A DNA stretch of 64,000 bases, taken from contig OZ242029.1 in the NCBI GenBank assembly GCA_965205015.1, positions 2,816,001 to 2,880,000 of the forward strand, read 5' to 3'. Numbering within the stretch: position 1 is the stretch's first letter; each line of letters begins with the position of its first letter. The stretch comes from Candidatus Poribacteria bacterium (lineage in GTDB: Bacteria; Poribacteria; WGA-4E; WGA-3G). The notes under the pieces were generated by a model, which saw only the letters and a list, made by a program, of their open reading frames with translations, had not been told where the DNA came from and did no database searches. Position numbers and translations under genes: made by a program. Below are positions 1 through 64,000 of this stretch, piece by piece.

Positions 1-1
1 A

Positions 2-310
2 GTTATCGGAGCAGACACCTTAGCTCTCAAAAACATCATTGATCAGCAGGTTCAGATAGCTGATAGCGAAGGGGCGCCCGGGGAAAAAGTCAACATAATT
101 TTAAACATGGAACGGGTCCAGATGATGGATAGTTCCGGCTTAGGAGTACTTGTCTCCTCTTATACCACTATCCGACGCAACGAAGGGAACATCGTCCTCT
201 TGAACCTCGGCGGCAACGTCAGAAGTCTTATTGTCATGGCGAAATTGATGACGATTTTTGACTGCTATGATACTGAAGCAGAAGCAATAGCTGGAATCCT
301 ACGGACGTAA
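2..310 (+). CDS. STAS-domain anti-sigma-factor antagonist (5' partial)
   Basis: Frame is open from base 2. Contains the RsbV/SpoIIAA phosphoacceptor motif 'MMDSSGLGVLV'. Confidence 0.85.
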   Translation, partial: VIGADTLALKNIIDQQVQIADSEGAPGEKVNIILNMERVQMMDSSGLGVLVSSYTTIRRNEGNIVLLNLGGNVRSLIVMAKLMTIFDCYDTEAEAIAGILRT

Positions 311-413
311 AGGGTTGTCAGTTATGGGTTCGGGTTTTCTACGAAAACCCTTTCAGTTGTCGGTGAAGAAGGTCTCTTTAAACGAAAACTTCTTAACCGA
401 TAACCATAAAAAA

Positions 414-1133
414 ATGGAAATACGTATCTCTAAAGACCTTGAAGAAGACACCAGTCTATGGCACAAATGCACTGGGTGCCAAGAGTTCGCTTTCAGAAAC
501 GAACTTGAACGCAACTTTTATATCTGCTCATATTGTGGCGCGCTGTTCCCTCTCCTCGCTGAAAAACGGCTTGAGTACTTACTGGATGACTTACCAACGA
601 CAGAAATCATATCCGCTAAGGAATCCGGACTTATCGCTGAAGGAATGATTGCAGGGCATCCAGTCTGTCTGTTCATCGCTGACATAGATGTGATTCCCGC
701 CGAACTTGACGGATCCTTTTTTCTTACTGCGATTAATACTGCTTTACAAAAACAGATTCCATTGATTACGATTGTCGCGTGCCAACCGACTGGACCGCGA
801 GCAGCTTTGGCAGAAACCACCTACTTAACGATGCAGATGGAGCGGTTAGCAGATACACCACTTCCCCATATCACTGTTTTAACTGAAACGGAAGTGTATC
901 CATTGGCGACGTATCTTCCAGTCGGCGAACTGGTTATCGCAGAAGGCACAGTCCCCAGAAAAAAGTCGGCAGCCCCGAATCTACAGCCTGCGCTGCATGC
1001 CCCAGAAGAACAGCTTCTGACACAGCCGTCACCATCCGAAAAAGACGTTGAACCTGACATAAGTGTTGATTGTTATATCCCTCGTGAGGAACTGCCAAGT
1101 ACATTGGGATTATTTCTGAGATTTTTTAAATGA
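414..1133 (+). CDS. AccD-like protein (N-terminal Zn ribbon, degenerate carboxyltransferase domain)
   Basis: 'LWHKCTGC...ICSYCG' matches the AccD C4 zinc finger. MGGSMG, GGARMQE and PTTGG motifs are missing. Start moved to ATG 414 because the upstream part is a repeat element. Confidence 0.6.
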   Translation: MEIRISKDLEEDTSLWHKCTGCQEFAFRNELERNFYICSYCGALFPLLAEKRLEYLLDDLPTTEIISAKESGLIAEGMIAGHPVCLFIADIDVIPAELDGSFFLTAINTALQKQIPLITIVACQPTGPRAALAETTYLTMQMERLADTPLPHITVLTETEVYPLATYLPVGELVIAEGTVPRKKSAAPNLQPALHAPEEQLLTQPSPSEKDVEPDISVDCYIPREELPSTLGLFLRFFK

Positions 1134-1250
1134 TGATTTTTCGCGCTATGGGCATTTCACCCCTACGGAATGAAATTAGGTTCTCCTTAAATGGCATAAT
1201 TTATCTTTGCTTTACATTTGGAGCAGTGCCCAGATTCCCATAATTAAAAA

Positions 1251-2552
1251 ATGAAAAAAGACGTTTTGCGTGACGATCCGAATAATATAGGCATCTCTGA
1301 AAACAGGGCTAAACGCGTGTCCTTTGCCAACCAGAAATTTAAAGAAATCTTCGGTAGTGCCCCCGCATTTGTTGCATCCGCTCCGGGCAGAGTGAACCTC
1401 ATCGGTGAACATACAGATTACAACGACGGTTATGTATTCCCAGTGGCGATTGATAAATATATCAACATCGCTGCTCGAAAGCGACCCGATAGACGTGTGA
1501 GTTTACATGCTTTGGATGTCAACGATTCCTACGAATTCTGTCTCGATGCGCTCCCTTCTATTCAGCAGGATGCACCGGCATGGTGTCATTATCTCATCGG
1601 GGTTGCGTCTCTCCTACAAACATCGGGCAAAAAAGTATTTGGGGTAGATGCTGTGATCACAGGCGACGTGCCGATTGGTGCCGGTTTGAGTTCTTCAGCG
1701 GCGCTTTCAGTTTCAGCCGCACTGACTTTCTTAACCGCCAGTGCTTCATCTGAAATTTGGGGGAGCGAGCTGTACTCGCGACAATCAGAGAATGATAATA
1801 AAGAACTCGCTGCGTTGTGCCAGCGGGTAGAACACGAATTTGTCGGTGTTAATTGTGGTATCATGGATCAGACCATCTCGCTGCTGGGGCGGGAAAATCA
1901 GGCACTATTTCTGGACTGTCGTTCGCTGGAACACGAACATGTTCCACTCAGCTTAGAGACCACCCACTATATTGTTATTTGTAACACGAAAGTGAAACGC
2001 GAACTTGCCGCTTCTGAATACAATAAACGTCGCGCGGAATGTGAGAAAGGCGTTGCAGTCCTTAAAAAATGGTTGCCCGACATCTCTTCGCTCCGGGACA
2101 TTACGTTAACAGATTTCAAAAAACATGAAGAAGAACTTCCGGCGTTAACACAAAAGAGGTGTCGGTATGTGATTGAGGAGAATACCCGTGTATTAGACGC
2201 CGTTGCTGTGCTGAAAATGCGACACCTACAAACAGAAACCGAAGAAACAGAGGCGTCGCTCGCACAATTCGGTAGACTGATGAACGCGTCGCACAACGGG
2301 CTTCGGGATGACTACGAAGTCAGTTGTAGTGAGTTAGATTTGCTTACCGACGTTGCTCGCGGCATCACAGGTGTAATCGGGAGTCGAATGACAGGTGCCG
2401 GTTTTGGTGGGTGCACAGTTAACATCGTTCATAAAGACGTTTTAGAAACGTTCCAAACGCTCGTGACGACAGAGTACCACAAACACACCGGTATTGAACC
2501 TGAAATTTATCTCTGTAATGTCAGTGACGGCGCACAAGTTTTCTTTTTTTAA
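1251..2552 (+). CDS. galK: Galactokinase
   Basis: Motifs APGRVNLIGEHTDYNDG, GAGLSSSAA, CGIMDQ and RMTGAGFGG. Confidence 0.95.
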   Translation: MKKDVLRDDPNNIGISENRAKRVSFANQKFKEIFGSAPAFVASAPGRVNLIGEHTDYNDGYVFPVAIDKYINIAARKRPDRRVSLHALDVNDSYEFCLDALPSIQQDAPAWCHYLIGVASLLQTSGKKVFGVDAVITGDVPIGAGLSSSAALSVSAALTFLTASASSEIWGSELYSRQSENDNKELAALCQRVEHEFVGVNCGIMDQTISLLGRENQALFLDCRSLEHEHVPLSLETTHYIVICNTKVKRELAASEYNKRRAECEKGVAVLKKWLPDISSLRDITLTDFKKHEEELPALTQKRCRYVIEENTRVLDAVAVLKMRHLQTETEETEASLAQFGRLMNASHNGLRDDYEVSCSELDLLTDVARGITGVIGSRMTGAGFGGCTVNIVHKDVLETFQTLVTTEYHKHTGIEPEIYLCNVSDGAQVFFF

Positions 2553-2569
2553 TAAAATAAAATAAAAAG

Positions 2570-3679
2570 ATGGAATATAGTATTGGCGTCGACCTTGGCG
2601 GAACAGACATTAAGGCGGGATTCGTCTCATCAAGCGGTGATATTTCTTGTCGGGTCGTGCTCCCTACAGATGTTGAGGTAGGAGGTCCCAAAGTCGTGGC
2701 GGCTCGAATTGCGGAAGCCGTTCGTCAAGTGCTTGTAAAAGCCAGCGGTTTCCTTCAGAAAGAGAGGGGACAGTCGTCAGGGTTGACAGCTGAACGCCGA
2801 GGGTCGAAAGCCATTAAAAGCGAGATTTGGGTTGGACTGGGATCCCCGGGACTTATCATCGCTGAAACAGGCGTTGTCCACTTTTCACCTAATTTTCCGG
2901 GTTGGAGTGACATCCCACTTGTGGATTATGTGAATGCTGAACTGGCGAAATTACACGTTCCAAAGGCAACCGCGAACGATAACTCACAAACCGATAGTAA
3001 TGAAAGGATTCAGAGTTGGAAACCCCTCCTACGCGGTATGGATAACGATGTGAATGCGATGACCTTGGGCGAACTTCGTCACGGTGCTGGTGTTGGGTAC
3101 GAAAACATCGTCGCATTAACACTCGGTACAGGCGTAGGCGGGGGTGTTGTGATTGACGGACAAGTTTACCACGGAAGTCAGAATACTGCGGGCGAACTTG
3201 GACATACTGTCGTTGAACCCAACGGGCGTTACTGTGGGTGTGGGAATCAAGGGTGTCTTGAGGCGTATGCTGGCGCGAAACATATCGTTGAACGGACCGC
3301 GGAGAAAGTACAGACAGGACGGTCTACAATTTTAGCCAAAGCCATAAGGGATAGAACAGTACTAACACCACAGCAAATAGCGGAGGCGGCACATGCAGGG
3401 GACAAAATCGCAATGGAGATTTTTGCTGAAACAGGACGGTATATAGGCATTGCCCTCACCTCAATCGCGCACATCCTCAACCCACAAATTGCGATTATCG
3501 GAGGCGGTATAGCGGAAGCGGGTGAAAAACTTCTCTTTGAACCTATCCGTGCTGAATTTTCCAAACGTGCTATGGATATTCCAGCGCGGATGAAGATCGT
3601 AAAGGCGTACCTCGGAAACGACGCGGGCATTGTGGGTGCGGCGATGCTCGCCCTTGAGAGTGAGAAGCCGGTATTGTAG
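2570..3679 (+). CDS. ROK-family sugar kinase (glucokinase)
   Basis: Motifs GVDLGGT, DNDVNA, LGTGVGGG and GELGH...CGCGNQGCLE. Confidence 0.92.
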   Translation: MEYSIGVDLGGTDIKAGFVSSSGDISCRVVLPTDVEVGGPKVVAARIAEAVRQVLVKASGFLQKERGQSSGLTAERRGSKAIKSEIWVGLGSPGLIIAETGVVHFSPNFPGWSDIPLVDYVNAELAKLHVPKATANDNSQTDSNERIQSWKPLLRGMDNDVNAMTLGELRHGAGVGYENIVALTLGTGVGGGVVIDGQVYHGSQNTAGELGHTVVEPNGRYCGCGNQGCLEAYAGAKHIVERTAEKVQTGRSTILAKAIRDRTVLTPQQIAEAAHAGDKIAMEIFAETGRYIGIALTSIAHILNPQIAIIGGGIAEAGEKLLFEPIRAEFSKRAMDIPARMKIVKAYLGNDAGIVGAAMLALESEKPVL

Positions 3680-3697
3680 CACAAGAATTCGGGGTTA

Positions 3698-3816
3698 TAT
3701 AGTAAAACCCGTAATTACTTATACACTAACACAAGGGCGAGGATACAATCCTCGCCAGCGGTGGTGGGGTGTTTGTTCCCTGACGAACTGTAAACATATT
3801 TTTGGATTTTACTATA
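3698..3816. mobile_element. MITE-like element, copy A (119 bp)
   Basis: Terminal inverted repeats TATAGTAAAA/TTTTACTATA and an internal GGCGAGG..CCTCGCC hairpin. Identical to 4740-4858. Confidence 0.85.
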
Positions 3817-3867
3817 AACCCCTCCGACAACATGTCACGGAAAAATTTATAGCCAGGGGGATCACAA

Positions 3868-4653
3868 ATGAAAAATACAGTCAGCAGTCAACAGTCGGCA
3901 TTGTCCCGCAGGTTTCCCACACGCGGAGACCTGCGGTGCCATCAGCAAGACGATGTTACTTCACCAGAAAACCTCTTTGCTGAAGGTTTCCGAAAGCCGG
4001 GCGCTAAGAGCCAATTGGCAAGGTGTATCTTAGAAATTTTAGCAGTGCTCTGTTTGTTAGCAATCCCGCTGAGTTGTTCAAAGGTCCCAGAGGTCCCTGA
4101 TTTCATCAAAGATACCTTCCAGCCAGAGATGATTGTCCCTGTGTTCGACCCGGATGCTCATATCATGCCGCAGACGGGGACTGTGGGTTATGTCAAAAAC
4201 GGTGTAAAAGCAATGGCGGTGCCACTCAACGATGTGAAGGCGGTTGATGCGTTTGGTATCTTTATCTACAATGGGACCGACCATTGGATATCCTTCAAAA
4301 AGAAGGAGTGCCTGATGCTTGATGGCACAGCAAACGTTACGAAGCCGATCGATAAATCACAGGAATCCTTTTACCTAAAGAAGAACTTCAGACCGAAACT
4401 GCCCCCTGAATTCGGGGCGGAAGTGTTCCGATGGGATAAGACTATTAGAATACAGGGCGGTCCAGCAGTACTCCCCAGAGAAGACCTTGAGAAAACAACC
4501 GTGATGCCCGGACAATACGCGAGATTCTTCCTCTATTTCCGTAAGCGGAGTATTAAATATAGCAGCTTGCGGATCATTGTGCCAAGAGTCACGAGTGATT
4601 TCAATGAACAGCAAACGACGTTCGTTTTCAAATTTAAAGTGCAACGCGGCTAA
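3868..4653 (+). CDS. Hypothetical lipoprotein
   Basis: Hydrophobic stretch and lipobox-like 'LLAIPLSC'. N-terminus extended by a repeat-derived segment. Confidence 0.6.
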   Translation: MKNTVSSQQSALSRRFPTRGDLRCHQQDDVTSPENLFAEGFRKPGAKSQLARCILEILAVLCLLAIPLSCSKVPEVPDFIKDTFQPEMIVPVFDPDAHIMPQTGTVGYVKNGVKAMAVPLNDVKAVDAFGIFIYNGTDHWISFKKKECLMLDGTANVTKPIDKSQESFYLKKNFRPKLPPEFGAEVFRWDKTIRIQGGPAVLPREDLEKTTVMPGQYARFFLYFRKRSIKYSSLRIIVPRVTSDFNEQQTTFVFKFKVQRG

Positions 4654-4707
4654 ATACGCGTCCGTGAAGAAGTTTGAACTATGATCTGTAAGGTTATCGG
4701 ATGTGCC

Positions 4708-5892
4708 ATGATTAGCGGTCGGATAATCATAGCAAATCTTATAGTAAAACCCGTAATTACTTATACACTAACACAAGGGCGAGGATACAATCCTCGCCAG
4801 CGGTGGTGGGGTGTTTGTTCCCTGACGAACTGTAAACATATTTTTGGATTTTACTATAAAATCATAAAAACCCCGGTTCTGACTTTCCTCCTCGTGCTCT
4901 ATTTGGGTTGCACCCTACCCGAAAGCGAAATTGCGCAGGGAAATCCGCAGAAAATCCCCAAGCAAAAATCCCAAGCAAAAATCCCGATCGAAATCCTTCT
5001 CTCGAACCGTGAACGGCAGGCACCCCCTATAGTGGGGATTCGTTACATCCAAACGCTCGGTAGGGCGGGACAAGGCGCGGGCGAATTTCGGACCCCTTTG
5101 GGGCTTGCAATAGATGAACAAGACAGAATCTACATCGCCGATGCCGGTAACAATCGGGTGCAAGTGATTGACGATGCTGGAAATTATATCATAGAATTCG
5201 GAAGTCGTGGATGGCAGACAGGGGAATTCGATCACCCCACGGATATAGCGTTGAGTTTTCAAAGAAGGTACCGCCTCTATGTAGCAGACACGGGTAACAA
5301 TCGGGTGCAATACTGCAATTTTGTTGATCGTATTTTTTATCCAATCAGTGAGAGCGCAGATGGTGTCCTCCTCGACCGTCCTGAAGGTATCGGTATTGGA
5401 CGAAATGGTGAAGTGTATGTCGTTGACACAGGCAATCACCGCTGGATTGAATTCAACGTCGCAGGCGTTCCTGTTGTAGTACGAGGCAGCTTCGGGAGCG
5501 GGAGCGAACAATTCTGGAATCCAACAGATCTGGATGTTGATGCCCACGGAAATGTTTACATCGTTGATACAGGCAATCATCTCATAAAAAAATACGACTT
5601 TAGTGGTAATCCTATTGACATGTGGGGTGGCGAAGGCGACGCACTTGGACAATTGCGGGAACCGAAGTGTATCACCTTAGACGAATGGAATTATCTCTAT
5701 GTAACGGACAGCGGCAACAGACGTATTCAAGTGTTTGCACCTGATGGCAGAAGCATCACAGAATTCAGTGCCCCCACGCTTCAGGAACCCGTAGGTATCG
5801 CCGTCTCGAAAACCGGACGTGTCTTTGTGAGTGACGCCGAAGCGAATGACATAAAGGTGTTCCAAGTTTTTCGGAAAAAGTCTGAACCATGA
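4708..5892 (+). CDS. NHL-repeat beta-propeller lipoprotein (start uncertain)
   Basis: Repeated 'P.gia.d..g.vYVaDtgN.RvQ' NHL units. Lipobox-like 'LYLGC'. Confidence 0.85.
   Translation: MISGRIIIANLIVKPVITYTLTQGRGYNPRQRWWGVCSLTNCKHIFGFYYKIIKTPVLTFLLVLYLGCTLPESEIAQGNPQKIPKQKSQAKIPIEILLSNRERQAPPIVGIRYIQTLGRAGQGAGEFRTPLGLAIDEQDRIYIADAGNNRVQVIDDAGNYIIEFGSRGWQTGEFDHPTDIALSFQRRYRLYVADTGNNRVQYCNFVDRIFYPISESADGVLLDRPEGIGIGRNGEVYVVDTGNHRWIEFNVAGVPVVVRGSFGSGSEQFWNPTDLDVDAHGNVYIVDTGNHLIKKYDFSGNPIDMWGGEGDALGQLREPKCITLDEWNYLYVTDSGNRRIQVFAPDGRSITEFSAPTLQEPVGIAVSKTGRVFVSDAEANDIKVFQVFRKKSEP
4740..4858. mobile_element. MITE-like element, copy B, inside the 5' end of the NHL ORF
   Basis: Identical to 3698-3816. 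Confidence 0.85.
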
Positions 5893-6010
5893 TTTATCTG
5901 ATGGATCTGATGGATGTGATGCGCTGCTTTCGTAATCACGATTTATCACATAAATCAGGGAAATCTCGATCATGATTGATGAGCCAGCGATATAAGAGGG
6001 CAGATGTGTC

Positions 6011-9000
6011 ATGATTATCGGAGGTCTCGTCATCAGGGTAATCAAACAAATCATAAAAATTCTGGTTCTGACTATTTGCTTGTGTGTGCTACCACATCCG
6101 AGTGGGATAGCCCAAAACCTCCCTAACGACGAAGCCACAGTTCTTGAATTTCCCACTTTTTCCGTCCTCCAGAAAACAGAGTCCGTTGAGTTGAAATCAG
6201 GAGAACAAGCATTCACGGTGAGGTATCCACCGATTCTGCCAAACAGCGAGCGGGTAACAGAAGCGGATGGGAAGGTGCTCGTGCGAGGTATCGACTATCA
6301 GATCGATTTCTATTTAGGCAAAATCACTGTAGGGGAAACCGGTCTTGTGCCTGCCCAAACGGATCTTAAGATAACCTACCGAACATTGCCCTTCGCGATT
6401 AAACAGGTCTATAAACGCGACCTTTACGGAACAGCGGACAGCGATCAGCGGTCAGCGGTCAGCGGTCAGCAAGAGAGTCGTCAGCAGTCAGAAACCGTCG
6501 ATGGTCAGCAAAGAGATTTTCTTACTGAAGATTTCCAACAGCCGACAACCGACAGTCAATTAGAAGTATCCGGCAGTCAGACATTCGGTATCTCGGTTGG
6601 CAGTGGACGGGGTGTGTCGCCGAATCAAGAACTCCGCGTCAATGTTGAGGGGAAAGCCTCTGAAAATATCACTGTCTTGGCACTGCTATCCGATCAGGAT
6701 CTGCCCATCCAACCCGAAGGCACAACCGAAAATATTCAAGACATCGATCAGAAATTGATTCGTATTGCGCATCCGAACATGAGGGGAACCTTAGGGGATT
6801 TTGAAGGCTCGCTCGGTGCATCGGAGTTTATTTTTTTTCCACGCGCATTGGAAGGGGTACAGGTTGAAGGCGATTTCAAGTGGGTGGACTTTCACTTCAT
6901 TCCAACTGCTATTCCGAAGGGTCAGTCTACGAGTTTAGTGCTTCGCGGTGAAGAAGGACGTAGTGAATATCGGCTCACAGTTGATGGGCGATACGTCATT
7001 GTGAAAGCGGGCAGTGAAATCGTCTGGCTGAACGGTGAAAGGATGCGGCGCGGCGAAAACAACGATTATATTATCCGTGAATATGGGGATCCAATTGTCG
7101 AGTTTAACAGCAAACATCTCATAACGAGCAACGATGTGATTCGGATCGATTTTGAATATATCCCGGAAGATCGGGCGTACCAACAGAATCTTTACGGATT
7201 CAGCAGCGTCTTCACACTGCCGGGTGAGCGTTTAACACTTGGGGCATCCTACGCCGTTGAAGCAGATCTCAGTCAACCCGAACAGACGCTCATCAAGTTT
7301 GAAGATGCGGAACTGGAGGCTCTTCGCCAAAACATCCTTAATCCGAAGGAAGATGAATCACCGCTCGTACCACCACAAAAGCATACTGTATGGGGGCTGG
7401 AGAGTCGTCTGAACATTACAGAACAAGCGTGGATTCAAGGCGAACTCGCCTATAGTAATCTTGATAAAAACACCTATTCCACTGTCGATCGGAAAGAGGT
7501 GAGTCAGGCATGGAAATTAATCGGTTACGCCGACTGGGACTTTGCGACATGGACCGACCAACTACGTCCTAAATTGACCACAAACCTTGACATACGCTCG
7601 ATGGACGCTGACTTCGTGCCGGTCGGTGCTTCAAGCGGCAACCGGACCCGTTCGCGTTACGAAACGCAATACGCCAAAGAGGGTTTTGATGATGCGTTCC
7701 TACTCGACGCTGCAAGCAGCCCACGAGGTTCCCAAGACGAGAGAACCATGAATTTCGACATCCGAATGATGCCGACAGATTGGTTAGCGGTTGACGCGGG
7801 GGTCGGTAGAAGCGAAGAGAGAGCCCCAGAGAGTCGTCAGTTACCAGTTGTAGGGGCGGGGTTACCCCGCCCTTACGGAGGAGATCTCGCTCAATCAGAT
7901 CCCTCTTTAACCGACACCCGACACCTGACAACTGATAACGATTCAACCATCCGCAACAATTTCAACTGGGGCGTCAACTTCAATCGACGTTCAGGCATGG
8001 GGCAGGTAAGTCGAACCTTCACACCTGTAGGCGGGCACTCCGGTTCCGGACTGCCTATAAGCACACCAGAGAGGAATCCGATAGGAGGGGAAGAAATACC
8101 CAAGCAAAAACACTCCGATTCCCGACAAAGCACATCTGCAGGATCGCGATTCCTGAAAAAGTTGCCGAATCTTCGCTGGGATGACTATCGTAGCAGTTCC
8201 CGGACGGAGGGTGAAGATTCAACAAGGACACAATCGCTACAGAAATCACGTCAAGAGGGAAATCTGTCGTATCCGCTCGGTCCGTTCAGAATTTTGGGAA
8301 CATTCGGGCGAGTGGCGTCGAACGAAGCGCGGAATGCGACGCTCAATCGAAAGCGGAACCGTGCAACCGGACGTATTGATCTTGCTGAATTCAAATGGGC
8401 ATCTTTGAACACCAGCTATGAGCTTGAGGAGGCTTTTGCAAAAGAACCCTTGCTCACTGTTGATGACGAGCCTATCGGTTTGTCGGATTGGCAGCGGAAC
8501 ACCACCGCACGGACTTGGAAGGTAGGTATCCTTTCACAGCAACAATCCTTTCTCAGCGGCGGGGTGAATCTGACGGCAAACATTGCGCGCCGAATGTTGA
8601 AAGCACACACCGATCTCGGGGCAAATACAACCACGCAACTCGCCGATATCAACCTCCAACTCACACCCCTCAGCCGGGCGATTGATATAGAAATCGCTTA
8701 TGAATTAGATAAAAAACTGACGAGTCAACGCCGCGAGGTCTATACCGACATCCATCCCCACACCGGCATTCTGCTCCAACCCGGTGAAGGATACTACGTA
8801 AAACTGGACGATCTACACTACGTAGAGGATCCAGAAGAAGGCACCTATATCAAGATCTATCAAAATGTGGGGGATAAACCGACAACAGCGGTAGATGCGG
8901 AATTCCGGGTCCGTTTTCAACCCCGACAGTTTTTCGCACGACGTGCCAGAGCCAGGCAACAGCAGCAACGCGACTCGATGTTGAAACGTGATAGTTTACG

Positions 9001-9922
9001 CCCGAATAGCCATCAGCAGTCAGGCGTCAGCGGTCAGCAAAAGAACCTCTTAACTGACGGTTTCCGACAGCCGACAGCCGACAGCCGGTTAGAGTGGTTT
9101 CTCAAGGCACTCAGAGGTCAAACCCGGTTATGGTTGACCGAAGAACAGGAGGTCGAGGACGCGGTATCGCTCTATCTGCTCCAAAGTCTACAAGGCTCAG
9201 AAACGCTTTTTGGGCGTTTGAATCAGCACCATCGATTTGAATTTTCGCCATCACCAGCGTTCAGTTTCGAGGTCAACCTTCGTGCTGGGGAGACGCTCAA
9301 TCGGCGGATTAATAACCAAGAACGCCACAGACGACATCGGACGTATGATGTAGGTCTCTCCGTGAACCCTACGCAACGCATGTCCTTCGGTGCGAACTGG
9401 GAACGACGCCGAGAAACTGAGAAATACAGTCAATTCCAAATTGAGGAGCTTACACAGGAAACCGAGACGATACCGAACAGGGGAGCCCTTCCCTCAACGC
9501 CTATCTCAGACCTGCGCCAATTTGAAGAGACGACTGAATTAAGCCTCCGGTATGAACTCAGCAGTTCCGTGCGGTGGAGCGGTATCGGAGGGTATAAACG
9601 GACGACTGACGAAGAGCGTCTCGACGAGGAGCCGGAAGCCAGAACGCGGACCTTCTTTTATGAAAACCGCGTCACGTATAGTCTCATCGGCAAGGGACGC
9701 CTCGATGTGAACTATAAACTCGGTTACGGCGAGAGTAAGGGGGGGATCCCCTTTGCGCAGTACACTTTCTACGAAGGCATTAGCCACGAAGTCCGCACAA
9801 CCGCGGATTACAGATTACGAAAGTTCACCGATCTCCTGTTTCGGCTCAATTATCGGTTGCTCTCCACAAAACAGCGGAAACCCGAGCACCGTCTGGAGAT
9901 GACGGTCAGTGCGGAACTTTAA
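6011..9922 (+). CDS. Large exported, probable outer-membrane beta-barrel protein (SprA-related hypothetical family)
   Basis: Signal peptide, N-terminal 'SDQDLPIQPEGTTENIQDID' motif, and alternating beta-strand patterns up to the C-terminus. Confidence 0.6.
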   Translation: MIIGGLVIRVIKQIIKILVLTICLCVLPHPSGIAQNLPNDEATVLEFPTFSVLQKTESVELKSGEQAFTVRYPPILPNSERVTEADGKVLVRGIDYQIDFYLGKITVGETGLVPAQTDLKITYRTLPFAIKQVYKRDLYGTADSDQRSAVSGQQESRQQSETVDGQQRDFLTEDFQQPTTDSQLEVSGSQTFGISVGSGRGVSPNQELRVNVEGKASENITVLALLSDQDLPIQPEGTTENIQDIDQKLIRIAHPNMRGTLGDFEGSLGASEFIFFPRALEGVQVEGDFKWVDFHFIPTAIPKGQSTSLVLRGEEGRSEYRLTVDGRYVIVKAGSEIVWLNGERMRRGENNDYIIREYGDPIVEFNSKHLITSNDVIRIDFEYIPEDRAYQQNLYGFSSVFTLPGERLTLGASYAVEADLSQPEQTLIKFEDAELEALRQNILNPKEDESPLVPPQKHTVWGLESRLNITEQAWIQGELAYSNLDKNTYSTVDRKEVSQAWKLIGYADWDFATWTDQLRPKLTTNLDIRSMDADFVPVGASSGNRTRSRYETQYAKEGFDDAFLLDAASSPRGSQDERTMNFDIRMMPTDWLAVDAGVGRSEERAPESRQLPVVGAGLPRPYGGDLAQSDPSLTDTRHLTTDNDSTIRNNFNWGVNFNRRSGMGQVSRTFTPVGGHSGSGLPISTPERNPIGGEEIPKQKHSDSRQSTSAGSRFLKKLPNLRWDDYRSSSRTEGEDSTRTQSLQKSRQEGNLSYPLGPFRILGTFGRVASNEARNATLNRKRNRATGRIDLAEFKWASLNTSYELEEAFAKEPLLTVDDEPIGLSDWQRNTTARTWKVGILSQQQSFLSGGVNLTANIARRMLKAHTDLGANTTTQLADINLQLTPLSRAIDIEIAYELDKKLTSQRREVYTDIHPHTGILLQPGEGYYVKLDDLHYVEDPEEGTYIKIYQNVGDKPTTAVDAEFRVRFQPRQFFARRARARQQQQRDSMLKRDSLRPNSHQQSGVSGQQKNLLTDGFRQPTADSRLEWFLKALRGQTRLWLTEEQEVEDAVSLYLLQSLQGSETLFGRLNQHHRFEFSPSPAFSFEVNLRAGETLNRRINNQERHRRHRTYDVGLSVNPTQRMSFGANWERRRETEKYSQFQIEELTQETETIPNRGALPSTPISDLRQFEETTELSLRYELSSSVRWSGIGGYKRTTDEERLDEEPEARTRTFFYENRVTYSLIGKGRLDVNYKLGYGESKGGIPFAQYTFYEGISHEVRTTADYRLRKFTDLLFRLNYRLLSTKQRKPEHRLEMTVSAEL

Positions 9923-9937
9923 CGTGAAATTAGTGAG

Positions 9938-12880
9938 TTAATTGAGAATCTCATCCCAATCCCACAAGAAAATTGTGCCATCCATGGCAGTGCTGACGAG
10001 CGTTTTACCATCTGGTGAAAACGCTAACGTTGCAACTTGTTGCGTATGTCCATCAAGAACCGAGATCTGGTCTCCTGTTGTAACTTTCCACAATTGGATT
10101 GCACCGTAGCTGTGTCCATTAACAAGTACCGCACCATCCGGCGAAAATATCAACGGTTTGGCGTAACCCGTGAATGTGTTTCTACCTCGTCTGTGCCCTG
10201 TGCTAATTGAAAAAAGTTTATTACCGGTATCCACGTCCCATAAATGGACGTGACGATGCGTCCCGACAGCAAGCAAGGTCCCGTCTGGAGAAAATGCCAA
10301 GGCAGCAATATGACCCAAATTCTCGCGCCCCGTTGATTCTTCAAAAGCAGCTAAGGTTCCGCTAGTCACAACATCCCACATCTGGATTTTCCCGCGTTGT
10401 GTGCCACTGACGAGCCTTGTACCGTCTGGCGAAAATGTCAATGCAGAAACCCTCGGCATATTGCGAACATTAGTTTTCGGATCAGCGAGGCGGATATTCT
10501 GTTCATCGCCGGTTTCCGTATTCCACAAACGAATTTCACCGGAACCAGAAAATGCCACCATTTTGCCATCAGGAGAAAAAGTCAGTTCATCGGTTCCCTT
10601 ACTATACTGTAGGGTTATGAGTTCACGTCCCGTTCTTACATCCGTCAGGCGAATCAGATGGTCTGAACGCCAAGTCATCAGCGGGAAGCCGTTTGCTTCA
10701 AAGACTACAGCACCTTCTGCCCCTACACTAACGAGTTTCGTGCCATCAGGTGAAAACGCCAAGGTTGGGAACCAATCCCGATGTCCTGTAGATTGGATGG
10801 CGGACTTTTGCGAGGTTTTCACATCCCAAAGGGTAACTATGCCATTAAACGCCACACTTGCAAGTGTGGAACTATCCTCAAAGAAAGTCACCGCCTTCAT
10901 CGACTGTGTGTGTCCGGAGATAGGGTTATCTATCGGAGCACCAGTCTCCGTCTGCCAGAAATGGACCGTGCCATCCGTACTGCTGCTGGCAAGCGTTTGA
11001 CCATCGGGTGAAAACGCTAATGCGGTGATACCGTTGCGGTGACCGGTGAGCGTCACAAGCGGTTCACCTGTGGTGGTGTCCCACAACTGCACTGTTTTAT
11101 CGGTACTCCCACTGGCAAGCCTCTCTCCATCTGGAGAAAACGCTAATACGTTTGTCCAACCTGTATGTCCTTGAAGTGTGACCCATTCGTTCTTGTTGGT
11201 GGTGTCCCACAATCGCACTGTTTTATCGGTACTCCCACTGGCGAGGCGGGTGCCATCGGGTGAAAACGCCAACGCTAATATATTCGGCATAGACGATGAT
11301 TTGCGATGTGAAGGCTTACCAAGGGGTTGAATAGACAAATCTACATGTCCTCTAAGGGTGGATAACTTTTTACGGGTCTTCACATTCCACAGTTCAATCT
11401 TCCCGTCCTCCTTCCCGATTGCAATTTTATCGTGATCCATCGCGTAGACAACATCAAAACTAACATCCCTTGTAAATAATCCCTGACTAAATAGCCAACC
11501 GAATAGCCCAGTTTTGAGATACTTCGTATGCTCTCTGCCGGTCTCAACGTTCAGTTCGCTAATTGCATTTCCTGAGTTACTCAAACTGATAAGCGTTTTT
11601 CCATCTGAAGAGAACCGTAATACCGATGCAGCAGCATATAAATCCTTGAGCAACACTTCGCGTCCCGTCGGTACTTCCCACACTCGGATTTCCGTCTTCC
11701 CGGAATAACCACCGCTACTTGCAAGGAAACGCCCATCAAATGAAAAAGCGAGGCATTGAGATTTGCCAGCAAATAGATTTCTCTCTTTGCCCGTTTCTAC
11801 ATCGTAGAGCCAGATCCCGATATTACTACCGACTGCGAGTTGTGCGCCATCGGGTGAAAACTGAATTACGTTAGCGCCGCCTTTTCCCAAACGCGCTTTC
11901 GCCTTTTCAGGTAGTTTCCATTGCGTATAATTTATGCCAGTTTCATCCGATTCCGCAGCGGCAAATAGCATCAGTTCCTCATCAGGCTGCTGTTCAGAGA
12001 TATGACTCTTATTCGATGCAGTGGAAGCATTTCCGAATTGCGTCCGCACATCCGGTTTAGATTCGATATCCAGCACAACGGGTGCTTCGATAAGTTCAAC
12101 AGTCATTTCCGAAGGGGCATCGAAGCTGTAAGGCTTCTGGAAACGCGCGAAATATTGATTGCTTACCCCCAACATCAACAACACCACTGCTAACGTAGAA
12201 GTCGCAATTGCCCACGGTGCGAATGGTTTACTATTAGGTGGCGTAACCGGTTTCAGACGCGAAATCTCGCGCATGATATTCTCTGTCAGATTCGGTGTGA
12301 TCTGGAAATTCTCCAAAGCCTCTCTTATCATGGGTTCCTCCCTCTTTAAACGCTCTTGTGCGCGGCGCAGACGACTCCTAATTGTATTTGCCGACACACC
12401 CAGAAACTTGCCAATTTCCGCACTGGACATTTCACCGAAGTAACGCAGCGTTAGAATCGTGCGATCACTCTCTGGAAGTTTAGCGAGCAACTTTTTCACA
12501 GCTGCGCGTTGTGCTTCTATCGCTGTCCGTTCGTTTTCGGCAATGATATGCCCTGAATACGTCGCGCGCTCTAACTGAGCGATGCCTGTATCTTCAAGCG
12601 ACTGCATCCACAAACGCTTTTTACGCAGCCATGCAGTACATTGACGACTCGCTATCACATAGAGCCAACTCGCAAAGGACTGCGGTTCCTTCAGTGTTGA
12701 GAGTCTTTGATACGCTTTCAGGAACGTATCCTGCGTAATTTCCTCGGCAATGTGGAAATCCCCGATCTTCCGCCATACGAGGGCGTGAACGGGTTTTTGG
12801 TATTTCCTCACGAGCTGCGTGAAAGCGGTATCATTGCCGTCAAGCGTGCGGCGAATGAGTTCAACGTCACTATTTTTCAT
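9938..12880 (-). CDS. ECF sigma factor - TM helix - WD40 beta-propeller fusion
   Basis: Sigma region 2 (AEEITQDTFLKAY..FASWLYVIA) and region 4 (EIGKFLGVSANTIRSRLRRA), TM 'WAIATSTLAVVLLMLGV', many GH..V..LAFSPDG..LASGS.D..V.LWD repeats. GGAGG RBS before ATG 12880. Confidence 0.92.
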   Translation of the reverse strand: MKNSDVELIRRTLDGNDTAFTQLVRKYQKPVHALVWRKIGDFHIAEEITQDTFLKAYQRLSTLKEPQSFASWLYVIASRQCTAWLRKKRLWMQSLEDTGIAQLERATYSGHIIAENERTAIEAQRAAVKKLLAKLPESDRTILTLRYFGEMSSAEIGKFLGVSANTIRSRLRRAQERLKREEPMIREALENFQITPNLTENIMREISRLKPVTPPNSKPFAPWAIATSTLAVVLLMLGVSNQYFARFQKPYSFDAPSEMTVELIEAPVVLDIESKPDVRTQFGNASTASNKSHISEQQPDEELMLFAAAESDETGINYTQWKLPEKAKARLGKGGANVIQFSPDGAQLAVGSNIGIWLYDVETGKERNLFAGKSQCLAFSFDGRFLASSGGYSGKTEIRVWEVPTGREVLLKDLYAAASVLRFSSDGKTLISLSNSGNAISELNVETGREHTKYLKTGLFGWLFSQGLFTRDVSFDVVYAMDHDKIAIGKEDGKIELWNVKTRKKLSTLRGHVDLSIQPLGKPSHRKSSSMPNILALAFSPDGTRLASGSTDKTVRLWDTTNKNEWVTLQGHTGWTNVLAFSPDGERLASGSTDKTVQLWDTTTGEPLVTLTGHRNGITALAFSPDGQTLASSSTDGTVHFWQTETGAPIDNPISGHTQSMKAVTFFEDSSTLASVAFNGIVTLWDVKTSQKSAIQSTGHRDWFPTLAFSPDGTKLVSVGAEGAVVFEANGFPLMTWRSDHLIRLTDVRTGRELITLQYSKGTDELTFSPDGKMVAFSGSGEIRLWNTETGDEQNIRLADPKTNVRNMPRVSALTFSPDGTRLVSGTQRGKIQMWDVVTSGTLAAFEESTGRENLGHIAALAFSPDGTLLAVGTHRHVHLWDVDTGNKLFSISTGHRRGRNTFTGYAKPLIFSPDGAVLVNGHSYGAIQLWKVTTGDQISVLDGHTQQVATLAFSPDGKTLVSTAMDGTIFLWDWDEILN

Positions 12881-12930
12881 GAATTCCCTCCGATTGTTCC
12901 ATTTTTCATGAATTCCCTCCGATCGTTCCA
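12873..12930. repeat. 29-bp tandem duplication spanning the RBS and start codon of the ECF-WD40 gene
   Basis: tttttcatgaattccctccgat(t/c)gttcca x2. Confidence 0.9.
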
Positions 12931-12933
12931 TAG

Positions 12934-12977
12934 TGACGCGACTTAGGGGTACAACTGGTGCATAATTCTGCAAAAAA
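12934..12977 (-). promoter_or_regulatory. ECF-type promoter copy 1 (upstream of ECF-WD40 gene)
   Basis: Minus strand TTTTTTGCAGAATTAT-GCACC-N17-GCGTCA. Confidence 0.7.
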
Positions 12978-13083
12978 CACATACGCGTTTGGGAAAGAAG
13001 GATTCGTTTGGTTTTATCAATAGTGTACAATTCTAAGTTTGTGTAAATCTTAGGGCAATTTGTCAAGTGAATCAGAAACGAGC

Positions 13084-14937
13084 TTATTGCATCCGCCCCA
13101 TCTGCGCCATCATTTGGATCATCTGTATAAGCTGCTTGAAGTCGCCGAGTTTAAGGAGGAGTTTCGCACCAATGCTACTTTCCTGTCTTTTGGCGGAAAA
13201 ACTGATACTATAGTCCTCTGGTAGATTCATAAAGATCCCCGAAAGTAGTTGCAGTGCTGCATTATTCGGATCCATCTCCCCCAACATCGGCAAAGAATTT
13301 TTAGTCGTGATTGCTGGAGAAATCGCAATGAAAATATTGTTGTCCGTCCCTAATTGGTCAACGAGCTTCTGATAACTCGGGAAGTCAGAAAACTTCTCCT
13401 CGTTTCCGACTTTCCTATCAAGTGCCATTTGAATTGCTTCTGGACCCGTGCCCGTTGCGAAAAGGAGTTGCCCTTCGGTAAACCCATAATACCAGTGTAA
13501 TTCAGTGGGCATCAAACCAGCGATTTCCTCAGGGAATTCCTCGGGAAGTCTCGCGGTGAAATTAGGAAAAATGTAACTTTTAATTTCAACGCGGTTGTGC
13601 ATCATTGATGGACCTGCATAAATACCGCCTTCCTGGAGTTGTTCCAGAAACACCTCATCCATATAGGTTTTGGCACGTTGCGCATCTTTCAACTCATAGA
13701 TGAACAGAGAATCGGGTAACAAGCTACCCCTAAAGTTGAAAGAGACGCTCCACCGATCCACCAGAGATTCATGAAAATCTTTGATCTGCTCAAAGAGCAA
13801 ATCCCGCCGTGCTTCTTGTTCTGGCGTTTCTTGTGGAAAGGCGGCTAACAGGAGTTCGCTGAGTTCAACCTGCAGCTGCGGGCACCCCTGAAAGGCACCG
13901 TTCACAGATGCACGATTTGGCAGCTCGTCGAGAAAAGCCAATTCACCGGATACCTCTTCCAACAGTTTCAAAAATTCGCTATCGCTCCTGAGTTTTAGAA
14001 ACGGCTTGATTTGGAGATCAGTTCCCTCCACTTCAAGTCTCACACTGATAGATTGAAGCTTCTCAATGGACTCTCTATCTTTTTCAGGTATGTCTTCAGG
14101 TATGTCTTCAAAGAAGGATGCAATCGTTTTGGATGTCTCATCACCAGCCTTGAGAGTTTCTACGATTGATTCCAATTCCTCCTCAAGGGGACGATCGAAA
14201 GTAGCAATAATTCCCTCAATATCAATGCACACGCCTCCCTGATCGTCACCTGCCAAAATGTCGGCAAGGAAGGTGCTGTAATTTGCGTTCTGTGTGATAG
14301 TCGCTCCGGTTCCGTTATAGATATCAATAACGTTCTCACAAACCCCATGGGGCGTTGAAAAAACGAGGATGTTCTTCAAAATAACAAAACTCTGGTTACC
14401 TTCGGTTGCGTTCCAATAGGTTACGCCTTTATGTTCCGCGGGAACACTGCCTTTCGCTTCAATCATCTGTTTCATTGCCTCGGGATCTATTAGATGCGCA
14501 AGGGCGGAGAGATGCAATGGCTGCAAACTGGTAATAAAGACAGTGAAATCTCGGTTCACATCCAACCCAATTGCTTCAAAATCGGCTAAACTTTCAAACG
14601 CATCTCCGAAAATACGCTTCAAAATCTGCGTAGATACATTGGGAACCTCGATTTGTGGGGAAAGCTCCGCCATCATCGTATTAATTCTGTTATCCAGCTC
14701 AAGCAGGCTGGGGCAGTAGCTAACCCCCAATGCCCCTTTCGGAATTAGGCGCAGAACACTACTGTCTGGAACAGCAACTGGAGCACCTTGAGGTTTTTGA
14801 GAAGGCGTATCTATGGGTGTTGGTTCGGATACCTTAGATGAATCTGGCACGGCTTCTACCACATTTGAAGTGGCGAATAGAAGGGTTATCAGAGATATCG
14901 ACACGATGAAGCATGAAAGTAAACATTTCTTTAACAT
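13084..14937 (-). CDS. Secreted hypothetical protein (DUF3352-like)
   Basis: Signal peptide MLKKCLLSCFIVSISLITLLFA and AAGGAG RBS. 'LRLIPKGA' start and alpha/beta pattern resemble DUF3352. Confidence 0.6.
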   Translation of the reverse strand: MLKKCLLSCFIVSISLITLLFATSNVVEAVPDSSKVSEPTPIDTPSQKPQGAPVAVPDSSVLRLIPKGALGVSYCPSLLELDNRINTMMAELSPQIEVPNVSTQILKRIFGDAFESLADFEAIGLDVNRDFTVFITSLQPLHLSALAHLIDPEAMKQMIEAKGSVPAEHKGVTYWNATEGNQSFVILKNILVFSTPHGVCENVIDIYNGTGATITQNANYSTFLADILAGDDQGGVCIDIEGIIATFDRPLEEELESIVETLKAGDETSKTIASFFEDIPEDIPEKDRESIEKLQSISVRLEVEGTDLQIKPFLKLRSDSEFLKLLEEVSGELAFLDELPNRASVNGAFQGCPQLQVELSELLLAAFPQETPEQEARRDLLFEQIKDFHESLVDRWSVSFNFRGSLLPDSLFIYELKDAQRAKTYMDEVFLEQLQEGGIYAGPSMMHNRVEIKSYIFPNFTARLPEEFPEEIAGLMPTELHWYYGFTEGQLLFATGTGPEAIQMALDRKVGNEEKFSDFPSYQKLVDQLGTDNNIFIAISPAITTKNSLPMLGEMDPNNAALQLLSGIFMNLPEDYSISFSAKRQESSIGAKLLLKLGDFKQLIQMIQMMAQMGRMQ

Positions 14938-15039
14938 TGCTTTCTCCTTAGGCGTGTGAAACTTGTGATACCATGTCCCCGTTTTTGTCTTACTTGTCCC
15001 ATTTTTCCGATAAATTCCACTGTTTGTCAATGAAGACTT

Positions 15040-15155
15040 TATAGTAAGTCCCACAATTACGTGGACACTGGGGCGAGGTTAGAAACCTCGCCAGCGGGAT
15101 GCAGGATGGTGCTGCTACTCCCTGAGGTGTTAACTTATTTTTCGACTTTGCTATA
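15040..15155. mobile_element. MITE-like element, diverged copy C
   Basis: Ends TATAGTAAG / CTTTGCTATA, with the same GGCGAGG..CCTCGCCAGCGG core as copies A and B. Confidence 0.7.
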
Positions 15156-15164
15156 ATTGTTAAG

Positions 15165-15208
15165 TGACGCAATTTACTCCGTGATGGGGTGCATAGGTCC
15201 AGAAAAAA
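15165..15208 (-). promoter_or_regulatory. ECF-type promoter copy 2
   Basis: Minus strand GCACC(15192-15188)-N17-GCGTCA(15170-15165). Confidence 0.65.
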
Positions 15209-15275
15209 TGCAAAAATATTTTCTGCAATTCAAAGTATATAAACGATTCTGTTGGTATTTAGTATACTGGAAAAT

Positions 15276-15400
15276 TATAGTAAAACCCAAAAATAAGTGA
15301 ACATTCGTAGCACAAACTGTCCAGTTTGTGCAGGGGAGGCACGCAAACTAACAGTTTGCGCTACAATCGGGGTGCCCAAGTAATTATTGACTCTACTATA
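15276..15400. mobile_element. MITE-like element, copy D (inverted, different internal hairpins)
   Basis: TATAGTAAAACCC...CTCTACTATA. Internal GCACAAACT..AGTTTGTGC and CGCAAACT..AGTTTGCG hairpins. Confidence 0.7.
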
Positions 15401-15520
15401 AAACGTGGGACGTGCTGGGGGGTTTACCTTTTGTTAAATAAATGGTGAGAAAGATAACGCAATGAGAGACTACTGACGTAGCAGAGGTTGTGGAAGTTCA
15501 CTATGAATCCGTGTGCCGCA

Positions 15521-16852
15521 TTATCTCAATGTAGCGTCTATAGAGATTCTCGCGAGGAAAGAATTGACTTTCCCTTCTCCACTGAACGAATTACCGGTGG
15601 CACCTAACTTAAAGCGCGTGCCTTCATCAAAACGGTGCGTGATCCTTCCGCCCTTACCGGGTACAATCCCTGATGCTGCGGTGAGTATAACCTGAGGCAT
15701 GCCGTCTGTTGAGAATTCGCTGTCGCTTGCAAACAGGATGAACGCACCGGCAGCCTCGGCACTCCCCATCCAGAGATCAATCGTGAGCATACCACCATCT
15801 TTAAACGCCGTCGCATCAATCTCAACAACGGTGTAATCTTGAGTGCCTGCTGTCGGTGTTCGGAAAATATTCAAGATATCCTGTGAAGGTTCTTCATCGT
15901 TGAGCACGACGCTTTTTGCCTGTGTGGAAAGAAACCTCGGTGTGTATTCCGATTGATCTGCCTTCGGTGCAAATCCATCACCCTTACGCGGGGTCATAGA
16001 TTTACCAACTTGTGTCCGCACATTCGGTTTTGATGCAAGATCCAGGACAATAGGAGTGTCAATAAGTTCCACCGTCATCTCCGATGGGGCGGCAAAATCG
16101 TAGGGCTGTTGGAAACGTGTTAAGTACTGACTGCTTGCTCCAAATGCCATTAAAACGAGGACGAGGGTTGAGGTAGCGAGTGCCCACGGCACGAACGGCT
16201 TACCACTGGGGGGTGTGGTGGGTTGGATGCGGGAAATCTCTTGCATGATTTTCTCGGTGAGATTCGCCCGAATCTGAAAGCCTTCCAGTGCTTCTCGGAT
16301 CATCGGTTCTGCCTTCTTTAAGCGGAGTCGCGCACGACGAAGCCGACTCTTAACAGTGCTCGCCGATACCCCCAAAAAACGGCTGATCTCTTCACACGTC
16401 ATCTCTCCAAAATAGTGGAGTGTGACGACGGTGCGTTCACTTTCCTGCAACCGGGCGAGCAATCTTTGGACGATGCCGCGCTGCGCCTCTACCGCAGCTT
16501 TTTCCTGCTCCTCGGCAATGTATTGGGAATACGTCACTCCTTCTATTAGTTCGATGTCCGTATCTTCCAACGATTGCGTCGGCATCCGTTTTTTTCTCAG
16601 CCACGCTTGGCATTGACGTGCGGCGATTCTATAAAGCCATCCTGCAAAGCGACTCGGATCCTTCAACGTTTCCAGTTTCTTGTAGACTCGCAGAAAAGTG
16701 TCCTGTGTAATCTCTTCCGCGACGTGGAAATCGCCAACTTTCCGCCATGCGAGCGCGTGGACTGGCTTTTGGTATTTTTTCACCAACTTCGCAAAGGCGT
16801 TTTCATCGCCTGTGAGACTGCGTTGAATTAGTTCTACATCGTCGTTCTTCAT
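15521..16852 (-). CDS. ECF sigma factor - TM helix - extracytoplasmic 'domain X' fusion
   Basis: N-terminal ~280 aa paralogous to the ECF-WD40 protein. C-terminal ~120 aa homologous to the C-termini of the three SelN-like proteins. Confidence 0.9.
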   Translation of the reverse strand: MKNDDVELIQRSLTGDENAFAKLVKKYQKPVHALAWRKVGDFHVAEEITQDTFLRVYKKLETLKDPSRFAGWLYRIAARQCQAWLRKKRMPTQSLEDTDIELIEGVTYSQYIAEEQEKAAVEAQRGIVQRLLARLQESERTVVTLHYFGEMTCEEISRFLGVSASTVKSRLRRARLRLKKAEPMIREALEGFQIRANLTEKIMQEISRIQPTTPPSGKPFVPWALATSTLVLVLMAFGASSQYLTRFQQPYDFAAPSEMTVELIDTPIVLDLASKPNVRTQVGKSMTPRKGDGFAPKADQSEYTPRFLSTQAKSVVLNDEEPSQDILNIFRTPTAGTQDYTVVEIDATAFKDGGMLTIDLWMGSAEAAGAFILFASDSEFSTDGMPQVILTAASGIVPGKGGRITHRFDEGTRFKLGATGNSFSGEGKVNSFLARISIDATLR

Positions 16853-16960
16853 CTGTCCCCTCCAAAGAACTAAATTTGGAGAACCTTCAAGAATGATAAC
16901 GAGGCTGACAGGTTGGACGAAAATCCGTGGACATCCATCCAACCTGCTTATATCTTTGAA

Positions 16961-18946
16961 TCACTGGGCATCATAAATGAACCAGTTACCTTCCACTTTT
17001 CGCATCTTAACAGATACCTCCGAGGGATCTGCCATTGGCACTCTCAACCTGAAGTGGAATTCATCACCCACATACTCGCTGCCTAAGATCTCCATCTGAC
17101 GCAATATTTGACGCATCCGAGTACGCACATCCTCTGGCGCATCCTCAAAATCAACTTCAAATGTATGTCGGGCATCCCCTATAAGCATCGGATGTATTGT
17201 CTCTGCATCAAGGTTCTTAAATGCTTCCACGAAAGCGTTCATCACATCTTCCGCGGATTGATTTAAGTGCGCTGATGACACTTCTTTCCCATCCAATGCC
17301 TGATTCGGTTCAACAGAGATTTTCGCCACGAAGGCATTGACCTGCCCTTTCTTACTATGCCAATCACCGGTCGCCCCTAATTTAAAGTGATGCCCCCGGT
17401 CGAAAGGATAGATGATTTTCTTGGATTTACCCGGTGAGACTCCCCATGCCGAAGCAACCGCGTTCCGAGGTGCACCTTCTGTTGGGGGTTCGCTTTCGCC
17501 ATCAAACAGGTGGAACGAACCTGCAGCCTCTGCATGTCCGACGGAGATATTGATCGTAAGCACACCTCCATTTTCAAACGCCGTGGTATCAATTTTAATG
17601 ATAGTGTAATCTTGATAACCCGGTTCTGGTGTCCGAAAGATATTAAGGATCTCCTGTGAGGTTCGAACATCATTGAGTACAACCTTCAAACGACTCAATG
17701 CGGTATCCGAGTTGAGGGGCTCTGGTTCTGAAGTATCTTCACCGAATCCGGGAAGTTTTCCGTCTAAAGCTTCCTTGAGAAACGTTAGGTAACGTTGCCC
17801 CATGTTTGCTCCGAGAAGATCATTGACGGGCTGCCTGCCCATCAATTCAAGATCTGTTGAAAGAATCAAGGAATCTGACGGCGAACGCTTCTTCCACCCT
17901 TTCATGATTGCCTGTGCCAAAGGGGACTTTTTGTCGAATGGCTTGAATCCATGCTGGTGTCTCAATGCCATGAAAACTTTCTTATTAGCGGTGCGCTCCA
18001 ATTCGACATTCGACACCCAGGTATTGATAAAATTGTCATTCAAGAACTCAATGACTCGGTTGTTGGAGAGGACAACTGCCCTCAGGGCTTTACCGCTCCC
18101 TCAGCACGATTCATCCATCAATGGTCCATCTATAGAGATAGCGTGAATCGGCTTCTGTTGTGCGTGTGCCATCTCCAATACCTCATCTGGCGGCACCCAA
18201 TTAATTTGCTGTGATTTGTAGAAATTCGTTATCAGGGCACGTTCAGCGGTTTCTTGGGTAATCGCTTCTGCGAATTCGACGTTCTTCAGTAAATCTGGCC
18301 TTCCGGCACGAAGTTCCATTTGCGAACAGAAACCTGCATCTGTAATAGAGCTTCCGGGTCCGTATTTACTCCAGTTAACATCAAAGTTTACTGTGCCTTC
18401 AGGGACATACATCTTAAAGAAAGCGACCTTTTTTTGAATTCGATCAATTACAAGATGACCGGTAAACAGCGATGGAGTAAACCACCCATCCTTTAGTTTA
18501 AACTCCGCGTGAATCCGAAACACGATGTCGGCAAATGTATCGTTGTAAGCGCGCAGGCATGCCCACAAACCATAGGAATCGCCCGAGTTGATATGCATCT
18601 TCAAATTCGGATTGGGATGAAGTTGCCGTAGCAATTCTAATGCCCCGGTATTTTCAATCTGCCAGAGTTCGCCGATCGAAACCGCTTTGTCTGGAAGAAA
18701 GGCGCGGAAAACCGAGGCAGGATGCTGCTTCTCTGGTTCAGCAACGCGTAGATTTGCCAATGCCTCCCAATCTACATGGAAATTGGACAAGGTACTCACG
18801 ATTGGGGCGATGAAGCCTTTGACGGACATTTCAGATGCACCATCAAGATTAAGTGTAATTTTTTTATTCTGTGTCAAGTCCTCATTAGCGTTTAATTGTC
18901 CGCTTATCACAATCAGAGTGAGAAATCCAATCATTAGGGTTTTCAT
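16961..18946 (-). CDS. Selenoprotein N-like protein 1 (661 aa; Sec at TGA 18103-18101; signal peptide; domain X plus NTF2-like tail)
   Basis: ORFs 18101-19060 and 16961-18043 are in frame across a single TGA: GPLMDESC-U-GSGKALRAVVLSNNRVIEFLNDNFINTW. FRIHAEF motif present. AAGGAG RBS before ATG 18946. Confidence 0.85.
18068..18083 (-). promoter_or_regulatory. Candidate bacterial SECIS hairpin (SelN-like 1)
   Basis: GAGGGC-AGUU-GUCCUC, starting 18 nt after the UGA. Confidence 0.6.
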
Positions 18947-19144
18947 TTTTACTTCTCCTTGTAATAGAATAACATTACTACGTAAACAACGTCTATCCCA
19001 AAAGTTGTTGCTCGCGTAGATTCTCATCTTTATGGTTTGGAGCGTTGAGGTCGAGCGCACACCTTAATCCTTAAAATTATCCAAACTTTAGTAATTTTAA
19101 TAACGGCAATTTTATCTTTCAGTCGGTTTGCCACGCGCATTCCT

Positions 19145-19954
19145 TTAGAGCCCTCTTAGGAGGGATACCCACCGTTCCCATACGGCTTTAGTGGCAGTTT
19201 TCTGTGCTTCGTTGGCATCTTCTGTCATACCGCGCATCAGGAAAGCGTGACCGACCCCTTCATAGATGACGGGTTCGTAGGTGATGTTTGCGGCATCCGC
19301 CGCGGCTTTAGTGGCATCAATTGTGGCATTGATACGATTGTCGTTCTCGGCGTAGAAGCCATACACCGGTGCTGATATTTTGGGGATATCTTCCGTTGAT
19401 GGGGCAGGACCGTAAAACACAAAACTAGCGGCTATTGTGGTGGAATGAACAGCGTAACTGAACGTTTGACCACCTCCCCAGCAGAATCCGGAGACTGCAA
19501 CCTTTTCATTGGTTTCAGGTAGATTTCGGACATATTTTTCGATGGCATCCAGGTCGGATGTGACTTGGGAGGGTGGGAGTTCGCTGATAGCCCATGGTAC
19601 GTCGTCCCTTGAGTCGAAACTTTCTGTGCCGCCACCGTCAGGTCCCATGCCGGAAAGCATATCTGGACAAATTGCGACAAACCCTTCGGCAGCGAGCGTG
19701 TCTGCGACGAGTCGTATCCAATTGGTGAGTCCGCGACCCTGGTGGATGACGATGATAGCCGTTGCGGGTTCTTTCACCGTTGGATAAACGATAAACGCAT
19801 TGACGATACGCGCATCGGAGGTCGTAACTTTCACCCTTTCGCTGTGTCGCGGGGATACGTCAAGTTGAGTTTTTATACTATCAGCCTCTGCATCGGCAAT
19901 GAACAATAAACCGGTGACAATGATACCTAACATAAGCGTGTGGGCTATCTGCAT
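19145..19954 (-). CDS. Dienelactone hydrolase family protein (secreted)
   Basis: GFCWGG nucleophile motif, YEGVGHAF and a signal peptide. Confidence 0.9.
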   Translation of the reverse strand: MQIAHTLMLGIIVTGLLFIADAEADSIKTQLDVSPRHSERVKVTTSDARIVNAFIVYPTVKEPATAIIVIHQGRGLTNWIRLVADTLAAEGFVAICPDMLSGMGPDGGGTESFDSRDDVPWAISELPPSQVTSDLDAIEKYVRNLPETNEKVAVSGFCWGGGQTFSYAVHSTTIAASFVFYGPAPSTEDIPKISAPVYGFYAENDNRINATIDATKAAADAANITYEPVIYEGVGHAFLMRGMTEDANEAQKTATKAVWERWVSLLRGL

Positions 19955-20208
19955 AGTTTTTTCCTTATTTTTCCTTTGTACTGTGAATAATGGACTCTAC
20001 TACCTTTTAGATATTCTTTAGGACTTACGCGATAATTTAATATCTCAGCATTAAGCCCATTCCCCGATTTATCAATAATCGTCTGATCTGTAACCTCATC
20101 AAACGTCAGGTAAAAAACGAGTCCCTCATCCAAACTCGCGTTGGCGGAAATCGTCCCCAGGAGAATAAGGGGTCCCCAAAAAGCTGCACCGATAAATCCT
20201 CGTATCAT
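19945..20208 (-). pseudogene. Truncated LamG-family gene (N-terminal ~57 aa only)
   Basis: Matches the N-terminus of 24264-25082 (LDEGLVFYLTFD..IIDKSGNGLNAEIL), then similarity ends. Confidence 0.75.
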
Positions 20209-20280
20209 GTTTTCTTTTCCTCCTATAGAGTCATTTGAGTTTTCTAAAGCTTGTCACACAAATCTCGTGTCGATATATAA

Positions 20281-20324
20281 TGACGCGGAGGATTGGAAAA
20301 ACGGTTGCTTAATTCTGCAAAAAA
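20281..20324 (-). promoter_or_regulatory. ECF-type promoter copy 3
   Basis: TTTTTTGCAGAATTAA-GCAAC-N17-GCGTCATTATA. Confidence 0.75.
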
Positions 20325-20401
20325 TAGAGAAAATATGATACGGGAAATGGATTTGGTTTGTTCATAGACTAAATCTGAATATGAAGCGCGTTGGATCCGC
20401 G

Positions 20402-22063
20402 TTAATTTTCGTCCTGCCCTTTCGACGCAGACTCCACGGATATTGTCGCGAGAAAAGCATTGGTACCTCCCTTCTTACTGAACCCATCACCGGTAGCTCC
20501 CAACCGAAAGGATTGACCTCGCTCAAAGATATGCGTGATGCTCTCTGTTCCACCGGATGGAATACTCCACGCTGAAGCGAGGGCATTCTGAGGTACCCCC
20601 TCTGTTGGCAGTTTCCTGTTGCCAGCAAACAAATCAAACGAACCGGCAGCTTCAGCGTACCCGACGGAAACATCAATCGTAAGCACACCCCCATTTTCAA
20701 ACGCTGTCGCATCAATTTCAACGACAGTATAATCCCGAAAGCCCGCCTCTGGTGTCCGAAAAATATTCAGTACCTCCTGTGAGGTCCGAACATCGTTGAG
20801 TACAACTTTCAAGTTACTCAATACAGTATCTGAGTTGAGGGATTCTGGTTCTGAAGTATCTTCACCCAATCCTGGCTGTTTTCCCGCTAAGGATTCTTGG
20901 AGAAACGTTAAGTAATGCCTTGTTGTGTTTCCTCCAACGAGATGAAGTTTATTGGCGGGTTGCCTACCCATCACTTCAAACTGTGGCGATATGATCAAAC
21001 AATCCACTGGAGAATGTTTTTTCCAGCCTTTCATGATTGCCTGTGCTAAGGCATGGGTTGTATCAAATGTTTTGGATTCTCGCTCGCGTCTCTTCGCAAT
21101 CGGGTCTCGTAAACTCGGTACCCGTCCCAATTCGCAATTCGGCACCCATGTGTTGACGAAATTTTCGTTCAAGTATTTTATGATCTGATCGTCGGAGAGG
21201 ACAACTGCCCTCAAGGCTTTGCCACTCCCTCAGCACGATTCATCAGCAAGCGGTCCCATTATTGAGAGGACGTGAACCGGCTTCTCTTGTGCTGGTGCCA
21301 TTTTCAACGCATCTTCCAAAGAAACCCAGTTAATTTCCTGCGATTTGTAGAAACGCAATATCAGTTTACGTTCAGCCGCTTCTTGAGTGATGGATTCTAT
21401 AAACTCGGTGTCTGATACAATTTCTTGGATCTCAGCATGAAGTTCTATTTTTGGACAAAAACCGACATCTATAGTGTTAGTGCTGTTTCGTCCAACATCA
21501 AAATTCAGTATGCCTTCAGGGACGTACATCTTGAAGGCAGTAACCTTTTCCTTAATTCGATCAATAACAAGATACCCAGCGAATTGAGACGGAGTAAATC
21601 GACCATCTCTTAGGATGAATTCTGCATGGATACGGAACACAATTTCAGCAAATCTATCATTGTACGCGCGCAAAGATGCCCACAAGCCGCGAGAATCCCC
21701 TGAATTTATGCTAATATCCAGATTTGGCTTCGGATGAAGTTGTCGCAATAATTCCAGCGCACTTCCTTCCTCGATCTGCCAGAGATCCCCAACAGAAACC
21801 GCTTCGGATGGCAGAAAAGCCCGAAAAACCGAGGTAGGATACCGCTTCTCGGGTTCAGCAACCCGTAGATTCGCCAATTCATCCCACTCCACATGAAAGT
21901 TATATTGCGTGTATTCAATCGGGGCAATGACGCCTTTCACTAACACTGCAGATGTACCATCAAGGTTAAGTGTGATTTTTTTCTTCTCTGTCAAGTCTTC
22001 ATTGGCGTTTAATTGTCCATTTATCATCACCAGAATGAGAAGCCCAATCGTTAAAGTTTTCAT
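20402..22063 (-). CDS. Selenoprotein N-like protein 2 (553 aa; Sec at TGA 21232-21230; signal peptide; domain X)
   Basis: ORFs 21230-22063 and 20402-21214 are in frame across the TGA: GPLADESC-U-GSGKALRAVVLSDDQIIKYLNENFVNTW. Confidence 0.85.
21197..21212 (-). promoter_or_regulatory. Candidate bacterial SECIS hairpin (SelN-like 2)
   Basis: GAGGGC-AGUU-GUCCUC at +18 from the UGA. Confidence 0.6.
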
Positions 22064-22207
22064 TTTACAAATTCCTTAAAATTAACTACGGAAAATACGA
22101 TGTCTAAGTATCCATCTTACAAGAATTCGTTGTTCGCGTAGTATTACTATCAATATACAATAACTCGGGTTATATAAAGTAAAGCATTCTCACTTGCCAG
22201 CTACTCG

Positions 22208-23029
22208 CTAAGGGGTAACCGTCCTCTTTTTGACATCCGCCCAAGTCGTTGCGACTTTATCACTTGGTGAAACAGCGAGGAAATCCCCTACCATTGCCTG
22301 TTTAATTTCCCCATCGCTGAGTGCACGTTGCCAGACAGCGGTTTCATCAATAGAGCCGTTAGCGAATGCGTACTGCAATCTATTTTTTGCGCATCCGATC
22401 CGGAGTTTCGCGTTATTACCCCCAAAGAAATTGAATGTCTTTTTTTCCGAACCTATGACTTTACCGTCTAAATAAATCTTCACGGTTTTTCCGTCGTAGC
22501 TGCCAGCAACGTGGTACCATTTTCGGACACCCATTTTGTGTGAAACTGCGAATTCATGCCGGTCGGTAATCCCGCGTTTATCTCGCGACCCTAAAAACAA
22601 TACAATCTCTGGTCCGTCACCGATATCGGAGCTACCTATACCGTAGGTTCCAGACCAACCGACACCCGAATGGCACCCTTTATCAAGCCAATGCAACATC
22701 CTTTTACCTTTCCATGTTTCTTGATAGTAGATCCATGTCATCATTGTTATTTCGTTTGTAATTTTCAGTTTCTCTTGAGAAGGGATACTGACGCAATCCT
22801 GACCATCATCTGTGATATGAATGGCATTCCCGTATTTGCCCTTCACAATTTGGGTATTCTCGTGGAGTTCTGCGTCAAGACCATTCTTGGATTTGTCAAC
22901 AATTGTCTGATCTTTAACGTTATCAAACGTCAGATAAAAAACCAATTCCTCATCAAGTCCTGCGTTGGTAGAAATTGTCATTAACAGCATGACAGCACCC
23001 GAAAAAGCTGCAATAAATAACCGCGTCAC
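22208..23029 (-). CDS. Secreted LamG/concanavalin-like domain protein with C-terminal TTW-motif tail
   Basis: WYHVAGSYDG..IYLDG, IDETAVWQRALS, tail AVSPSDKVATTWADVK. Confidence 0.88.
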   Translation of the reverse strand: MTRLFIAAFSGAVMLLMTISTNAGLDEELVFYLTFDNVKDQTIVDKSKNGLDAELHENTQIVKGKYGNAIHITDDGQDCVSIPSQEKLKITNEITMMTWIYYQETWKGKRMLHWLDKGCHSGVGWSGTYGIGSSDIGDGPEIVLFLGSRDKRGITDRHEFAVSHKMGVRKWYHVAGSYDGKTVKIYLDGKVIGSEKKTFNFFGGNNAKLRIGCAKNRLQYAFANGSIDETAVWQRALSDGEIKQAMVGDFLAVSPSDKVATTWADVKKRTVTP

Positions 23030-23100
23030 GTTTTCTTTCCTCCTGTAGCGTCTGTTAAGTTTTCCAAAATTTGTTCCATAGACATGGTTTTGATATATAA

Positions 23101-23145
23101 TGACGCGGGTAACAGGCAGAACGGTTGCTTAATTCTGCAAAAAAA
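23101..23145 (-). promoter_or_regulatory. ECF-type promoter copy 4
   Basis: TTTTTTGCAGAATTAA-GCAAC-N17-GCGTCATTATA. Confidence 0.75.
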
Positions 23146-23198
23146 GAACAAAATGTGATACACAGCGCAGCAAACGCGCATAACACAGCAGTTTCATA

Positions 23199-24221
23199 CT
23201 ATTTCTCTTTTACTTTTCCCCATATTGTGCTGAGCAGTTGGGGTTGCGGTGAGACAGGCAACACATATACAGGGTCGAACCAATCCCCTCCAAAATTCGC
23301 CTTAAAAACCCGTCCAATATGTGTCAACTGTGTCCGAGTGTCACTGGGGATATCAAGTTTGAAAATGTGTAGACGTCCCTTAATTTTCTGTGTATAAAGG
23401 ACCTCTTCCCCATCTGGCGACAGCACTGGATATTGTGCTCTGGGCCCGGCTTCATTGAGAAGTTCTCGGAGATCCGTCCCGTCGCGGTTTACAATATAGA
23501 TTGTTTCTTTATCCAGCCATACGGGTGGGAAACGATCCCCTGGCAAAAGGCGCGGGAACGGGTTCTGATTCCAAGAAAAAGCGAGTTTGCTCCCCGTAGT
23601 CGACCAAAACGGTTGATTTTGCCAAGCCGTTGCCGTCCTCGGTAGGAGGTGTTTTTGTCTTCGTGTGTGGAGGTCAATTAGGGCAATTCGGCAGGTATCT
23701 CCAATATAAGACACATACGCTATTTTCGTCCCATCGGGTGACCACGTCGGATATCTGCCCTCCACGACACGCGCCTCTTTTTGTTCACCCAAGGTTGCAA
23801 CGTGGATATGGAACCTGACACCGTCCCAATTCAGGTGTGTGTAAGCGATCTGTTTGCCATCGGGTGACCACGTCGGAGAATCCCTATAAGATTTTCTTTT
23901 TCTTGTGAACACGGGACGGACATTGGAGCCGCTGGGATCCATCAGATATAAGTCCCGGATGCCGCCCTCGCGATCGGAAACGAAAAGAATCTGTTCACCA
24001 GTCGGGGACCAGACAGGGTTTAGGTCATTTGCGCGATGTTGCGTTAAGTTTATCTGTTCACTCCCGTCCGGATTCATCATGTAGACCTCGTAATTGCCGT
24101 CTCGTGAAGAGGTGAACAGAATTTTGGCGGTTGTGGGTGCTGTTGCGAAAACGAAGTTAACATTTACGTCCAGTATCAACACGTTCAATATAGCAAAAAC
24201 GAACAACCGTATTGTTTTCAT
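23199..24221 (-). CDS. TolB-like PD40-repeat protein with C-terminal TTW-like tail
   Basis: Repeated P.WSPDG units, tail PVSPQPQLLSTIWGKVK. Confidence 0.85.
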   Translation of the reverse strand: MKTIRLFVFAILNVLILDVNVNFVFATAPTTAKILFTSSRDGNYEVYMMNPDGSEQINLTQHRANDLNPVWSPTGEQILFVSDREGGIRDLYLMDPSGSNVRPVFTRKRKSYRDSPTWSPDGKQIAYTHLNWDGVRFHIHVATLGEQKEARVVEGRYPTWSPDGTKIAYVSYIGDTCRIALIDLHTRRQKHLLPRTATAWQNQPFWSTTGSKLAFSWNQNPFPRLLPGDRFPPVWLDKETIYIVNRDGTDLRELLNEAGPRAQYPVLSPDGEEVLYTQKIKGRLHIFKLDIPSDTRTQLTHIGRVFKANFGGDWFDPVYVLPVSPQPQLLSTIWGKVKEK

Positions 24222-24263
24222 TTTATGTGCCTTTATGAGGGATTCTGATTTTGTAGGGAGCCG

Positions 24264-25082
24264 TTAGGGAGCGACCGCTCTTCTTTTCATATCCGCCCAA
24301 GTCGTCGCGGCTTTATCGCTCGGCGAAATAGCGAGCATGTTTCCTGTCATCGCTTGTTTGATTTCATCATCACTGAGGGCGCGTTGCCACACCGCAGCTT
24401 CATCAATAGAGCCGTTCGTGAATGTAAGATGGGGTACGTCTTTTGCACATCCGATCCGAACGTCTGCTTCGTTGTCCCCAAAGAAATCGAATTTTTTCTT
24501 TTCTTTTGCTATGACTTTACCATCTACATAGATTTTCATGGTTTCGCCATCGTAACTTCCGACAACATGATGCCATTTTTTTTCGTCCATTTCATGCGGA
24601 GTTCTGAACTCCTGTCGATCCCACTTCCCTTCTATGTGTGATCCCAAAAACAAAAAGATTTCTGGTCCGTTACCGGCATCAGTACCAGCAATACCATAAC
24701 AGTGCGCCCAACCAACCGGAACAACGAAATGACAGTCTTTTTCCAGCCAATGCGCCTTCTCGTTGTTCCATGTTTCTGCAGAATAAATCCATGCCATCAT
24801 TGTTATCTCACCGATAACTTTCAATTTCTCTTGGGCAGGGATATTGACGCAATCTCCGCTTTGACCTTTAAGGCGAATTGCATCTCCATATTTACCCTTG
24901 ACAATATCAACACGCTCAAGTATTTCTGCGTCAAGACCGTTGCCAGATTCATCAATAATCGTCTGATTTTTAACGTTATCAAACGTCAGATAAAAAACGA
25001 GGTCTTCATCCAAACCCGCGTTGGCAAAGGTCACCAACAACGTAACGACACTCAAAAAAGCAGCAATAAATGCCCGTAACAT
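24264..25082 (-). CDS. Secreted LamG domain protein with TTW tail (paralog of 22208-23029)
   Basis: WHHVVGSYDG, IDEAAVWQRALS, tail AISPSDKAATTWADMK. Confidence 0.88.
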   Translation of the reverse strand: MLRAFIAAFLSVVTLLVTFANAGLDEDLVFYLTFDNVKNQTIIDESGNGLDAEILERVDIVKGKYGDAIRLKGQSGDCVNIPAQEKLKVIGEITMMAWIYSAETWNNEKAHWLEKDCHFVVPVGWAHCYGIAGTDAGNGPEIFLFLGSHIEGKWDRQEFRTPHEMDEKKWHHVVGSYDGETMKIYVDGKVIAKEKKKFDFFGDNEADVRIGCAKDVPHLTFTNGSIDEAAVWQRALSDDEIKQAMTGNMLAISPSDKAATTWADMKRRAVAP

Positions 25083-25154
25083 GTTTTCTTTTCCTCCTAT
25101 AGCGTCATTTGAATCTTCCAAAATTTGTCACACAAATCTCGTGTCGATATATAA

Positions 25155-25198
25155 TGACGCGGAGGATCGGAAAAACGGTTGCCTAATTCTGCAAAAAA
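25155..25198 (-). promoter_or_regulatory. ECF-type promoter copy 5
   Basis: TTTTTTGCAGAATTAG-GCAAC-N17-GCGTCATTATA. Confidence 0.75.
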
Positions 25199-25339
25199 TT
25201 AGCAAATTTAGACATGGCTGTTGATAATTAGGGGTAAGGACGATCCATTGTCTTATGAATGAATTTCGATTTTTGAGTTTGCTTTACAGAAACGTAGATA
25301 GATAGGCGCGCGTTGACAAATAGGTTAAAATGATATGGG

Positions 25340-26875
25340 TTATTTTTCAAATGGGGGGACGACAGAGACACGCGCCAAAAAAGCATTGGAAGTGCTCTTT
25401 TGGTTGTTTGCCCTTGTAGCGACCAACTTAAAATGCTGTTTGCCCTCCCTGAAGTGGTGAAAGATATGTCCTGTATTGCCGGGCAAAACGTTCCATGTCC
25501 CAGTCAGTGCTTTATCTGTCGTTTTGTTTGTCAGAATTTTCGCATCGGCATCAAACAATTCAAACGTTCCTGCTGCCGCCCCTGCTCCGACCTGTATCTC
25601 AATGTGGAGCACGCCGCGTTCAAAAGGGGTGGTATCAATCTCCACGACCGTGTAATCTGGCGTATCGGTGTCGGATGTGTTGAAAACATGCAAAATCTCC
25701 ATCAACTCCGTCCCTAAGCTGATCGGGTTTCGATCTAATTTTGAGGCGTTCCCTACACGAGCGCGTTTTCCTTCAAACGCATCCACGGAATGCTGCAGCA
25801 CCGATAGGTATGCTTGCGCGTGATTCCTGTAAGGCAGTGCCATCTCCGGTTGATGCATAATGACTTCCGCGTCGGGGGTCAGTGCCAGAATATCCACAGA
25901 GTCGGTGTAATGGTGTTTCATCTTTTGAGCGACGAGACTCACCCCTTCGCCTTCCGCGCCACCTATCAGTTCTGGCAATTCCCGGAGGAGCACCCACGTA
26001 TTGACGAACTTTTCGTTGAGCGTTTTTATGACTTCAGGATTGGAGAGCGGACCCGCCCTCAAATTTTTGCCATTCGCTCAGCACGATTCATCATCTAAAC
26101 ACCCCCAGACAAGGATGGCATGGATCGGCCGATGGGTCGCTTTTGCCTGTGCGACTGCCTCATCAATCGGCAGCCAGTTGATCTCCGCGAACTTGTAGAA
26201 CTTCAGTTCCAATGCACGATGTGCTTCTTCCGTTGTGATAGTAGCGTCCCACGTGATCTCGTTTTGGTCGGTCTCATCTATAGCGAGGAGTTCCATACGC
26301 GGCACGAAAACCATATCCGCTCCCCCAGAGGCGTTGAGGTCAACGTTCGTGTTGCGCGCCGGCAAGGCTAATGAAAACGCGCGAATCGTTCCGCTTTCTA
26401 CATTCACCACTACTTTCCCTGCAAATTGTGATGGAATAAACCTGGCTTCGGACTCCCACTCATCGTTTTTTTCTTGCCACTCCTGATGAGCAGCGGAGTT
26501 CAACGCGAATTCTGCATGAATTCGGAAAGCAATTTCTGCGTAGTCTGAGGCACGTGCCCGTAAGCAGGCAAAGGCACCTTCCTCACCGTACCCTAAATCA
26601 GCCGTTGCTCCCGGATGAAACTGACGCAGGAAGGAAACAACACTGTTCGCATCAAGTTTATAGACATCCCCTACCGTCACAGCAGATGGTGGCAGGAACG
26701 CAGTGAAAGCATCAGTCCGGTATTCCTTAACAGGTTGGTTTGGTGACAGATCGAAAAGTTCAACGTGTTCTGGCGATGCCTTGTGCATACGAAAGGTAGA
26801 ATCCGCAATCGGTTCCCAATGTGCATGCACCTGTAGACGTGTTGAACTATTTAGGACATTACAAAGGTTTATCAC
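25340..26875 (-). CDS. Selenoprotein N-like protein 3 (511 aa; Sec at TGA 26080-26078; domain X)
   Basis: ORFs 26078-26875 and 25340-26062 are in frame across the TGA: HAILVWGCLDDESC-U-ANGKNLRAGPLSNPEVIKTLNEKFVNTWVLLREL. GGAGG RBS before the GTG start. Confidence 0.85.
26043..26060 (-). promoter_or_regulatory. Candidate bacterial SECIS hairpin (SelN-like 3)
   Basis: GAGGGCG-GGUC-CGCUCUC at +18 from the UGA. Confidence 0.6.
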
Positions 26876-26994
26876 TATGTGCCTCCATTAATTTAAGATG
26901 CCTTTACAGAAAACTGTTGGATAAATTGGAGTATTCAGTCTTACTATTCATACGCATTTTCGGATGCACCTTCAGAAAGAATAGGAAAGCATTC

Positions 26995-27022
26995 TTGACA
27001 AAATAAAAAACCTACATAGAAT
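26995..27022 (+). promoter_or_regulatory. Sigma70-type promoter for the GH32 gene
   Basis: TTGACA-N16-TAGAAT. Confidence 0.55.
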
Positions 27023-27087
27023 GGTATGCAAAACAGCGGAAATCGCTCGTATCTCTTTGCAACGTTCAAAACGGAAAGGAACAGTCA

Positions 27088-28434
27088 ATGATTCAGACGG
27101 CTTACAAGGAAGCGTATCGTCCACAGTTCCACTTTACACCCAAGACCAATTGGACCAACGATCCGAACGGCTTAATCCATTACAAAGGTGAGTACCATCT
27201 CTTCTTCCAACACAACCCATTCGGTATCGACTGGGGCAACATGACGTGGGGACACGCCGTTAGCACAGACCTCGTCCATTGGAAACAACTCCCGCATGCC
27301 CTCCATCCAGATGAACTCGGCACAATCTTCTCGGGTTCTGGTGTCGTGGACTGGAAAAATACGGGGGGGTTTCAGACTGCGGACGAGGCGGTACTCGTCA
27401 ATTTTTATACGTCTGCAGGCAGCCACGCCCCGAAAGAGGTTCCGTTCACACAAAGCATCGCCTACAGCAACGATCGCGGACGGAGTTGGACAAAATATGA
27501 AGGGAATCCCGTGATTGAGCATATCGTGAGGGATAACCGCGACCCGAAAGTCATTTGGCACGAACCGACGCAAAAGTGGGTCATGGCACTTTACCTCGAC
27601 CAGAATGACTATGCCCTATTCGGTTCGACAAATCTCAAGGAGTGGACACGGTTATCCGACCTGCAGATTCCCGATACAGAATGCCCGGATATCTTTGAGC
27701 TTCCCGTTGACGGTGATCCGGATAATACCAAATGGGTTTTCTGGGGCGCAGCGGGAAAATATTACGTCGGTAGTTTCGATGGAACGACCTTTACACCCGA
27801 AGATGACGCACAGCGCGCCGACTACGGTGCCAATTTCTATGCGGCGCAAACGTGGAGCGATGTGCCAGAATTCGATGGCAGACGCATCCAAATTGCTTGG
27901 ATGAGTGGCAGTAAACCACCGGATATGCCTTTTAATCAACAGATGAGCTTCCCGTGTGAGTTGACCCTTCGGACGACTTCAGAGGGGATACGGCTACACC
28001 GAGAACCGGTTGAAGAGATCGAAAACATCCACACATATACGCACGCGTGGAGCGACCTTTCACTCAAACCGGGTGAAGACCCGCTTGCAGGATTGACAGG
28101 CGAACTGTTCGATATCCGCGCTGAAATAGTCTTGAACGATGCGACTGCCGTTGGTTTCAAAATTCGCGGGCAGGATGTCCGTTACGACGTTGGATCTCAG
28201 CAGCTCACGTTCTTAGAAAGAAGCGGACCCCTCGCGCCACGAAATGGGAAGATCCGCTTGCAAATTTTAGTCGATCGTATCTCTATTGAAGCATTCGGAA
28301 ACGATGGTAATCTCTCAATGACGTCCTATTTCCTGCCAGATCTGGACAACGCTGACATCGGAATCTATGCAGAGGGAAGCACAGCGACGTTCGTATCCCT
28401 GAAAGTACACGAGTTAAGGTCTTCGTGGGTGTAA
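27088..28434 (+). CDS. GH32 beta-fructofuranosidase/levanase (cytoplasmic)
   Basis: Catalytic motifs WTNDPNG, RDP and ECP, plus FSGS. Confidence 0.93.
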   Translation: MIQTAYKEAYRPQFHFTPKTNWTNDPNGLIHYKGEYHLFFQHNPFGIDWGNMTWGHAVSTDLVHWKQLPHALHPDELGTIFSGSGVVDWKNTGGFQTADEAVLVNFYTSAGSHAPKEVPFTQSIAYSNDRGRSWTKYEGNPVIEHIVRDNRDPKVIWHEPTQKWVMALYLDQNDYALFGSTNLKEWTRLSDLQIPDTECPDIFELPVDGDPDNTKWVFWGAAGKYYVGSFDGTTFTPEDDAQRADYGANFYAAQTWSDVPEFDGRRIQIAWMSGSKPPDMPFNQQMSFPCELTLRTTSEGIRLHREPVEEIENIHTYTHAWSDLSLKPGEDPLAGLTGELFDIRAEIVLNDATAVGFKIRGQDVRYDVGSQQLTFLERSGPLAPRNGKIRLQILVDRISIEAFGNDGNLSMTSYFLPDLDNADIGIYAEGSTATFVSLKVHELRSSWV

Positions 28435-28557
28435 TACCCAACGCATAGGATTTATGGGGGAACCTAAGTCGCCAAAAAGCGCGCCTGCAATATCATAGAA
28501 ACTGCTGAGCGCGCTTGGAGGAAGATTGATATTTTTTACAGGACAGACCAAATCTGT

Positions 28558-28887
28558 TTAGACGCTAAACGACTCACCACAACCGCATGTGTTTTTAGCG
28601 TTCGGATTTGTTATTTTAAAGCCTGAATCCATCAAACCATCGTTATAGTCCAGTACGGAACCGGCGAGATAGAGCGTGCTACGAGGATCGATGAAAACCT
28701 TCAAGCCGTGAAATTCAAAAACTTTGTCGGTGCCTTTTGCGGGACCAAACTCAAGATTATATTGGAAGCCGGAGCATCCACCGCCAACGACCTGCATTCG
28801 CAAACCGAGTTCGGATTCAGCTGGGGATTCACTGTGGCTAATGAGAGTAATCGCTTTTTGTGCGGCGGATTCTGTAACGGTAATCAT
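28558..28887 (-). CDS. iscA: IscA/ErpA (HesB) A-type Fe-S carrier
   Basis: GGGCSGFQY and CGCGESF. Confidence 0.9.
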   Translation of the reverse strand: MITVTESAAQKAITLISHSESPAESELGLRMQVVGGGCSGFQYNLEFGPAKGTDKVFEFHGLKVFIDPRSTLYLAGSVLDYNDGLMDSGFKITNPNAKNTCGCGESFSV

Positions 28888-29270
28888 GGTGATTGCGCCT
28901 CCTTTTTGGACAAAAAATCAGCAATAGCCATTTTTAGGACTTCTTCGGCAGCGTTCGCGTAACGTTGTTTATCCAGCGGCAGTCCTCCCAACGCTTCAGA
29001 GAGTTGCACAGCGGTAATCTCCAATGCCTCCGGGATATCGGTGCCGGTAATCAGTTCAGTGAGGATCGAAGCACTCGCGATAGCGGTGGGGCAACCGAAT
29101 GCTCGAAATTTCGCCGTAACGATCACGTTATCCGTTATCATGAGTGTGAGTTTTATCATCTCACCGTCAGCAGGCGAACCGATACTGGCAGTGCCGTCAG
29201 CATCGACAATTGTTCCGATATTGCGCGGGTTTTCGTAATGTTCAGTTACCTGTGGCGTGTACATGATCAA
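28884..29270 (-). CDS. IscU/NifU-N-like protein, retaining only one Cys
   Basis: EHYENPRNIG and AKFRAFGCPTAIASAS. Confidence 0.8.
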   Translation of the reverse strand: MIMYTPQVTEHYENPRNIGTIVDADGTASIGSPADGEMIKLTLMITDNVIVTAKFRAFGCPTAIASASILTELITGTDIPEALEITAVQLSEALGGLPLDKQRYANAAEEVLKMAIADFLSKKEAQSP

Positions 29271-29371
29271 GGTTGTCAGTTATCAGTTACGAAAGAATTT
29301 TGTTGAACGAGAACTCTTAACTGAAAGCCAAGGACTGAAAGGATTTTCGTAGAAAATCCGAACTGATAACT

Positions 29372-29400
29372 ATTATACGATATTTCTAAATGATTGTCAA
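29372..29400 (-). promoter_or_regulatory. Sigma70 promoter for iscU-iscA
   Basis: Minus strand TTGACA-N17-TATAAT. Confidence 0.75.
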
Positions 29401-29643
29401 ATTTTTAAGTTGGCAATTCCATTCTAATTCGTTTAAACTGTTTCAAAACAGGTGTCGGTCTACGGGAGGACAGTTAAGATGAAGACCAAACCCGCAATAA
29501 TACGCAGAAACACGCAGAAACCGCCAAGCAAAAACACGTGGACGACTCGTGAGAAAGGGACATCAAAGTCCTAGGGGGAATACCCCAGCAAAAACACCTA
29601 CGTTGTTTTTCCGCAAGGTCAATTAAAAGAAGGAGAATGTCCA

Positions 29644-30342
29644 ATGTTTCAGAGATTTCAAGTAATACTCGGTTTAACCCTCTGTTTCCTACTGCTCCAA
29701 CCGTTTGCAAGCTTTGCCGTAGAGGAATTCAAGGTTTCAAAAAACGGAAAGGGTGAGCAGATCTGGTTTGAGGCGGAAGTCTTTGACGAAAGGGATTCCA
29801 AGGATGTCTATAAATTAGGTAAAGGTGAAAAGGCTGTGGATCCTGCCGATGGTGCCTTCGGGGATATTATCACAAATGCAGGAGCTGGGAAAAAAGGGTG
29901 GATACTCTATAGGTTCGACATCAGTCGTGCAGGCGGAAAAGCCGGAGACTGGCGGTTCATCGGGCGCGTCATTAATCCGAGCAACCATTCAGACTGGTTG
30001 TGGGTCTTAGGTGACGATGGTGATAAAATTCCAGATGCCGAACCTGCCTTTGTCCGTCCCAATCACATTATCTTTGAAGAAAATATTCCGGAATGGACAT
30101 GGAAGAAGACGGGAGATTTTGGACAGGATGCTGGCACGATTAATGAATTACAGGACGGTGAAAACGTCATGATGATATGGACACGGCAAAGTTCGCTTCA
30201 GGTCCAATATGATGTCTTTTGCTGGTCCAGCGACTTGGAATATCAACCTACGGATGAAGACTACGAGAAAGCGGACAAAAAAACTCTACCGGTGCATCCC
30301 GATGGATTGCTAACCACAACGTGGAGTCGGCTCAAACAGTAA
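29644..30342 (+). CDS. Secreted beta-sandwich (WFEAE, CBM-like) protein with TTW tail
   Basis: Signal peptide, IWFEAE, tail PVHPDGLLTTTWSRLKQ. Confidence 0.7.
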   Translation: MFQRFQVILGLTLCFLLLQPFASFAVEEFKVSKNGKGEQIWFEAEVFDERDSKDVYKLGKGEKAVDPADGAFGDIITNAGAGKKGWILYRFDISRAGGKAGDWRFIGRVINPSNHSDWLWVLGDDGDKIPDAEPAFVRPNHIIFEENIPEWTWKKTGDFGQDAGTINELQDGENVMMIWTRQSSLQVQYDVFCWSSDLEYQPTDEDYEKADKKTLPVHPDGLLTTTWSRLKQ

Positions 30343-30378
30343 CTGCTTTAAAATAGCACAAAAGTGCGATGAAGGAGA

Positions 30379-31077
30379 ATGATTATGCTTCGGAAATGTC
30401 AGTTAACCTTCGGCTTAGTTTTCTGTTTCCTGTTGGTACAACCGTTTACAGGCTTTGCTGTAGAGGAATTTAGAATTTCTCAATATGGCAGTGGCGAACA
30501 GATCTGGTTTGAGGCGGAAGCCTTTGACGAAAGGGATTCTGCGGATGTTTATAAATTAGGCAAGGGTGAAGGGGCACTTGATCCCACGGAAGGTGCCTTC
30601 GATGATATCATCACGAATGCTGGTGGACAAGGTTGGATACTCTACAGGTTTGACATCAGTGCTGCTGATGGAAAAGCCGGGGATTGGCGATTTATCGTGC
30701 GTGCCATTAATCCGAGCAACCACTCCGATTGGTTATGGGTTTTGGGCGACGACGGTGATGAAATTCCAACCGCTGCCCCCGCTTTTGTGCGTCCGGATCA
30801 CATTATCCTTGAAGAAAACGTTCCCGAATGGACCTGGGTGCGGACAGGTGATTTCGGACAGGATGGTGGCACGGTCAACAAGTTACAGGACGGTGAAAAT
30901 GTCATGATGATATGGACGCGACAAAGCTCGAACCAGGTTCAGCTCGACGTTATCTGCTGGTCCAGCGACTTGGAATATGAACCCACAGATGAAGACTATG
31001 AGAATGCCAGCAGCGGGGTTACTCCCGTCCACCCCGAAGGGCTACTCACCACAACATGGGCGCGGCTTAAGCAGTAG
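30379..31077 (+). CDS. Tandem paralog of 29644-30342
   Basis: High identity to the upstream gene, tail PVHPEGLLTTTWARLKQ. Confidence 0.7.
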   Translation: MIMLRKCQLTFGLVFCFLLVQPFTGFAVEEFRISQYGSGEQIWFEAEAFDERDSADVYKLGKGEGALDPTEGAFDDIITNAGGQGWILYRFDISAADGKAGDWRFIVRAINPSNHSDWLWVLGDDGDEIPTAAPAFVRPDHIILEENVPEWTWVRTGDFGQDGGTVNKLQDGENVMMIWTRQSSNQVQLDVICWSSDLEYEPTDEDYENASSGVTPVHPEGLLTTTWARLKQ

Positions 31078-31567
31078 TTGCGGCGTTTTCGTCAAGTGCT
31101 TTTGGCTCTAATTCTGCTTGGCACTCAGCACAGTAACCGATGATTTCATTACGGAAGCGCACGGCTTTAAAGTCGTGTGCTTCACACACGGCTTTCTGCA
31201 AAGCATCAATTTGCGGTTCTTTAAACTCAACAATCTGGTTACATCGCAGACAGATGAGATGTGCGTGTTCCCGAAGTGAATGGATACTCTCATAACGCGT
31301 GTTCTTCTGGGCGTCGATAAATTCTGTCAATAGCCCACTTTTTACCAGCAGCGGCAACGTCCGATAGATGGTCGGACGCGACACGCGGTAACCGTTTCGA
31401 CGCATCTGAACCAAGAGGTCTTCTGTTTGAAAATGTCCCGGATAGTCAAAGACTTGGTTTAAGATGTCCAATCGCTTTTGGGTCAAACGGAGTCCATAAC
31501 TTTTGAGATAATCTTCAAACTGTTTTGCAAACTCTATATCGCGAGTAGTTTCTTCAGCGGTTTCCAT
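31067..31567 (-). CDS. fur: Fur-family transcriptional regulator
   Basis: GLRLTQKR, VSRPTIYRTL, HAHLICLRC and GYCAEC. Confidence 0.88.
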   Translation of the reverse strand: METAEETTRDIEFAKQFEDYLKSYGLRLTQKRLDILNQVFDYPGHFQTEDLLVQMRRNGYRVSRPTIYRTLPLLVKSGLLTEFIDAQKNTRYESIHSLREHAHLICLRCNQIVEFKEPQIDALQKAVCEAHDFKAVRFRNEIIGYCAECQAELEPKALDENAATTA

Positions 31568-31580
31568 TTTCCGCCCCCTT

Positions 31581-32420
31581 TCAACTGGACGCAAAAGACA
31601 GACGACGACACGACGGCGCAAAATCGTTTTTCACAGCGTACTTATAAAACAGTTCAAGCCCTTTGATCGCAGATTCGCCTAAGTCGTATTTGATGTGATG
31701 TTGCAAATAATTGCGGCACAGTTCTTCTGGTAAACCGAGTTTTCGCGCCTCAATCTGTGCAATTTCCGGGATTCGCGCGATACCTCGTACTTTTGATTCA
31801 AGGAGTAACGCCGGTAGGTCTCCGAGTTGGGCTCCCGTCTTGGCAACCCAACAGGCGTAGACAAAGGGTAAACCTGTTAGCTGATGCCACGCTTCACCAA
31901 GGTCTAAGTTGTATTCTGTTGAACCCAGATGCCTGAGTGCTGGATCTCCAATGAGAAGGATCGCATCAAAAGGCGGATCCTGACGGTCTTGAAGGGCTGT
32001 CTTCGGATTTACCGTCGGTCTACACATTGTGAACGCTGGCGAGATTTGATACTTCTCAGCGAGTAGGATTTTCAGCAATGCAACAGAGGTTCGGGAATTC
32101 GTATCGAGCCCAATACGTTGAATCTCTGAAATCGGAACGCGACTGAAGAGTTGGATGCTTTTGACGCTTCCGTGAGACGCAATGGATATATCTGGTAAAA
32201 TGCAGTAAGACGTATCCGACGGATTCGCCCGAAAATATTCAATAATCGGAATCAACCCAACATCAAGGGCACCTTTACTTAAAAGTGCGGCAACGCGGCT
32301 TGGTACATCAACACTCAGCACAATATCCGTTTGGATTTCTTCGTTTAAAAGGGGATAAATAAGCGGTTTGGTATTCAGGAACGAGACTGCGCCAACCCTT
32401 AAGCGGCTTTTCTGTACCAC
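31581..32420 (-). CDS. mqnA: Chorismate dehydratase (futalosine pathway)
   Basis: VSFLNTKPL, SRTSVALL, LLIGDPAL and DLGEAW..LTGLPFVYA. Confidence 0.9.
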   Translation of the reverse strand: MVQKSRLRVGAVSFLNTKPLIYPLLNEEIQTDIVLSVDVPSRVAALLSKGALDVGLIPIIEYFRANPSDTSYCILPDISIASHGSVKSIQLFSRVPISEIQRIGLDTNSRTSVALLKILLAEKYQISPAFTMCRPTVNPKTALQDRQDPPFDAILLIGDPALRHLGSTEYNLDLGEAWHQLTGLPFVYACWVAKTGAQLGDLPALLLESKVRGIARIPEIAQIEARKLGLPEELCRNYLQHHIKYDLGESAIKGLELFYKYAVKNDFAPSCRRLSFASS

Positions 32421-33535
32421 CGATTCCCCTCTCGAATGATCTCATTGTAAAGCGTATCACGCTCAACAGGCAGGAAGCCAGCCTCCTCAATGAGGTGTGT
32501 GAGTGCTGAAACGGAAACAGCCTCGGGTGTGTCCGCTCCTGCCATGTGTGTGATTTTTTCCTCGGTTACCGTGCCATCGATATCATCAGCCCCGAAGCGA
32601 AGTGCGACCTGTGCAGTTTTCAAGCCGGTCATAATCCAGTACACTTTAATGTGCGGTAAGTTATCGAGCATTAAACGGGCAACAGCGATGTTCCGAAGAT
32701 CGGTCAAACCCGTCGTTGAGGGGAGATACGCCATGCGGGTGTTGGCGGGATGAAACGCAAGTGGGATGAACGTCACGAAACCACCGGATTTATCCTGTTG
32801 CTCCCGCAACCGAATGAAATGATCCACTCTGTCCTCATTTGTCTCAAGGTGTCCGTAAAGCATCGTTGCGTTTGTGGAAATTCCGAGACGATGTGCAATG
32901 TCGTGAACCTCCAGCCATCCTTCCGCACTCAGTTTGCCTGGGCAAATCTTCTCGCGTGTTTCTTCCGCAAATATTTCAGCACCCCCACCGGGCAACGAAT
33001 CCAAACCCGCATCCCGCAATTCTATCAAAATATCTTCTATTGACATTTTGAAGATACGTGAAAAGTGATGAATTTCGACAGCGGTGAAGAATTTGAGGTG
33101 TACCTGTGGCATCCGTTCCTTGAGTCCACGGATGATGTCCAGGTAGTAATTAAAAGGTAGTTTAGGATGTAACCCGCCAACACTATGAATCTCAGTGCAT
33201 CCGTTCTCTATAGAATACATCGCCTTGTCTAAAAATTCATCAACACTCATTTCCCATGCCCCTTCGGTTTGCATATTTTTTCGGGCAAAGGCACAAAAAT
33301 GGCACCGAGCGTGCAGGATACAAACATTTGAATAATCGATATGCTGGTTGATGTTATAGTAAGCGACGTTTCCATTTAGACGTTCACGGGCATGATTCGC
33401 GATAAATCCAACGCCTGTAATATCCGGGCTTTCATAAAGCGCGACCCCCTCCTCAAAGGAGAGGCGTTGTTCTGCCTTGACCTTCTCATAAATTTCGGGC
33501 AACTTGGGGTCCGTAAAACGACTGTAGTTCTCCAT
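32399..33535 (-). CDS. mqnE: Aminofutalosine synthase (radical SAM)
   Basis: Radical SAM Cys cluster, EIHSVGGLHP, PGGGAEIF, PHIKVYW and DIDGTV.EEKI.HMAGA. Confidence 0.88.
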   Translation of the reverse strand: MENYSRFTDPKLPEIYEKVKAEQRLSFEEGVALYESPDITGVGFIANHARERLNGNVAYYNINQHIDYSNVCILHARCHFCAFARKNMQTEGAWEMSVDEFLDKAMYSIENGCTEIHSVGGLHPKLPFNYYLDIIRGLKERMPQVHLKFFTAVEIHHFSRIFKMSIEDILIELRDAGLDSLPGGGAEIFAEETREKICPGKLSAEGWLEVHDIAHRLGISTNATMLYGHLETNEDRVDHFIRLREQQDKSGGFVTFIPLAFHPANTRMAYLPSTTGLTDLRNIAVARLMLDNLPHIKVYWIMTGLKTAQVALRFGADDIDGTVTEEKITHMAGADTPEAVSVSALTHLIEEAGFLPVERDTLYNEIIREGNRWYRKAA

Positions 33536-33790
33536 TATTTATTTATCCTAATTGGTTCTCCATTTTCCCGCGAAGTTTGCAAGCCAAAACTTGCTATAGA
33601 GAGTGAGAAATTGCTTGACACTCGTTTCTTAATAAAGGTATTATAGCATAGGGACGTTAAAAATGCAAGTCTTTTTTCGTTGTCAACAGTCGTAAACCAT
33701 CAACCGTCAGCAGTTGGCTGCACATGTTTAAGAGCGGTTTTTTAACTGCTCTTATGAAGTCCGGGGACTCAAAGAGGAGTAGAAAAATTT

Positions 33791-34591
33791 ATGCCAAAAT
33801 TAGGACTTATCCATTACAACTACGCAAGCAAATCACTTGACGATTTCCTGAAATTTACGAGTGAAACGGGGTTCCGCTACGTCGAACTCCAAATTGGCGA
33901 TGTCTGGAACTCGGAGGTCGCGAATCCTGAGCAGAACGCCGAAGCCGTGAGAGCACAGGTTGAAGGTTACGGTTTACAGGTCTCCGCACTGGCGGCAGGG
34001 AACGATTTCGTTGTGTTGGAAGAGGAGGCTATCCAGTCCCAAGTGGCTCGGATGGAACGCATTGCAGGACTTGCGAAACGCCTCGGTACTTCGGTTCTCC
34101 GCACTGAGGGGGGTGCCGCAAAAGATGCCGTTCCAGAAAGTCGATGGGTCGAAGCGATGGCTGGATGTCTGACCCGATGCCTTGAATTCGCCGAACGTGA
34201 TGAGGTCTACTTGGCAGTGGACAATCACGGCATCGTTACAAATGACGGTGATTTGCAAGTAGAGCTCTTTGAACGTGTCGGTTCCAAATATGTCGGTGCG
34301 AATATGGACACGATGAATTACCGTTGGGCGGGACACGATTTAGAAACCGTGGGCAGATATTATGAGATCGTCGCGCCTTATACATTGCACACGCACCTGA
34401 AAGACGGGACGGGTTCACGTGGGGATTACCGCGGCGAAGCCCTCGGTGAAGGTGAAATAGATCTGGCAAAAGCGATTCGCTGTCTGAGGGAAGCAGGCTA
34501 TGATGGCGTCTGGTGTTGTGAATATGAAGGTAGGGAAAACGACGGCACGGGTCAAAGAAAAAGTTTCACGTGGATGCAAGCAAATTTATAG
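33791..34591 (+). CDS. Sugar phosphate isomerase/epimerase (AP endonuclease 2 TIM barrel)
   Basis: LAVDNHG, HTHLKD, LGEGEID and GYDG..C.EYEG. Confidence 0.85.
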   Translation: MPKLGLIHYNYASKSLDDFLKFTSETGFRYVELQIGDVWNSEVANPEQNAEAVRAQVEGYGLQVSALAAGNDFVVLEEEAIQSQVARMERIAGLAKRLGTSVLRTEGGAAKDAVPESRWVEAMAGCLTRCLEFAERDEVYLAVDNHGIVTNDGDLQVELFERVGSKYVGANMDTMNYRWAGHDLETVGRYYEIVAPYTLHTHLKDGTGSRGDYRGEALGEGEIDLAKAIRCLREAGYDGVWCCEYEGRENDGTGQRKSFTWMQANL

Positions 34592-34594
34592 CCA

Positions 34595-35425
34595 ATGAAT
34601 GAACCCTCTCGTATCATTACGTTAACAACCGATTTCGGCACGAGCGATGCTTATGTTGGTATCATGAAAGGGGTCATCCTCGGCATTAATCCGAATACAC
34701 AGATAGTTGACCTCACACACGCTATCCCACCCCAAGATATCTGCGAAGCGGCTTTCTCAATTTATGCTGCCTATCGTTACTTTCCGAAAGGAACGATTCA
34801 TATCATCGTAGTGGATCCGGGGGTAGGGAGCGGTCGACAAGCGATAGTTAGCCACGTAGACAATGCTTTCTTCGTCTGTCCTGACAATGGTGTGCTGAGT
34901 TACCTATTGCATAGCGTTGAGAATGAAGGGGGACACCCTGTAGATTCTGTGGCGATTCAAAACAGTGCGTATTGTTTGCCAGAGGTAAGCAACACATTCC
35001 ACGGTAGGGATATCTTCGCACCCGTCGCCGCGCATCTATCGCTCGGCGTGCCGCTTGATAACATCGGTCCGGCGGTGCCAACGCTCGTTCAACTCCCGAT
35101 TCACGTTCCGGCGCTCTCCGGTAATACACTGACGGGACAAATTGTTAAAATTGATAGATTCGGGAATGCAATAACAAATATACCGGAAACCGCAATTGCT
35201 CGTTTAGAAAGCGCGTCTACGGCAGACATGCCTGTTTATGAAATCAGAGTTGGAAGTGCGAGACTTAATCGACTGAACCGTGCTTATGCGGAATCTGGTA
35301 TCGGCGAACCTTTGGCGATCATTGGAAGTTACGGGTTGTTAGAAATTGCGATAAATGGTGGGAATGCCAAAGAGGGTTTGGCAATAAAACGGGGGGATCC
35401 CGTCGTAGTTCAGAGGTTTGATTGA
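34595..35425 (+). CDS. SAM hydroxide adenosyltransferase (DUF62; chlorinase/fluorinase superfamily)
   Basis: LTTDFG, VVDPGVG, PDNG, TFHGRDIFAP and IDRFGN. Confidence 0.9.
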   Translation: MNEPSRIITLTTDFGTSDAYVGIMKGVILGINPNTQIVDLTHAIPPQDICEAAFSIYAAYRYFPKGTIHIIVVDPGVGSGRQAIVSHVDNAFFVCPDNGVLSYLLHSVENEGGHPVDSVAIQNSAYCLPEVSNTFHGRDIFAPVAAHLSLGVPLDNIGPAVPTLVQLPIHVPALSGNTLTGQIVKIDRFGNAITNIPETAIARLESASTADMPVYEIRVGSARLNRLNRAYAESGIGEPLAIIGSYGLLEIAINGGNAKEGLAIKRGDPVVVQRFD

Positions 35426-35489
35426 AGGTATAAGCCCAAGTGGGTTATAATAAGATAAAATTAGATTCATCAAGGAGGATGGAACGGAA

Positions 35490-36485
35490 TTGAAACAGAT
35501 TACATTAACTGGAATCAAACCAACGGGGCAGCCGCATATCGGGAACTATCTCGGCATGATCAAACCGGCATTGGAGCTCGCGAAGGATTTTCAAGCACTC
35601 TACTTTATAGCGGATTATCACGCCCTCACGACTGTAAGGGATAAGAAGGAATTGGCGCATTTAACGTATCAAGCCACTGCGACGTGGTTAGCGTTGGGAT
35701 TAAATCCTGATGAGGCGATTTTCTACCGTCAGTCGGACATTCCGGAGGTGTTCGAATTGTCGTGGGTGTTGTCCTGTTTTACGGCAAAGGGTTTGCTCAA
35801 CCGTGCACACGCCTACAAAGCGATTGTTGATGACAATATCGCCGAGGGACGTGAAGAGGATAAGAACATTAACGCGGGGCTCTTCACCTATCCGGTTTTG
35901 ATGGCAGCAGATATTTTGCTCTTTGGAACACACATTGTGCCGGTCGGGCTTGACCAGCAGCAACACCTTGAAATTACCCGCGATGTTGCTTTGACGTTCA
36001 ACAAAAATTACGACAACGTCTTAACGATTCCGGAAGCCGTCATTCGGAAAGAGGTGATGACGATTCCGGGAATTGATGGCAGAAAGATGAGCAAAAGTTA
36101 TAACAACATCATCCCAATTTTCGCACCTTCTAACCAAGTGCGCAAACCTGTCATGCGCATTGTAACCGATTCCAAGCGTCCGGAAGATCCGAAGGACCCG
36201 GACGCATGTAACATCTTTGCGATCTACCGTCATCTCGCGGACGCAGATGCTGTCGCTGCGAAGCGACAACTCTATCTTGAGGGTGGGCTCGCCTACGGCG
36301 AGATGAAAAAAGAGTTGTTTGCGCTGCTGGAGGCCACTTTTTCCGAGCAACGTGATCGGTATAATGCGTTAATGGACAATCCTGAGGAGTTGGATAAAAT
36401 ACTTGAACAAGGGGCGGAGAAAGCACGCGATATCGCGGGCCCGATTCTGACGAAGGTTCGCAAAGCAGTCGGGGTGAGTTCTTAA
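35490..36485 (+). CDS. trpS: Tryptophan--tRNA ligase
   Basis: TGIKPTG.PHIGNY, YPVLMAADIL and KMSKS. Confidence 0.95.
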   Translation: MKQITLTGIKPTGQPHIGNYLGMIKPALELAKDFQALYFIADYHALTTVRDKKELAHLTYQATATWLALGLNPDEAIFYRQSDIPEVFELSWVLSCFTAKGLLNRAHAYKAIVDDNIAEGREEDKNINAGLFTYPVLMAADILLFGTHIVPVGLDQQQHLEITRDVALTFNKNYDNVLTIPEAVIRKEVMTIPGIDGRKMSKSYNNIIPIFAPSNQVRKPVMRIVTDSKRPEDPKDPDACNIFAIYRHLADADAVAAKRQLYLEGGLAYGEMKKELFALLEATFSEQRDRYNALMDNPEELDKILEQGAEKARDIAGPILTKVRKAVGVSS

Positions 36486-36731
36486 TCGGCATTAATTTTT
36501 TTGTTTGTAAATCTTTCTGGAGGTATGCTATAATGAGGAGATAGCGGGTTCAGAAAAAAAACTTGCATTTTAATGCAAAATATGTCAAAATATATTTAAC
36601 GCCTATTTTTACCGTTGCGCGGAACATCAGGCGATCAACATGCGTCGATAGTTTGATAGACAGTGGAGTAGTGCCACGAAACAGTCCGCGTTGCAACGCG
36701 GCAAATCTCTAAAGAAAGTGAGAGGATTCAA

Positions 36732-37523
36732 ATGAAATTTAACGCTTTAACATTTATCCTGTTTAGTTTAGGACTGATGGTGATCAGTCTCGTTGCGGTG
36801 AACAGTAGTAGTGCCGCAATTGACCAGAGCAGTGTTGTCGGTATTTGGCTGTTCGACGAAGGCGGCGGAAGTGAAGTGTGGGACTCCTCAGGAAACGCAG
36901 CCAGGTCAGGAAGGGCAGTCAAGCCAGACCATATTGTCAATGCCCCTATATGGGTGGAGGGACGATTCGGTAGTGCTTTAGCATTCGATGGCAGCTGTGT
37001 CCAGACAGGTCGAAAGCTTCTCAATGGTGTGCGTGAATTCACAATCGTTGCGTGGATAAAACCGGGAACGATCACCGAGAATCGGATCGGATTGATAGGG
37101 CAGAACGATTCTCCGGAATTCGGTTTTATTGACCCTGGCACCGTTTCGCTCTGGACGCCGGCAGCTGGCATTAATAATAATCCATACGAGCATCCACCGG
37201 GTGAGTGGCACCATGTCGCCGCTGTCGCTTCCCAAGAATTCACGAAGGTTTACATTGATGGCGATGCGACCACAAAAAATGGGAATTGGTCCAATCATGG
37301 CAGATCCGATTTCAACGTGAACATCGGTGGATGTGGTGTTTGGGATCCTAACGGCAATTGGTTCACAGGGGCAATGGACGAAGTCGGTATCTTCCACGCG
37401 CCTTTGACGGATGCCGATATTACTGATATTATGAATAATGGCTTGACTGCCTTAGGCGTTGCAGTAGAACCCGCAGGCAAACTTGCAGTGACTTGGGGCA
37501 CCCTCAAGCGGAAAGAATACTAA
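36732..37523 (+). CDS. Secreted LamG domain protein with TTW-like tail
   Basis: GIWLFDEG, WHHVAAV, tail AVEPAGKLAVTWGTLK. Confidence 0.88.
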   Translation: MKFNALTFILFSLGLMVISLVAVNSSSAAIDQSSVVGIWLFDEGGGSEVWDSSGNAARSGRAVKPDHIVNAPIWVEGRFGSALAFDGSCVQTGRKLLNGVREFTIVAWIKPGTITENRIGLIGQNDSPEFGFIDPGTVSLWTPAAGINNNPYEHPPGEWHHVAAVASQEFTKVYIDGDATTKNGNWSNHGRSDFNVNIGGCGVWDPNGNWFTGAMDEVGIFHAPLTDADITDIMNNGLTALGVAVEPAGKLAVTWGTLKRKEY

Positions 37524-37770
37524 GCAATTGTAGCATAGGACGGGCTGACGGAGCGGCGCGCATCGCTGTATCTGCAACTTGTCCTATGTCACTTTTAACG
37601 GATAGACCCCGGTCCAAGACTCGTTTGAAAAAACAAATCCCAAAACCGGGGCAAAATTTATCAGCGCAGCAGGACGCAGAAGAGTCGTTACCATCCTATC
37701 GCGACACTTTTTCAATCCAGTTCCAACTGCCTATGCGGGTGGGACTGTACTGAAACAGTTACAAAACAGA

Positions 37771-38061
37771 CTACATGTTCCTGTCCGCGTCGTCATACCG
37801 GCGCGGCTCGCGGCGTTGCTCGCGAGGGCGTGCGGGATTGACTTTCAACGGACGTCCCATCATTTCTTGGCCATCCAACGCTTCTATCGCTCGCTCGCCG
37901 TCCTCTTGGTTTTCCATCTCAACGAAGCCAAACCCTTTGGAGCGACCATCGTACCGGTCACGGATAATCGTAGCAGTAGCAACCGGACCATACTCACCAA
38001 AGAGTTCTTCGAGGTCGGTTTCCGTGGCCGCATAAGGCACGTTGCCAACGTAGATATTCAT
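37771..38061 (-). CDS. RRM-domain RNA-binding protein (RbpA-like)
   Basis: RNP2 IYVGNV and RNP1 KGFGFVEM. Confidence 0.93.
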   Translation of the reverse strand: MNIYVGNVPYAATETDLEELFGEYGPVATATIIRDRYDGRSKGFGFVEMENQEDGERAIEALDGQEMMGRPLKVNPARPREQRREPRRYDDADRNM

Positions 38062-38427
38062 CTCGTTTCTCCTTTTAGAAATTATATGTACCCTAATCCA
38101 GCATCACGAAGACAACCGGGACATTCACGCGAACCGTGTCTCTCAAAAAGCCGGTATAGGGAATAGAAGTACGGGAAAATGAGAAAACTGAGCACTGTCA
38201 GCATTTTCAAAGGCAGAAATTTGGCAGCAAGCGTAGGTGGACATTGCACGCAATGCCCAAATTGCAAAGAAGATTGGGAAAAAGTAACTCTCATCAATCT
38301 CTTGTTGGAAGCCTCGTCACACTTACAATGAGCATGTTTCGGTTCCAAACCGTAAAACTGTCAAAACACTACTCGTAACTTTGCCAGCGGACACTATCCA
38401 CATTTCCCTTAAACAAATTTACATTCA

Positions 38428-38456
38428 ATTATATCACAATTTATATTACTTGTCAA
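38428..38456 (-). promoter_or_regulatory. Consensus sigma70 promoter ~360 nt upstream of the RRM gene
   Basis: Minus strand TTGACA-N17-TATAAT. Confidence 0.75.
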
Positions 38457-38528
38457 TATTAATTTTTTCTGTTGAATGATTTTATCAAATTTGTCTACTT
38501 CTAAAACCCCGAATTCATTCCGGCGGTA

Positions 38529-41411
38529 TCACTTTGCCGTCATCCAATTATCTCCGATGCCTGCCTCTGTTCGAAGCGGTACTCGAAGCGACATTGCGTT
38601 CTCCATCTCTTCACACACAATGGCGGCATGCTCCTCAGCGAGTGTCTCCGGCGTTTCGAGAACTAATTCGTCATGAATCTGTAGCAGCATTTTCAACGGA
38701 AGTTTGTCCTGATCAATACGACGCTGCACTTGCACCATTGCTGCTTTCATTAAGTCTGCAGCAGAACCCTGCACCACGGTATTGATTGCCAGCCGCTCTC
38801 CAAGGCTTCGCCGACTACGGTGGGTAGCATAGATTTCAGGAATGGCGCGTCGCCTGCCCGTGAGCGTGCTAACATATCCGTGATCCGATGCCTGCTGGAC
38901 ACACTGCTGTAGAAAACGATCTATCCCCGGAAAACGCGTTTTGTAATCATCAATAAGGGCAGCCGCCTCTTTCACACGCATCCCCTTAATCCGACGCGAG
39001 AGTCCTGTTGGCGAAACCCCGTAAATGATACCAAAATTGATGGTCTTCGCCTTATCACGAAGTTCACGCGTAACCGAGGCAGACGGCACCTCAAATACCT
39101 GCGAAGCAACTGCTGTGTGGATGTCTAAATCTTGGGTAAAGGTCTCGATTAAACTTTTATCTTTGCTAAAGTGTGCAAGGATGCGAAGTTCAATCTGTGA
39201 ATAATCCGCACAGATTAACTTATTTCCTTCTGGCGCCCGAAAGGCGCGCCGTAACTGTCTGCCAATCTCGGTTCGGACAGGAATGTTCTGTAGATTCGGG
39301 TGATCGGACTTCAAACGTCCTGTGGCTGTCGTTAACTGATAGAGATGTGTGTGGATACGCTGTGTTTTTGGGTCAACAGCGTTCTGGAGTTGCGCGAGGT
39401 ACGTACTCTGTAATTTACGGAATTGGCGGTACTCAATTATTAAACGTGGCACGCTCGTCTTCGGATTGTTGATATCCTCTCTCAGAGAGAGTGCCTCTAA
39501 AACAGTCACATCGGTGGAAACTTTGCCACCGCGTGTCCGTTTCACAGGTTTGAAACCGAGTTCATCGAACAGCACGTGGGCGAGTTGTCTCGGTGAATCA
39601 ATATTACACGGATGTCCGACGATTTCGTGAATCTCCTTTTGCCGAGCATCAACGAGTTCGCTAATCACAACGCTTTGGCGTTTGAGTTCTTCCTTATCGC
39701 AAACGATGCCGTTATACTCCATTTCAGCGAGCACAGGGGCGAGCGGTGACTCTATATCGCGCGCTAACGCTGTGATTCCTATCTCATCAAGTTTTGGCGT
39801 AAGGAAATGATAGAGTCGGAGGGTAATGTCAGCATCCTCTGCGGCGTAAATTGTGGCTTGTTCCAATGGCACTTCATCGATTGTTTTCTGTTGACCTGTC
39901 TCTGCGTCAAACAGTTCACCTAAGTCCGTCGTTTCGCCAGCAGGTGTTGCATCGCCTGAATCCGTCGTTAGTTCCTGAAAAGAGATCATCTTGTGCTCTA
40001 AGTGGAGCAACGCCAGTGTATCAAGGTTGTGGGAGGGGGTCTGTGCATCAACTAATTGACTCGCGAGCAGTGTATCGAAAACTGCCCCTTGGAGTTTAAC
40101 ACCGTTCCTGATAAGAACGCTGGCATCAAACTTCAGATTGTGCCCACATTTCGGTAGCGCGGGATTCTCCAAAATCGGCTTAAGTGCCGAAAGCACGGTG
40201 TCTTTATCCAAATGATCTTCAGGGTGTGGTGAACGAATGGGGACGTAAACGCCTTGCTTGGGTTTCCATGAGAAACTTAACCCACACAGCGTTGCATCAC
40301 GTTCCAAGCCATCCGTTTCGGTGTCAAAACTAATAATCTCTTGGGTTTCCGATAGCGTATCAACGAGATCTTGCAATTGGTCAGGTGTAATAATCGTCGA
40401 ATAGTCTCCTGTTTCAGCGGTGTCGTAGTCGCCTTTTTCCAAAATGGCATCTGTTTTCTGCGCTAACGCCGCAACCCGTTCCTTGCGCGTTGTTGGTGTA
40501 GGCGTAACAGCGGACGTAGCATCACCCCCTGCGAGTTCCGTCACAACTTGCTCGTAGCGTTTGAGTTCTAATTCTTGAAAGAGTGGGAGGATCTTCTGGA
40601 GGTTAAGCGGTTTGACGCGTGCTTGCTCTATGGAGAAGTCCAAAGTAGCATCTCGCTTCAAGGTTACGAGCCGCCTTGAAAGATCGAGTTGTGAACGTGC
40701 CTTCTCCAAATTTTCGCGACGTTTCCCTTTAATCTCATCAATGTTCTCAAAAATACCTTCAATGGAACCGTACTGCTGAATCAAGTGCGCTGCGGTTTTC
40801 AAGCCGATTTTCTTAACGCCTGGGACGTTATCTGAAGTATCTCCCATGAGGGCAAGCGCATCAACAACCTGGGACGGTTTTATGCCTTTCGTTTCCCACA
40901 GTGTCTGCTCGTCAATAATCTTATCGTTATGGAGGTCAAGCATTGTAACCCGATCACCGAGCAACTGTTCAAGGTCTTTGTCTTTGGAAATAATAGTGAC
41001 ATCGACATCACGTGCTTCTGGATCGTCAAGAATTGTCTGTGTGACAGAGGCGATGATGTCGTCTGCTTCCAATTCGGGTTTACCAAGCGTCAAGATACCA
41101 AACGCCTCAAGCAATTGGAGGATGCGGTGAATCTGAGTCACCAGATCATCAGGTGCCGGAGAACGATTCGCCTTGTATTGCGAATAAAGTTCATTGCGAA
41201 ACGTGTCCCCCGGTGTATCAATCGCAGCGACGATATATTTTGCCTGAAGTTGCGTCAATATCCGAATAAGTGTGCCAGCGACCCCGAATACAGCATGGGT
41301 TGCCTCGCCGGTGATGCTGCTCGTTAATCCGCTACGAATCGCATAATAAGCCCGAAATATTTCGGCGTGCGTGTCAATAATATAGACGGTATCTTTTTGC
41401 TCGTTTTGCAT
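38529..41411 (-). CDS. polA: DNA polymerase I
   Basis: 5'-3' exonuclease (EADD, GDTSDNVPGV), 3'-5' exonuclease (FDTET), ADYSQIELR, KTINFGIIYG and QIHDEL. Confidence 0.97.
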   Translation of the reverse strand: MQNEQKDTVYIIDTHAEIFRAYYAIRSGLTSSITGEATHAVFGVAGTLIRILTQLQAKYIVAAIDTPGDTFRNELYSQYKANRSPAPDDLVTQIHRILQLLEAFGILTLGKPELEADDIIASVTQTILDDPEARDVDVTIISKDKDLEQLLGDRVTMLDLHNDKIIDEQTLWETKGIKPSQVVDALALMGDTSDNVPGVKKIGLKTAAHLIQQYGSIEGIFENIDEIKGKRRENLEKARSQLDLSRRLVTLKRDATLDFSIEQARVKPLNLQKILPLFQELELKRYEQVVTELAGGDATSAVTPTPTTRKERVAALAQKTDAILEKGDYDTAETGDYSTIITPDQLQDLVDTLSETQEIISFDTETDGLERDATLCGLSFSWKPKQGVYVPIRSPHPEDHLDKDTVLSALKPILENPALPKCGHNLKFDASVLIRNGVKLQGAVFDTLLASQLVDAQTPSHNLDTLALLHLEHKMISFQELTTDSGDATPAGETTDLGELFDAETGQQKTIDEVPLEQATIYAAEDADITLRLYHFLTPKLDEIGITALARDIESPLAPVLAEMEYNGIVCDKEELKRQSVVISELVDARQKEIHEIVGHPCNIDSPRQLAHVLFDELGFKPVKRTRGGKVSTDVTVLEALSLREDINNPKTSVPRLIIEYRQFRKLQSTYLAQLQNAVDPKTQRIHTHLYQLTTATGRLKSDHPNLQNIPVRTEIGRQLRRAFRAPEGNKLICADYSQIELRILAHFSKDKSLIETFTQDLDIHTAVASQVFEVPSASVTRELRDKAKTINFGIIYGVSPTGLSRRIKGMRVKEAAALIDDYKTRFPGIDRFLQQCVQQASDHGYVSTLTGRRRAIPEIYATHRSRRSLGERLAINTVVQGSAADLMKAAMVQVQRRIDQDKLPLKMLLQIHDELVLETPETLAEEHAAIVCEEMENAMSLRVPLRTEAGIGDNWMTAK

Positions 41412-41429
41412 TGTTCTTGTGCCTGCCTC

Positions 41430-42500
41430 CTAATGGGGGAAATGCCATTGACGCAAGGAGTCTGATGCTGACAAACCCGCTTCTTGCCCGAGCGCGAACG
41501 CCGTTGCGATCAGGTTTCGCTCGCCGGATATGATGTCACCGGCGGCAAAGAGTCCGGGAATCGGTGCTCCACTGCTGTCCAACATTTGCATATCCTCGTT
41601 TGCGATAATCAACCCTTCCTCATCCTTTTGATAATCCCACCCCTCAAGAAACTTCGTATTCGGGATGAGTCCTTCATCGACGAGGAAACCGTGGAAAAAC
41701 AATTCGCTCCCATCAACCATCTCAAATCCTAAGAGATCCGTTTTTTCGCCAATATGCCGTTTAATCTTTGTCTCAATGATATTAATTTTACGGGCTTTTA
41801 CCTGCTCCAACACAGGCGGCGACATACCGTGAGGTCTGCCGTTTGTCAGAATTGTAATTTTATCCGTAAAATCTTGTGCCCCAATCGCTGCTTCATAGAT
41901 ATAGTCTCCAACCCCGAGGAGTGCAAGATGCTCATTAACATGGAGATGCCCATCGCAACGAATGCAGACGTGCCACCCTTTTCGATTGCCTGCATAGCGG
42001 AATACCGTAGCATACTGCTTATATAAACGCTCAGCATCGGGATCAAATTCAATATCGGGCCACTTATCATCAAACCCAGCGGCAACGACGACGGTGCGGG
42101 ATTTAAAAGATGCCATCTCCGGCAGTGCATTTTTTTTCAGCGTTTTTGTAGATGCTTCGAGTTCAAATAGGCCGTCATTCCGTGTGAGTTTCGCAACCAT
42201 GCCGTCGCGAATGTCAATGCCTGTCTTGCGTTTCTCCGAACCCAGCATAAAATCAACGACGGGTCGGCTCTCCATCCATTTCATGAGTTCTTTTGCAAAA
42301 TTGGGTCCGATGATACCCGGAAAGACCGGTGCGTCTTCAATTTCTACCGACTTTGACCAGTAAGCGCGACCCCGACTAAAACTCACCTTTCCTGAGTGTA
42401 ACACCAAAACGTGTCGCATTTGATGGCTCGCTGAAACCGCTGCTTGTGCGCCAGCAGGTCCCGCGCCAATCACTGCAACATCGTAAATCGTTTCTTGCAT
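41430..42500 (-). CDS. FAD-dependent thioredoxin-reductase-like oxidoreductase
   Basis: VIGAGPAG, CIRCDG redox motif and GLFAAGD. Confidence 0.8.
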   Translation of the reverse strand: MQETIYDVAVIGAGPAGAQAAVSASHQMRHVLVLHSGKVSFSRGRAYWSKSVEIEDAPVFPGIIGPNFAKELMKWMESRPVVDFMLGSEKRKTGIDIRDGMVAKLTRNDGLFELEASTKTLKKNALPEMASFKSRTVVVAAGFDDKWPDIEFDPDAERLYKQYATVFRYAGNRKGWHVCIRCDGHLHVNEHLALLGVGDYIYEAAIGAQDFTDKITILTNGRPHGMSPPVLEQVKARKINIIETKIKRHIGEKTDLLGFEMVDGSELFFHGFLVDEGLIPNTKFLEGWDYQKDEEGLIIANEDMQMLDSSGAPIPGLFAAGDIISGERNLIATAFALGQEAGLSASDSLRQWHFPH

Positions 42501-42518
42501 GGTTTTTCTCCTCATTTC

Positions 42519-43964
42519 TCAAAAGCCGTATTTTTTCCACTTTTCATCGACCAGTGCAATTACCTCGTCAGACATTTGGATCTCCTGGGGCCACTCGCGT
42601 TCGTATCCTTCCTCCGCCCATTTCGTTGTTGCATCGATGCCCATCTTCGAGCCTGCGCCCATAAGCGGTGCTGCATGGTCCAGCACATCAACAGGTCCTT
42701 CTACAATTGTCACATCCCTTTTCGGATCGACATTGCTGCCGACGTAGAAAAGCACCTCTTCGAGATTCTGGACGTTAACCTCTTTATCCACAACGATGAT
42801 AATCTTGCTGAACATCAACTGTCCGAGTCCCCACAGGCTGTGCATGATCTTCTTTGCATGATATGGGTAGCGTTTGTCGATAGAGATCAGCGCAAAATTG
42901 TGAAATACACCGAACAAGGGTAGATTCATATCGACGAGTTCTGGCAACTGCGTTTTAATCAACGGCATGAAGATTCGCTCAGTCGCTTTGCCCATGTAGC
43001 AATCCTCCATCGGCGGTTTACCGACGATGATCGTCTGATAGATCGGATTTTTCCGATGCGTAATCGCCGTGATATGAAGGAGCGGATATTCATCTGCCAA
43101 GGAATAAAACCCGGTATGGTCGCCGAAGGGTCCCTCTATACAGGTTTCATTCGGCTCGATGTACCCTTCAATCACGATGTCCGCGTCCGCAGGCACGAGC
43201 ATGTCAATCGTTTTGGCGGGCACCATCTCCACATTCGATTTTCGAAGAAACCCAGCGAAGAGAAGTTCATCAATCCCAGACGGAAGGGGGGCTGTGCCGA
43301 TATAAGACATCACGGGATCTCCGCCGAGTGCAATTGCGACGGGCATCTGTTGTGCCGCTTGTTGATATTCACGATGATGGCCAGCACCATCGTGATGAAT
43401 TTGCCAGTGCATCGCTAAGGCGTACGGCGTTATTTTTTGTAAACGGTATGTCCCAACGTTACGTTGCCCCGTTTTAAGGCTATGCGTGAAAACCTGCGGC
43501 AAGGTGATGTATTTATCGGCATCAAGGGGCCAGCATTTAATGAGGGGCAGGACATCTAAGGAGGCGTCCTCACCCGTAAGGACGACCTCTTGACATGCCC
43601 CTTTTTTCACCGTTTTAGGGGGAAAGTTCGTCAATTGCGACAGCAGTCGAAGAATTTTCATCTTATCAAGGAGGGAATCCGGGGGTCCTAATTTAATCAT
43701 ACTCTCAATTTCCGACGCGATTTCCCCAAGATCGTCAACGCCCAGTGCCATTGCCATCCGTTGATAAGACCCATAGGTATTGATGAGCAGCGGCATCTGA
43801 CTCCCTTCAACTTTTTCAAAGAGAAGCGCAGGACCGCCTGATTTACTCACCCTGTCGGTGATTTCAGCGATTTCCAGCTCCGGTGATACAGTTGTTTTGA
43901 TTCGTTTGAGTTCACCTGCTCGATCCAAGGCTTTCACAAACGCTGTGAGACTGTTGTATGCCAT
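42519..43964 (-). CDS. ubiD: UbiD-family prFMN decarboxylase (menaquinone biosynthesis, MqnL-type)
   Basis: RNVGTYRLQ, EGPFGDHTGFY and KMGIDAT. Lies near mqnA and mqnE. Confidence 0.88.
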   Translation of the reverse strand: MAYNSLTAFVKALDRAGELKRIKTTVSPELEIAEITDRVSKSGGPALLFEKVEGSQMPLLINTYGSYQRMAMALGVDDLGEIASEIESMIKLGPPDSLLDKMKILRLLSQLTNFPPKTVKKGACQEVVLTGEDASLDVLPLIKCWPLDADKYITLPQVFTHSLKTGQRNVGTYRLQKITPYALAMHWQIHHDGAGHHREYQQAAQQMPVAIALGGDPVMSYIGTAPLPSGIDELLFAGFLRKSNVEMVPAKTIDMLVPADADIVIEGYIEPNETCIEGPFGDHTGFYSLADEYPLLHITAITHRKNPIYQTIIVGKPPMEDCYMGKATERIFMPLIKTQLPELVDMNLPLFGVFHNFALISIDKRYPYHAKKIMHSLWGLGQLMFSKIIIVVDKEVNVQNLEEVLFYVGSNVDPKRDVTIVEGPVDVLDHAAPLMGAGSKMGIDATTKWAEEGYEREWPQEIQMSDEVIALVDEKWKKYGF

Positions 43965-44117
43965 TTTTTTAATTATTCAATCTGAGTACCGTTCCACTTT
44001 GTTTCACGGTGGTTTCTGGTTAAATCAGGTCCGCATTGGGGCAGCCGACGTTTTCATTGCAAGAAAATGTATTGATTTGGAACAAAGACACACGTCGGTT
44101 AGCATGTTTATTTCCCG

Positions 44118-45656
44118 CTACCGCCTCTCCAAAATCTGCTTTAACCCTTGTTGATAGTTCCTATTTTCCGGTTCAAGTTCCAACGCCTTTCGGATCGTTG
44201 TCTCTGCCTGTAGAGAATCACCGCGCCGGAAATCAATGAGTGCGAGCGTGTTGTAATAACTTGCGACGTTTGGATCTAAGCGAACGGCTTCTTGAGCATG
44301 ATGCCGAGCGGTTTCTAAATCCGCTTTCGCTTGACGTGCGTAACATATACCCAAGTTATGGTGTATCTCGGCATTGTCAGGGACTAACGCCGCGCTCGCC
44401 TTATATGCCGCCACTGCCTCTGCATAACGCTGCTGCTTCAGCAGAATCATGCCAATCTTTAGGTGTGCCTCTAAAAGTTGGGGTTCCAACGCGGCGGCGC
44501 GCTGATAATGTTTCAGTGCAGATTCGGTTTCATTTTCGCTGAGATACGCCAAACCGAGTCCCGCATAAGCTTTGGCAAAATTCGGTTGGAGTTCCAACGC
44601 GTTCTGCTGTGCAGTAACGGCTTCCGAGTGTTTTCCAAGCATCGTATAAGCGATACCCAAACCGTTATAAGCAGGCACAAGTTCAGGGTCCATGCCGAGT
44701 GCTTTTTGGTATTCGCGTATCGCTTTCTCGTAAAACCCGTTTTTGAGATAGAGCCTCGCGATGTTGGTGAGAATCTGGGCACGTTCAGCTATATCTTGCG
44801 TCCGCTGCAACGCGCCTCGCAGTTGGTGCAGAGGTGTCAGTGCCGCTTTACGTGCCTCAAACAGTGTCATCTGCTCACGCGCTGCTGATGTATCCCCGGC
44901 GCGGAGATATGCTTGTGCGAGATTGTAGAGGACCTCAACTAACGTCTCATCGTACCTGTATGCGGTCCGATAAGATGCAATCGCATCAGCCCACCGCTTT
45001 TCTTGGGCATAAAGCAGCCCTAACTGGTAGTGTGCCGCTGCGAATTCCGGTGCGATGGCGATTGCGCGCTGTTGATGCCGCATCGCTGTGGAACGTTCGC
45101 CACGTTTGCTATAGACATTCCCGAGTTGATGATGAATCATCTTATCGTTCGGATCCAGAGCAACTGCTACTTTGTAAGCCTCGAGTGCTTCAGCGTAACG
45201 GTGCATGTTCGCGTAAGCACTCGCCAAGGCTGCGTGAGTATATGCCCAATCGGGGACGACTGCAATCGCGCGCTGATATACCGCAACGGCATCCTCAAAT
45301 TTCTCGAGTCCGGTATATGCCAACCCCAAACCGTAGTAGGCAGTGGAAATATCTGAATTGTGCTTAGGGCTCTCGTTTTCTGGGACTGCCTTCGCTTCCA
45401 TTGCGGCAATTATTCGATGATACTCGTCAACTGCTTCCGTGTAAGCCTCAATTTGGAGGTACGCTTTTGCGAGCTGCAGCCGAGTCTCAACCCGTGTGCC
45501 ATCAACCGCCAGTTCTGCTTTGTAAGCACGAATCCGCGCTGTGATGTCCGCAGCGTCTGTTTCTTGACAGAATGCGACTGGGATCTGCCAGAGAGTCAGG
45601 TGGTACCCGACGAGTGCCCCTAACACGACTGTGTAATAGGAAAGTTTCCGGACCAC
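44118..45656 (-). CDS. TPR-repeat protein (exported)
   Basis: Multiple TPR units (AYYGLG..Y..A..A). Confidence 0.9.
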   Translation of the reverse strand: MVRKLSYYTVVLGALVGYHLTLWQIPVAFCQETDAADITARIRAYKAELAVDGTRVETRLQLAKAYLQIEAYTEAVDEYHRIIAAMEAKAVPENESPKHNSDISTAYYGLGLAYTGLEKFEDAVAVYQRAIAVVPDWAYTHAALASAYANMHRYAEALEAYKVAVALDPNDKMIHHQLGNVYSKRGERSTAMRHQQRAIAIAPEFAAAHYQLGLLYAQEKRWADAIASYRTAYRYDETLVEVLYNLAQAYLRAGDTSAAREQMTLFEARKAALTPLHQLRGALQRTQDIAERAQILTNIARLYLKNGFYEKAIREYQKALGMDPELVPAYNGLGIAYTMLGKHSEAVTAQQNALELQPNFAKAYAGLGLAYLSENETESALKHYQRAAALEPQLLEAHLKIGMILLKQQRYAEAVAAYKASAALVPDNAEIHHNLGICYARQAKADLETARHHAQEAVRLDPNVASYYNTLALIDFRRGDSLQAETTIRKALELEPENRNYQQGLKQILERR

Positions 45657-45690
45657 TTGCTACCGCTCCAGTGGTGAAATGGAACACCAC

Positions 45691-46353
45691 CTAAAAACGT
45701 TGTTTGAGTCGTCCCCACGTAGTAGCCAATTTATCCAGGGGTTCCACCGGTGTAAGACCAGCGATAGCATCCCCCGAGACTTGGACATCATCAAAACTCG
45801 CGGCTGTTTCCCATGCCCACACCCCAGCTTGCCCAGCGGGGTATCCAGCCCCGGTTTCATCCTTAAGTTCTCCCTGCTCTTCACCGTTAATCCAGAGTTT
45901 CATTGAATTGCCTTCCACGACGACCCGCATGTCAAACCATTCGCCGTTCGCGATGGTGACGTTGGATCCGGGAAGTTCACCGATCTTGTCGCGTGCATCC
46001 CATGCGCCTGTCTTATGTCGCCAAAGTTCTGTTTTGTTATTCGGGACGTTGAGATAGTAGACATAGTATTCCATCTCACTTTGGGCGCGATAAACAACAC
46101 CCGCCCAGTTGCCTTCATCAAGTCGAACTTTCGCCTCAACAGTGTAATCTTCCCATGCAGCATCACCGACGAGGGAGTGCTCGGCTCTACCGCCCTTAGC
46201 GAGTTTATATATGCCGTCCTCAACACTCCAAGAGCCGTTGGCAGGTTTCCAATCGGCTGCGTCTGATTCAAAGGACCAAGTCTGTTCACCCGCAAAAGCG
46301 AAGGAGGCTGTGAGTAAACAGCAACTGACAACAATTAAAAAAAGAGACTTCAT
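45691..46353 (-). CDS. DUF1080-like secreted protein with TTW tail
   Basis: WEDYTVEAKV, FDDV, tail PVEPLDKLATTWGRLK. Confidence 0.75.
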   Translation of the reverse strand: MKSLFLIVVSCCLLTASFAFAGEQTWSFESDAADWKPANGSWSVEDGIYKLAKGGRAEHSLVGDAAWEDYTVEAKVRLDEGNWAGVVYRAQSEMEYYVYYLNVPNNKTELWRHKTGAWDARDKIGELPGSNVTIANGEWFDMRVVVEGNSMKLWINGEEQGELKDETGAGYPAGQAGVWAWETAASFDDVQVSGDAIAGLTPVEPLDKLATTWGRLKQRF

Positions 46354-46371
46354 AAAATCACTCCTATTATA

Positions 46372-46501
46372 GTAATGCGTGGGCAGGTACAAGACCTGCC
46401 CCTACAGTCGTTTTTTGGGATAGGATTACCGATTAATTCGGTAATGCGTGGGCAGGCACAAGACCTGCCCCTACAGTCGTTTTTTGGGATAGGATTACCG
46501 A
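46372..46501. repeat. Two ~61-bp direct repeats (period 69), each with a GGGCAGG..CCTGCCCCTAC REP hairpin
   Basis: gtaatgcgtgggcagg(t/c)acaagacctgcccctacagtcgttttttgggataggattaccga x2. Confidence 0.9.
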
Positions 46502-46586
46502 AATATTTTCTTAAACTTCATGAAACCCCGCCAGCGAGAATGGACGATTCTGCCCCTAAAACTTCTGAGGTCAAATCACCCAAAAA

Positions 46587-47270
46587 TTAGTAGACCCGTT
46601 TGAGACGTCCCCATGTCGTTGCGAGTTTATGATTCGCATCAACGGCAAGGGTATCTATGACATTATCACCGGTAATCATGACATCGTCAAAACTCGCGGC
46701 TGTTTCCCAGCCCCAAACACCGATCTTGCCGGTTTTGTAGGTGTCGTCTTTCTGTTCACTCTGAAGTTCACCGTTGATATGCAGTTGGAAGATACCGCCT
46801 TCAGCGATGACTTTAACGTCATACCACTCTTCGTTCTCTATCTTCACTTTTTTAGTGGCGGGAATATTACTGGTAATCGCGACACGCGAATCCCACGCCC
46901 CCTTGTTATGCCTCCAAAGCTCAGACTTGTTATTTGGAACGTTCAGGTAATAGACGTAATACTCATGCTCACTTTGGGCTCGAAAGATTAAACCTGCCCA
47001 ATTATGCTCATCCATTCGGATTTTTGCTTCGACGGTGTAGTCGTCCCAATCCTCTTCACCGACAAGGGAATGTTCAGCTCTACCGCCTCTCTCGAGTTGG
47101 TAGATACCGCCCTTGATTTCCCAATTGCCGTTCGCGACTTTCCAATCCTTATGCTTTTCCTCAAAGTCCCACAATTGGGTACCTGCGAATGTTGGTAACG
47201 AAAACGCGACCCCCAAAAGTATAATAAGACTCAAGGTAACGAACTTTGAGAATCCAATAGCCGTTCTCAT
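46587..47270 (-). CDS. DUF1080-like secreted protein with TTW tail (paralog of 45691-46353)
   Basis: Tail AVDANHKLATTWGRLK. Confidence 0.75.
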   Translation of the reverse strand: MRTAIGFSKFVTLSLIILLGVAFSLPTFAGTQLWDFEEKHKDWKVANGNWEIKGGIYQLERGGRAEHSLVGEEDWDDYTVEAKIRMDEHNWAGLIFRAQSEHEYYVYYLNVPNNKSELWRHNKGAWDSRVAITSNIPATKKVKIENEEWYDVKVIAEGGIFQLHINGELQSEQKDDTYKTGKIGVWGWETAASFDDVMITGDNVIDTLAVDANHKLATTWGRLKRVY

Positions 47271-47424
47271 GCCTTCTTCTCCTATTTTTCGTGAATACAA
47301 TTTAGAACTTGTCACCACATTTCTGCCGTTGTAGTGTCGCCAGAGATCCCACAAGTAGAATAACGTTAAAAATCGAAAAAGTCAACATTAACTTCAAAAA
47401 TGTTCAAGGTTCTTTCGTTCTTCT

Positions 47425-47481
47425 GTAGGCGGAAACTCCGATTTCCGACTTTTCGTTGTAGGAGGGACCTCTCAGTCGCGA
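47425..47481. repeat. GTAG-type REP-like elements (similar ones at ~6329, 7849, 61063, 61206)
   Basis: GTAGG followed by short imperfect palindromes, e.g. gtaggcggaaactccgatttccg and gtaggagggaactccgattcccg. Confidence 0.6.
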
Positions 47482-47651
47482 TTTATCACACAGAACCGAC
47501 AGAAATCCGAAAACTGAATAACCCTGTAAGAATGTTAGGGGCAGTCAGTTTTAAAACTTGCATCTAACCCTGTTATCGTGTATCCTAAAAGTATTCAGAT
47601 ACGCTTAGACGCTATCCATTATGAAATCACAGAATTAGAAAGGAAAACATT

Positions 47652-48629
47652 TTGCGTGTAAGGATTTTAATCACACTTTTAATCGCCTGTTTTGCTGTGA
47701 TAGAGGCAGCTCCCGCGGCACTGAAAGTCGGTCTCATCTATGATGTCACCGGGCGCGGCGATCTCTCATTCTGCGATGCCGCCTACGCAGGCGCGAAAAA
47801 AGCAGAAGACGAATGGGGCTTCAAACTCACAGAGGTCACGCCGAGTCTCAGCACAGATAACGAATTGACGCTCCGCAGGCTGGCGAAACTGAAATATGAT
47901 CTTATCATCGGGGTCGGTTTCCTTTTTCAAGAACCGATGAACCGGGTCGCAAGCGATTTCCCGGATGTCAAGTTTGCGCTTATTGACGCAATCATAGAAC
48001 AACCGAACGTCGCGTCGCTGACCTATCGAGCCCACGAAGGGACGTTCCTCGCGGGTGTCATCTCAGCGTTGAAAACAGAGACAAAGCGGATAGGTTTCAT
48101 CGGAGGGATGAAGGTGCCGCTGGTTGAGGCTTTTGAAATCGGTTATCGCGCCGGTATTAAGGCAACAAACCCCGATCTTGAACTGGTGGCGGATTACGTG
48201 GGTGTTACGCCGCAAGCCTTCAACGATCCAGCGAAAGCCAAAGAACTCGCCCTCTCGCAATATAACCGCGGGATAGATATTATCCTTGCCGCTGCCGGTG
48301 CGAGCGGCTTGGGTGTTCTTGAGGCGGCGAAGGCGACAGAAAAATCAATCATCTGGGTGGATTCCAACGGTAACAATCTCGCTCCCGGTTTAGTGCTTAC
48401 GAGTGTCATCAAGGGCGTGGAAATATCGGTTTATGAGACGATAAAGAGCGTCCAAGAAGGGAATTTTTCTGGGGGTCTGAAAGATTATGGGCTTAAAGAG
48501 GGAGGCGTTGAGTACATCGTTGATGATGTCAATCGCGACCTTCTCTCGGACGAGATTCTGGAACAGGTCGAGGCATTTAAAGCAAAAATTATCGCGGGCG
48601 ATATCGTCGTTCCGTACGAACGGCAGTAG
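47652..48629 (+). CDS. BMP-family ABC transporter substrate-binding protein (nucleoside-type)
   Basis: GRGDLSF, LIIGVGF, FNDPAKAKE and AAGASGLG. Confidence 0.9.
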   Translation: MRVRILITLLIACFAVIEAAPAALKVGLIYDVTGRGDLSFCDAAYAGAKKAEDEWGFKLTEVTPSLSTDNELTLRRLAKLKYDLIIGVGFLFQEPMNRVASDFPDVKFALIDAIIEQPNVASLTYRAHEGTFLAGVISALKTETKRIGFIGGMKVPLVEAFEIGYRAGIKATNPDLELVADYVGVTPQAFNDPAKAKELALSQYNRGIDIILAAAGASGLGVLEAAKATEKSIIWVDSNGNNLAPGLVLTSVIKGVEISVYETIKSVQEGNFSGGLKDYGLKEGGVEYIVDDVNRDLLSDEILEQVEAFKAKIIAGDIVVPYERQ

Positions 48630-48631
48630 AG

Positions 48632-50161
48632 ATGGCACATACACCGATCATTGAGATGCATGACATCCGCAAGCGGTTTGGACAGGTGCAGGCGAACGAC
48701 GCTGTAGATTTCACGCTCCATCGGGGTGAGATCCACGCCATTGTTGGTGAAAACGGGGCAGGTAAGTCTACACTGATGAAAATTCTCTACGGTCTGTATC
48801 AGCCCGATGCAGGCGAGATTTTCGTTGATGGACACGCTGTGAATATTTCCTCGCCACGGCGCGCCATGCAGCTCGGTTTGGGGATGGTCCAACAGCACTT
48901 TACGCTGATTCCCGTCTTCACGGCGCTTCAGAACATCGTCCTTGCCAAAGAGCCGCGCAAATTCGGCGCACTTCTCGATGAGCAACAGGCAGAGGAACAG
49001 ATTACTGCCCTCGCGGCGCAGCTCGGTTTCGATGTACCGCTGAACATCCCTGTCGAATCCCTACCGATCGGTAGACAACAACACACCGAAATCCTGAAAG
49101 TTCTCTACCACGGTGCAGACATCCTCATCATGGATGAACCGACAGCCGTGCTCGCACCCCAAGAGGTCGAAGGACTTTTTAAGTGTATGCGTAGCCTCAA
49201 AAGCGAGGGAAAAAGCCTCATTATCATCACACATAAACTCGATGAAGTCATGGCAATCGCTGACCGTGTCACAGTAATGCGACGCGGGCAAGCCGTCGCC
49301 TCCTGTCCGATTGAAGACACTGATCCGCCAACGTTAGCAGAGACGATGCTCGGTGAACCTGTTATCCCTACCGCTGTCACGCGAGAGCAGGCGATAGGTA
49401 CAACACCTCTGCTCCGTTTGGAAAACGTCACACTTTCAGAAAATGCTGATACCACAAAGAGGCACAAATGGAAAAAGGTACTGACAAATAGCGCATCCAA
49501 CAAACGACATCTCAACGAAGTGAACCTTGAAGTCTTCCCGGGTGAAATCGTCGGTATCGCAGGTGTGGAAGGGAACGGGCAGTCGGAACTCGTTCAGGTC
49601 CTGACGGGGTTACGACAGATTGATAGTGGCACGCTCACGCTTAACGGAGAACGGATCGCGCACGTCCCTGCCGATAGACATCGACACGGTATTAGTCTGA
49701 ATGACCGAATTGACGATAACTTCATCATCGGACATCATAAACACAGCCGATTCTGCCGCTATGAACTGCTTCAACGAAAATCGATTCAACGGTATGCCCT
49801 GAATGCTCTCGATAAATACCAGATTCGTGTCGGAAATATCACGGATCCGATTCGGACCCTTTCCGGTGGAAATCAGCAGAAGGTCGTTGTCGCGCGTGAG
49901 TTAGAGGCGCGTCCTGAAGTTATCATTGCCGCACACCCAACACGGGGTTTGGACATCCATGCAGCGGAATTCGTCCACACACGGCTTATTCATGCCCGTA
50001 ACCGCGCCAAAGCTATTTTACTCGTCTCCTCTGAATTGGATGAACTCCTTCACCTTAGCGACAGGATCGCAGTGATGTATGATGGCAAAATTGTCGGTAT
50101 TGTAAAGCCTGCAGAAACCAACAAACAAGAGTTGGGTGCCCTGATGCTCGGTTTGACGTAG
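48632..50161 (+). CDS. ABC transporter ATP-binding protein (CUT2, double NBD)
   Basis: GENGAGKST, DEPTAVL, AGVEGNGQ and LSGGNQQK. Confidence 0.92.
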   Translation: MAHTPIIEMHDIRKRFGQVQANDAVDFTLHRGEIHAIVGENGAGKSTLMKILYGLYQPDAGEIFVDGHAVNISSPRRAMQLGLGMVQQHFTLIPVFTALQNIVLAKEPRKFGALLDEQQAEEQITALAAQLGFDVPLNIPVESLPIGRQQHTEILKVLYHGADILIMDEPTAVLAPQEVEGLFKCMRSLKSEGKSLIIITHKLDEVMAIADRVTVMRRGQAVASCPIEDTDPPTLAETMLGEPVIPTAVTREQAIGTTPLLRLENVTLSENADTTKRHKWKKVLTNSASNKRHLNEVNLEVFPGEIVGIAGVEGNGQSELVQVLTGLRQIDSGTLTLNGERIAHVPADRHRHGISLNDRIDDNFIIGHHKHSRFCRYELLQRKSIQRYALNALDKYQIRVGNITDPIRTLSGGNQQKVVVARELEARPEVIIAAHPTRGLDIHAAEFVHTRLIHARNRAKAILLVSSELDELLHLSDRIAVMYDGKIVGIVKPAETNKQELGALMLGLT

Positions 50162-50223
50162 TGCTCACGTTAGATTGACAAATGCTACAGGACACGCTAT
50201 ACTATACAATGGAGGAAGGCACT

Positions 50224-50685
50224 ATGAAATATACTTTATTTTTCTTTGCTGCGTTTTTTGTGATTATATCACCTACCTTTGGCGAATTAACGTCTCAGGA
50301 CCTTGACAAAATCCGTCTAATTGTCAAAGAGGAGGTTTCTGAAGTGGAGACACGACTCAGAGCAGAAATCGCTGAATCCGAAAAGCGGCTGAGAACCGAA
50401 ATCGCTGAATCCGAGTCGAATATGAGAAGATATGTTGATCTCAAATTTGAGGGGGTTGACACCAAATTTGAGGGGGTTGATGCCAGCTTTGAGAGTGTTC
50501 ACAAACAACTTCTTTTAGTTGTAGGATTCGTATCTGGGCTCATAATTCTCATCGTTGTAACCATAGGCATCCCACAGATTATCATGGCGTGGCGGGGGAA
50601 AAACGAGCGGTCACAAGATAGAAGAATAGAAGAATTGTCACGAGAAATAGAAGCCCTTAAGCAAAAGCACATTGTAAGCCCTTAG
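50224..50685 (+). CDS. Small coiled-coil membrane protein with internal tandem repeats
   Basis: RLR.EIAESE x2, KFEGVD x2, C-terminal TM. TTGACA-N17-TATACT upstream at ~50176. Confidence 0.65.
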   Translation: MKYTLFFFAAFFVIISPTFGELTSQDLDKIRLIVKEEVSEVETRLRAEIAESEKRLRTEIAESESNMRRYVDLKFEGVDTKFEGVDASFESVHKQLLLVVGFVSGLIILIVVTIGIPQIIMAWRGKNERSQDRRIEELSREIEALKQKHIVSP

Positions 50686-50745
50686 AAGTCTGAGCAGCGT
50701 TTACGCCCAAACCCACCTGACCGAACCGCAAGGTATAATTAAAAA

Positions 50746-51594
50746 ATGATAATTGATTCACATACACACGCATGGCCCCGGTGGCCCTATCAACCGCCCG
50801 TTCCTGATGACGAAAGTCGCGGCAAAGTTGAACAACTCCTCCACGAAATGGATCTGCACGATGTCGACAAAGCCGTGCTTATCTGCGCACGCATCGATCG
50901 AAACCCCGAAAACAACGATTACGTTGCCGCGTGTGTCGAACGCTATCCTGAGCGGCTCATCCAGTTTGCCGATGTGGACTGCTCATGGACAGAGACGTAT
51001 CACACGGATGGTGCCGCCGATCGGTTGAAAACTGCAGCAGAAGCGTATTCCCTCAAAGGCTATACGCACTATCTCAGAGGTAATGACGATGGGAGTTGGT
51101 TCTTTTCAGCGGAGGGACAACGTTTCTTCCAGACAACAGCCGACCTCGGACTCATCGCCAGCATCGCGATGGGAAGCCATCAGCACGAGGCACTCCGAAA
51201 ACTCGCCGCGCAGTTCCCGACTGTGCCATTTCTGTGCCATCACATGGGCGGTGCGCGCGCCGGTGAGGCACCTCCGTATCCGCAGCTCAAGCAGGTGCTG
51301 GCATCAGGGGACGTGTCGAACATTCATATCAAGATGTCGGGTTTCGCGTATGTCTCACAGGTCCCATGGGATTATCCTCAGTCAGACACACATTGGATTG
51401 TGCGTGCCCTCTACGAACACTTCGGGCCTGCTCGGCTCTGTTGGGGGTCTGACTACCCAGTTGTTCGGAACTTTATGACCTATCAGCACGCACTTGAGGC
51501 GTTCCGAACGCACTGTCCATTTATCCCAGAGGCAGACAAAACAGCGATTTTAGGCGGAACGCTTGGGCGTCTACTTGGGAACGCAGGCAAATAG
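50746..51594 (+). CDS. Amidohydrolase_2 family protein
   Basis: IIDSHTH, HHMG and WGSDYP. Confidence 0.88.
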   Translation: MIIDSHTHAWPRWPYQPPVPDDESRGKVEQLLHEMDLHDVDKAVLICARIDRNPENNDYVAACVERYPERLIQFADVDCSWTETYHTDGAADRLKTAAEAYSLKGYTHYLRGNDDGSWFFSAEGQRFFQTTADLGLIASIAMGSHQHEALRKLAAQFPTVPFLCHHMGGARAGEAPPYPQLKQVLASGDVSNIHIKMSGFAYVSQVPWDYPQSDTHWIVRALYEHFGPARLCWGSDYPVVRNFMTYQHALEAFRTHCPFIPEADKTAILGGTLGRLLGNAGK

Positions 51595-51814
51595 CACTTC
51601 CTTTCTTCTGTGGCATCACGGCACTATTAACTTTCCTGTTCACAAAAAGATGGATGACTGAAAAATCCCAAGTCAACCAGAGACGGCATTTGAGCGTTTG
51701 ACAAAAAAGTTGCTTTTTTAATGAGTTTAAGGTATAATAAGAGTTAAGGTTAAAATGGTATAGTGTTACTATTGCGTTTCGTAAGGTAAATCCCAAAAAA
51801 ATGGAGAAATCAAG

Positions 51815-52468
51815 ATGAGAAATATCTTTGTTTTGACGGTACTCGCGCTGACTTTCATAGCGGGTTTCGCTTTTGCCACCGACTCATCGACTGTGCAAGG
51901 CGAATACATTGAAGCCCGTTCCGCGAGTGTCTATGTCGGGGCATGCCACTACGGTTCCGAATTCGTGGAAGGTGGCAGAGAGGCAACCGCCGTCTGGAAC
52001 ATCCAGAGTGGAACGTGGAACGATGTTTCACTGGAGAACCTAACCGTCGTCGCTGTTATTAGTGCGAAAAACAATTTGGCAATCGAGACCAAGACCCGTA
52101 AGAGCGTGTTATACATGGATCCGAGTACTACGACAGAACAGCGCGCCGCACTCAGCGACCTGCTCACGACGAAATATGCTGATGTTTTGGGTGAAGTCGT
52201 CGCAACCCAAACCACTTCCGTTGAATTTACGAAGGAAGGCACCAAATATGATGTAACCGTTGGTGAAGTTCTCAAACTTTCTGCCAACCGTTATCCGTGT
52301 GCCGGATGCACACAGCCCCATCAGATCTGGTACAAACCGCTGACAACGATTCAGAACGCCATTGTCGGTAAATCCGAAGTTTATCGTTATAAGGATGCTC
52401 ACCTCCCGGTGACATGGCAGCAAAGTGGCACAGAGAACAACGTCTTTGTCGGCACCTTCTCGCTTTAA
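51815..52468 (+). CDS. Secreted DUF1326-like protein
   Basis: GEYIEARSASVYVGACH, 'TTEQRAAL' and a signal peptide. Confidence 0.7.
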   Translation: MRNIFVLTVLALTFIAGFAFATDSSTVQGEYIEARSASVYVGACHYGSEFVEGGREATAVWNIQSGTWNDVSLENLTVVAVISAKNNLAIETKTRKSVLYMDPSTTTEQRAALSDLLTTKYADVLGEVVATQTTSVEFTKEGTKYDVTVGEVLKLSANRYPCAGCTQPHQIWYKPLTTIQNAIVGKSEVYRYKDAHLPVTWQQSGTENNVFVGTFSL

Positions 52469-52788
52469 GGCAGTGAATGTCTGTAGTTACCTCTGGGTAG
52501 CTACAGACCCCCCTTACAAACTCATCTTTCTCAGTCTCCCCTTGGGGTTGTCCTAAGATCTCCTTTTCACAAAAGATCATAGAAATCAGCACCGCCCTTA
52601 AATAGGGTGCTTTTGGTGCTGTATAGTTACCTGAGTTTCCACTTCTTATATAACTCTAAAATATACTAATAGCGTAACACATACACAACCCCATTTTCAA
52701 GGAGCTGAACAGAATCTTTCAAGGCATCGCACACCAAACACCGTTCAGTCGAGACATGCTGATCATTGATGAAAATTAGTAGACCAAT

Positions 52789-54615
52789 TCATTTTCCGAC
52801 TACATTCATATTTCCTCTCCACACCCCTTGCATCTCCTCGCACGTTTCCAAAAGCACTTCTAACGTTCCCTCCGCTTCTATTTTTCCGCCCTTGAGGACG
52901 ACAATATTATCGGCGTGCCGTAGGGCAATAGGACGATGTGACACGACAAGATACGTGCTTGTGGGTAAACTATTCGAAGTCGACTCGCGTCGTTCAAATA
53001 TCCGACGCCATAACTTCTGCTCTGTTTCCACATCAAGAGCACTGGAAAGATCGTCAAACACCAGTAATTCAGGCTCACGCACCAGCATCCGCGCCGCTGC
53101 TGTGCGCTGTAGTTGTCCACCGGAGAGTCTAACACCTCTGGGACCAATCACCGTATCCAATCCACTTTCAAATGTTTTGAGATCGTCCTCCATCACTCCT
53201 GCCCAGATCGCTGCAGGAAGATTGACGTTATCTTCCGATAGTCCCATCAGGATATTGTCTCGAAGGGTATCGCTGAAAAGTCGTGGGACTTGAGGAGTGT
53301 ATGCACAGCGTGGTGGTACGAGGAACGATGCCGTATCCACGATGGGTTTACCATTCCAGTAGACGTTTCCGGTGTCTCGAGGTAGATGCCCCAATAGTAC
53401 CTCCAAGAGCGTTGTTTTACCGGAACCGACGCGTCCGGTGATGACAGTAACGGTCCCGGCTTCCAGGCTGAGATTGATATTTTCAATCCCGCGTCCCGTA
53501 TCCCGGAAGTGATAGGTCAACCCTTCGACTTCAAGGCGGCTTAGATGATGACTTCTGTTTTTGACGATGAAGGGAACGCTTGGAAAGTTACCGCGTAGGT
53601 ATACCGGTCCAAGTCTGAGTAGCTTCTCTTGTGCATCATCGGTTGTCAGTTCAGAGAGTCGTTTCAGAGAAACATTGGCTTGTTTGAATGCTGCTAACAA
53701 ACGCCCCAGCCAATTGGCAAACCCTAACACCGAAACCTGCCCGAGTGCGATGTAATTAACGAACAGTGCGAAATCACCTACGGTAAAAACGCCACCTCTC
53801 ATCATCTCGCCAGCCAATATCAAACTTACGCCCATCGCTAAGTTGATTGTTGTCGAATTCATTGAAGATAGTAATTGGTTGAAAAGGTTCTCTTTGACAA
53901 CAGCCTTGCGTCTTACCTCGCTGAGACCATCAAAATGATGAACGGCATTTGCCTCGGTATTTGCCACCTTGATCGCTTGTGCTGCACCGAAGAGTTCACC
54001 GAGAAAGCCGGTGACACGACCTGTGGCTTCGCGGTTTATACGTCGATACGTTTGAATGCGCTGACCCAACCCGTTTGTCAGGGCTACAATTGCTATCATC
54101 GGTAGAAAGGCGAAAAGTGTAATGAAAGCATCGACACGCAATAGCACAACCAACGCAATAAGAGCAGATAGTGCGTGTCCGCTTAATTCAATAACGATTG
54201 TGATTGGGGCGACTGCCCCTTGTGTATCATCGTCAAAACGATTGATTATCTCGCCGGGATTTTGCCCAGAATAGATCTCTGCGTCTTGCAGGAGGGATTT
54301 GAACAAATTCCTGCGAATTAGTGTTTGAAGTTTACCTTCAAAGTAGGCATAGGTTGCAGCATAGCTCTGTTCAAATATTTGGATAGTCAACCGTGTGACC
54401 AAGAAGAGGATCACCAAGGTCCACAGATCAAAACGGACAGGTGTTTCACCTGTCAAGGCGTTAAAGAACTCACGTAGGATTACCCCAATGAGAAGTGGTA
54501 GACCATAATAAGCCAAGGAAAAGATGAAACTTAGACCATACAACAACGGGCTAAAGCGTATCAGTCGCCAGAAATAGTGTCGTTTCTTTTTATTGTTCAG
54601 AGATAGTGTTTTCAC
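52789..54615 (-). CDS. ABC exporter, fused TMD-NBD
   Basis: GRVGSGKTT, LSGGQLQR and FDDLSSALD. Confidence 0.92.
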   Translation of the reverse strand: MKTLSLNNKKKRHYFWRLIRFSPLLYGLSFIFSLAYYGLPLLIGVILREFFNALTGETPVRFDLWTLVILFLVTRLTIQIFEQSYAATYAYFEGKLQTLIRRNLFKSLLQDAEIYSGQNPGEIINRFDDDTQGAVAPITIVIELSGHALSALIALVVLLRVDAFITLFAFLPMIAIVALTNGLGQRIQTYRRINREATGRVTGFLGELFGAAQAIKVANTEANAVHHFDGLSEVRRKAVVKENLFNQLLSSMNSTTINLAMGVSLILAGEMMRGGVFTVGDFALFVNYIALGQVSVLGFANWLGRLLAAFKQANVSLKRLSELTTDDAQEKLLRLGPVYLRGNFPSVPFIVKNRSHHLSRLEVEGLTYHFRDTGRGIENINLSLEAGTVTVITGRVGSGKTTLLEVLLGHLPRDTGNVYWNGKPIVDTASFLVPPRCAYTPQVPRLFSDTLRDNILMGLSEDNVNLPAAIWAGVMEDDLKTFESGLDTVIGPRGVRLSGGQLQRTAAARMLVREPELLVFDDLSSALDVETEQKLWRRIFERRESTSNSLPTSTYLVVSHRPIALRHADNIVVLKGGKIEAEGTLEVLLETCEEMQGVWRGNMNVVGK

Positions 54616-56357
54616 GCCAGAAACTCCTCTAATCCCGTTTGCAAGAGACCGAAAAGAATGGAATTGGGATTCGCTGCCAAATTTTCATATTCTCCATATT
54701 CTCTGATGCGTCCTTCTTCGAGAATCATAATTTCGTCTGCTCGCTGCACAGTCGAAAGGCGATGGGCAATTATAATTGCAGTCCGATTTCTCAGGAGTGT
54801 GTCTATTGCTCGTTCAAGGTGTCTTTCAGTGGCAGGATCCAGACGGGATGAGGCTTCATCCAGGATTATCAATCTGGGATTCCTGAGGAAAACTCGCGTG
54901 AATGCCAACAGCTGCGCTTCGCCAGCGGAAACTCCACCCCCACCTGAAGGAAGTTCTGTATCAAGTCCATCAGGCAGCATATCGTACCAAGCACCTAATC
55001 CCAAGGCTTGGAGCCCCGCAAGGACTTGCTCATCCTCAATTGTTCGATCAAACAAGGTTAAGTTATCTCGAACAGATGCCTGAAAGAGTTGGACATCTTG
55101 TGTGACGATACCGATGTGCCGACGAAGGTCAGACAGTTGTAGGTTACTTATGTCTGTGCCGCCTAAGTAAATCGTGCCATCATTGGGATCGTAGAGCCGA
55201 AACAGGAGACGAGAAAGCGTGGTTTTTCCGCTCCCGGTGCGTCCGAGCAGCCCGAGAACTTTACCCGGACTCAGATGAAATGACAGGTTTTTCAGAATTG
55301 GTTGTTCTGGCTGGTAGGAAAAGGAAATATTTTGGCATTCAACTGACAATGCCCCTGGAGGAAGAACCGCTCCTGGACCATCTTGGATTTTGGGTTTGGT
55401 TTGCATAAGTTCCCTAACACGCCTGATGCTAACCTTAACCATTTGGAAGTCCTCTATCTGGCGTTGAATCCTATTCAGCGGAGCATGCAACATCTGGAGA
55501 TAATGGAGAACGAGATAGACTGTCCCGATAGTAATAACGTTGACTTGGAATAGGTATGCGCTAAGCCCCATCACACTCGTGAAACCGATAGCAAATACAA
55601 TGTTTGATATAGTCCATCCTATATCGGTGATAATGTCGGCTTTGAACTTTGATAGGACTGTTCGTCTCATGACCTCATGAAAACGGCGCATCACGTAAGC
55701 GATTGCGCCATTAGCCCGAATGTCTCGGAGTCCGGAAAGACGTTCCTCAAGAAAACTCGACAGATCGGCACTCGCCTGTCTCTCAGCGTCCCAGTAAGGC
55801 TCAGAGATGAGCTGAGAGCGAATGTGAACCATCAAATAGACCGTCACAAGGACTGCGAGAATCGCACTCAGTCGCCAGTCTTCGTAAAAGAGGACAATCA
55901 ATGTGCCGACTGACAACAGAACGCCGCCCAATATCTCCATTACAAATTGCGAGAAAAAGTTGGCAAGCCTATCTACATCGCCGTCAACGCGTTCAATCAA
56001 TTCGCCGGGTGTATGGGTGCTATGGAAAGAAATATCTAATCCTAAGATATGAAGGGTCAAATTTGCCCGTAGGCGGTTGGTTGCCCGCCAACTCACATCA
56101 CTGCTGACGTATACTGAAAGGGCAGATACAGCCTGATGAATCAATCCCACACCAATGAAAAGCAGTCCAGCTTGGATCAATTTCTGGAGTGCCTCGGTTG
56201 ATCTCGCAGTATCAATGAAATGACGCACAATTAGCGGGTTGATGAGTTGTAGACCGATGCTGCTAAACAAAAGCAGGGTTATCAGCAAAACTCTTGGCCA
56301 CTGCGGTTTTAGGTAGTCAATAAGTAAGCCCCAATATTGGCTGTGTGGTATTTTCAT
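54612..56357 (-). CDS. ABC exporter, fused TMD-NBD (heterodimer partner)
   Basis: GRTGSGKTT, VSAGEAQ and LDEASSRLD. Overlaps the next gene by 4 bp. Confidence 0.92.
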   Translation of the reverse strand: MKIPHSQYWGLLIDYLKPQWPRVLLITLLLFSSIGLQLINPLIVRHFIDTARSTEALQKLIQAGLLFIGVGLIHQAVSALSVYVSSDVSWRATNRLRANLTLHILGLDISFHSTHTPGELIERVDGDVDRLANFFSQFVMEILGGVLLSVGTLIVLFYEDWRLSAILAVLVTVYLMVHIRSQLISEPYWDAERQASADLSSFLEERLSGLRDIRANGAIAYVMRRFHEVMRRTVLSKFKADIITDIGWTISNIVFAIGFTSVMGLSAYLFQVNVITIGTVYLVLHYLQMLHAPLNRIQRQIEDFQMVKVSIRRVRELMQTKPKIQDGPGAVLPPGALSVECQNISFSYQPEQPILKNLSFHLSPGKVLGLLGRTGSGKTTLSRLLFRLYDPNDGTIYLGGTDISNLQLSDLRRHIGIVTQDVQLFQASVRDNLTLFDRTIEDEQVLAGLQALGLGAWYDMLPDGLDTELPSGGGGVSAGEAQLLAFTRVFLRNPRLIILDEASSRLDPATERHLERAIDTLLRNRTAIIIAHRLSTVQRADEIMILEEGRIREYGEYENLAANPNSILFGLLQTGLEEFLA

Positions 56358-56768
56358 ATGTTATATCTAATGAAGTAGTAACCCGTCCTTTTGTTTTCCG
56401 GAGTTTTTCATATCTGGGTTCTCGCGGCACACACTAATACAGAACGCATCCTCATTGTATATAACCCTAACTTCAGTGTTTAATTCAGCAGAATGTGTGA
56501 TACTTTTCTTTGCTCATAACAAGTTGGGCGCACTTTCGCGCGTTTCCAGACCGGTGCGAAAGCCTGCTTAGCACACTACCTACATAGAGACGTTACCAGG
56601 GAAGAAATTGTTTGGATACATAGAGTATTCTATTGTATAATAAGTGGTGTCTACCGAGTATATAACGCAACCGACAATCAAGAAAACTATAGACATGTGG
56701 GTGCATATAATGAATAGACAACTAAAGGGAAAATATAGAAGAAAACACGTATATTATAAGGAGAATGA

Positions 56769-57620
56769 ATGGACACAAAGACAACACCCGAAAAACGGAA
56801 ATTTAAATTGACTTCTGAAGAACGATCCGCTTGGGAAGAGAAAGGATACTTCATCCGCTATAACGTTTTTACAAAAAAAGAAAACGACTTTTTAGCGCAA
56901 ATCGCGGATGACATTGCTCTCGGAAAACGCTCCTTCCCGGACTATCATATCTTTCAAAACGCTTTAGTCAGAGACGGTAAAATCGAAGCACAAGGCATCT
57001 ATGCGATGCACAATATCCAATATGTGAGTTGTAATTGTTCAGAATTCCTCACACGCACCCGTGATCCGCGCCTCACTGATCCCGTTGTTGACATACTCGG
57101 ACCAGATCTCCTCGGTCTCAACAATCTTTACATTTGGAAACCGCCAAAAATCGGTCTCGGCTTTCCATGGCACCAGGATAAATGGTATTTTAACCATCAG
57201 TATAAAACCGGAACGACAGTCGCAACATGGACTGCGATGGATGCATCAGATGAAAGCAACGGGTGTTTATACGTTATCCCCGGTAGCCACAAGTGTGGCG
57301 TTCGTGCGCACATTGAGCTTGAAGGTTCACAACAAGGAGAGTTTAAACAGGCAGAAGGGGCTCGTGATGAAGATGGTGTTGCGGTAGAAGTCCCTGCTGG
57401 AGCGGTCATCTATTTTAACAGCCAAGTCCTCCATAAAAGCACGGATAACCACAGTGAGCGTTTCAGACGCGCAAACATCGCACATTATATCAGTGCCAAA
57501 GCAGAATGGACACGTCCGGAGGCTGTGAATAAAAAACGACCTCCCATGTGGATTCGTGGTGAAACCTATCCCGGTATGGCAGCTGAAGTTCAATGGGACG
57601 TTATACCAATTTTAGAATAG
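56769..57620 (+). CDS. Phytanoyl-CoA dioxygenase (PhyH) family Fe/2OG oxygenase
   Basis: WHQD, NGCLYVIPGSH and LHKS..N.S.R. Confidence 0.9.
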   Translation: MDTKTTPEKRKFKLTSEERSAWEEKGYFIRYNVFTKKENDFLAQIADDIALGKRSFPDYHIFQNALVRDGKIEAQGIYAMHNIQYVSCNCSEFLTRTRDPRLTDPVVDILGPDLLGLNNLYIWKPPKIGLGFPWHQDKWYFNHQYKTGTTVATWTAMDASDESNGCLYVIPGSHKCGVRAHIELEGSQQGEFKQAEGARDEDGVAVEVPAGAVIYFNSQVLHKSTDNHSERFRRANIAHYISAKAEWTRPEAVNKKRPPMWIRGETYPGMAAEVQWDVIPILE

Positions 57621-57668
57621 TACATCGTAATGGATCATGCCATATAGAAGTTATGGAAAAGAGCATTT

Positions 57669-58526
57669 ATGGACAGAAATACGACCCTCCAAGAACGCAA
57701 GTTTAGACTGACACCTGAAGAACGATTTTCTTGGGACGAAAACGGATACTTTGTCCGATTCAACGTTTTCACCAAAGCGGAAAACGACGTGCTACGTCAA
57801 ATCGCGGACGACATTGCCGTGGGAAAACGACCTTTCCCAAGAGGGAATATCGATCAAAACGCATTGGTCAGGGACGAAAAAGTTGAAGCCTCTGGTATCC
57901 ACGCGATGCACAAAATCCATCATGTGAGCTGTTATTGTCCTGAATTCCTTGACCGTGTCCGTGACCCGCGTCTCACAGATCCAATTGTTGAGCTACTCGG
58001 TCCAGATATTCTCGGTCTCAATAATCTGTATATCTGGAAAGCACCCAAGATTGGTTTAGGGTTCCCGTGGCATCAAGATAAATGGTATTTTAACCACCAG
58101 TATAAAACTGAGATGACAGTCGGAACGTGGACGGCGATTGATGCGGCAGATATAGATAATGGGTGTCTCTACGTTATCCCGGGTAGCCACAAATATGGCA
58201 TTCTTAAACATGAGGACTTGGAAGGTTCACAACAGAATGAGTTTAAAATAGCACGCGATGCCAAGGACGAAGATGGGGTCGCCGTTGAAGTGCCGCCTGG
58301 AGCCGTTGTTTGGTTCAACAACCAACTCCTCCATAAAAGCACGGATAACCACAGTTTACGGTTTCGACGGTGTAATGTGGCACATTATATCAGTACAAAT
58401 GCGGAACGTATCCCTAAAAAAGATGGCAAAAATATCCGTCCTGTCATGTGGGTTCGCGGTGATACATACTCAGAGAAGATGGAACCCGTCTATCGGGATG
58501 TTTTACCCATCCCAGAATCCGATTGA
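57669..58526 (+). CDS. PhyH family dioxygenase (tandem paralog)
   Basis: Same motifs and high identity to the upstream gene. Confidence 0.9.
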   Translation: MDRNTTLQERKFRLTPEERFSWDENGYFVRFNVFTKAENDVLRQIADDIAVGKRPFPRGNIDQNALVRDEKVEASGIHAMHKIHHVSCYCPEFLDRVRDPRLTDPIVELLGPDILGLNNLYIWKAPKIGLGFPWHQDKWYFNHQYKTEMTVGTWTAIDAADIDNGCLYVIPGSHKYGILKHEDLEGSQQNEFKIARDAKDEDGVAVEVPPGAVVWFNNQLLHKSTDNHSLRFRRCNVAHYISTNAERIPKKDGKNIRPVMWVRGDTYSEKMEPVYRDVLPIPESD

Positions 58527-58586
58527 AAAAACAGAGTTTGTGTGCTATACTGACAAACAATAGGATTATTCGCAAGGAAGAGGGTT

Positions 58587-59372
58587 ATGTCTTACCTTAA
58601 TTTCGAACGCCACCGAGATTGGAAAACGAACGGTTATCTGCGGATTCCCGCCTTCTTCTCCACCGAAGAGGTGAACGATCTACAGGCATGGGTCTCTGAA
58701 ATCTCAGGCTGGGAACCGACGCCGGACAAGTGGATGCATCACTACGAATCCACGCCAGCCGGACCGCGGCTCTCCCGTTCGGAAAATTTCGTGCCGTATC
58801 ACATCGGTATGAAAACCACCGTGACACGTGGCAAAGTGTTAGATGTCGTTTCCGAGTTAATGGAGGAACCTGCTGTCCTCTACAAAGAGAAAATCAATTA
58901 CAAGTACCCCGGTGGCGGTGGTTACGCAGCGCACCAAGATGCCCCCGCTTATGAGTTCATCAAATTCCATATCACCTGTTTAATTTCTGTTGATGCAGCG
59001 ACTCCTGAAAGCGGATGCCTCTATTTCGCGCCCGGTAGGCACAACGAAGGATTCATCGCGTTGGACGAGAAGGGGTGCGTCGCCCCTGAAACCGCTGCAA
59101 CGATGGCGTGGGTCGCTGTGCCGACGGAGCCGGGAGACATTCTTCTCTTCGGCTCTTACATTCCACATAAGAGTCCGAGCAACCGCGCGGATCGACCGAG
59201 ACGCATTATCTATCTCACCTATAATGCCAGTTCCCAAGGCGACTGGCGCGAACAGTATTACGCAGACAAACGGCAGGCTTTCTCGCAGTACGCAGCCGAT
59301 GGCTCAAACCGAGACAAACAAATTAGTAAGATCGCACATTTTCAAGGGAAATCCGTGAATCATGACTTATGA
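58587..59372 (+). CDS. PhyH-fold dioxygenase, PhnY-like
   Basis: KEKINYKYPGGGGYAAHQD. Overlaps the HD gene. Confidence 0.8.
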   Translation: MSYLNFERHRDWKTNGYLRIPAFFSTEEVNDLQAWVSEISGWEPTPDKWMHHYESTPAGPRLSRSENFVPYHIGMKTTVTRGKVLDVVSELMEEPAVLYKEKINYKYPGGGGYAAHQDAPAYEFIKFHITCLISVDAATPESGCLYFAPGRHNEGFIALDEKGCVAPETAATMAWVAVPTEPGDILLFGSYIPHKSPSNRADRPRRIIYLTYNASSQGDWREQYYADKRQAFSQYAADGSNRDKQISKIAHFQGKSVNHDL

Positions 59373-60000
59373 TAGAAAATTTCAGCTTTCGAGCGACATT
59401 GAAAAGTACATTGATCCAAGTCTGGCGCAGGAAATGAAAAGCGGAACAGCAGAACAAAAGGTTGTCGCTCTGTTTCGTTATATGGAAAAACGTGGGCAGT
59501 CGTTCTACGATGAAGTCGTGACACAACTGGAGCACGCCCTCCAATGTGCTGCCCTTGCACAGCAGAACGGCGCAAGTGCCACGCTGATTACAGGCGCATT
59601 ACTCCACGACGTCGGACATATCATTTTAGATGAACACAATGCCGATAGAGCGTTCCTTGATACCGACCTGACGCACGAAGAGGTCGGCGCGCAGTATATG
59701 GAACCCTTTTTCCCAGAAGCCGTTACAACGCCGATCCGATTGCATGTTCCCGCAAAAAGGTATCTCTGTACAACGGATGCCTCTTACCATGACGGACTAT
59801 CCGAAGCATCAAAAAGGAGTTTCATAGTTCAGGGAGGGGTCATGTCCGACGAGGAGCGAAACGCTTTTGAACGGATCCCTCATTTTCAGGACGCGCTCAC
59901 TTTACGGCGATGGGACGATCTCGCAAAGGTGAAAGGGTTGGAGACTGCTGAATTAGAAACCTACCGAGACATCGTCCAGCAGTGCTTGAGGGACGGATAA
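59362..60000 (+). CDS. HD-domain diiron oxygenase, PhnZ/TmpB-like
   Basis: VTQLEHALQCA, LLHDVGH, HE..GA, LHVPAKRYL and LRRWDDLAK. Confidence 0.85.
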   Translation: MTYDRKFQLSSDIEKYIDPSLAQEMKSGTAEQKVVALFRYMEKRGQSFYDEVVTQLEHALQCAALAQQNGASATLITGALLHDVGHIILDEHNADRAFLDTDLTHEEVGAQYMEPFFPEAVTTPIRLHVPAKRYLCTTDASYHDGLSEASKRSFIVQGGVMSDEERNAFERIPHFQDALTLRRWDDLAKVKGLETAELETYRDIVQQCLRDG

Positions 60001-60063
60001 AAACCGCTCTAAAAATTTGCATTGTAGAGACCTACAAGCCAAGTCTAACATGGAGATATAATA

Positions 60064-60354
60064 ATGGCTGTAAAAGATCCCAATGTTCCGCTACCTCGTC
60101 CTTATGTAGACGCATACTGGGAACTGGTACGTAGATGCTTGACAGACTTTTTTTCTGAACCGACAGATGAGGCGGATGCCTTACAGCAGCAGATTGAAAA
60201 CTTGCCCTATGCCCGACAAGATGTTTTTTATCATGGGGATCCTTTGGATCTTGCAGCAGGACTTGCGGGCAAACAGGCAACCGAAAGTCAACACGCTCAG
60301 TTCCTACAAATGGTGAGAGCATATCGTCTTCCTGGATTTGGATGGTTAGATTGA
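60064..60354 (+). CDS. Hypothetical protein
   Basis: GGAGA RBS. Stop overlaps the next ATG. Confidence 0.55.
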   Translation: MAVKDPNVPLPRPYVDAYWELVRRCLTDFFSEPTDEADALQQQIENLPYARQDVFYHGDPLDLAAGLAGKQATESQHAQFLQMVRAYRLPGFGWLD

Positions 60355-61034
60355 TGAGTTACGAAACAATTGAATCAAAATTTACTGCAACACCAGAGAA
60401 AGGCGAGGTGTCCTCAATACTCATACGTCCGGACAACGCCAAATGGTTGCTCGTTCTGGGACATGGTGCAGGCACAAATATGCGCCACTCAACACTCCAG
60501 ACGATTGCCGAACGATTAGCAGATATAGGAATTGCTACCTTCCGTTATCAGTTTCCTTACATGGAGCGCGGCGGCGGTGGGAGAGAAGCGCAAGCCGTGG
60601 CACTGGCAACTGTGCGATCCGCGGTCGCAGCTGCACACGAGGCTGCGGGGGATGTCTCAATTCTCGTTGGTGGGCATTCTTATAGCGGACGTATGTCGTC
60701 GCTCACGGCGGCAGAAGCACCGATCGAACATGTCCGCGGTCTCGTATTCTTCGCGTTTCCATTGCATCCTTCTGGAAAGGAAGGAACAGAACGTGCCGAG
60801 CACCTTGCTGATGTTACTGTGCCAATGCTATTTTTATCTGGCACCCGCGATAAGTTAGCGGTCCTCGACCTATTGGAACCGGTTTGCGAAAACCTCGGGG
60901 ACAAGGCGACTTTGCATCTATTGGATACGGCAGATCACGGGTTCAAAGTGCTTAAACGTTCGCGTAAATCTGATGAGGATGTCTTTGTAGAGATGGCACG
61001 AGTCCTCAGTGAATGGATTGAAACACTGGATTGA
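60354..61034 (+). CDS. Alpha/beta hydrolase (KANL3/Tex30-like)
   Basis: LGHGAG, GGHSYSGR, FPLHP, GTRD and ADHGF. Confidence 0.85.
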   Translation: MSYETIESKFTATPEKGEVSSILIRPDNAKWLLVLGHGAGTNMRHSTLQTIAERLADIGIATFRYQFPYMERGGGGREAQAVALATVRSAVAAAHEAAGDVSILVGGHSYSGRMSSLTAAEAPIEHVRGLVFFAFPLHPSGKEGTERAEHLADVTVPMLFLSGTRDKLAVLDLLEPVCENLGDKATLHLLDTADHGFKVLKRSRKSDEDVFVEMARVLSEWIETLD

Positions 61035-61435
61035 AACCTCTGTAATTGGCCTCCCAAACCCGGTAGGTGCGGTTTCTAACCGCACCGGATTCCTTCCAAA
61101 CACCATCCCCCACTTCCCAGTCTTGTCAAGGCAGCATCCGATAACTAATAGGGGCTGTTTCCCAACCTCGTTGGTTCTCTATCTCAATCACACTCTCTAT
61201 CTCTTGTAGGAGGGAACTCCGATTCCCGACTTTGATTTCCTCAAACCAATAGGAAACCGAAAGCTAAATAGTCCTAATTTGTTTGATTTCCTTCTTGATT
61301 CTCCTCGCGAGATGTGTTACACTTTAACCAATCAATCGAGGCACATGGACGATTGAAAAAGCCTACCGTTCACAGCAGAATGCTGCGTAATCAACCTTTA
61401 ATTTAACCATCTTTCAGCGTTAGGTTCAAAGGAAA

Positions 61436-64000
61436 ATGGCAAAGAAAAAACGAAAAAGAAACCCCTTAAAGGCAAATGCTAAGCGTCAGGCACATGCGTC
61501 GCTAAAGGGATACCTCTATCAAATCTGGCATAGTGTGAATGCTTGGCTGGATCTTGCCGATGATGAAATTCTCTATCTGGAAGGTGCGGAGGACTTTGAT
61601 GTCCTATCAGATAGCGGTGATACAGCGACACAAGTCAAACACACGCGACGAAGGATAACACTCAGGTCTCAAGAGGTGATTGACGCGATTAACCACTATT
61701 GGGAATTGCGAACTAACAACCCGGATCGACGTGTGAAATTCCGTTTTCTCACGCGCTCCAAAATAGGTATGGAGCGGGGAAACCCATTTGGAAAGGATAA
61801 ACTTGGGCTCGAGTTGTGGCAACGTTGTTCGGATGATGAGGCAGCTATCACAAAAATTTCCGAGTTCTTACAAGCCGAAGGTAAAATATCGCAGGAAGTA
61901 AGAGACTTTCTCAAACAAGCAGAGAACCAAGAAATCTATGAAAAACTCATTGAGCCTATCACTTGGGAAACGGATAGTAAACCCGCCATTTACATTGAGA
62001 AAACCATAAATGATAAGCTGGTTCTCCACGGCAATCGGCAGTCTATCCCAATTCCACCTTCTGCTGCCAAAGAAACGCTTAATCGTCTTCTCAAGGAAGC
62101 CTTAGTGGTTGCGACACAAGAGGAAAACCGTGCGCTTACCAAAGTCCGCTTCCTTGAAATTTTCGAGGCGCAAACAACGCAAAGAGTCTCAACTCAACAT
62201 TTACAGCGCTTGCAGATGCAGGCAATAAAGATGGGTGATGTTGATCCGACATTACTTAAAGATCCATCTGATATTACAATTCAATCTCAGGTCGCTATAC
62301 AAAGTGAAATACCACAGATCTATCATGAATTTGCCCCGAGAACAGATATGGTTGCAAACATTCAACTTAAACTTCAATCAGACGGTATAGTTATAATCCA
62401 CGGAGGCGTGGACAAAGGGAAAACAACCCTTGCAAAATTGACTGCCAATGATATAGAGGGTGATTGGTTCTGGTTGAATTTTACCAATAAAGATCCGTTT
62501 TTGATTGACCAATATCTGCAGCAACTTGCTATTGCCGTAAGTAATCGATCCGCGCAGGTCAACATAGTCCTTGATGATCTGAACCTGCAACCTCAACAGT
62601 TGCGGACGTATGAAGAAGTTTTTGGGGGGACGGTTTACAGCGTACTGGAACGTGGTGCAAAATTATTGATCACAAGTCAACATAAGCCTCCTAATAATCT
62701 CATTCATCGTTTCGGTGTATCAAAGGCAATAGCAATTGATGTTCCGAACTTTACTGAATCTGAAATAAAGCAATTTGCTGAAGAAATGGGATGCCCTACT
62801 GATGACATAGACACTTGGGGGACATTAATTCAAGCACATACAGGTGGACATCCGAGGCTTGTACACGCGTGGCTCGTCCGATTGCAGGAGAAAGGTTGGG
62901 CAGAACAAAATATACTCACAAGTATCTTACAACCCCCGGAAGAGGTGATAGAAGAGCGTGAAGCAGCGCGCCAATTACTTACAGATTTACCAGAAAAGCA
63001 ACGGGAATTTCTTTATAGGCTTAGCCTGATGGTCACTGGATTCAGGAGAGAGCATGCTCTTAACATTGGCGAGATACCAGACCGTATAACTCATCCTGGA
63101 CATATTCTTAATCAACTGGTAGGTCCTTGGATAGATCAAGTTGATGAGAGATATTACACAATTTCACCTTTGTTGACGAACGCGGCTAAGGAAGATTTGT
63201 CCGCGAGGAGGATAAAGTTTCTTCATGCTCACATTGCAAACGCAATCCACAAAACAAAGAATCTGACCACAACGGAAGCATGGACTGTGTTCACACATAG
63301 TATGGCTGGAGAAAACAAAGAAGGGATTATCGCTTTCATTTATTCATTGATGAACGCTTCACAGAATGATTGGGAAAATCTTTGTCAAGAGTTCTCATTG
63401 TTAGCACACATTAAAATTGATCCTCCCGAAGAATTATTTCCTGGTGATGCCTTTCTAAATCAAATGTTTCGGTCATTGCAATATCGTATTGCGGTTGAAG
63501 TGAAACCAGAAATTGCCCCGAAGATACTTGAATTGTGGGATAAAGAAACTAAGCCATACAAACCGCGTCAGTCATATCTACTATCTCGCCTAATGCTGGC
63601 CACGGAAGTATTGAGATATAACCAAGTGTTGCTTCCAGCCAAGAAGATGGTGGGTTATCTTAGAGAAATGATTGACATCAAGAATAGGGATAAAAAAGTC
63701 TGGGCGATTTTCTACAATTCCGTGGGACAATTAGAAAAATATAAAACTGATAAATCTAACTATTTCAGTATCCTATTTGGTTTTATCTATGCGCGCCGCC
63801 CTATGTACGCGCCGTTTCTCACGGAGCTTATTGATGCACTGGACGAACTTGAACCAGAAACCCGGACATTATTATTGGCTGATTTTGAAGATGATACCGT
63901 TGACCCTCGCGTTCTGATAGATGGCATCTGGGGATCAGAAGCGAACCTTGAAAATCCAGATTGGACAAGGTGTCTACATGCATTTGACAAAGTAATTGAA
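61436..64000 (+). CDS. Cap4/DUF4297-like nuclease fused to STAND-type NTPase (3' partial; probable anti-phage protein)
   Basis: Missing from the ORF track, apparently because no stop occurs before the window end (855 codons from ATG 61436). KGYLYQ..LEGAEDFD..QVK nuclease motif, Walker A GGVDKGKT, Walker B IVLDD and TGGHP. Confidence 0.75.
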   Translation, partial: MAKKKRKRNPLKANAKRQAHASLKGYLYQIWHSVNAWLDLADDEILYLEGAEDFDVLSDSGDTATQVKHTRRRITLRSQEVIDAINHYWELRTNNPDRRVKFRFLTRSKIGMERGNPFGKDKLGLELWQRCSDDEAAITKISEFLQAEGKISQEVRDFLKQAENQEIYEKLIEPITWETDSKPAIYIEKTINDKLVLHGNRQSIPIPPSAAKETLNRLLKEALVVATQEENRALTKVRFLEIFEAQTTQRVSTQHLQRLQMQAIKMGDVDPTLLKDPSDITIQSQVAIQSEIPQIYHEFAPRTDMVANIQLKLQSDGIVIIHGGVDKGKTTLAKLTANDIEGDWFWLNFTNKDPFLIDQYLQQLAIAVSNRSAQVNIVLDDLNLQPQQLRTYEEVFGGTVYSVLERGAKLLITSQHKPPNNLIHRFGVSKAIAIDVPNFTESEIKQFAEEMGCPTDDIDTWGTLIQAHTGGHPRLVHAWLVRLQEKGWAEQNILTSILQPPEEVIEEREAARQLLTDLPEKQREFLYRLSLMVTGFRREHALNIGEIPDRITHPGHILNQLVGPWIDQVDERYYTISPLLTNAAKEDLSARRIKFLHAHIANAIHKTKNLTTTEAWTVFTHSMAGENKEGIIAFIYSLMNASQNDWENLCQEFSLLAHIKIDPPEELFPGDAFLNQMFRSLQYRIAVEVKPEIAPKILELWDKETKPYKPRQSYLLSRLMLATEVLRYNQVLLPAKKMVGYLREMIDIKNRDKKVWAIFYNSVGQLEKYKTDKSNYFSILFGFIYARRPMYAPFLTELIDALDELEPETRTLLLADFEDDTVDPRVLIDGIWGSEANLENPDWTRCLHAFDKVIE

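Follow-up and report, generated by a model that had tools for sequence, protein, structure and literature searches.

Membrane-anchored ECF sigma factors with a fused extracytoplasmic domain are a known kind of regulator, and those described with fused membrane-spanning extensions include IutY/ECF243, SCO4117/ECF52, which has a carbohydrate-binding domain, and ECF57, which has WD40 repeats; for IutY and SCO4117, a precedent of proteolytic activation is given (PMC8999054). ECFs are described as usually autoregulating and being co-encoded with their target genes (PMC7826278). Among selenoproteins, human SELENON is described as a type II membrane protein of 590 aa that has an EF-hand, with Sec at about residue 458-462 and ~130 aa after it (PMC12839072).

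The window analyzed here, i.e., the whole stretch of DNA under study, comprises 64,000 nt from Candidatus Poribacteria bacterium, a sponge symbiont (GCA_965205015.1, contig OZ242029.1, positions 2,816,001-2,880,000). A domain of ~125 aa, named X, was identified in four homologous copies, all on the (-) strand, in an ECF sigma factor (ECF-X) and in three SelN-like proteins (Table 1). These are the four carriers named by the first-pass annotation, which was made from the letters alone, and 34 invariant columns of the four-way alignment recovered the motif string given there. Pairwise BLASTP E-values of the copies ranged from 9e-50, between the ECF and SelN-like 1 copies (125 aa, 54% identity), to 3e-25 in the weakest pair, the ECF and SelN-like 3 copies (115 aa, 42%). 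The annotation placed X at the C-terminus of every carrier, which held for the ECF, SelN-like 2, and SelN-like 3, but not for SelN-like 1, where a tail of 113 aa follows. A six-frame scan of the window with the four-copy profile, which is circular for its input copies and informative solely on a fifth, identified no fifth copy, and the reversed-sequence control gave 0 matches.

Table 1. Positions of the features in the window (position 1 is its first nucleotide).
Feature	Position	Strand	Basis or remark
Paralogous modular ECF, 980 aa	9938..12880	(-)	same scaffold, WD40 propeller replacing X; variant promoter motif 12925-12969
ECF-X gene, 443 aa	15521..16852	(-)	Pfam Sigma70_r2, r4_2, ECF matches
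Domain X, ECF copy	15521-15931	(-)	extracytoplasmic C-terminus of ECF-X; profile scan, BLASTP, AF2 pLDDT 82
Juxtamembrane motif RFQQPYDF..SEMTVELID.P..L....KP.VRTQ of ECF-X	16010..16117	(-)	common to modular ECF paralogues
Single transmembrane stretch of ECF-X, 26 aa hydrophobic (aa 219-244)	16121..16198	(-)	read from sequence, without dedicated predictor
ECF-X sigma4	16319-16474	(-)	Pfam
ECF-X sigma2	16586-16786	(-)	Pfam
SelN-like 1 / ECF-X intergenic spacer	16853..16960	(-)	14-bp hairpin and second hairpin
SelN-like 1	16961..18946	(-)	signal-peptide-like N-terminus; Sec codon 18101-18103
SelN-like 1 tail after X, 113 aa	16964-17302	(-)	translation
Domain X, SelN-like 1 copy	17297-17710	(-)	profile scan match 17297-17704
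Hairpin GAGGGCAGTTGTCCTC, candidate bacterial SECIS	18068..18083	(-)	begins 17 nt past SelN-like 1 TGA
Dienelactone-hydrolase-family (DLH) gene	19145..19954	(-)	Pfam DLH, E 7.5e-40; between promoter motif and SelN-like 1
Promoter motif AGAATTAAGCAACCGTTTT-N11-CGCGTCATTATATATC	20272..20316	(-)	nearest upstream of LamG remnant - DLH - SelN-like 1 - ECF-X
SelN-like 2	20402..22063	(-)	Sec codon 21230-21232
Domain X, SelN-like 2 copy	20417-20836	(-)	profile scan match 20417-20827
Same GAGGGCAGTTGTCCTC hairpin at SelN-like 2	21197-21212	(-)	sequence
Secreted LamG (Laminin_G_3), LamG_a	22208..23029	(-)	first gene after motif 23092-23136
Promoter motif before LamG_a and SelN-like 2	23092..23136	(-)	1 match at <=3 mismatches vs 0 in 100 shuffles
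PD40/TolB-like beta-propeller protein	23199..24221	(-)	Pfam PD40, E 1.2e-29
Second secreted LamG protein	24264..25121	(-)	promoter motif 25146-25190 precedes
SelN-like 3	25340..26875	(-)	Sec codon 26078-26080, SC-U-A
Domain X, SelN-like 3 copy	25343-25744	(-)	profile scan
Variant of GAGGGCAGTTGTCCTC hairpin at SelN-like 3	26043-26060	(-)	sequence

X is an autonomous beta-jelly-roll module that forms a widespread bacterial family without a curated model. It had not been recognized in the first-pass annotation, and neither Pfam-A at E<=1 nor NCBIfam gave a match over X in the four window proteins, while a profile search of PDB sequences found nothing. Similarly, among 30 diverse family members, 0/30 shared any Pfam family at E<=10 and 0/30 shared any NCBIfam family at E<=1. 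A profile survey and a structural comparison had been proposed with the annotation. In the former, X emerged as a real family of many architectures: 1.84 billion proteins yielded 327 representatives (clusters at 50% identity) at E<=1e-3, and 208 of these matched at E<=1e-10. In the latter, a beta jelly roll (beta-sandwich) of nine strands was predicted by AF2 for the ECF copy (pLDDT 82, pTM 0.80), and the nearest solved folds in Foldseek were PliG, TMED1 GOLD, ColG/ColH collagen-binding, PPC, and CBM6, with a probability of 1.00 and TM scores of 0.5-0.69 (target-normalised).

The family is promiscuous, as X was found in SelN-like proteins, ECFs, BlaR1/M56 sensors, caspase-like and S9 peptidases, TIR proteins, and TonB_C proteins. 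It ended at most 15 aa from the C-terminus in 98 of the 138 full domain instances; a further 25 were internal and 15 were N-terminal. Two copies per chain occurred in 9/150 family representatives, and BlaR1/M56 signal transducers with X after the membrane domain also accounted for 9/150. X usually sits on a flexible linker at the C-terminus of its carriers, which comprise a wide variety of secreted or membrane proteins; for example, the linker before X in SelN-like 2 (aa 403-417) had a pLDDT of <50 in a full-length AF2 model of pLDDT 85.2. However, X is not strictly extracytoplasmic, since no hydrophobic or signal-peptide-like N-terminus was found in SelN-like 3 and the domain is also present on TIR and TPR proteins, which may be cytoplasmic.

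Poribacteria have an expanded set of SelN-like oxidoreductases that contain Sec, and X forms the C-terminal module of these proteins. Each SelN-like gene of the window contained one in-frame TGA that is read through (3/3), within ESC-U-G/A, and the candidate SECIS hairpin was nearly invariant at the nucleotide level in 31 aligned genes.

ECF-X, identical to the database protein P0005 across 443 aa, is composed of sigma2, sigma4, one transmembrane stretch, the juxtamembrane motif, and a C-terminal X. It has no separate anti-sigma factor, and no anti-sigma domain was detected by Pfam in its 40-aa cytoplasmic linker. The juxtamembrane motif was also present in the ECF-WD40 of the window, in five ECF paralogues of related loci, and in the database protein P0418. 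Paralogues of this scaffold carry WD40, BNR/Sortilin-like, Big_5, and SelN-like modules, the last in P0418, where the scaffold is fused to a SelN-like core (SCCG; 43% identical to SelN-like 3, E 8e-100). A Sec-containing relative of that core was found at the contig edge of locus L014, beside the SelN-X cluster.

In the domain phylogeny, the ECF copies of X formed one clade (18 rows, SH-aLRT 99), which joined the Poribacterial SelN copies to the exclusion of six outgroups of other architectures (SH-aLRT 98); the X of ECF-X probably comes from the same stock as that of the SelN-like proteins. AU tests did not reject one common origin for the two ECF-X families (p 0.31) or a SelN X clade without ECF X (p 0.50), so any direction of transfer is only a presumed one. 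Identity among the ECF copies was 68-85% across 18 species, and 55 alignment columns were invariant. The replacements S63A, D65I, and W115S/A were observed in 18/18 ECF-X copies, at positions where at least 79% of family members have the conserved residue, and P74, a fourth family-conserved position, was mostly replaced too. In contrast, the SelN copies adjacent to ECF-X keep these conserved residues in 15-17 of 18. This difference argues against identical binding, and the two kinds of X may not bind the same thing.

SelN-like 1 and ECF-X are on the same strand, and 108 nt separate the stop of the former from the start of the latter, which follows directly as first annotated. The co-occurrence check proposed with that annotation showed the same order in relatives: in 17/17 Poribacteria loci, retrieved by means of the ECF copy of X, and in the window, ECF-X was immediately preceded by a SelN-like-X gene of the same strand, about 40-110 nt away. 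Other genes of these clusters vary among loci while the pair stays. The conserved synteny is partly inheritance, because the 18 genomes are all from a single phylum. Against its own proposal, the annotation had set the case of a known, promiscuous Pfam domain with no association of ECF and SelN-like genes elsewhere; X is indeed promiscuous, but it is absent from Pfam and the association is conserved. The intergenic spacer folded with an MFE of -36.9 kcal/mol (z -4.0; 0/200 shuffles as good), and in its second hairpin CUCCAAA pairs with the UUUGGAGG ribosome-binding site. A related spacer was also present in the Poribacteria loci. The ECF-X operon showed no protease gene, either in the window or in the loci.

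An ECF-type promoter motif, GCAACC-N17-CGTC, was found in 39 instances, all on the coding strand, where the downstream gene encoded LamG (14), SelN-like (12), or PD40 (7) proteins, a paralogous ECF (4, in a divergent variant), or small ORFs (2). It occurred within about 3.5 kb upstream of ECF-X, in the same direction, in 11/17 loci and in the window; it was not found near ECF-X in six loci (L009-L012, L014, and L016), of which L010 is merely 3 kb long, nor upstream of SelN-like 3. The tie that this motif makes between the SelN-like genes and the ECF-X operon is supported. Several paralogous ECFs nearby have sigma domains about 65% identical and similar motifs, so the motif is not assignable to ECF-X with certainty.

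With X on three secreted Sec enzymes and on the sigma factor of the same operon, the arrangement looks like a built-in control circuit, in which X behaves like a binding or input module. That ECF-X regulates a SelN-like regulon with X as its sensor, through proteolytic activation, is given an even chance of being right. ECF-X would close an operon that also includes a SelN-like-X gene and, in most genomes, starts at the ECF-type promoter. With the same promoter type before further SelN-like-X, LamG, and PD40 genes, it would be the putative autoregulated regulator of a secreted-protein regulon. Its X would report on the target (same or related) to which X presumably brings the selenoenzymes, or on the X-bearing proteins themselves, and regulated proteolysis would then set free or activate the sigma domain, on the model of other membrane-extended ECFs. 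The first-pass annotation had envisaged a module in which sensor and selenoenzymes bind one ligand or dock with each other; the synteny, the promoter motif, and the P0418 fusion partly support a signalling module of ECF-X and the SelN-like genes, in which a shared ligand or docking would be a further assumption, and the uniform replacement of S63, D65, and W115 in the ECF copies speaks against identical binding.

It appears rather unlikely that X is no more than a general C-terminal sorting, anchoring, or stabilising module, with the ECF copy a by-product of local duplication and ECF-X sensing something unrelated to the SelN-like proteins. The range of unrelated, mostly C-terminal architectures, the frequent domain swapping on the ECF scaffold, and the C-terminal sorting-type domains reported on Poribacterial repeat proteins (PMC3909097) would fit such a module, whereas the persistence of the gene pair amid changing neighbors and the conservation of the ECF copies would not. 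Additionally, X may be internal, N-terminal, or followed by a long tail, as in SelN-like 1, and no NCBIfam sorting-domain model matches it. Homotypic docking, where the X of a secreted SelN-like protein would bind that of ECF-X and report how much of the selenoenzyme there is or its redox state, is improbable: the ECF copies have changed at surface-type positions where the SelN copies retain the conserved residues, and the jelly-roll modules of nearest fold mostly bind non-self ligands, judged from the names of the Foldseek matches, even though the two kinds of X are closest relatives within a large family, their genes are always adjacent, and chains with two X demonstrate that X-X proximity occurs. 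Least probable is a decoy role, in which the X of ECF-X would take the same damage as enzymes bearing an X, whether through proteolysis, oxidation, or a factor from a host or phage, and its loss would lead to intramembrane cleavage and resupply of the regulon, since this is pure inference with no protease gene seen in the operon and an imperfect mimic as sensor, although both sensor modules (X, and the SelN-like core in P0418) have paralogues within regulon products and proteolysis is described as an activation route for ECFs with fused extensions (PMC8999054).

The reading of ECF-X as a regulator with X as its sensor can be placed among known systems. PPC/collagen-binding, CBM6, GOLD, and PliG modules resemble X in size, in their all-beta jelly-roll fold, and in their terminal position on secreted enzymes, but they share just 6-21% sequence identity with it, and their Pfam families were unmatched by 30/30 X members even at E<=10. 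SELENON, likened here by motif and description, also has Sec in SC-U-G within a thioredoxin-like region (PMC12839072), whereas the bacterial proteins have a signal-peptide-like N-terminus, no EF-hand match in Pfam, and ~275 aa after Sec, the last 125 of which are X. BlaR1/MecR1-type M56 transducers, whose X-bearing members were not in the window, are likewise membrane proteins with an extracytoplasmic C-terminal domain as input, while they signal through a zinc protease that acts on a repressor and not through a sigma factor. ECF-X was first annotated as part of a candidate new system of redox sensing and response, but it is not a new class: IutY/ECF243, SCO4117/ECF52, and ECF57 are described with the same sigma2-sigma4 core, one transmembrane segment, and an extracytoplasmic C-terminal domain, and without a separate anti-sigma gene (PMC8999054), and the WD40 repeats of ECF57 are matched by the neighboring ECF paralogue of the window. 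ECF-X differs from them in that a zinc-finger or FecR-type anti-sigma domain was undetected by Pfam, and in that its module is unmodelled and is also borne by enzymes of the same operon.

Four copies of a ~125-aa domain, here termed X, were found in the window, in a region where every gene lies on the minus strand. When the ends of the membrane-anchored sigma factor ECF-X and of SelN-like 2 and 3 were aligned with a segment of SelN-like 1, 34 columns were invariant over ~125 aa. In pairwise BLASTP, the ECF copy matched the SelN-like 1 copy at an E-value of 9e-50 and the SelN-like 3 copy at 3e-25, while a profile of the four copies found no fifth copy in the window. Alignment, BLASTP, and profile scan confirmed the four copies, coordinates, and motif string of the first-pass annotation, and the ECF-X gene does lie directly downstream of SelN-like 1. 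The description of X as the C-terminus of its carriers was correct for ECF-X, SelN-like 2, and SelN-like 3, but not for SelN-like 1, where 113 aa come after X.

Coordinates of genes, copies of X, and putative regulatory elements in the window
Feature	Position	Strand	Remark
ORF	6011-9922	+	1303 aa; no Pfam family at E ≤ 1e-3
WD40 paralogue (ECF)	9938-12880	-	980 aa
Promoter motif variant	12925-12969	-	before WD40 paralogue
Further motif variant	about 15192-15218	-	GCA[AC]C...AAATTGCGTC
ECF-X	15521-16852	-	443 aa
X of ECF-X	15521-15931	-	
SelN-like-X/ECF-X spacer	16853-16960	-	-36.9 kcal/mol, z -4.0
SelN-like 1	16961-18946	-	661 aa with TGA read as Sec
Tail of SelN-like 1 after X	16964-17302	-	113 aa; no Pfam match
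X of SelN-like 1	17297-17704	-	
DLH (dienelactone hydrolase family)	19145-19954	-	
LamG remnant	19945-20208	-	87 aa; overlaps DLH start
Promoter motif	20272-20316	-	before LamG remnant, DLH, SelN-like 1, ECF-X
SelN-like 2	20402-22063	-	553 aa with TGA read as Sec
X of SelN-like 2	20417-20827	-	
LamG_a	22208-23029	-	
Promoter motif	23092-23136	-	before LamG_a, then SelN-like 2
LamG_b	24264-25121	-	
Promoter motif	25146-25190	-	before LamG_b
SelN-like 3	25340-26875	-	511 aa with TGA read as Sec
X of SelN-like 3	25343-25744	-	

X had been reported as unrecognised, and this was borne out: over X, the four window proteins had no Pfam-A match at E ≤ 1 and no NCBIfam model, and 30 diverse family members shared no Pfam family at E ≤ 10 and no NCBIfam family at E ≤ 1. 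Among all PDB sequences, the X profile matched none beyond chance (E 0.19 or worse), and a Protein Atlas search with the ECF copy reached a best score of 0.86, under the lead threshold. The C-terminal sorting domain of the T9SS type (TIGR04183, which we take to belong to the NCBIfam library) was likewise without an NCBIfam match in the SelN-like proteins or the 30 X members (E ≤ 1).

A search of 1.84 billion cluster representatives with the profile of the four copies identified a family of 327 representatives at E ≤ 1e-3, including 208 at E ≤ 1e-10, and the best 150 of the 327 were analyzed in detail. A Pfam family was present at E ≤ 1e-4 in 29 of these 150, and, as the search results were read, its best stretch never overlapped X. 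The most frequent partners were Peptidase_M56/BlaR1 (nine proteins) and caspase C14 (six), followed by Lcl_C (two) and TPR (two, one of them shared with the Lcl_C proteins). The ECF sigma, S9 with PD40, S8 (weak), TIR, CsgG/FlgO, VHL, TonB_C, WG repeats, dockerin, Flg_new_2, and CENP-C_C families occurred once each. Many of the remaining representatives were short, or were C-terminal halves of SelN-like ORFs broken at TGA. Among 138 full instances, X ended within 15 aa of the C-terminus in 98, was internal in 25, and was N-terminal in 15, and nine proteins of the best 150 carried two copies in one chain. By a crude hydrophobicity count, which left out 27 fragments or proteins with an N-terminal X, 65 of the 102 proteins that could be assessed have a hydrophobic stretch at the N-terminus. 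When X of an M56 protein was used as the query, 11 matches were obtained. The only signs that X would extend outside Poribacteria are its partner domains and its varied amino-acid composition. The database proteins P0185, P0174, and P0250, apparently from outside Poribacteria, join X to TIR and caspase/CHAT-type domains, an arrangement that recalls conflict systems.

Given the many partner architectures and the lack of a Pfam or NCBIfam model, X is a promiscuous but unnamed domain. The alternative that X is a known, promiscuous Pfam domain and that ECF and SelN-like genes are not associated in other genomes is correct as to promiscuity; however, X matched no Pfam-A model, and the association was kept in all 17 related loci.

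An AlphaFold2 model of X built from the four-sequence alignment contained nine strands (pLDDT 82, pTM 0.80). Its Foldseek neighbours in the PDB included PliG, the GOLD domains of TMED1 and p24, the collagen-binding domains of ColG and ColH, a PPC domain, the Tk-SP C-terminal domain, CBM6, and the claudin-binding domain of an enterotoxin, with TM-scores of 0.5-0.69 normalised by target and identities of 6-21%. Matches to jelly rolls of the PPC, collagen-binding, and CBM6 type had E-values of 8e-07 to 1e-05. The model places X in the fold class of small jelly-roll or sandwich binding modules, a class that names no ligand. A distant kinship with PPC domains was suspected from the motif pattern and Foldseek and found no profile support: PPC, collagen-binding, and CBM6 profiles matched none of 30 X members at E ≤ 10 and nothing over X in the four window proteins (E ≤ 1). 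In a model of full-length SelN-like 2 (39-sequence alignment; pLDDT 85.2, pTM 0.66), residues 403-417, just ahead of X, had pLDDT values below 50, which makes X a module of its own, held by a flexible tether. Foldseek with this model returned matches to the X part only, leaving the SelN-like core with no solved relative.

Reading TGA as selenocysteine (Sec) fuses three adjacent ORF pairs into the SelN-like proteins, with ESC-U-G or ESC-U-A at each junction. Across the 17 loci and the window, (S/A)C-TGA-(G/A) was found in all 43 SelN-like genes, with homology continuing past the TGA, so that Sec is encoded by in-frame UGA within an SCUG redox motif. A hairpin whose nucleotide sequence hardly varies starts 17 nt past the TGA; it fits the distance rule for bacterial SECIS elements after UGA, making it a candidate SECIS. 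The tRNA scan detected no tRNA or tRNA-Sec gene in the window. Cys forms of SelN-like proteins without X also exist. Among the database records, P0310-P0319 form a full-length SelN-like-X family of 533-606 aa with DEACG[AG], where Gly replaces Sec, and the full-length SelN-like-X record P0129 has SCWG, with the Sec TGA apparently rendered as Trp by the gene caller.

The name SelN-like is based on the SCUG motif and weak thioredoxin-like matches (E 0.036). Animal SELENON was absent by name among the best 120 of 192 matches to the SelN-like core search, and SelN-like 2 had no match to PDB sequences at E ≤ 1. A short signal-peptide-like stretch opens SelN-like 1 and 2 but is missing from SelN-like 3; no EF-hand was found by Pfam in these proteins, and the animal-type N-terminal membrane anchor plus EF-hand was not observed in SelN-like 1-3. 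SelN-like 3 begins MINLCNVLNSS..., a start kept in six loci, and may be cytoplasmic; upstream of it, other conserved sequence stands in place of the ECF-type motif. The tail after X in SelN-like 1 was also present on the ECF-adjacent SelN-like gene in six of the 17 loci.

ECF-X matched Sigma70_r2 (E 1.4e-15), Sigma70_r4_2 (E 1.7e-15), and Sigma70_ECF (E 2.1e-07) in Pfam, and scored 98 bits against the NCBIfam sigma70-ECF superfamily (cutoff 42.9). As Pfam showed no region 3 match, its sequence assigns it to the ECF (group 4) sigma factors, with sigma2 and sigma4 present and sigma3 absent. Residues 219-244 form a single 26-aa hydrophobic stretch, followed by ~200 aa that include X. ECF-X is thereby predicted to have the architecture of a fused membrane-spanning regulatory extension, with a transmembrane segment after sigma4 and then an extracytoplasmic domain, a topology that follows from the sigma domain having to be cytoplasmic. 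The linker between sigma4 and the membrane is only ~40 aa, and no anti-sigma domain (ZAS/zf-HC2, FecR, RskA) was matched there by Pfam at E ≤ 1.

A synteny scan of one genome per species, using the ECF copy of X as the query, yielded 17 loci in Poribacteria with identities of 71-88% to that copy. In every one, the gene just upstream of ECF-X, on the same strand, is a SelN-like gene that carries X, so that the proposed association of the two genes was also found in related genomes. The loci contain one to four SelN-like paralogues, and their LamG, PD40, DLH, and GH32 genes vary. The spacer between the SelN-like-X gene and ECF-X is ~40-110 nt long with hairpins inside. In the window, one of these pairs with the ECF-X ribosome-binding site, and its sequestration suggests that ECF-X translation is kept low.

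Many SelN-like genes are preceded by a common motif, AGAATTAGGCAACCGTTTT-N11-CGCGTCAYTATATAT. Its core reads GCAACC-N17-CGTC and so resembles an ECF promoter, of which AAC at -35 and CGT at -10 are hallmarks. Searching the 17 loci and the window with 14 of 45 mismatches allowed identified 39 instances, all on the coding strand and 3-215 nt ahead of the next ORF: 14 before LamG, 12 before SelN-like, and seven before PD40 genes, four of a divergent variant before paralogous ECF genes, and two before small ORFs. The motif precedes the ECF-X operon in the window and in 11 of the 17 loci; the other six loci form a clade that has none near ECF-X. Between positions 15300 and 27100, sigma-70 promoters (18 found, 17.1 expected) and terminators (15 found, 13.3 expected) were at chance level. 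The simplest reading would be that ECF-X drives the motif regulon and itself, because ECFs usually autoregulate and adjoin their targets (PMC7826278, in part), while neighbouring paralogues with similar motifs could also read the motif. In the window, a LamG remnant that looks like a decayed paralogue directly follows a full motif. The further variant GCA[AC]C...AAATTGCGTC was observed between ECF-X and a downstream DUF3352-like gene in three related loci (L004:10718, L005:10596, and L013:10598) as well as in the window, and the DUF3352-like gene may also be under an ECF-type promoter.

The ECF and SelN copies of X were compared at the 26 columns in which 75% or more of X members share the family residue. 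All 18 ECF-X orthologues replace S63 with A, D65 with I, and W115 with S or A, and P74 is mostly S or A; at these positions, the SelN copy next to each still has the family residue in 15-17 of 18 cases. A second ECF-X family (446 aa, 50% identical to ECF-X over the full length) keeps all of them. The ECF copy is conserved but altered, and may bind a related rather than the same target.

The 18 ECF copies fell into a single clade (SH-aLRT 99) when 61 Poribacterial X copies were placed in a tree with 10 outgroups; set against six copies of other architectures, this clade joined Poribacterial SelN X (SH-aLRT 98). Parsimony would favour a transfer of X from SelN to ECF, since SelN-like-X fusions are found in remote sequences (26% identity, E 9e-17, in one colinear case) and ECF-X was seen only with Poribacteria-like sequences. 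Two narrower histories were not retained. The view that ECF X sits within the SelN X clade was set aside, as the AU test left a SelN X clade excluding ECF X unrejected (p 0.50); the view that the two ECF-X families, which a quick tree split, acquired X separately fared similarly, with a single clade unrejected (p 0.31).

The scaffold of ECF-X is itself modular. The WD40 paralogue shares its transmembrane and juxtamembrane scaffold with ECF-X but has a WD40 propeller where ECF-X has X. The juxtamembrane motif is also found in five paralogues of the related loci, which carry BNR/Sortilin-like propellers or Big_5 as C-terminal modules. A search with the SelN-like core identified P0418, an ECF of 690 aa that combines the ECF-X scaffold with an extracytoplasmic SelN-like core; this core reads SCCG, and X is absent (43% identical to SelN-like 3, E 8e-100). 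At a contig edge (L014:4-1026), a TGA-containing relative that is 64% identical to the SelN-like part of P0418 lies directly upstream of a SelN-X cluster. With X in ECF-X and the SelN-like core in P0418, both enzyme halves are found joined to the ECF scaffold, a link between the sigma family and the enzyme family that does not depend on X.

Together the genes make up a conserved operon and, probably, a regulon in which ECF-X is the regulator and X provides the input. The signalling module first proposed is partly supported by the synteny and the promoter motif; the residues altered in every ECF-X orthologue speak against an identical ligand for sensor and enzymes. A broader scheme, which we consider doubtful, is that Poribacteria graft pieces of secreted selenoenzymes, either X or the Sec/Cys core, onto a common ECF-transmembrane scaffold; each sigma factor would sense the extracellular target or state of its enzyme through the paralogous domain and adjust transcription of that enzyme family.

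If true, bacterial SelN-like selenoproteins would gain their first described regulatory circuit, and X would be a new ligand-binding input domain also used by BlaR1-type sensors. The loci illustrate a design where the sensor of a sigma factor is a paralogue of a domain in the proteins it probably controls, here in uncultured sponge symbionts. The X family (327 clusters at 50% identity) is without a model and merits a curated one. A search of the accessible literature found nothing on bacterial SelN-like proteins, X, or an ECF/selenoprotein link, and the ECF-group descriptions in the supplements of PMC7826278 may already list the ECF-X architecture. The substrate of selenoprotein N is still unclear, and its loss leads to human myopathies (PMC12839072, in part); if the bacterial proteins are true SelN relatives, their operons, regulator, and targeting domain would offer testable handles on the substrate of this enzyme class.

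Human SelN differs from the window proteins in having only ~130 aa after Sec (PMC12839072, in part) and therefore, by length alone, has no room for X. Among sigma factors with fused extensions, IutY has a membrane-spanning extension and is released by Prc and RseP, SCO4117 carries a carbohydrate-binding domain, and ECF57 carries WD40 repeats (PMC8999054, in part). ECF-X would be activated by regulated proteolysis, with the precedent coming only from that source. ECFs with fused membrane-spanning extensions are already established, and ECF-X is a new variant of them.

Follow-up and report, generated by a model that had tools for sequence, protein, structure and literature searches.

Among the systems closest to the one described here, the canonical bacterial SECIS has been studied best in the formate dehydrogenase genes of Escherichia coli. 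The structural criteria for bacterial SECIS elements (bSECIS) applied in this work were taken from PMC13188914, and they call for an apical loop of 3-9 nt on an upper stem of 4-16 bp, with a G at one or both of the first two loop positions (in most cases preceding a G or U), and for a minimum free energy (MFE) of -7.5 kcal/mol or lower. A second point of comparison is animal selenoprotein N (SELENON), in which, according to a review (PMC12839072), selenocysteine (Sec, U) sits in an S-C-U-G motif of a thioredoxin-like domain, with a coding-region hairpin (the SRE) lying just downstream of the Sec UGA.

We analysed a 64,000-nucleotide stretch of DNA (the window) from a Candidatus Poribacteria bacterium of the sponge-symbiont type, in which three neighbouring minus-strand paralogues, read directly, each carry an in-frame TGA within a D-E-S-C-U motif (Table 1). 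Alignment of the three copies revealed conserved protein runs on both sides of each TGA, with the frames uninterrupted. Gene 1, whose likely start is the ATG at 18946 (from the alignment with gene 2), has a C-terminal extension of about 110 residues that copies 2 and 3 are without, and it ends at a TGA (16963-16961) followed by a terminator-like inverted repeat; here, TGA doubles as a genuine stop within the window. Gene 3 shares 39% identity with gene 2.

Table 1. Coordinates of the three paralogous genes, their in-frame UGA codons, and the associated hairpins in the window.
Feature	Position	Strand	Details
Gene 1, predicted SelN-like selenoprotein ORF (TGA=Sec)	16961..19060	-	translated sequence and alignment
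Gene 1, putative Sec codon	18101..18103	-	in-frame UGA; motif D-E-S-C-U-G-S-G-K
Gene 1, stretch of suppressed synonymous variation	18062..18106	-	codon -1 to +13
Gene 1, probable SECIS hairpin	18068..18083	-	GAGGGC-AGUU-GUCCUC; 6 bp; hairpin-only MFE -8.9 kcal/mol
Gene 2, predicted SelN-like selenoprotein	20402..22063	-	553 aa; translation and AF2 model
Gene 2, in-frame UGA	21230..21232	-	
Gene 2, probable SECIS hairpin	21197..21212	-	GAGGGC-AGUU-GUCCUC; 16-mer identical to gene 1; MFE -8.9
Gene 3, more divergent paralogue	25340..26875	-	motif D-E-S-C-U-A-N-G-K; start codon uncertain
Gene 3, in-frame UGA	26078..26080	-	
Gene 3, probable SECIS hairpin	26043..26060	-	GAGGGCG-GGUC-CGCUCUC; 7 bp; loop GGUC; 3' arm in +2 register; MFE -10.8

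As originally described, a hairpin follows each UGA at a fixed distance, the first paired G lying 18 nt past the A of UGA in all three copies (i.e. with 17 bases between the two, or at +20 when the U is counted as 0), and the translations bear out the difference in encoded peptide (RAVVLS versus RAGPLS). The further claim that the pairing is kept across the copies holds insofar as a hairpin is found in all three, but copy 3 pairs other columns than copies 1 and 2. Its 3' arm has moved 2 nt along the CUCUCC run, and the difference is thus a register shift rather than column-for-column covariation. The stretch of suppressed synonymous variation in gene 1 also takes in a possible mini-hairpin of 5 bp, in which 18106-18102 would pair with 18095-18091 and to which the UG of UGA belongs. 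Across the window, a hairpin of at least 6 bp that satisfies the bSECIS criteria follows 39 of the 2414 TGA trinucleotides (1.6%; three of the 39 are the gene sites), and since so many pass, the motif alone is weak evidence. Moreover, the whole 64-nt folds are not unusually stable in copies 1 and 2 (z of -0.33 and -0.35) and only mildly so in copy 3 (z of -2.18). What supports the hairpins beyond chance is their conservation across homologues.

The main set comprised 144 unique homologous sequences, nearly all from Candidatus Poribacteria MAGs, and every distinct variant in it forms the hairpin, as do 20 of 20 additional copies from divergent genomes. At the Sec site itself, TGA was found at 165/165 motif matches in 77 related loci and Cys at none, the regular expression allowing only a stop or Cys at this position. 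Codon choice among the 144 is close to fixed, with Leu as YUG and Arg as AGR in 144/144 each (AGG in 129), xCA in 140/144, U as the third base of codon +9 in 144/144, and Leu as CUC in 141/144; elsewhere in the same genes, the shares are 9% for AGG, 18% for AGA (AGR 27%), 20% for CUC, and 34% for GCA. Over the surrounding +-110 codons, the ratio of observed to expected codon entropy runs at 0.55-0.85 outside a single trough, which spans codon -1 to +13 and has its minimum (0.10) at the loop codon. In distant Sec homologues on metagenome contigs of 59-69% G+C, the same site is occupied by a hairpin of 7-8 bp whose loop is GGUC, and their Arg codon is again AGA or AGG.

When set against the bSECIS criteria, loop, stem, loop G, and spacing are jointly in range for 143/144 sequences, the single miss being a parsing artefact whose 18-mer is the same as that of the main type. 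The apical loop has 4 nt (AGGU, AGUU, GGUC, or CGUG) or 6 nt (AGKUGA) in 143/144 by automatic parsing, the stem has 6-8 contiguous pairs, and the UGA-to-loop spacing of 23 or 24 nt falls inside the range stated there. The loop G is at +27 (140/144), with G or U at +28 and U at +29 (144/144). For the hairpin-only window, the MFE is -7.5 kcal/mol or lower in 139/144, and for UGA plus 60 nt this is so in 144/144. No family matching the hairpin region was found in Rfam.

Formal independent covariation is thin. The columns of the main set are nearly invariant, with pairing cells at 95.6% observed versus 94.2% in shuffles, and a test of independent pairs on the tree was not significant (7 pairs, about 2 in the same direction, p ~0.5). 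Compensated changes include G-C to A-U at 23:32 (10 cells) and, in the 7-bp register, G-C/C-G at 20:37 via coupled Leu-to-Phe and Ser-to-Cys changes, and G-C/A-U at 26:31. For 23 hand-picked sequences in this register, both sides have changed in 3/7 pairs, and the covariation score is 0.263 versus 0.149 (sd 0.02) when shuffled (0/500). Moreover, the CUCUCY 3' arm permits two registers, both of which have been used in evolution, with Glu and other substitutions taken up by the +2 register shift. Covariation, whose absence was to have spoken against the original prediction, is therefore not lacking outright, because some compensatory changes exist, though its signal in the main set is weak.

Five of five related Poribacteria genomes carrying the family contain selA, selB, selD, and tRNA-Sec, with the tRNA-Sec (anticodon TCA) adjoining selB, and with selD itself containing one TGA. 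The other selenoprotein genes in these genomes are selD, two AhpC/TSA-type (peroxiredoxin-like) genes, and a SelW-like Rdx gene. Here, the hairpins resemble those of the family in lying 14-17 nt past the UGA and in having a GGG(G/U), GGU, or GUU apical loop at +19 to +27, about 20-29 nt past the UGA, whereas the stems are unrelated, the loops vary from 3 to 10 nt, and there is no common lineage sequence. The suggestion that the hairpin might define a lineage-specific SECIS model for finding other selenoproteins is thus not supported, as the selD, peroxiredoxin-like, and SelW-like stems differ and share only generic features with it. Instead, the hairpin sequence tracks the gene family, recurring in the homologues on high-G+C metagenome contigs (59-69%). 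Given the agreement with the bSECIS criteria and the differing stems of the other selenoproteins, this appears to be an ordinary bacterial SECIS that is specific to a gene family rather than to a lineage.

The AF2 model of gene 2 (pLDDT 87.3) has a thioredoxin fold at residues 242-395, with C277-U278 directly before the helix at 279-286. Structure matches for these residues were DsbH (2ju5; Z 12.6, rmsd 3.6, 125 residues aligned), thioredoxin (2lst; Z 11.2), and the UAS domains of UBXD7 (Z 9.8) and FAF1 (Z 8.8). No model matching the gene family was found in Pfam or NCBIfam, and protein searches returned only unnamed or hypothetical bacterial proteins. A phylum-wide search with a degenerate pattern gave 703 matches to the TGA form in 130 of 175 Poribacteria genomes (up to 17 copies in one genome), while the Cys-Cys form was found in 0/175 and a reversed control pattern had no matches.

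We consider it highly probable that the hairpins are bacterial SECIS elements inside the coding region, and the proposed adaptation to SelB-type decoding is upheld by the fit to the bSECIS criteria, the sole synonymous trough within +-110 codons, and the machinery in relatives. We infer SelB binding, Sec insertion, and the presence of Sec machinery in the source organism. With the UGA at the ribosome, the hairpin would be positioned just outside the mRNA entry, where the G(G/U)U-containing apical loop and upper stem could bind to the C-terminal domain of a SelB loaded with Sec-tRNA(Sec), and the UGA would then be decoded as selenocysteine rather than as stop. Sec would thereby come to stand beside a Cys (C-U) where the first helix of the thioredoxin-fold domain begins, the usual redox position.

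Alternatively, the hairpin could be a selected RNA structure whose main role is not SelB recruitment but ribosome pausing, mRNA protection, or SelB-independent recoding like that of the eukaryotic SRE, and which persists after loss of the UGA. In fact, the stem is kept in all 8 of the Gly-for-Sec orthologues that were parsed, where GGA or GGC takes the place of the Sec codon, and in one DNA-proven Cys form (L101), synonymous constraint reaches upstream to codon -1, where SelB binding is not expected, and the possible mini-hairpin takes in the UGA itself. However, the Gly-for-Sec losses look recent, since the flank synonymous divergence from the nearest Sec form is only 0.13-0.22 (0.03-0.22 for non-Sec copies), and stem retention there consequently decides nothing in the proposed comparison with Cys-encoding and other non-Sec homologues; it also fails to demonstrate that the hairpin depends on the UGA. 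Moreover, the non-Sec copies already have changes that Sec copies never or almost never show, the GGC clade having a loop of AACU instead of AGUU and codon -1 having gone from UGC to UGU in 5/8 non-Sec copies versus 1/144 Sec copies. In position, loop content, and size, the hairpin also agrees with the SelB-type model and with what other selenoprotein genes in these genomes carry, and we regard a main role apart from SelB as improbable.

It is very improbable that the RNA has no function and that the hairpin is a by-product of the conserved peptide L-R-A-x-x-L-S together with codon habits or gene conversion among tandem paralogues. The peptide is near-invariant and itself favours the hairpin (24.5% of its synonymous recodings are at least as stable as the weakest hairpin observed, so that a quarter still fold at -6.6 kcal/mol or below, and the observed mean is attained by 6.8%), many copies stand in tandem, and independent covariation events are few. 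Yet the codons at the site are rare elsewhere in the same genes (AGG 90% versus 9%, CUC 98% versus 20%), and the structure and its coupled amino-acid changes have been kept across genomes that differ widely in G+C. Nor does whole-segment conversion account for the trough, which covers 14 codons only and is flanked by freely varying synonymous sites. Hardly credible at all is that the UGA does not encode Sec, with the genes being pseudogenes, coding for two separate proteins, or having a standard amino acid inserted at the UGA. Sec insertion is a prediction, gene calls in databases terminate at the UGA (of the 150 matches listed, most have their end at query residue 277 or their start at 284), and there are single-base derivatives in which the Sec site has become Gly, Trp, or Leu. 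Against these stand the TGA in 165/165 copies and 703 pattern matches with conserved frames intact on either side, the adjoining Cys at what the model suggests is the redox position of the thioredoxin fold, the complete Sec machinery in relatives, and the use of TGA as a true stop in the window.

Taken as a bacterial SECIS, the signal is of a known kind and a well-supported addition to its class, in a gene family that is large. It shows an element co-evolving with the encoded peptide through fixed rare codons, coupled amino-acid changes, and a slippery CUCUCY arm with two registers. Moreover, the hairpin marks a thioredoxin-fold C-U protein family lacking a Pfam or NCBIfam model, whose genes are split in two by standard gene callers. 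Annotating these genes correctly would add to the selenoproteomes known from sponge symbionts, and it would open a bacterial route to the chemistry of selenoprotein N and perhaps to its origin.

Like the canonical bacterial SECIS (bSECISearch consensus), the family hairpin lies inside the ORF shortly after the Sec UGA, with a 4-6 nt loop holding a G then G or U, a 6-8 bp stem, and an MFE of about -9 kcal/mol, all within the ranges of the published criteria. In contrast, no long lower helix was found for it, and it has two 3'-arm registers. Copy 3 shares its GGUC loop with the distant homologues, and the E. coli fdhF element has this loop as well. The stem start at +20 is later than in the E. 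coli SECIS. With SELENON, the family was compared by motif and fold rather than by aligned sequence, and the sequence resemblance may extend beyond the S-C-U-G motif. This motif, as the review describes it, is found in genes 1 and 2, while gene 3 has S-C-U-A, and a thioredoxin-like (UAS-like) fold surrounds the Sec (gene 2 model residues 242-395). A basic residue at U+4 is likewise common to both, being Sec462/Arg466 in the review (PMC12839072) and S-C-U-G-S-G-K here. The SRE, too, is a coding-region hairpin just past the Sec UGA, where it aids UGA recoding in animals, but it works with a 3'-UTR SECIS and eukaryotic factors and not with SelB; persistence of the stem in UGA-less bacterial copies would be in line with such a hairpin contributing independently of SelB. 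It is conceivable, though doubtful, that the family hairpin and the animal SRE are one inherited element, the gene having been transferred in selenoprotein form between bacteria and eukaryotes, with the bacterial SECIS surviving in animals as the SRE.

The three minus-strand SelN-like paralogues in the window (genes 1, 2, and 3) each carry one in-frame TGA, and alignment revealed conserved protein both upstream and downstream of it. Direct reading places the hairpins exactly where the original prediction had put them in all three copies, and its spacing of +18 also holds, the first paired G being in each case 18 nt downstream of the UGA's A. Pairing was further said to be kept across the copies, and a hairpin is indeed present in all three, but copy 3 pairs different columns, its register being shifted by 2 nt along a CUCUCC run, so that the three copies alone represent a register shift and not column-wise covariation. 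There is no general reassignment of TGA, which also serves as a real stop in the window: it closes gene 1, where a terminator-like inverted repeat comes next, and a second gene boundary likewise uses it. The gene 1 product has about 110 extra C-terminal residues that are absent from those of genes 2 and 3.

Features of the three SelN-like genes and their surroundings (window positions)
Feature	Position	Strand	Remark
Gene 1	19060-16961	-	one in-frame TGA; motif D-E-S-C-[TGA]-G-S-G-K
Gene 2	22063-20402	-	one in-frame TGA; motif D-E-S-C-[TGA]-G-S-G-K
Gene 3	26875-25340	-	one in-frame TGA; A-N-G-K after D-E-S-C-[TGA]
Hairpin, gene 1	18083-18068	-	read directly
Hairpin, gene 2	21212-21197	-	read directly
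Hairpin, gene 3	26060-26043	-	read directly
Possible UGA mini-hairpin stretches	18091-18106, 21220-21235, 26068-26083		RNAalifold
Gene 1 C-terminal extra residues	approx. 16961-17290
Gene 2 C-terminal beta-sandwich	about 20430-20820		residues 415-545
ECF sigma factor	15521-16942	-	long C-terminal extension
1070-aa WD40-repeat protein, two Laminin_G_3, PD40 beta-propeller, GH32 glycosidase	9938-13150, 22208-25121, 27088-28434
Dienelactone hydrolase	19145-19954

Within the window, 39 of the 2414 TGA trinucleotides meet the bacterial SECIS (bSECIS) criteria with at least 6 bp. These criteria are loose by themselves; the weight falls on comparison across homologues. As 64-nt folds, two of the three copies are no more stable than their shuffles (z -0.33 and -0.35). 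Across the whole window, no Rfam family reached its gathering score, and an E-value scan of 17900-26300 returned only two chance snoRNA matches (E 2.6 and 7.3).

Codon choice was compared in 144 unique homologous sequences (UGA+66 nt). Here, Leu YUG at the stem, stem Arg AGR (AGG in 129), and a third-base U in the loop codon are found in all 144, xCA at the stem in 140, and stem Leu CUC and Ser UCY in 141 each. Outside the hairpin, the same genes use AGG, AGA, CUC, and GCA for only 9%, 18%, 20%, and 34% of the respective codon families. Moreover, the ratio of observed to expected codon entropy in 156 copies lies at 0.55-0.85 across ±110 codons, except for a single trough from codon -1 to +13 (counted from the Sec codon) that reaches its lowest value, 0.10, at the loop codon. 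When folded, every distinct variant among the 144 sequences formed a 6-8 bp hairpin, and one was also formed in 20 of 20 extra copies from more divergent genomes. Among the variants (pairs numbered in nt after the UGA, its U being 0), 23:32 changes from G-C to A-U via AGG to AGA and GUC to GCU in 10 cells, 24:31 changes from G-U to G-C or A-U, and the register shifts by +2 where codon +10 is Glu or the loop is altered. For the 7-bp register, 20:37 changes from G-C to C-G through coupled Leu-to-Phe and Ser-to-Cys replacements, and 26:31 from G-C to A-U through a synonymous Ala change and Pro-to-Leu. In 23 hand-picked sequences of this register, 95.7% of cells pair, both-side changes occur in three of seven pairs, and the covariation score is 0.263 versus 0.149 (sd 0.02) for shuffles, with 0.263 reached by none of 500; when the partners are slid, the share of pairing cells is 33-67%.

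The main alignment, whose columns are near-invariant, gave 95.6% of cells pairing versus 94.2% in shuffles, and an independent-pairs covariation test did not reach significance (seven pairs, about two concordant) on a tree from which the element had been left out. Synonymous recodings of the same peptides had a mean MFE of -5.05 (sd 2.5) versus the observed -9.04, and 24.5% of them reached the weakest observed value. Synonymous constraint also begins upstream of the hairpin, at Cys codon -1 (UGC in 143 of 144), and spans GGG (codon +1) AGY GGY AAA. RNAalifold pairs UGCUG with YGGCA in a proposed 5-bp mini-hairpin that would hold the UG of the UGA, and none of its pairs has changes on both sides.

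A scan with one genome per species yielded 263 relatives of the family, of which the best 80 (77 loci) were analysed. These 80 are all Candidatus Poribacteria MAGs or MAGs without a name, the nearest having 84-85% identity to gene 2, and TGA occupies the site in 165 of 165 copies found with a motif regex that allowed only stop or Cys at the Sec position. The motif was also searched as a degenerate DNA pattern in the 175 genomes of the Poribacteria phylum. Its TGA form gave 703 matches (150 listed and 553 unlisted) in 130 genomes, up to 17 per genome, and neither the Cys-Cys form nor a reversed control pattern matched in any of the 175. The SelN-like family is strongly expanded in the phylum, with copies often in tandem. 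The hairpin is also retained in three Sec forms whose contigs have 59-69% G+C and whose proteins show 29-38% identity to a Cys-type query. There it starts at +19 or +20, has 7-8 bp and a GGUC loop, and the Arg codon is AGA or AGG. The hairpin tracks the gene family and not the Poribacteria lineage.

A hairpin conserved equally in Cys-encoding homologues had been named as evidence against the original prediction, and the stem is present in one Cys form and in all eight recent Gly-for-Sec orthologues, which neither confirms nor removes this objection. The latter belong to one orthologous subgroup found in 20 of the 175 genomes (loci L105, L106, and L113-L130; 19 parsed, L127 left out), with TGA in 12 and GGA or GGC (Gly) in eight. 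Their flanks have a synonymous divergence of 0.13-0.22 from the nearest Sec orthologue and 0.03-0.10 within groups, and they fall into three or four similarity groups, which we take as probable separate losses. Sec was apparently replaced by Gly several times and recently, and stem retention there therefore says little. The GGC group has AACU in place of the AGUU loop, a change that Sec copies avoid, and codon -1 has gone from UGC to UGU in five of the eight versus one of the 144 Sec copies. The Cys form, L101, is the only one proven by DNA; located on a 55% G+C metagenome contig, it keeps a 6-bp GGUC hairpin in which C-G replaces A-U at 21:36. Some database proteins printed C-C proved unreliable as Cys forms: P0250, a fusion of about 700 aa found elsewhere in the phylum that joins an ECF sigma domain to a SelN-like domain, has TGA in all eight full-length orthologues (L131-L138), so that some C-C entries spanning the site may be Sec shown as Cys. 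Other database relatives have Trp, Leu, or Thr at the Sec site.

According to a 2026 review (PMC13188914), the bacterial SECIS consensus has an apical loop of 3-9 nt with at least one G among its two leading positions and in most cases G or U next to it, an upper stem of 4-16 bp, 16-37 nt from UGA to loop, and an MFE of -7.5 kcal/mol or lower. Measured against this outline, 143 of the 144 sequences pass on loop, stem, G, and spacing (the one miss being a parsing artefact), and the energy limit is also passed by 139 as the hairpin alone and by 144 on UGA+60 nt. All five related genomes encode selA, selB (above its cut-off), selD with its own in-frame TGA, and a tRNA-Sec (78 bits, anticodon TCA) 60 nt from selB. 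The proposed adaptation to SelB decoding is supported by this fit to the consensus, by the conservation, and by the Sec machinery in relatives, and we consider it highly probable that the hairpin is a SelB-type SECIS that places Sec at the redox site in a protein with a thioredoxin fold; it would do so by binding SelB. The further suggestion of a lineage-specific SECIS model for finding selenoproteins is rejected, since the hairpins of four other selenoprotein genes in these genomes (selD, two of AhpC/TSA type, and one SelW-like) have unrelated stems, with GGG(G/U), GGU, or GUU in the apical loop at +19 to +27 (three of ten rows, unrelated TGA sites from a loose filter, were left out). The hairpin belongs to a known class, and the more interesting part is the SelN-like family that it marks. 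Related Poribacteria genomes look selenoprotein-rich: one TGA occurs in six of 24 AhpC/TSA matches in genome G001 and seven of 27 in G004 (four such loci were looked at closely), and in a SelW-like Rdx gene and selD (loci L088-L100).

A thioredoxin fold in gene 2 was seen only with a wider structural search. Pfam gave nothing significant for the three window proteins, the best scores (Thioredox_DsbH, E 0.036; Thioredoxin_7, E 0.044 in one relative) being below significance; NCBIfam has no family for proteins P0001-P0003 or P0019; a PDB sequence search gave no hit with a single protein and none below E 0.09 with a profile; and a Foldseek search of PDB structures gave matches to the C-terminal beta-sandwich alone. 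In the AlphaFold model of gene 2 (46 aligned sequences, pLDDT 87.3), the N terminus is predicted as a signal-like helix and the C terminus as a beta-sandwich; the model also has a beta-rich domain and a thioredoxin fold that spans residues 242-395 and whose first helix comes immediately after C277-U278. The thioredoxin fold matches DsbH (PDB ID: 2ju5; Z 12.6, rmsd 3.6, 125 residues), thioredoxin (PDB ID: 2lst; Z 11.2), and UAS domains (Z 8.8-9.8). The beta-sandwich resembles the PliG lysozyme inhibitor, GOLD domains, and the SID1 extracellular domain (Z 10.5-11.6).

Directly downstream of gene 1 lies an ECF sigma factor, and this adjacency, together with the ECF/SelN-like fusion, hints at a redox-sensing regulatory role. 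The neighbouring repeat proteins agree with the eukaryote-like repeat proteins of sponge symbionts.

Our literature look-up gave no account of a bacterial SelN-like selenoprotein, though the supplementary family tables of BSepDB and deep-Sep may list the family, and Poribacteria selenoproteins were described only in one listing (PMC13582414). Similarity searches toward animal SELENON reached none, the most SELENON-like metagenome homologue leading to three unnamed matches. As no SELENON sequence was aligned, membership of that family is a lead and not a finding. Here, the comparison is with SELENON as described in a review (PMC12839072), namely an S-C-U-G motif with a basic residue at U+4; the proteins of genes 1 and 2 share both, and that of gene 3 has S-C-U-A with the basic residue.

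What the first reader, a model, noticed from the sequence alone, without database searches (positions are those of the whole stretch)
16961..26875. Three bacterial Selenoprotein N (SELENON)-like genes hidden as split ORFs by in-frame UGA
Seen: three ORFs (18101-19060, 21230-22063, 26078-26875) all end in ...DESC-TGA. Each is followed in the same frame by 19, 5 or 5 sense codons and then the next track ORF, giving DESC-U-GSGKALRAVVLS (copies 1 and 2) and DESC-U-ANGKNLRAGPLS (copy 3). The stop is TGA at the same aligned position in all three divergent paralogs. Knowledge (recalled): human SELENON has WGALDDQSC-U-GSGRTLRE..LNESFISTW, plus upstream FRIHAEFQL and F.P.QF.G. All are matched here, e.g. 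copy 3 WGCLDDESCU, FRIHAEFAL, FIPSQFAG, LNEKFVNTW. Inference: these are Sec-containing SelN homologues of 661, 553 and 511 aa. Two carry signal peptides, placing them in the periplasm, analogous to the ER lumen. SelN is generally treated as an animal/eukaryotic selenoprotein, so an expanded family in a probable sponge symbiont would be striking, either by host-symbiont transfer or as a bacterial origin.
Basis: partly seen in the sequence, partly recalled or inferred. Interest (0 to 1): 0.97.

Follow-up and report, generated by a model that had tools for sequence, protein, structure and literature searches.

The report
Bacterial selenoprotein N genes in Poribacteria
Three genes in this sponge-associated-type bacterium (Poribacteria) encode true relatives of animal selenoprotein N, each with a selenocysteine UGA codon and its own bacterial decoding hairpin, which shows that this human muscle-disease protein family is large and diverse in bacteria.

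Summary
Three minus-strand genes (16961-18946, 20402-22063, 25340-26875) each carry one in-frame TGA in an SC-U-G/A motif.

**Homology.** Read through, they match animal selenoprotein N (SELENON) over one stretch spanning the TGA (whole-library phmmer E 1e-29 to 2e-21; BLASTP 33% identity, E 7e-38). Sea-urchin and starfish SCCGSGRTLRE (store letter C) aligns letter for letter with the bacterial SCUGSGKALRA.

**Evidence for selenocysteine.**
- TGA sits at this site in 146 of 150 listed homologues from 120 Poribacteria genomes.
- Some relatives have Cys there; rare ones have Trp or Gly.
- A hairpin 17 nt after the TGA is 98-100% paired across 55 sequences, has compensatory changes, and shows suppressed synonymous variation.
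- selA, selB, selD and tRNA-Sec are present in 5 of 5 closest genomes.
- The window itself uses TGA as an ordinary stop.

**Differences from the animal protein.** There is no EF-hand, the decoding hairpin lies inside the coding sequence, there is an extra C-terminal beta-sandwich, and some relatives are fused to an ECF sigma factor.

**Novelty and gaps.** No Pfam or NCBIfam model, solved structure, or searchable paper covers a bacterial SelN. The window's own genome is not held, so its Sec machinery is inferred from relatives. Function and direction of transfer stay open.

The parts
16961..18946 (-). SelN-like selenoprotein gene, copy 1 (661 aa from the ATG at 18946; an alternative GTG lies at 19060). 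Signal-peptide-like N-terminus, SelN N-domain, thioredoxin-like domain with SCUG, beta-sandwich, and an extra C-terminal tail of about 110 aa with no family. The true stop is the TGA at 16961-16963.
18101..18103 (-). Sec codon (TGA) of copy 1, in DESC-U-GSGK
18068..18083 (-). SECIS-like hairpin of copy 1 (GAGGGC-AGUU-GUCCUC), starting 17 nt after the TGA
20402..22063 (-). SelN-like selenoprotein gene, copy 2 (553 aa), with a signal-peptide-like N-terminus
21230..21232 (-). Sec codon (TGA) of copy 2
21197..21212 (-). SECIS-like hairpin of copy 2 (GAGGGC-AGUU-GUCCUC)
25340..26875 (-). SelN-like selenoprotein gene, copy 3 (511 aa, GTG start, no signal peptide). In the AF2 model the N-domain is about residues 1-205, the thioredoxin-like domain about 210-375 with C265-U266 at the N-cap of helix 267-274, and the beta-sandwich about 385-511.
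26078..26080 (-). Sec codon (TGA) of copy 3, in DESC-U-ANGK
26043..26060 (-). SECIS-like hairpin of copy 3 (GAGGGCG-GGUC-CGCUCUC)
15521..16942 (-). ECF sigma factor + transmembrane segment + C-terminal beta-sandwich, directly downstream of copy 1. The probable start is MKNDD near 16852. The beta-sandwich is 57% identical to that of copy 2. Relatives carry the full SelN core in this position.

Best explanation
The three genes are intact. They encode selenocysteine-containing bacterial homologues of animal selenoprotein N (SELENON).

**Decoding.** The in-frame UGA is decoded as Sec by the bacterial SelB/tRNA-Sec system. A short hairpin inside the coding sequence guides this. Its stem starts 17 nt after the UGA and it has a 4-nt G-rich loop (GGUC in copy 3, AGUU in copies 1 and 2).

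**Protein.** Each protein has the SELENON-specific N-domain (FRIHAEF, P.QF.G), then a thioredoxin-like domain. The vicinal Cys-Sec pair (SCUG/SCUA) sits at the N-cap of the first helix, as a redox centre does. A Poribacteria-type C-terminal beta-sandwich follows.

**Inferred mechanism (not shown).** The Cys-Sec pair cycles between selenol/thiol and selenenylsulfide and acts as a thiol/selenol oxidoreductase or redox sensor on protein or small-molecule oxidants. Copies 1 and 2 would act in the periplasm, because they have signal-peptide-like N-termini. Copy 3 would act in the cytoplasm. In relatives the same core is tethered through one transmembrane segment to an ECF sigma factor, where it would serve as the outside sensing domain.

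**Shown:** homology, a conserved TGA with Cys exchange, a constrained hairpin, Sec machinery in close relatives, and the fold prediction.
**Inferred:** actual Sec insertion in this organism, localisation, and chemistry.
For: **1. Homology to SELENON.**
- 485 hits at E<=1e-3, including animal SELENON P0194 (1.2e-29), P0230 (1.1e-25) and P0264 (2.1e-21).
- 33% identity over copy 3 residues 82-294, E 7e-38, spanning the Sec site; copy 2 against hagfish SelN, E 9e-27.
- R118, P148, P172, N177 and L277 are invariant in 28 of 28 bacterial and animal sequences. Echinoderm SCCGSGRTLRE aligns with the bacterial SC[U]GSGKALRA. The store writes U as C, so the echinoderm letter may stand for U.
- the ESM Atlas first hit of the Cys form P0136 is the cluster 'Selenoprotein N', score 0.93.

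**2. The TGA is conserved.**
- 94 of 120 Poribacteria-phylum genomes have matches. Of 150 listed rows, 146 contain a TGA.
- 50 of 50 motif sites are TGA.

**3. Sec/Cys exchange.**
- Cys forms are P0131, P0136, P0147, P0157, P0177, P0204 and P0007.
- P0007 and P0204 (CC) share a clade with support 99 with P0098, which ends at ...DDESC.

**4. The hairpin.**
- 42 sequences, 7 pairs, 98.0% of cells paired against 36-69% for slid partners. Two pairs show changes on both sides (C-G to U-A; G-C to C-G).
- 13 sequences, 6 pairs, 100% paired. G-C changes to A-U in 4 sequences.
- codon entropy of the six hairpin codons is 0.205 bits against 0.994 gene-wide. Only 2 of 199 windows are as low.

**5. Machinery in the 5 closest genomes.**
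- selB 5 of 5 over the cut-off.
- tRNA-Sec 5 of 5 over the gathering score and next to selB.
- selA 5 of 5.
- selD 5 of 5, each itself with one in-frame TGA.

**6. Standard genetic code.** Of 48 long frames in the window, 19 end in TAA, 16 in TGA and 13 in TAG. Copy 1 itself terminates at a TGA.

**7. Fold.**
- AF2 gives mean pLDDT 89.5 and pTM 0.79.
- The central domain matches thioredoxin-like structures 7tkv, 3ira and 3f9u at probability 1.00.
Against: - No whole genome is held for the window. The window has no tRNA or Rfam match. The Sec machinery of this particular organism is therefore inferred from relatives whose orthologues are 73-85% identical.
- There is no protein-level or RNA evidence. 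No RNA run is listed.
- Covariation in the hairpin is modest, with 3 pairs showing double changes in all. The helix lies in a conserved coding motif, so part of its conservation is protein constraint.
- The hairpin is in two different registers in the two paralogue groups.
- No Rfam SECIS family matches, even at E<=10.
- Some family members have Trp (TGG; L054, P0126) or Gly (GGC; L067) at the site, so the residue is not indispensable for every member.
- Function is not tested. No conserved partner gene was found.
Confidence: 0.9

Rival explanations
1. The six ORFs are what gene callers report: separate genes, or genes split by nonsense mutations (pseudogenes). The TGA terminates translation.
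For: All public gene calls of homologues stop at ...DDESC. Most of the 120 listed hits are N-halves of about 300 aa named 'hypothetical protein'. C-halves are called separately (P0125 and P0127).
Against: - The same stop type at the same codon occurs in 146 of 150 listed homologues, down to about 39% identity. It is never TAA or TAG at the site.
- The frame continues without a start codon or gap.
- Cys-containing full-length relatives and animal SELENON align across the site.
- The second halves 'start' at the Leu codon of the conserved LRA motif.
- AF2 folds the read-through protein as one thioredoxin-like domain spanning the site, at high confidence.
Confidence: 0.03
2. The UGA is read through without selenium, for example as Trp, Cys or Gly by near-cognate tRNAs or a suppressor, or under an altered genetic code.
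For: Natural variants with TGG (Trp) and GGC (Gly) at the site exist, so such residues are tolerated by some members.
Against: - TGA is an ordinary stop in the window (16 of 48 long frames), which rules out global reassignment.
- The complete Sec machinery and a Sec-containing selD are present in 5 of 5 close relatives.
- A constrained hairpin lies at the position expected of a bacterial SECIS.
- The residue aligns with the Sec of animal SELENON.
Confidence: 0.04
3. On origin rather than identity: the bacterial genes are 'eukaryote-like proteins' that Poribacteria captured from an animal (sponge) host, not the ancestral pool from which animal SELENON came.
For: - Poribacteria are known sponge symbionts rich in eukaryote-like proteins (recalled).
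- In the tree the animals and bacteria are two sides of one long branch.
- No sponge sequence was in the tree, so a branch point at the sponge node cannot be excluded.
Against: - Bacterial diversity is much deeper than animal diversity in the same tree (end branches up to 2.15 against 0.45 or less; several starred bacterial clades).
- Cys forms come from other, unnamed metagenome lineages. Their nearest ESM Atlas clusters are mostly Planctomycetota, with scores of 0.89 and 0.88, which are leads only.
- The family is in 94 of 120 genomes of the phylum, with up to 18 matches per genome.
- The bacterial proteins lack the EF-hand and the animal N-terminus.
Confidence: 0.2

Closest known systems
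Animal selenoprotein N (SELENON / SEPN1)
   Same: - Significant sequence homology over the N-domain and the thioredoxin-like domain.
- The same SC-U-G redox motif at the same aligned column.
- Shared motifs FRIHAEF, P.QF.G, G.LDD.SC and LN..F..TW.
   Different: - No EF-hand and no animal N-terminal membrane anchor (no EF-hand in Pfam; the alignment starts at animal residue 259).
- The Sec is specified by a hairpin within the coding region, not by a 3'-UTR SECIS.
- An extra C-terminal beta-sandwich.
- Many paralogues per genome.
- Fusions to ECF sigma factors.
Thioredoxin-like DsbH/DUF255 domain proteins (PF03190; PDB 7tkv, 3ira)
   Same: The central domain has the same fold (Foldseek probability 1.00, 159-185 aligned columns). 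There is a weak Pfam hit at E 0.036, below the cut-off.
   Different: Sequence similarity is below the family threshold. The redox motif is a vicinal C-U, not CxxC. The SELENON-type N-domain is absent from those proteins.
Bacterial SECIS elements, such as that of E. coli fdhF (recalled from the literature)
   Same: A stem-loop immediately downstream of the UGA inside the ORF, with a small G-containing apical loop. GGUC is, as I recall it, also the fdhF loop.
   Different: The stem starts 17 nt after the UGA, about two codons further than I recall for fdhF. No bulged U is evident. No Rfam SECIS model matches. Binding to SelB is untested.
ECF sigma factors with C-terminal transmembrane or extracytoplasmic extensions (recalled class)
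   Same: Relatives P0098 and P0007 have Sigma70_r2/r4 domains, one hydrophobic segment, and then an outside domain. The window gene 15521-16942 has the same layout.
   Different: In the relatives the outside domain is a SelN-type selenoprotein core. In the window it is only the shared beta-sandwich. I know of no described sigma factor with a selenoprotein sensor domain (not searched specifically).

Membership tests
Selenoprotein N (SELENON) family | Significant sequence homology to named SELENON proteins over the conserved core | tested here: met
   (E 1.2e-29, 1.1e-25, 2.1e-21). Names. (E 7e-38, 33% identity, residues 82-294). (E 9e-27).
Selenoprotein N (SELENON) family | Sec (UGA) in the SCUG redox motif at the homologous position | tested here: met
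   Searches show SCUG in copies 1 and 2 and SCUA in copy 3. One search shows the column aligned with echinoderm SC[C]GSGRTLRE; the store writes U as C, and vertebrate models skip the residue.
Selenoprotein N (SELENON) family | EF-hand calcium-binding domain and N-terminal membrane anchor of the animal protein | tested here: not met
   Pfam finds no EF-hand in any of the three proteins. The alignment to the animal protein begins only at its residue 259. These features are additions to the animal protein rather than part of the shared core.
Selenoprotein N (SELENON) family | Eukaryotic 3'-UTR SECIS | tested here: not met
   No Rfam SECIS match in 16900-26900 at E<=10. A coding-region hairpin of bacterial type is present instead.
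Bacterial selenoproteins (SelB-dependent) | In-frame UGA conserved among homologues, with Cys in some homologues | tested here: met
   (146 of 150 listed rows with TGA). (50 of 50). Cys forms.
Bacterial selenoproteins (SelB-dependent) | Stem-loop directly downstream of the UGA (bSECIS) | tested here: met
   (98% and 100% paired, with compensatory changes). (synonymous-site suppression). SelB binding is not testable here.
Bacterial selenoproteins (SelB-dependent) | selA, selB, selC and selD in the same genome | tested here: inconclusive
   The window's own genome is not held. All four are present in 5 of 5 closest relatives.
Bacterial selenoproteins (SelB-dependent) | Selenium actually incorporated into the polypeptide | not testable with these tools
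   Needs 75Se labelling or mass spectrometry.
Thioredoxin-fold oxidoreductases | Thioredoxin-like fold with the redox residues at the N-terminus of the first helix after a beta strand | tested here: met
   The AF2 model has strand 251-256, C265-U266, then helix 267-274. Foldseek matches 7tkv, 3ira and 3f9u at probability 1.00. This rests on prediction only.

The most novel reading that the evidence does not exclude
SELENON is at root a bacterial family. It began as an ancient, diverse Cys/Sec oxidoreductase-sensor module that the animal stem lineage acquired from bacteria and fitted with an EF-hand. In Poribacteria the module has expanded into a selenium-dependent envelope redox-signalling system. 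Members include one-polypeptide ECF sigma factor / transmembrane / SelN-selenoprotein fusions, in which the redox state of a Cys-Sec pair outside the membrane would control transcription. A further speculation is that the stem-loop reported next to the UGA of animal SEPN1 mRNA (recalled, Howard et al. 2005; not checked here) is a relic of the bacterial SECIS.
Probability: 0.3. Interest if true: 0.92.

Novelty: new variant of a known kind. Interest (0 to 1): 0.8.

Why it matters
**Why SELENON matters.** SELENON mutations cause human congenital myopathies (recalled). Its chemistry is still poorly defined. I found no solved structure of it or of any relative, by PDB sequence search or by Foldseek against the PDB to April 2026.

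**What a bacterial family offers.**
- Tractable proteins for structure and enzymology. These include natural Cys forms, and Trp and Gly variants that serve as built-in controls.
- A new bacterial selenoprotein family that current annotation systematically splits in two. No Pfam or NCBIfam model exists, and public calls end at ...DESC.
- A concrete test case for the origin of an 'animal-specific' selenoprotein (Lobanov 2007 passage).

**The sigma-factor fusions.** They suggest a kind of transmembrane signalling that I have not seen described.

Tried and rejected
- **Protein libraries.** Pfam and NCBIfam scans of the three proteins gave nothing above cut-offs. A PDB sequence search gave 0 hits at E<=0.01.
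- **RNA libraries.** Rfam at gathering score over the whole window gave 0 matches. Rfam at E<=10 on 16900-26900 gave only two chance snoRNA-like matches and no SECIS family. ARAGORN found no tRNA in the window.
- **Own genome.** None is held.
- **RNA runs.** No RNA holder is listed.
- **Taxonomy of the Cys forms.** The search with P0136 returned 16 proteins, none with an organism name. The cluster look-up gave names only for the three animal proteins.
- **A single hairpin register for all 55 sequences.** Rejected. Copy-3-type sequences pair columns 24-30 with 35-41, while copy-1/2-type sequences pair 24-29 with 34-39. They were therefore counted separately.
- **Rows dropped before the hairpin counts.** Of 60 unique regex hits, I dropped 3 unrelated hits (two in the window, one in L011) and the 2 non-TGA variants (L054, L067). 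L061 gave no motif with my pattern and was not followed up.
- **LamG as a conserved partner.** A LamG gene follows the SelN-like gene in only 7 of 38 loci examined, all close relatives. It was not taken as a partner.
- **My own recollection.** I half-remembered a published crystal structure of a Poribacteria SelN homologue and could not confirm it. The PDB searches and paper searches found nothing.
- **Limits of the literature check.** Supplements of the papers were not seen. Subscription journals are not in the library.

Full report
**1. Observation**

On the minus strand there are three pairs of same-frame ORFs, each pair separated only by a TGA. Reading TGA as U joins each pair into one protein.
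- Copy 1 is 16961-19060. It is 661 aa from the ATG at 18946, with its Sec codon at 18101-18103. It ends at a genuine TGA stop at 16961-16963.
- Copy 2 is 20402-22063, 553 aa, with its Sec codon at 21230-21232.
- Copy 3 is 25340-26875, 511 aa, with its Sec codon at 26078-26080.

The listed 'start' of each downstream ORF is the TTG (Leu) of the conserved L-R-A motif.

The window uses all three stop codons. Of 48 stop-to-stop frames of at least 200 codons, 19 end in TAA, 16 in TGA and 13 in TAG. TGA is therefore not reassigned genome-wide.

**2. Homology to selenoprotein N**

Pfam, NCBIfam and PDB sequence searches give nothing above threshold.

An exhaustive phmmer search of copy 3 against 1.84 billion representatives gives 485 hits at E<=1e-3. 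Most are bacterial N-halves that end at query residue 265, one residue before the Sec. Three of the 150 hits listed are animal proteins:
- P0194 (wombat), E 1.2e-29
- P0230 (Nematostella), E 1.1e-25
- P0264, E 2.1e-21, named 'Selenoprotein N' of hagfish by UniRef

P0230's own relatives are named Selenoprotein N or SELN in dozens of vertebrates.

BLASTP aligns copy 3 residues 82-294 with the wombat protein in a single segment that spans the Sec site (33% identity, E 7e-38). Copy 2 aligns with hagfish SelN at E 9e-27.

In a 28-sequence alignment of bacterial and animal proteins, R118, P148, P172, N177 and L277 are invariant. The sea-urchin and starfish entries read DDQSCCGSGRTLRE against the bacterial DESC[U]GSGKALRA. 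The protein store writes U as C, and most vertebrate gene models skip the residue.

The ESM Atlas puts a natural Cys form (P0136) nearest to the cluster 'Selenoprotein N' with score 0.93.

**3. Is the TGA selenocysteine?**

(a) Conservation.
- A six-frame search of 120 genomes of the same phylum finds matches in 94, with up to 18 per genome and 786 in all.
- Of the 150 rows listed, 142 have exactly one TGA, 3 have one TGA plus a TAG, 1 has two TGA, and 4 have none.
- Of those 4: one is TGG (Trp, L054), one is GGC (Gly, L067), one stops short of the site, and one was not examined.
- In the window and loci L001-L048, 50 of 50 motif sites are TGA.

(b) Cys exchange. Full-length relatives carry SCCGSGK (P0131, P0136, P0147, P0177), ACCATGK (P0157) or SCCGTGK (P0007). 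P0007 and P0204 (Cys) fall in one clade with support 99 together with P0098, which ends at ...DDESC.

(c) A hairpin.
- All three copies fold a short G+C-rich stem-loop starting 17 nt after the TGA.
- In 42 unique copy-3-type and sigma-type sequences, the 7-bp stem (GAGGGCG/CGCUCUC, loop GGUC) is paired in 98.0% of 294 cells. Slid controls give 36-69%. Two pairs change on both sides.
- In 13 copy-1/2-type sequences a 6-bp stem in a register shifted by two (loop AGUU or AGGU) is paired in 100% of 78 cells. G-C changes to A-U in 4 sequences. That swap is made of two third-codon-position changes (AGG to AGA with GTC to GCT).
- Across 31 copy-3 orthologues, the six hairpin codons have a codon entropy of 0.205 bits, against 0.994 for all 204 conserved degenerate columns. 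Only 2 of 199 windows of six columns are as low.
- By single-sequence energy the hairpins are not exceptional, with z between 0.0 and -1.1. The support is therefore comparative, not thermodynamic.

(d) Machinery.
- No genome is held for the window. The window has no tRNA or Rfam match.
- The five closest genomes are Poribacteria MAGs whose orthologues are 73-85% identical. All five have selB over the cut-off, a tRNA-Sec over the gathering score next to selB, selA, and selD with one in-frame TGA of its own.

**4. Anatomy and predicted fold**

AF2 with a 55-row alignment gives mean pLDDT 89.5 and pTM 0.79 for copy 3. The model has three parts:
- a beta-rich N-domain, residues about 1-205;
- a thioredoxin-like domain, about 210-375, with strand 251-256, then C265-U266, then helix 267-274;
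- a beta-sandwich, about 385-511.

Foldseek against the PDB finds no full-length match and no SELENON structure. The central domain matches thioredoxin-like entries 7tkv, 3ira and 3f9u. The C-terminal domain matches small beta-sandwich modules (Ena, GOLD, collagen-binding, CBM6).

Copies 1 and 2 begin with MK, a hydrophobic run, and LNA/NE, which looks like a signal peptide. This reading is from the sequence; no predictor was run. Copy 3 has only four codons of open frame upstream of its GTG and no such segment.

The animal EF-hand and N-terminal region have no counterpart in the bacterial proteins.

**5. Surroundings**

- The gene downstream of copy 1 (15521-16942) is an ECF sigma factor (Sigma70_r2, r4, ECF). 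It has a hydrophobic segment and a C-terminal domain 57% identical to the beta-sandwich of copy 2 (E 1e-41).
- In relatives the same sigma + transmembrane layout carries the whole SelN core. Thirteen of the 120 listed hits have sigma Pfam domains. The 576-aa forms end at DDESC, and P0007 (690 aa) continues through CC.
- Between the copies lie a dienelactone hydrolase (19145-19954), two LamG-domain proteins (22208-23029, 24264-25121) and a PD40 beta-propeller protein (23199-24221).
- The LamG 5' part and its upstream 140 nt occur three times. The copy at 20186-20325 is 91% identical to the one at 25060-25199. Both of those lie just downstream of a SelN-like gene, which indicates segmental duplication.
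- The SelN-LamG adjacency is seen in only 7 of 38 loci, all close relatives.

**6. Evolution**

A quick maximum-likelihood tree was built from 47 rows and 386 columns.
- The 12 animal sequences form one clade (support 100) on a long stem of 1.56.
- Copies 1 and 2 group with unnamed Cys forms (support 98).
- Copy 3 groups with the sigma fusions (support 99).
- Bacterial end branches are far longer than animal ones.

The tree is unrooted and holds no sponge sequence, so the direction of transfer is not settled. The breadth within bacteria makes a bacterial origin the more economical reading, but that is inference.

**7. Mechanism**

Shown: a conserved Cys-Sec pair at the position of a thioredoxin-fold redox centre, and the elements needed to decode it.

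Inferred: the pair forms a selenenylsulfide and acts as an oxidoreductase or redox sensor. Copies 1 and 2 would act in the periplasm and copy 3 in the cytoplasm. In sigma-fused relatives it would serve as the external input domain. I put about 0.9 on 'genuine Sec-containing SELENON homologues' and about 0.5 on the specific redox-sensor/oxidoreductase role.

**8. Novelty**

- Full-text searches found no paper that joins SELENON or 'selenoprotein N' with Poribacteria. One unrelated paper holds both 'Poribacteria' and 'selenoprotein' (listing only). None uses SelN-like terms for bacteria (listing).
- A 2026 review of the prokaryotic selenoproteome and the 2025 deep-Sep paper do not mention SelN in their main text (term searches only).
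- Lobanov et al. 2007 state that SelN appears specific to animals (passage read).
- Supplements were not available, and subscription journals are not covered, so prior mention elsewhere cannot be excluded.

I rate this a new variant of a known kind. The family and the decoding system are known. What is new is the domain of life, the coding-region SECIS, the architecture and the expansion.

Noticed in passing
window 15521-16942 (-); relatives P0098, P0007: An ECF sigma factor with a transmembrane segment and a C-terminal beta-sandwich shared with the SelN-like proteins (57% identity). In relatives the same sigma + TM layout is fused to the full SelN core, with either TGA or Cys.
   Followed up: partly
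L054:902-955 (TGG), L067:794-847 (GGC), protein P0126 (W): Family members with Trp or Gly in place of Sec. In L054 and L067, the two seen as DNA, the downstream hairpin is still present. They may be recently inactivated or have taken on a new function.
   Followed up: partly
relatives G001-G005: The selD gene of all five closest genomes carries one in-frame TGA, so selenophosphate synthetase is itself a selenoprotein there.
   Followed up: no
window 20045-20325, 22869-23145, 24925-25199: There are three copies of the 5' part of a LamG-domain gene plus its upstream leader. The leaders at 20186-20325 and 25060-25199 are 91% identical. The copy at 19945-20208 is a truncated LamG remnant just downstream of SelN-like copy 2. 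This indicates segmental duplication of a SelN-LamG unit.
   Followed up: partly
protein P0006 (374 aa): A homologue in which the N-domain is joined directly to the distal part and the beta-sandwich. It lacks the stretch that holds the redox motif.
   Followed up: no
window 16964-17401 (-), C-terminal tail of copy 1: Copy 1 has an extra tail of about 110-145 aa after the beta-sandwich, with no Pfam match. Its function is unknown.
   Followed up: no
window 33791-34591 and 34595-35425 (+): Two ORFs of similar size (266 and 276 aa) lie in the same frame, separated by a TAG plus one further codon. They are probably tandem genes. This was not examined.
   Followed up: no
window 9938-13066 (-): A 1042-aa protein with many WD40 beta-propeller matches. 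Such eukaryote-like repeat proteins are, as I recall, typical of Poribacteria.
   Followed up: no
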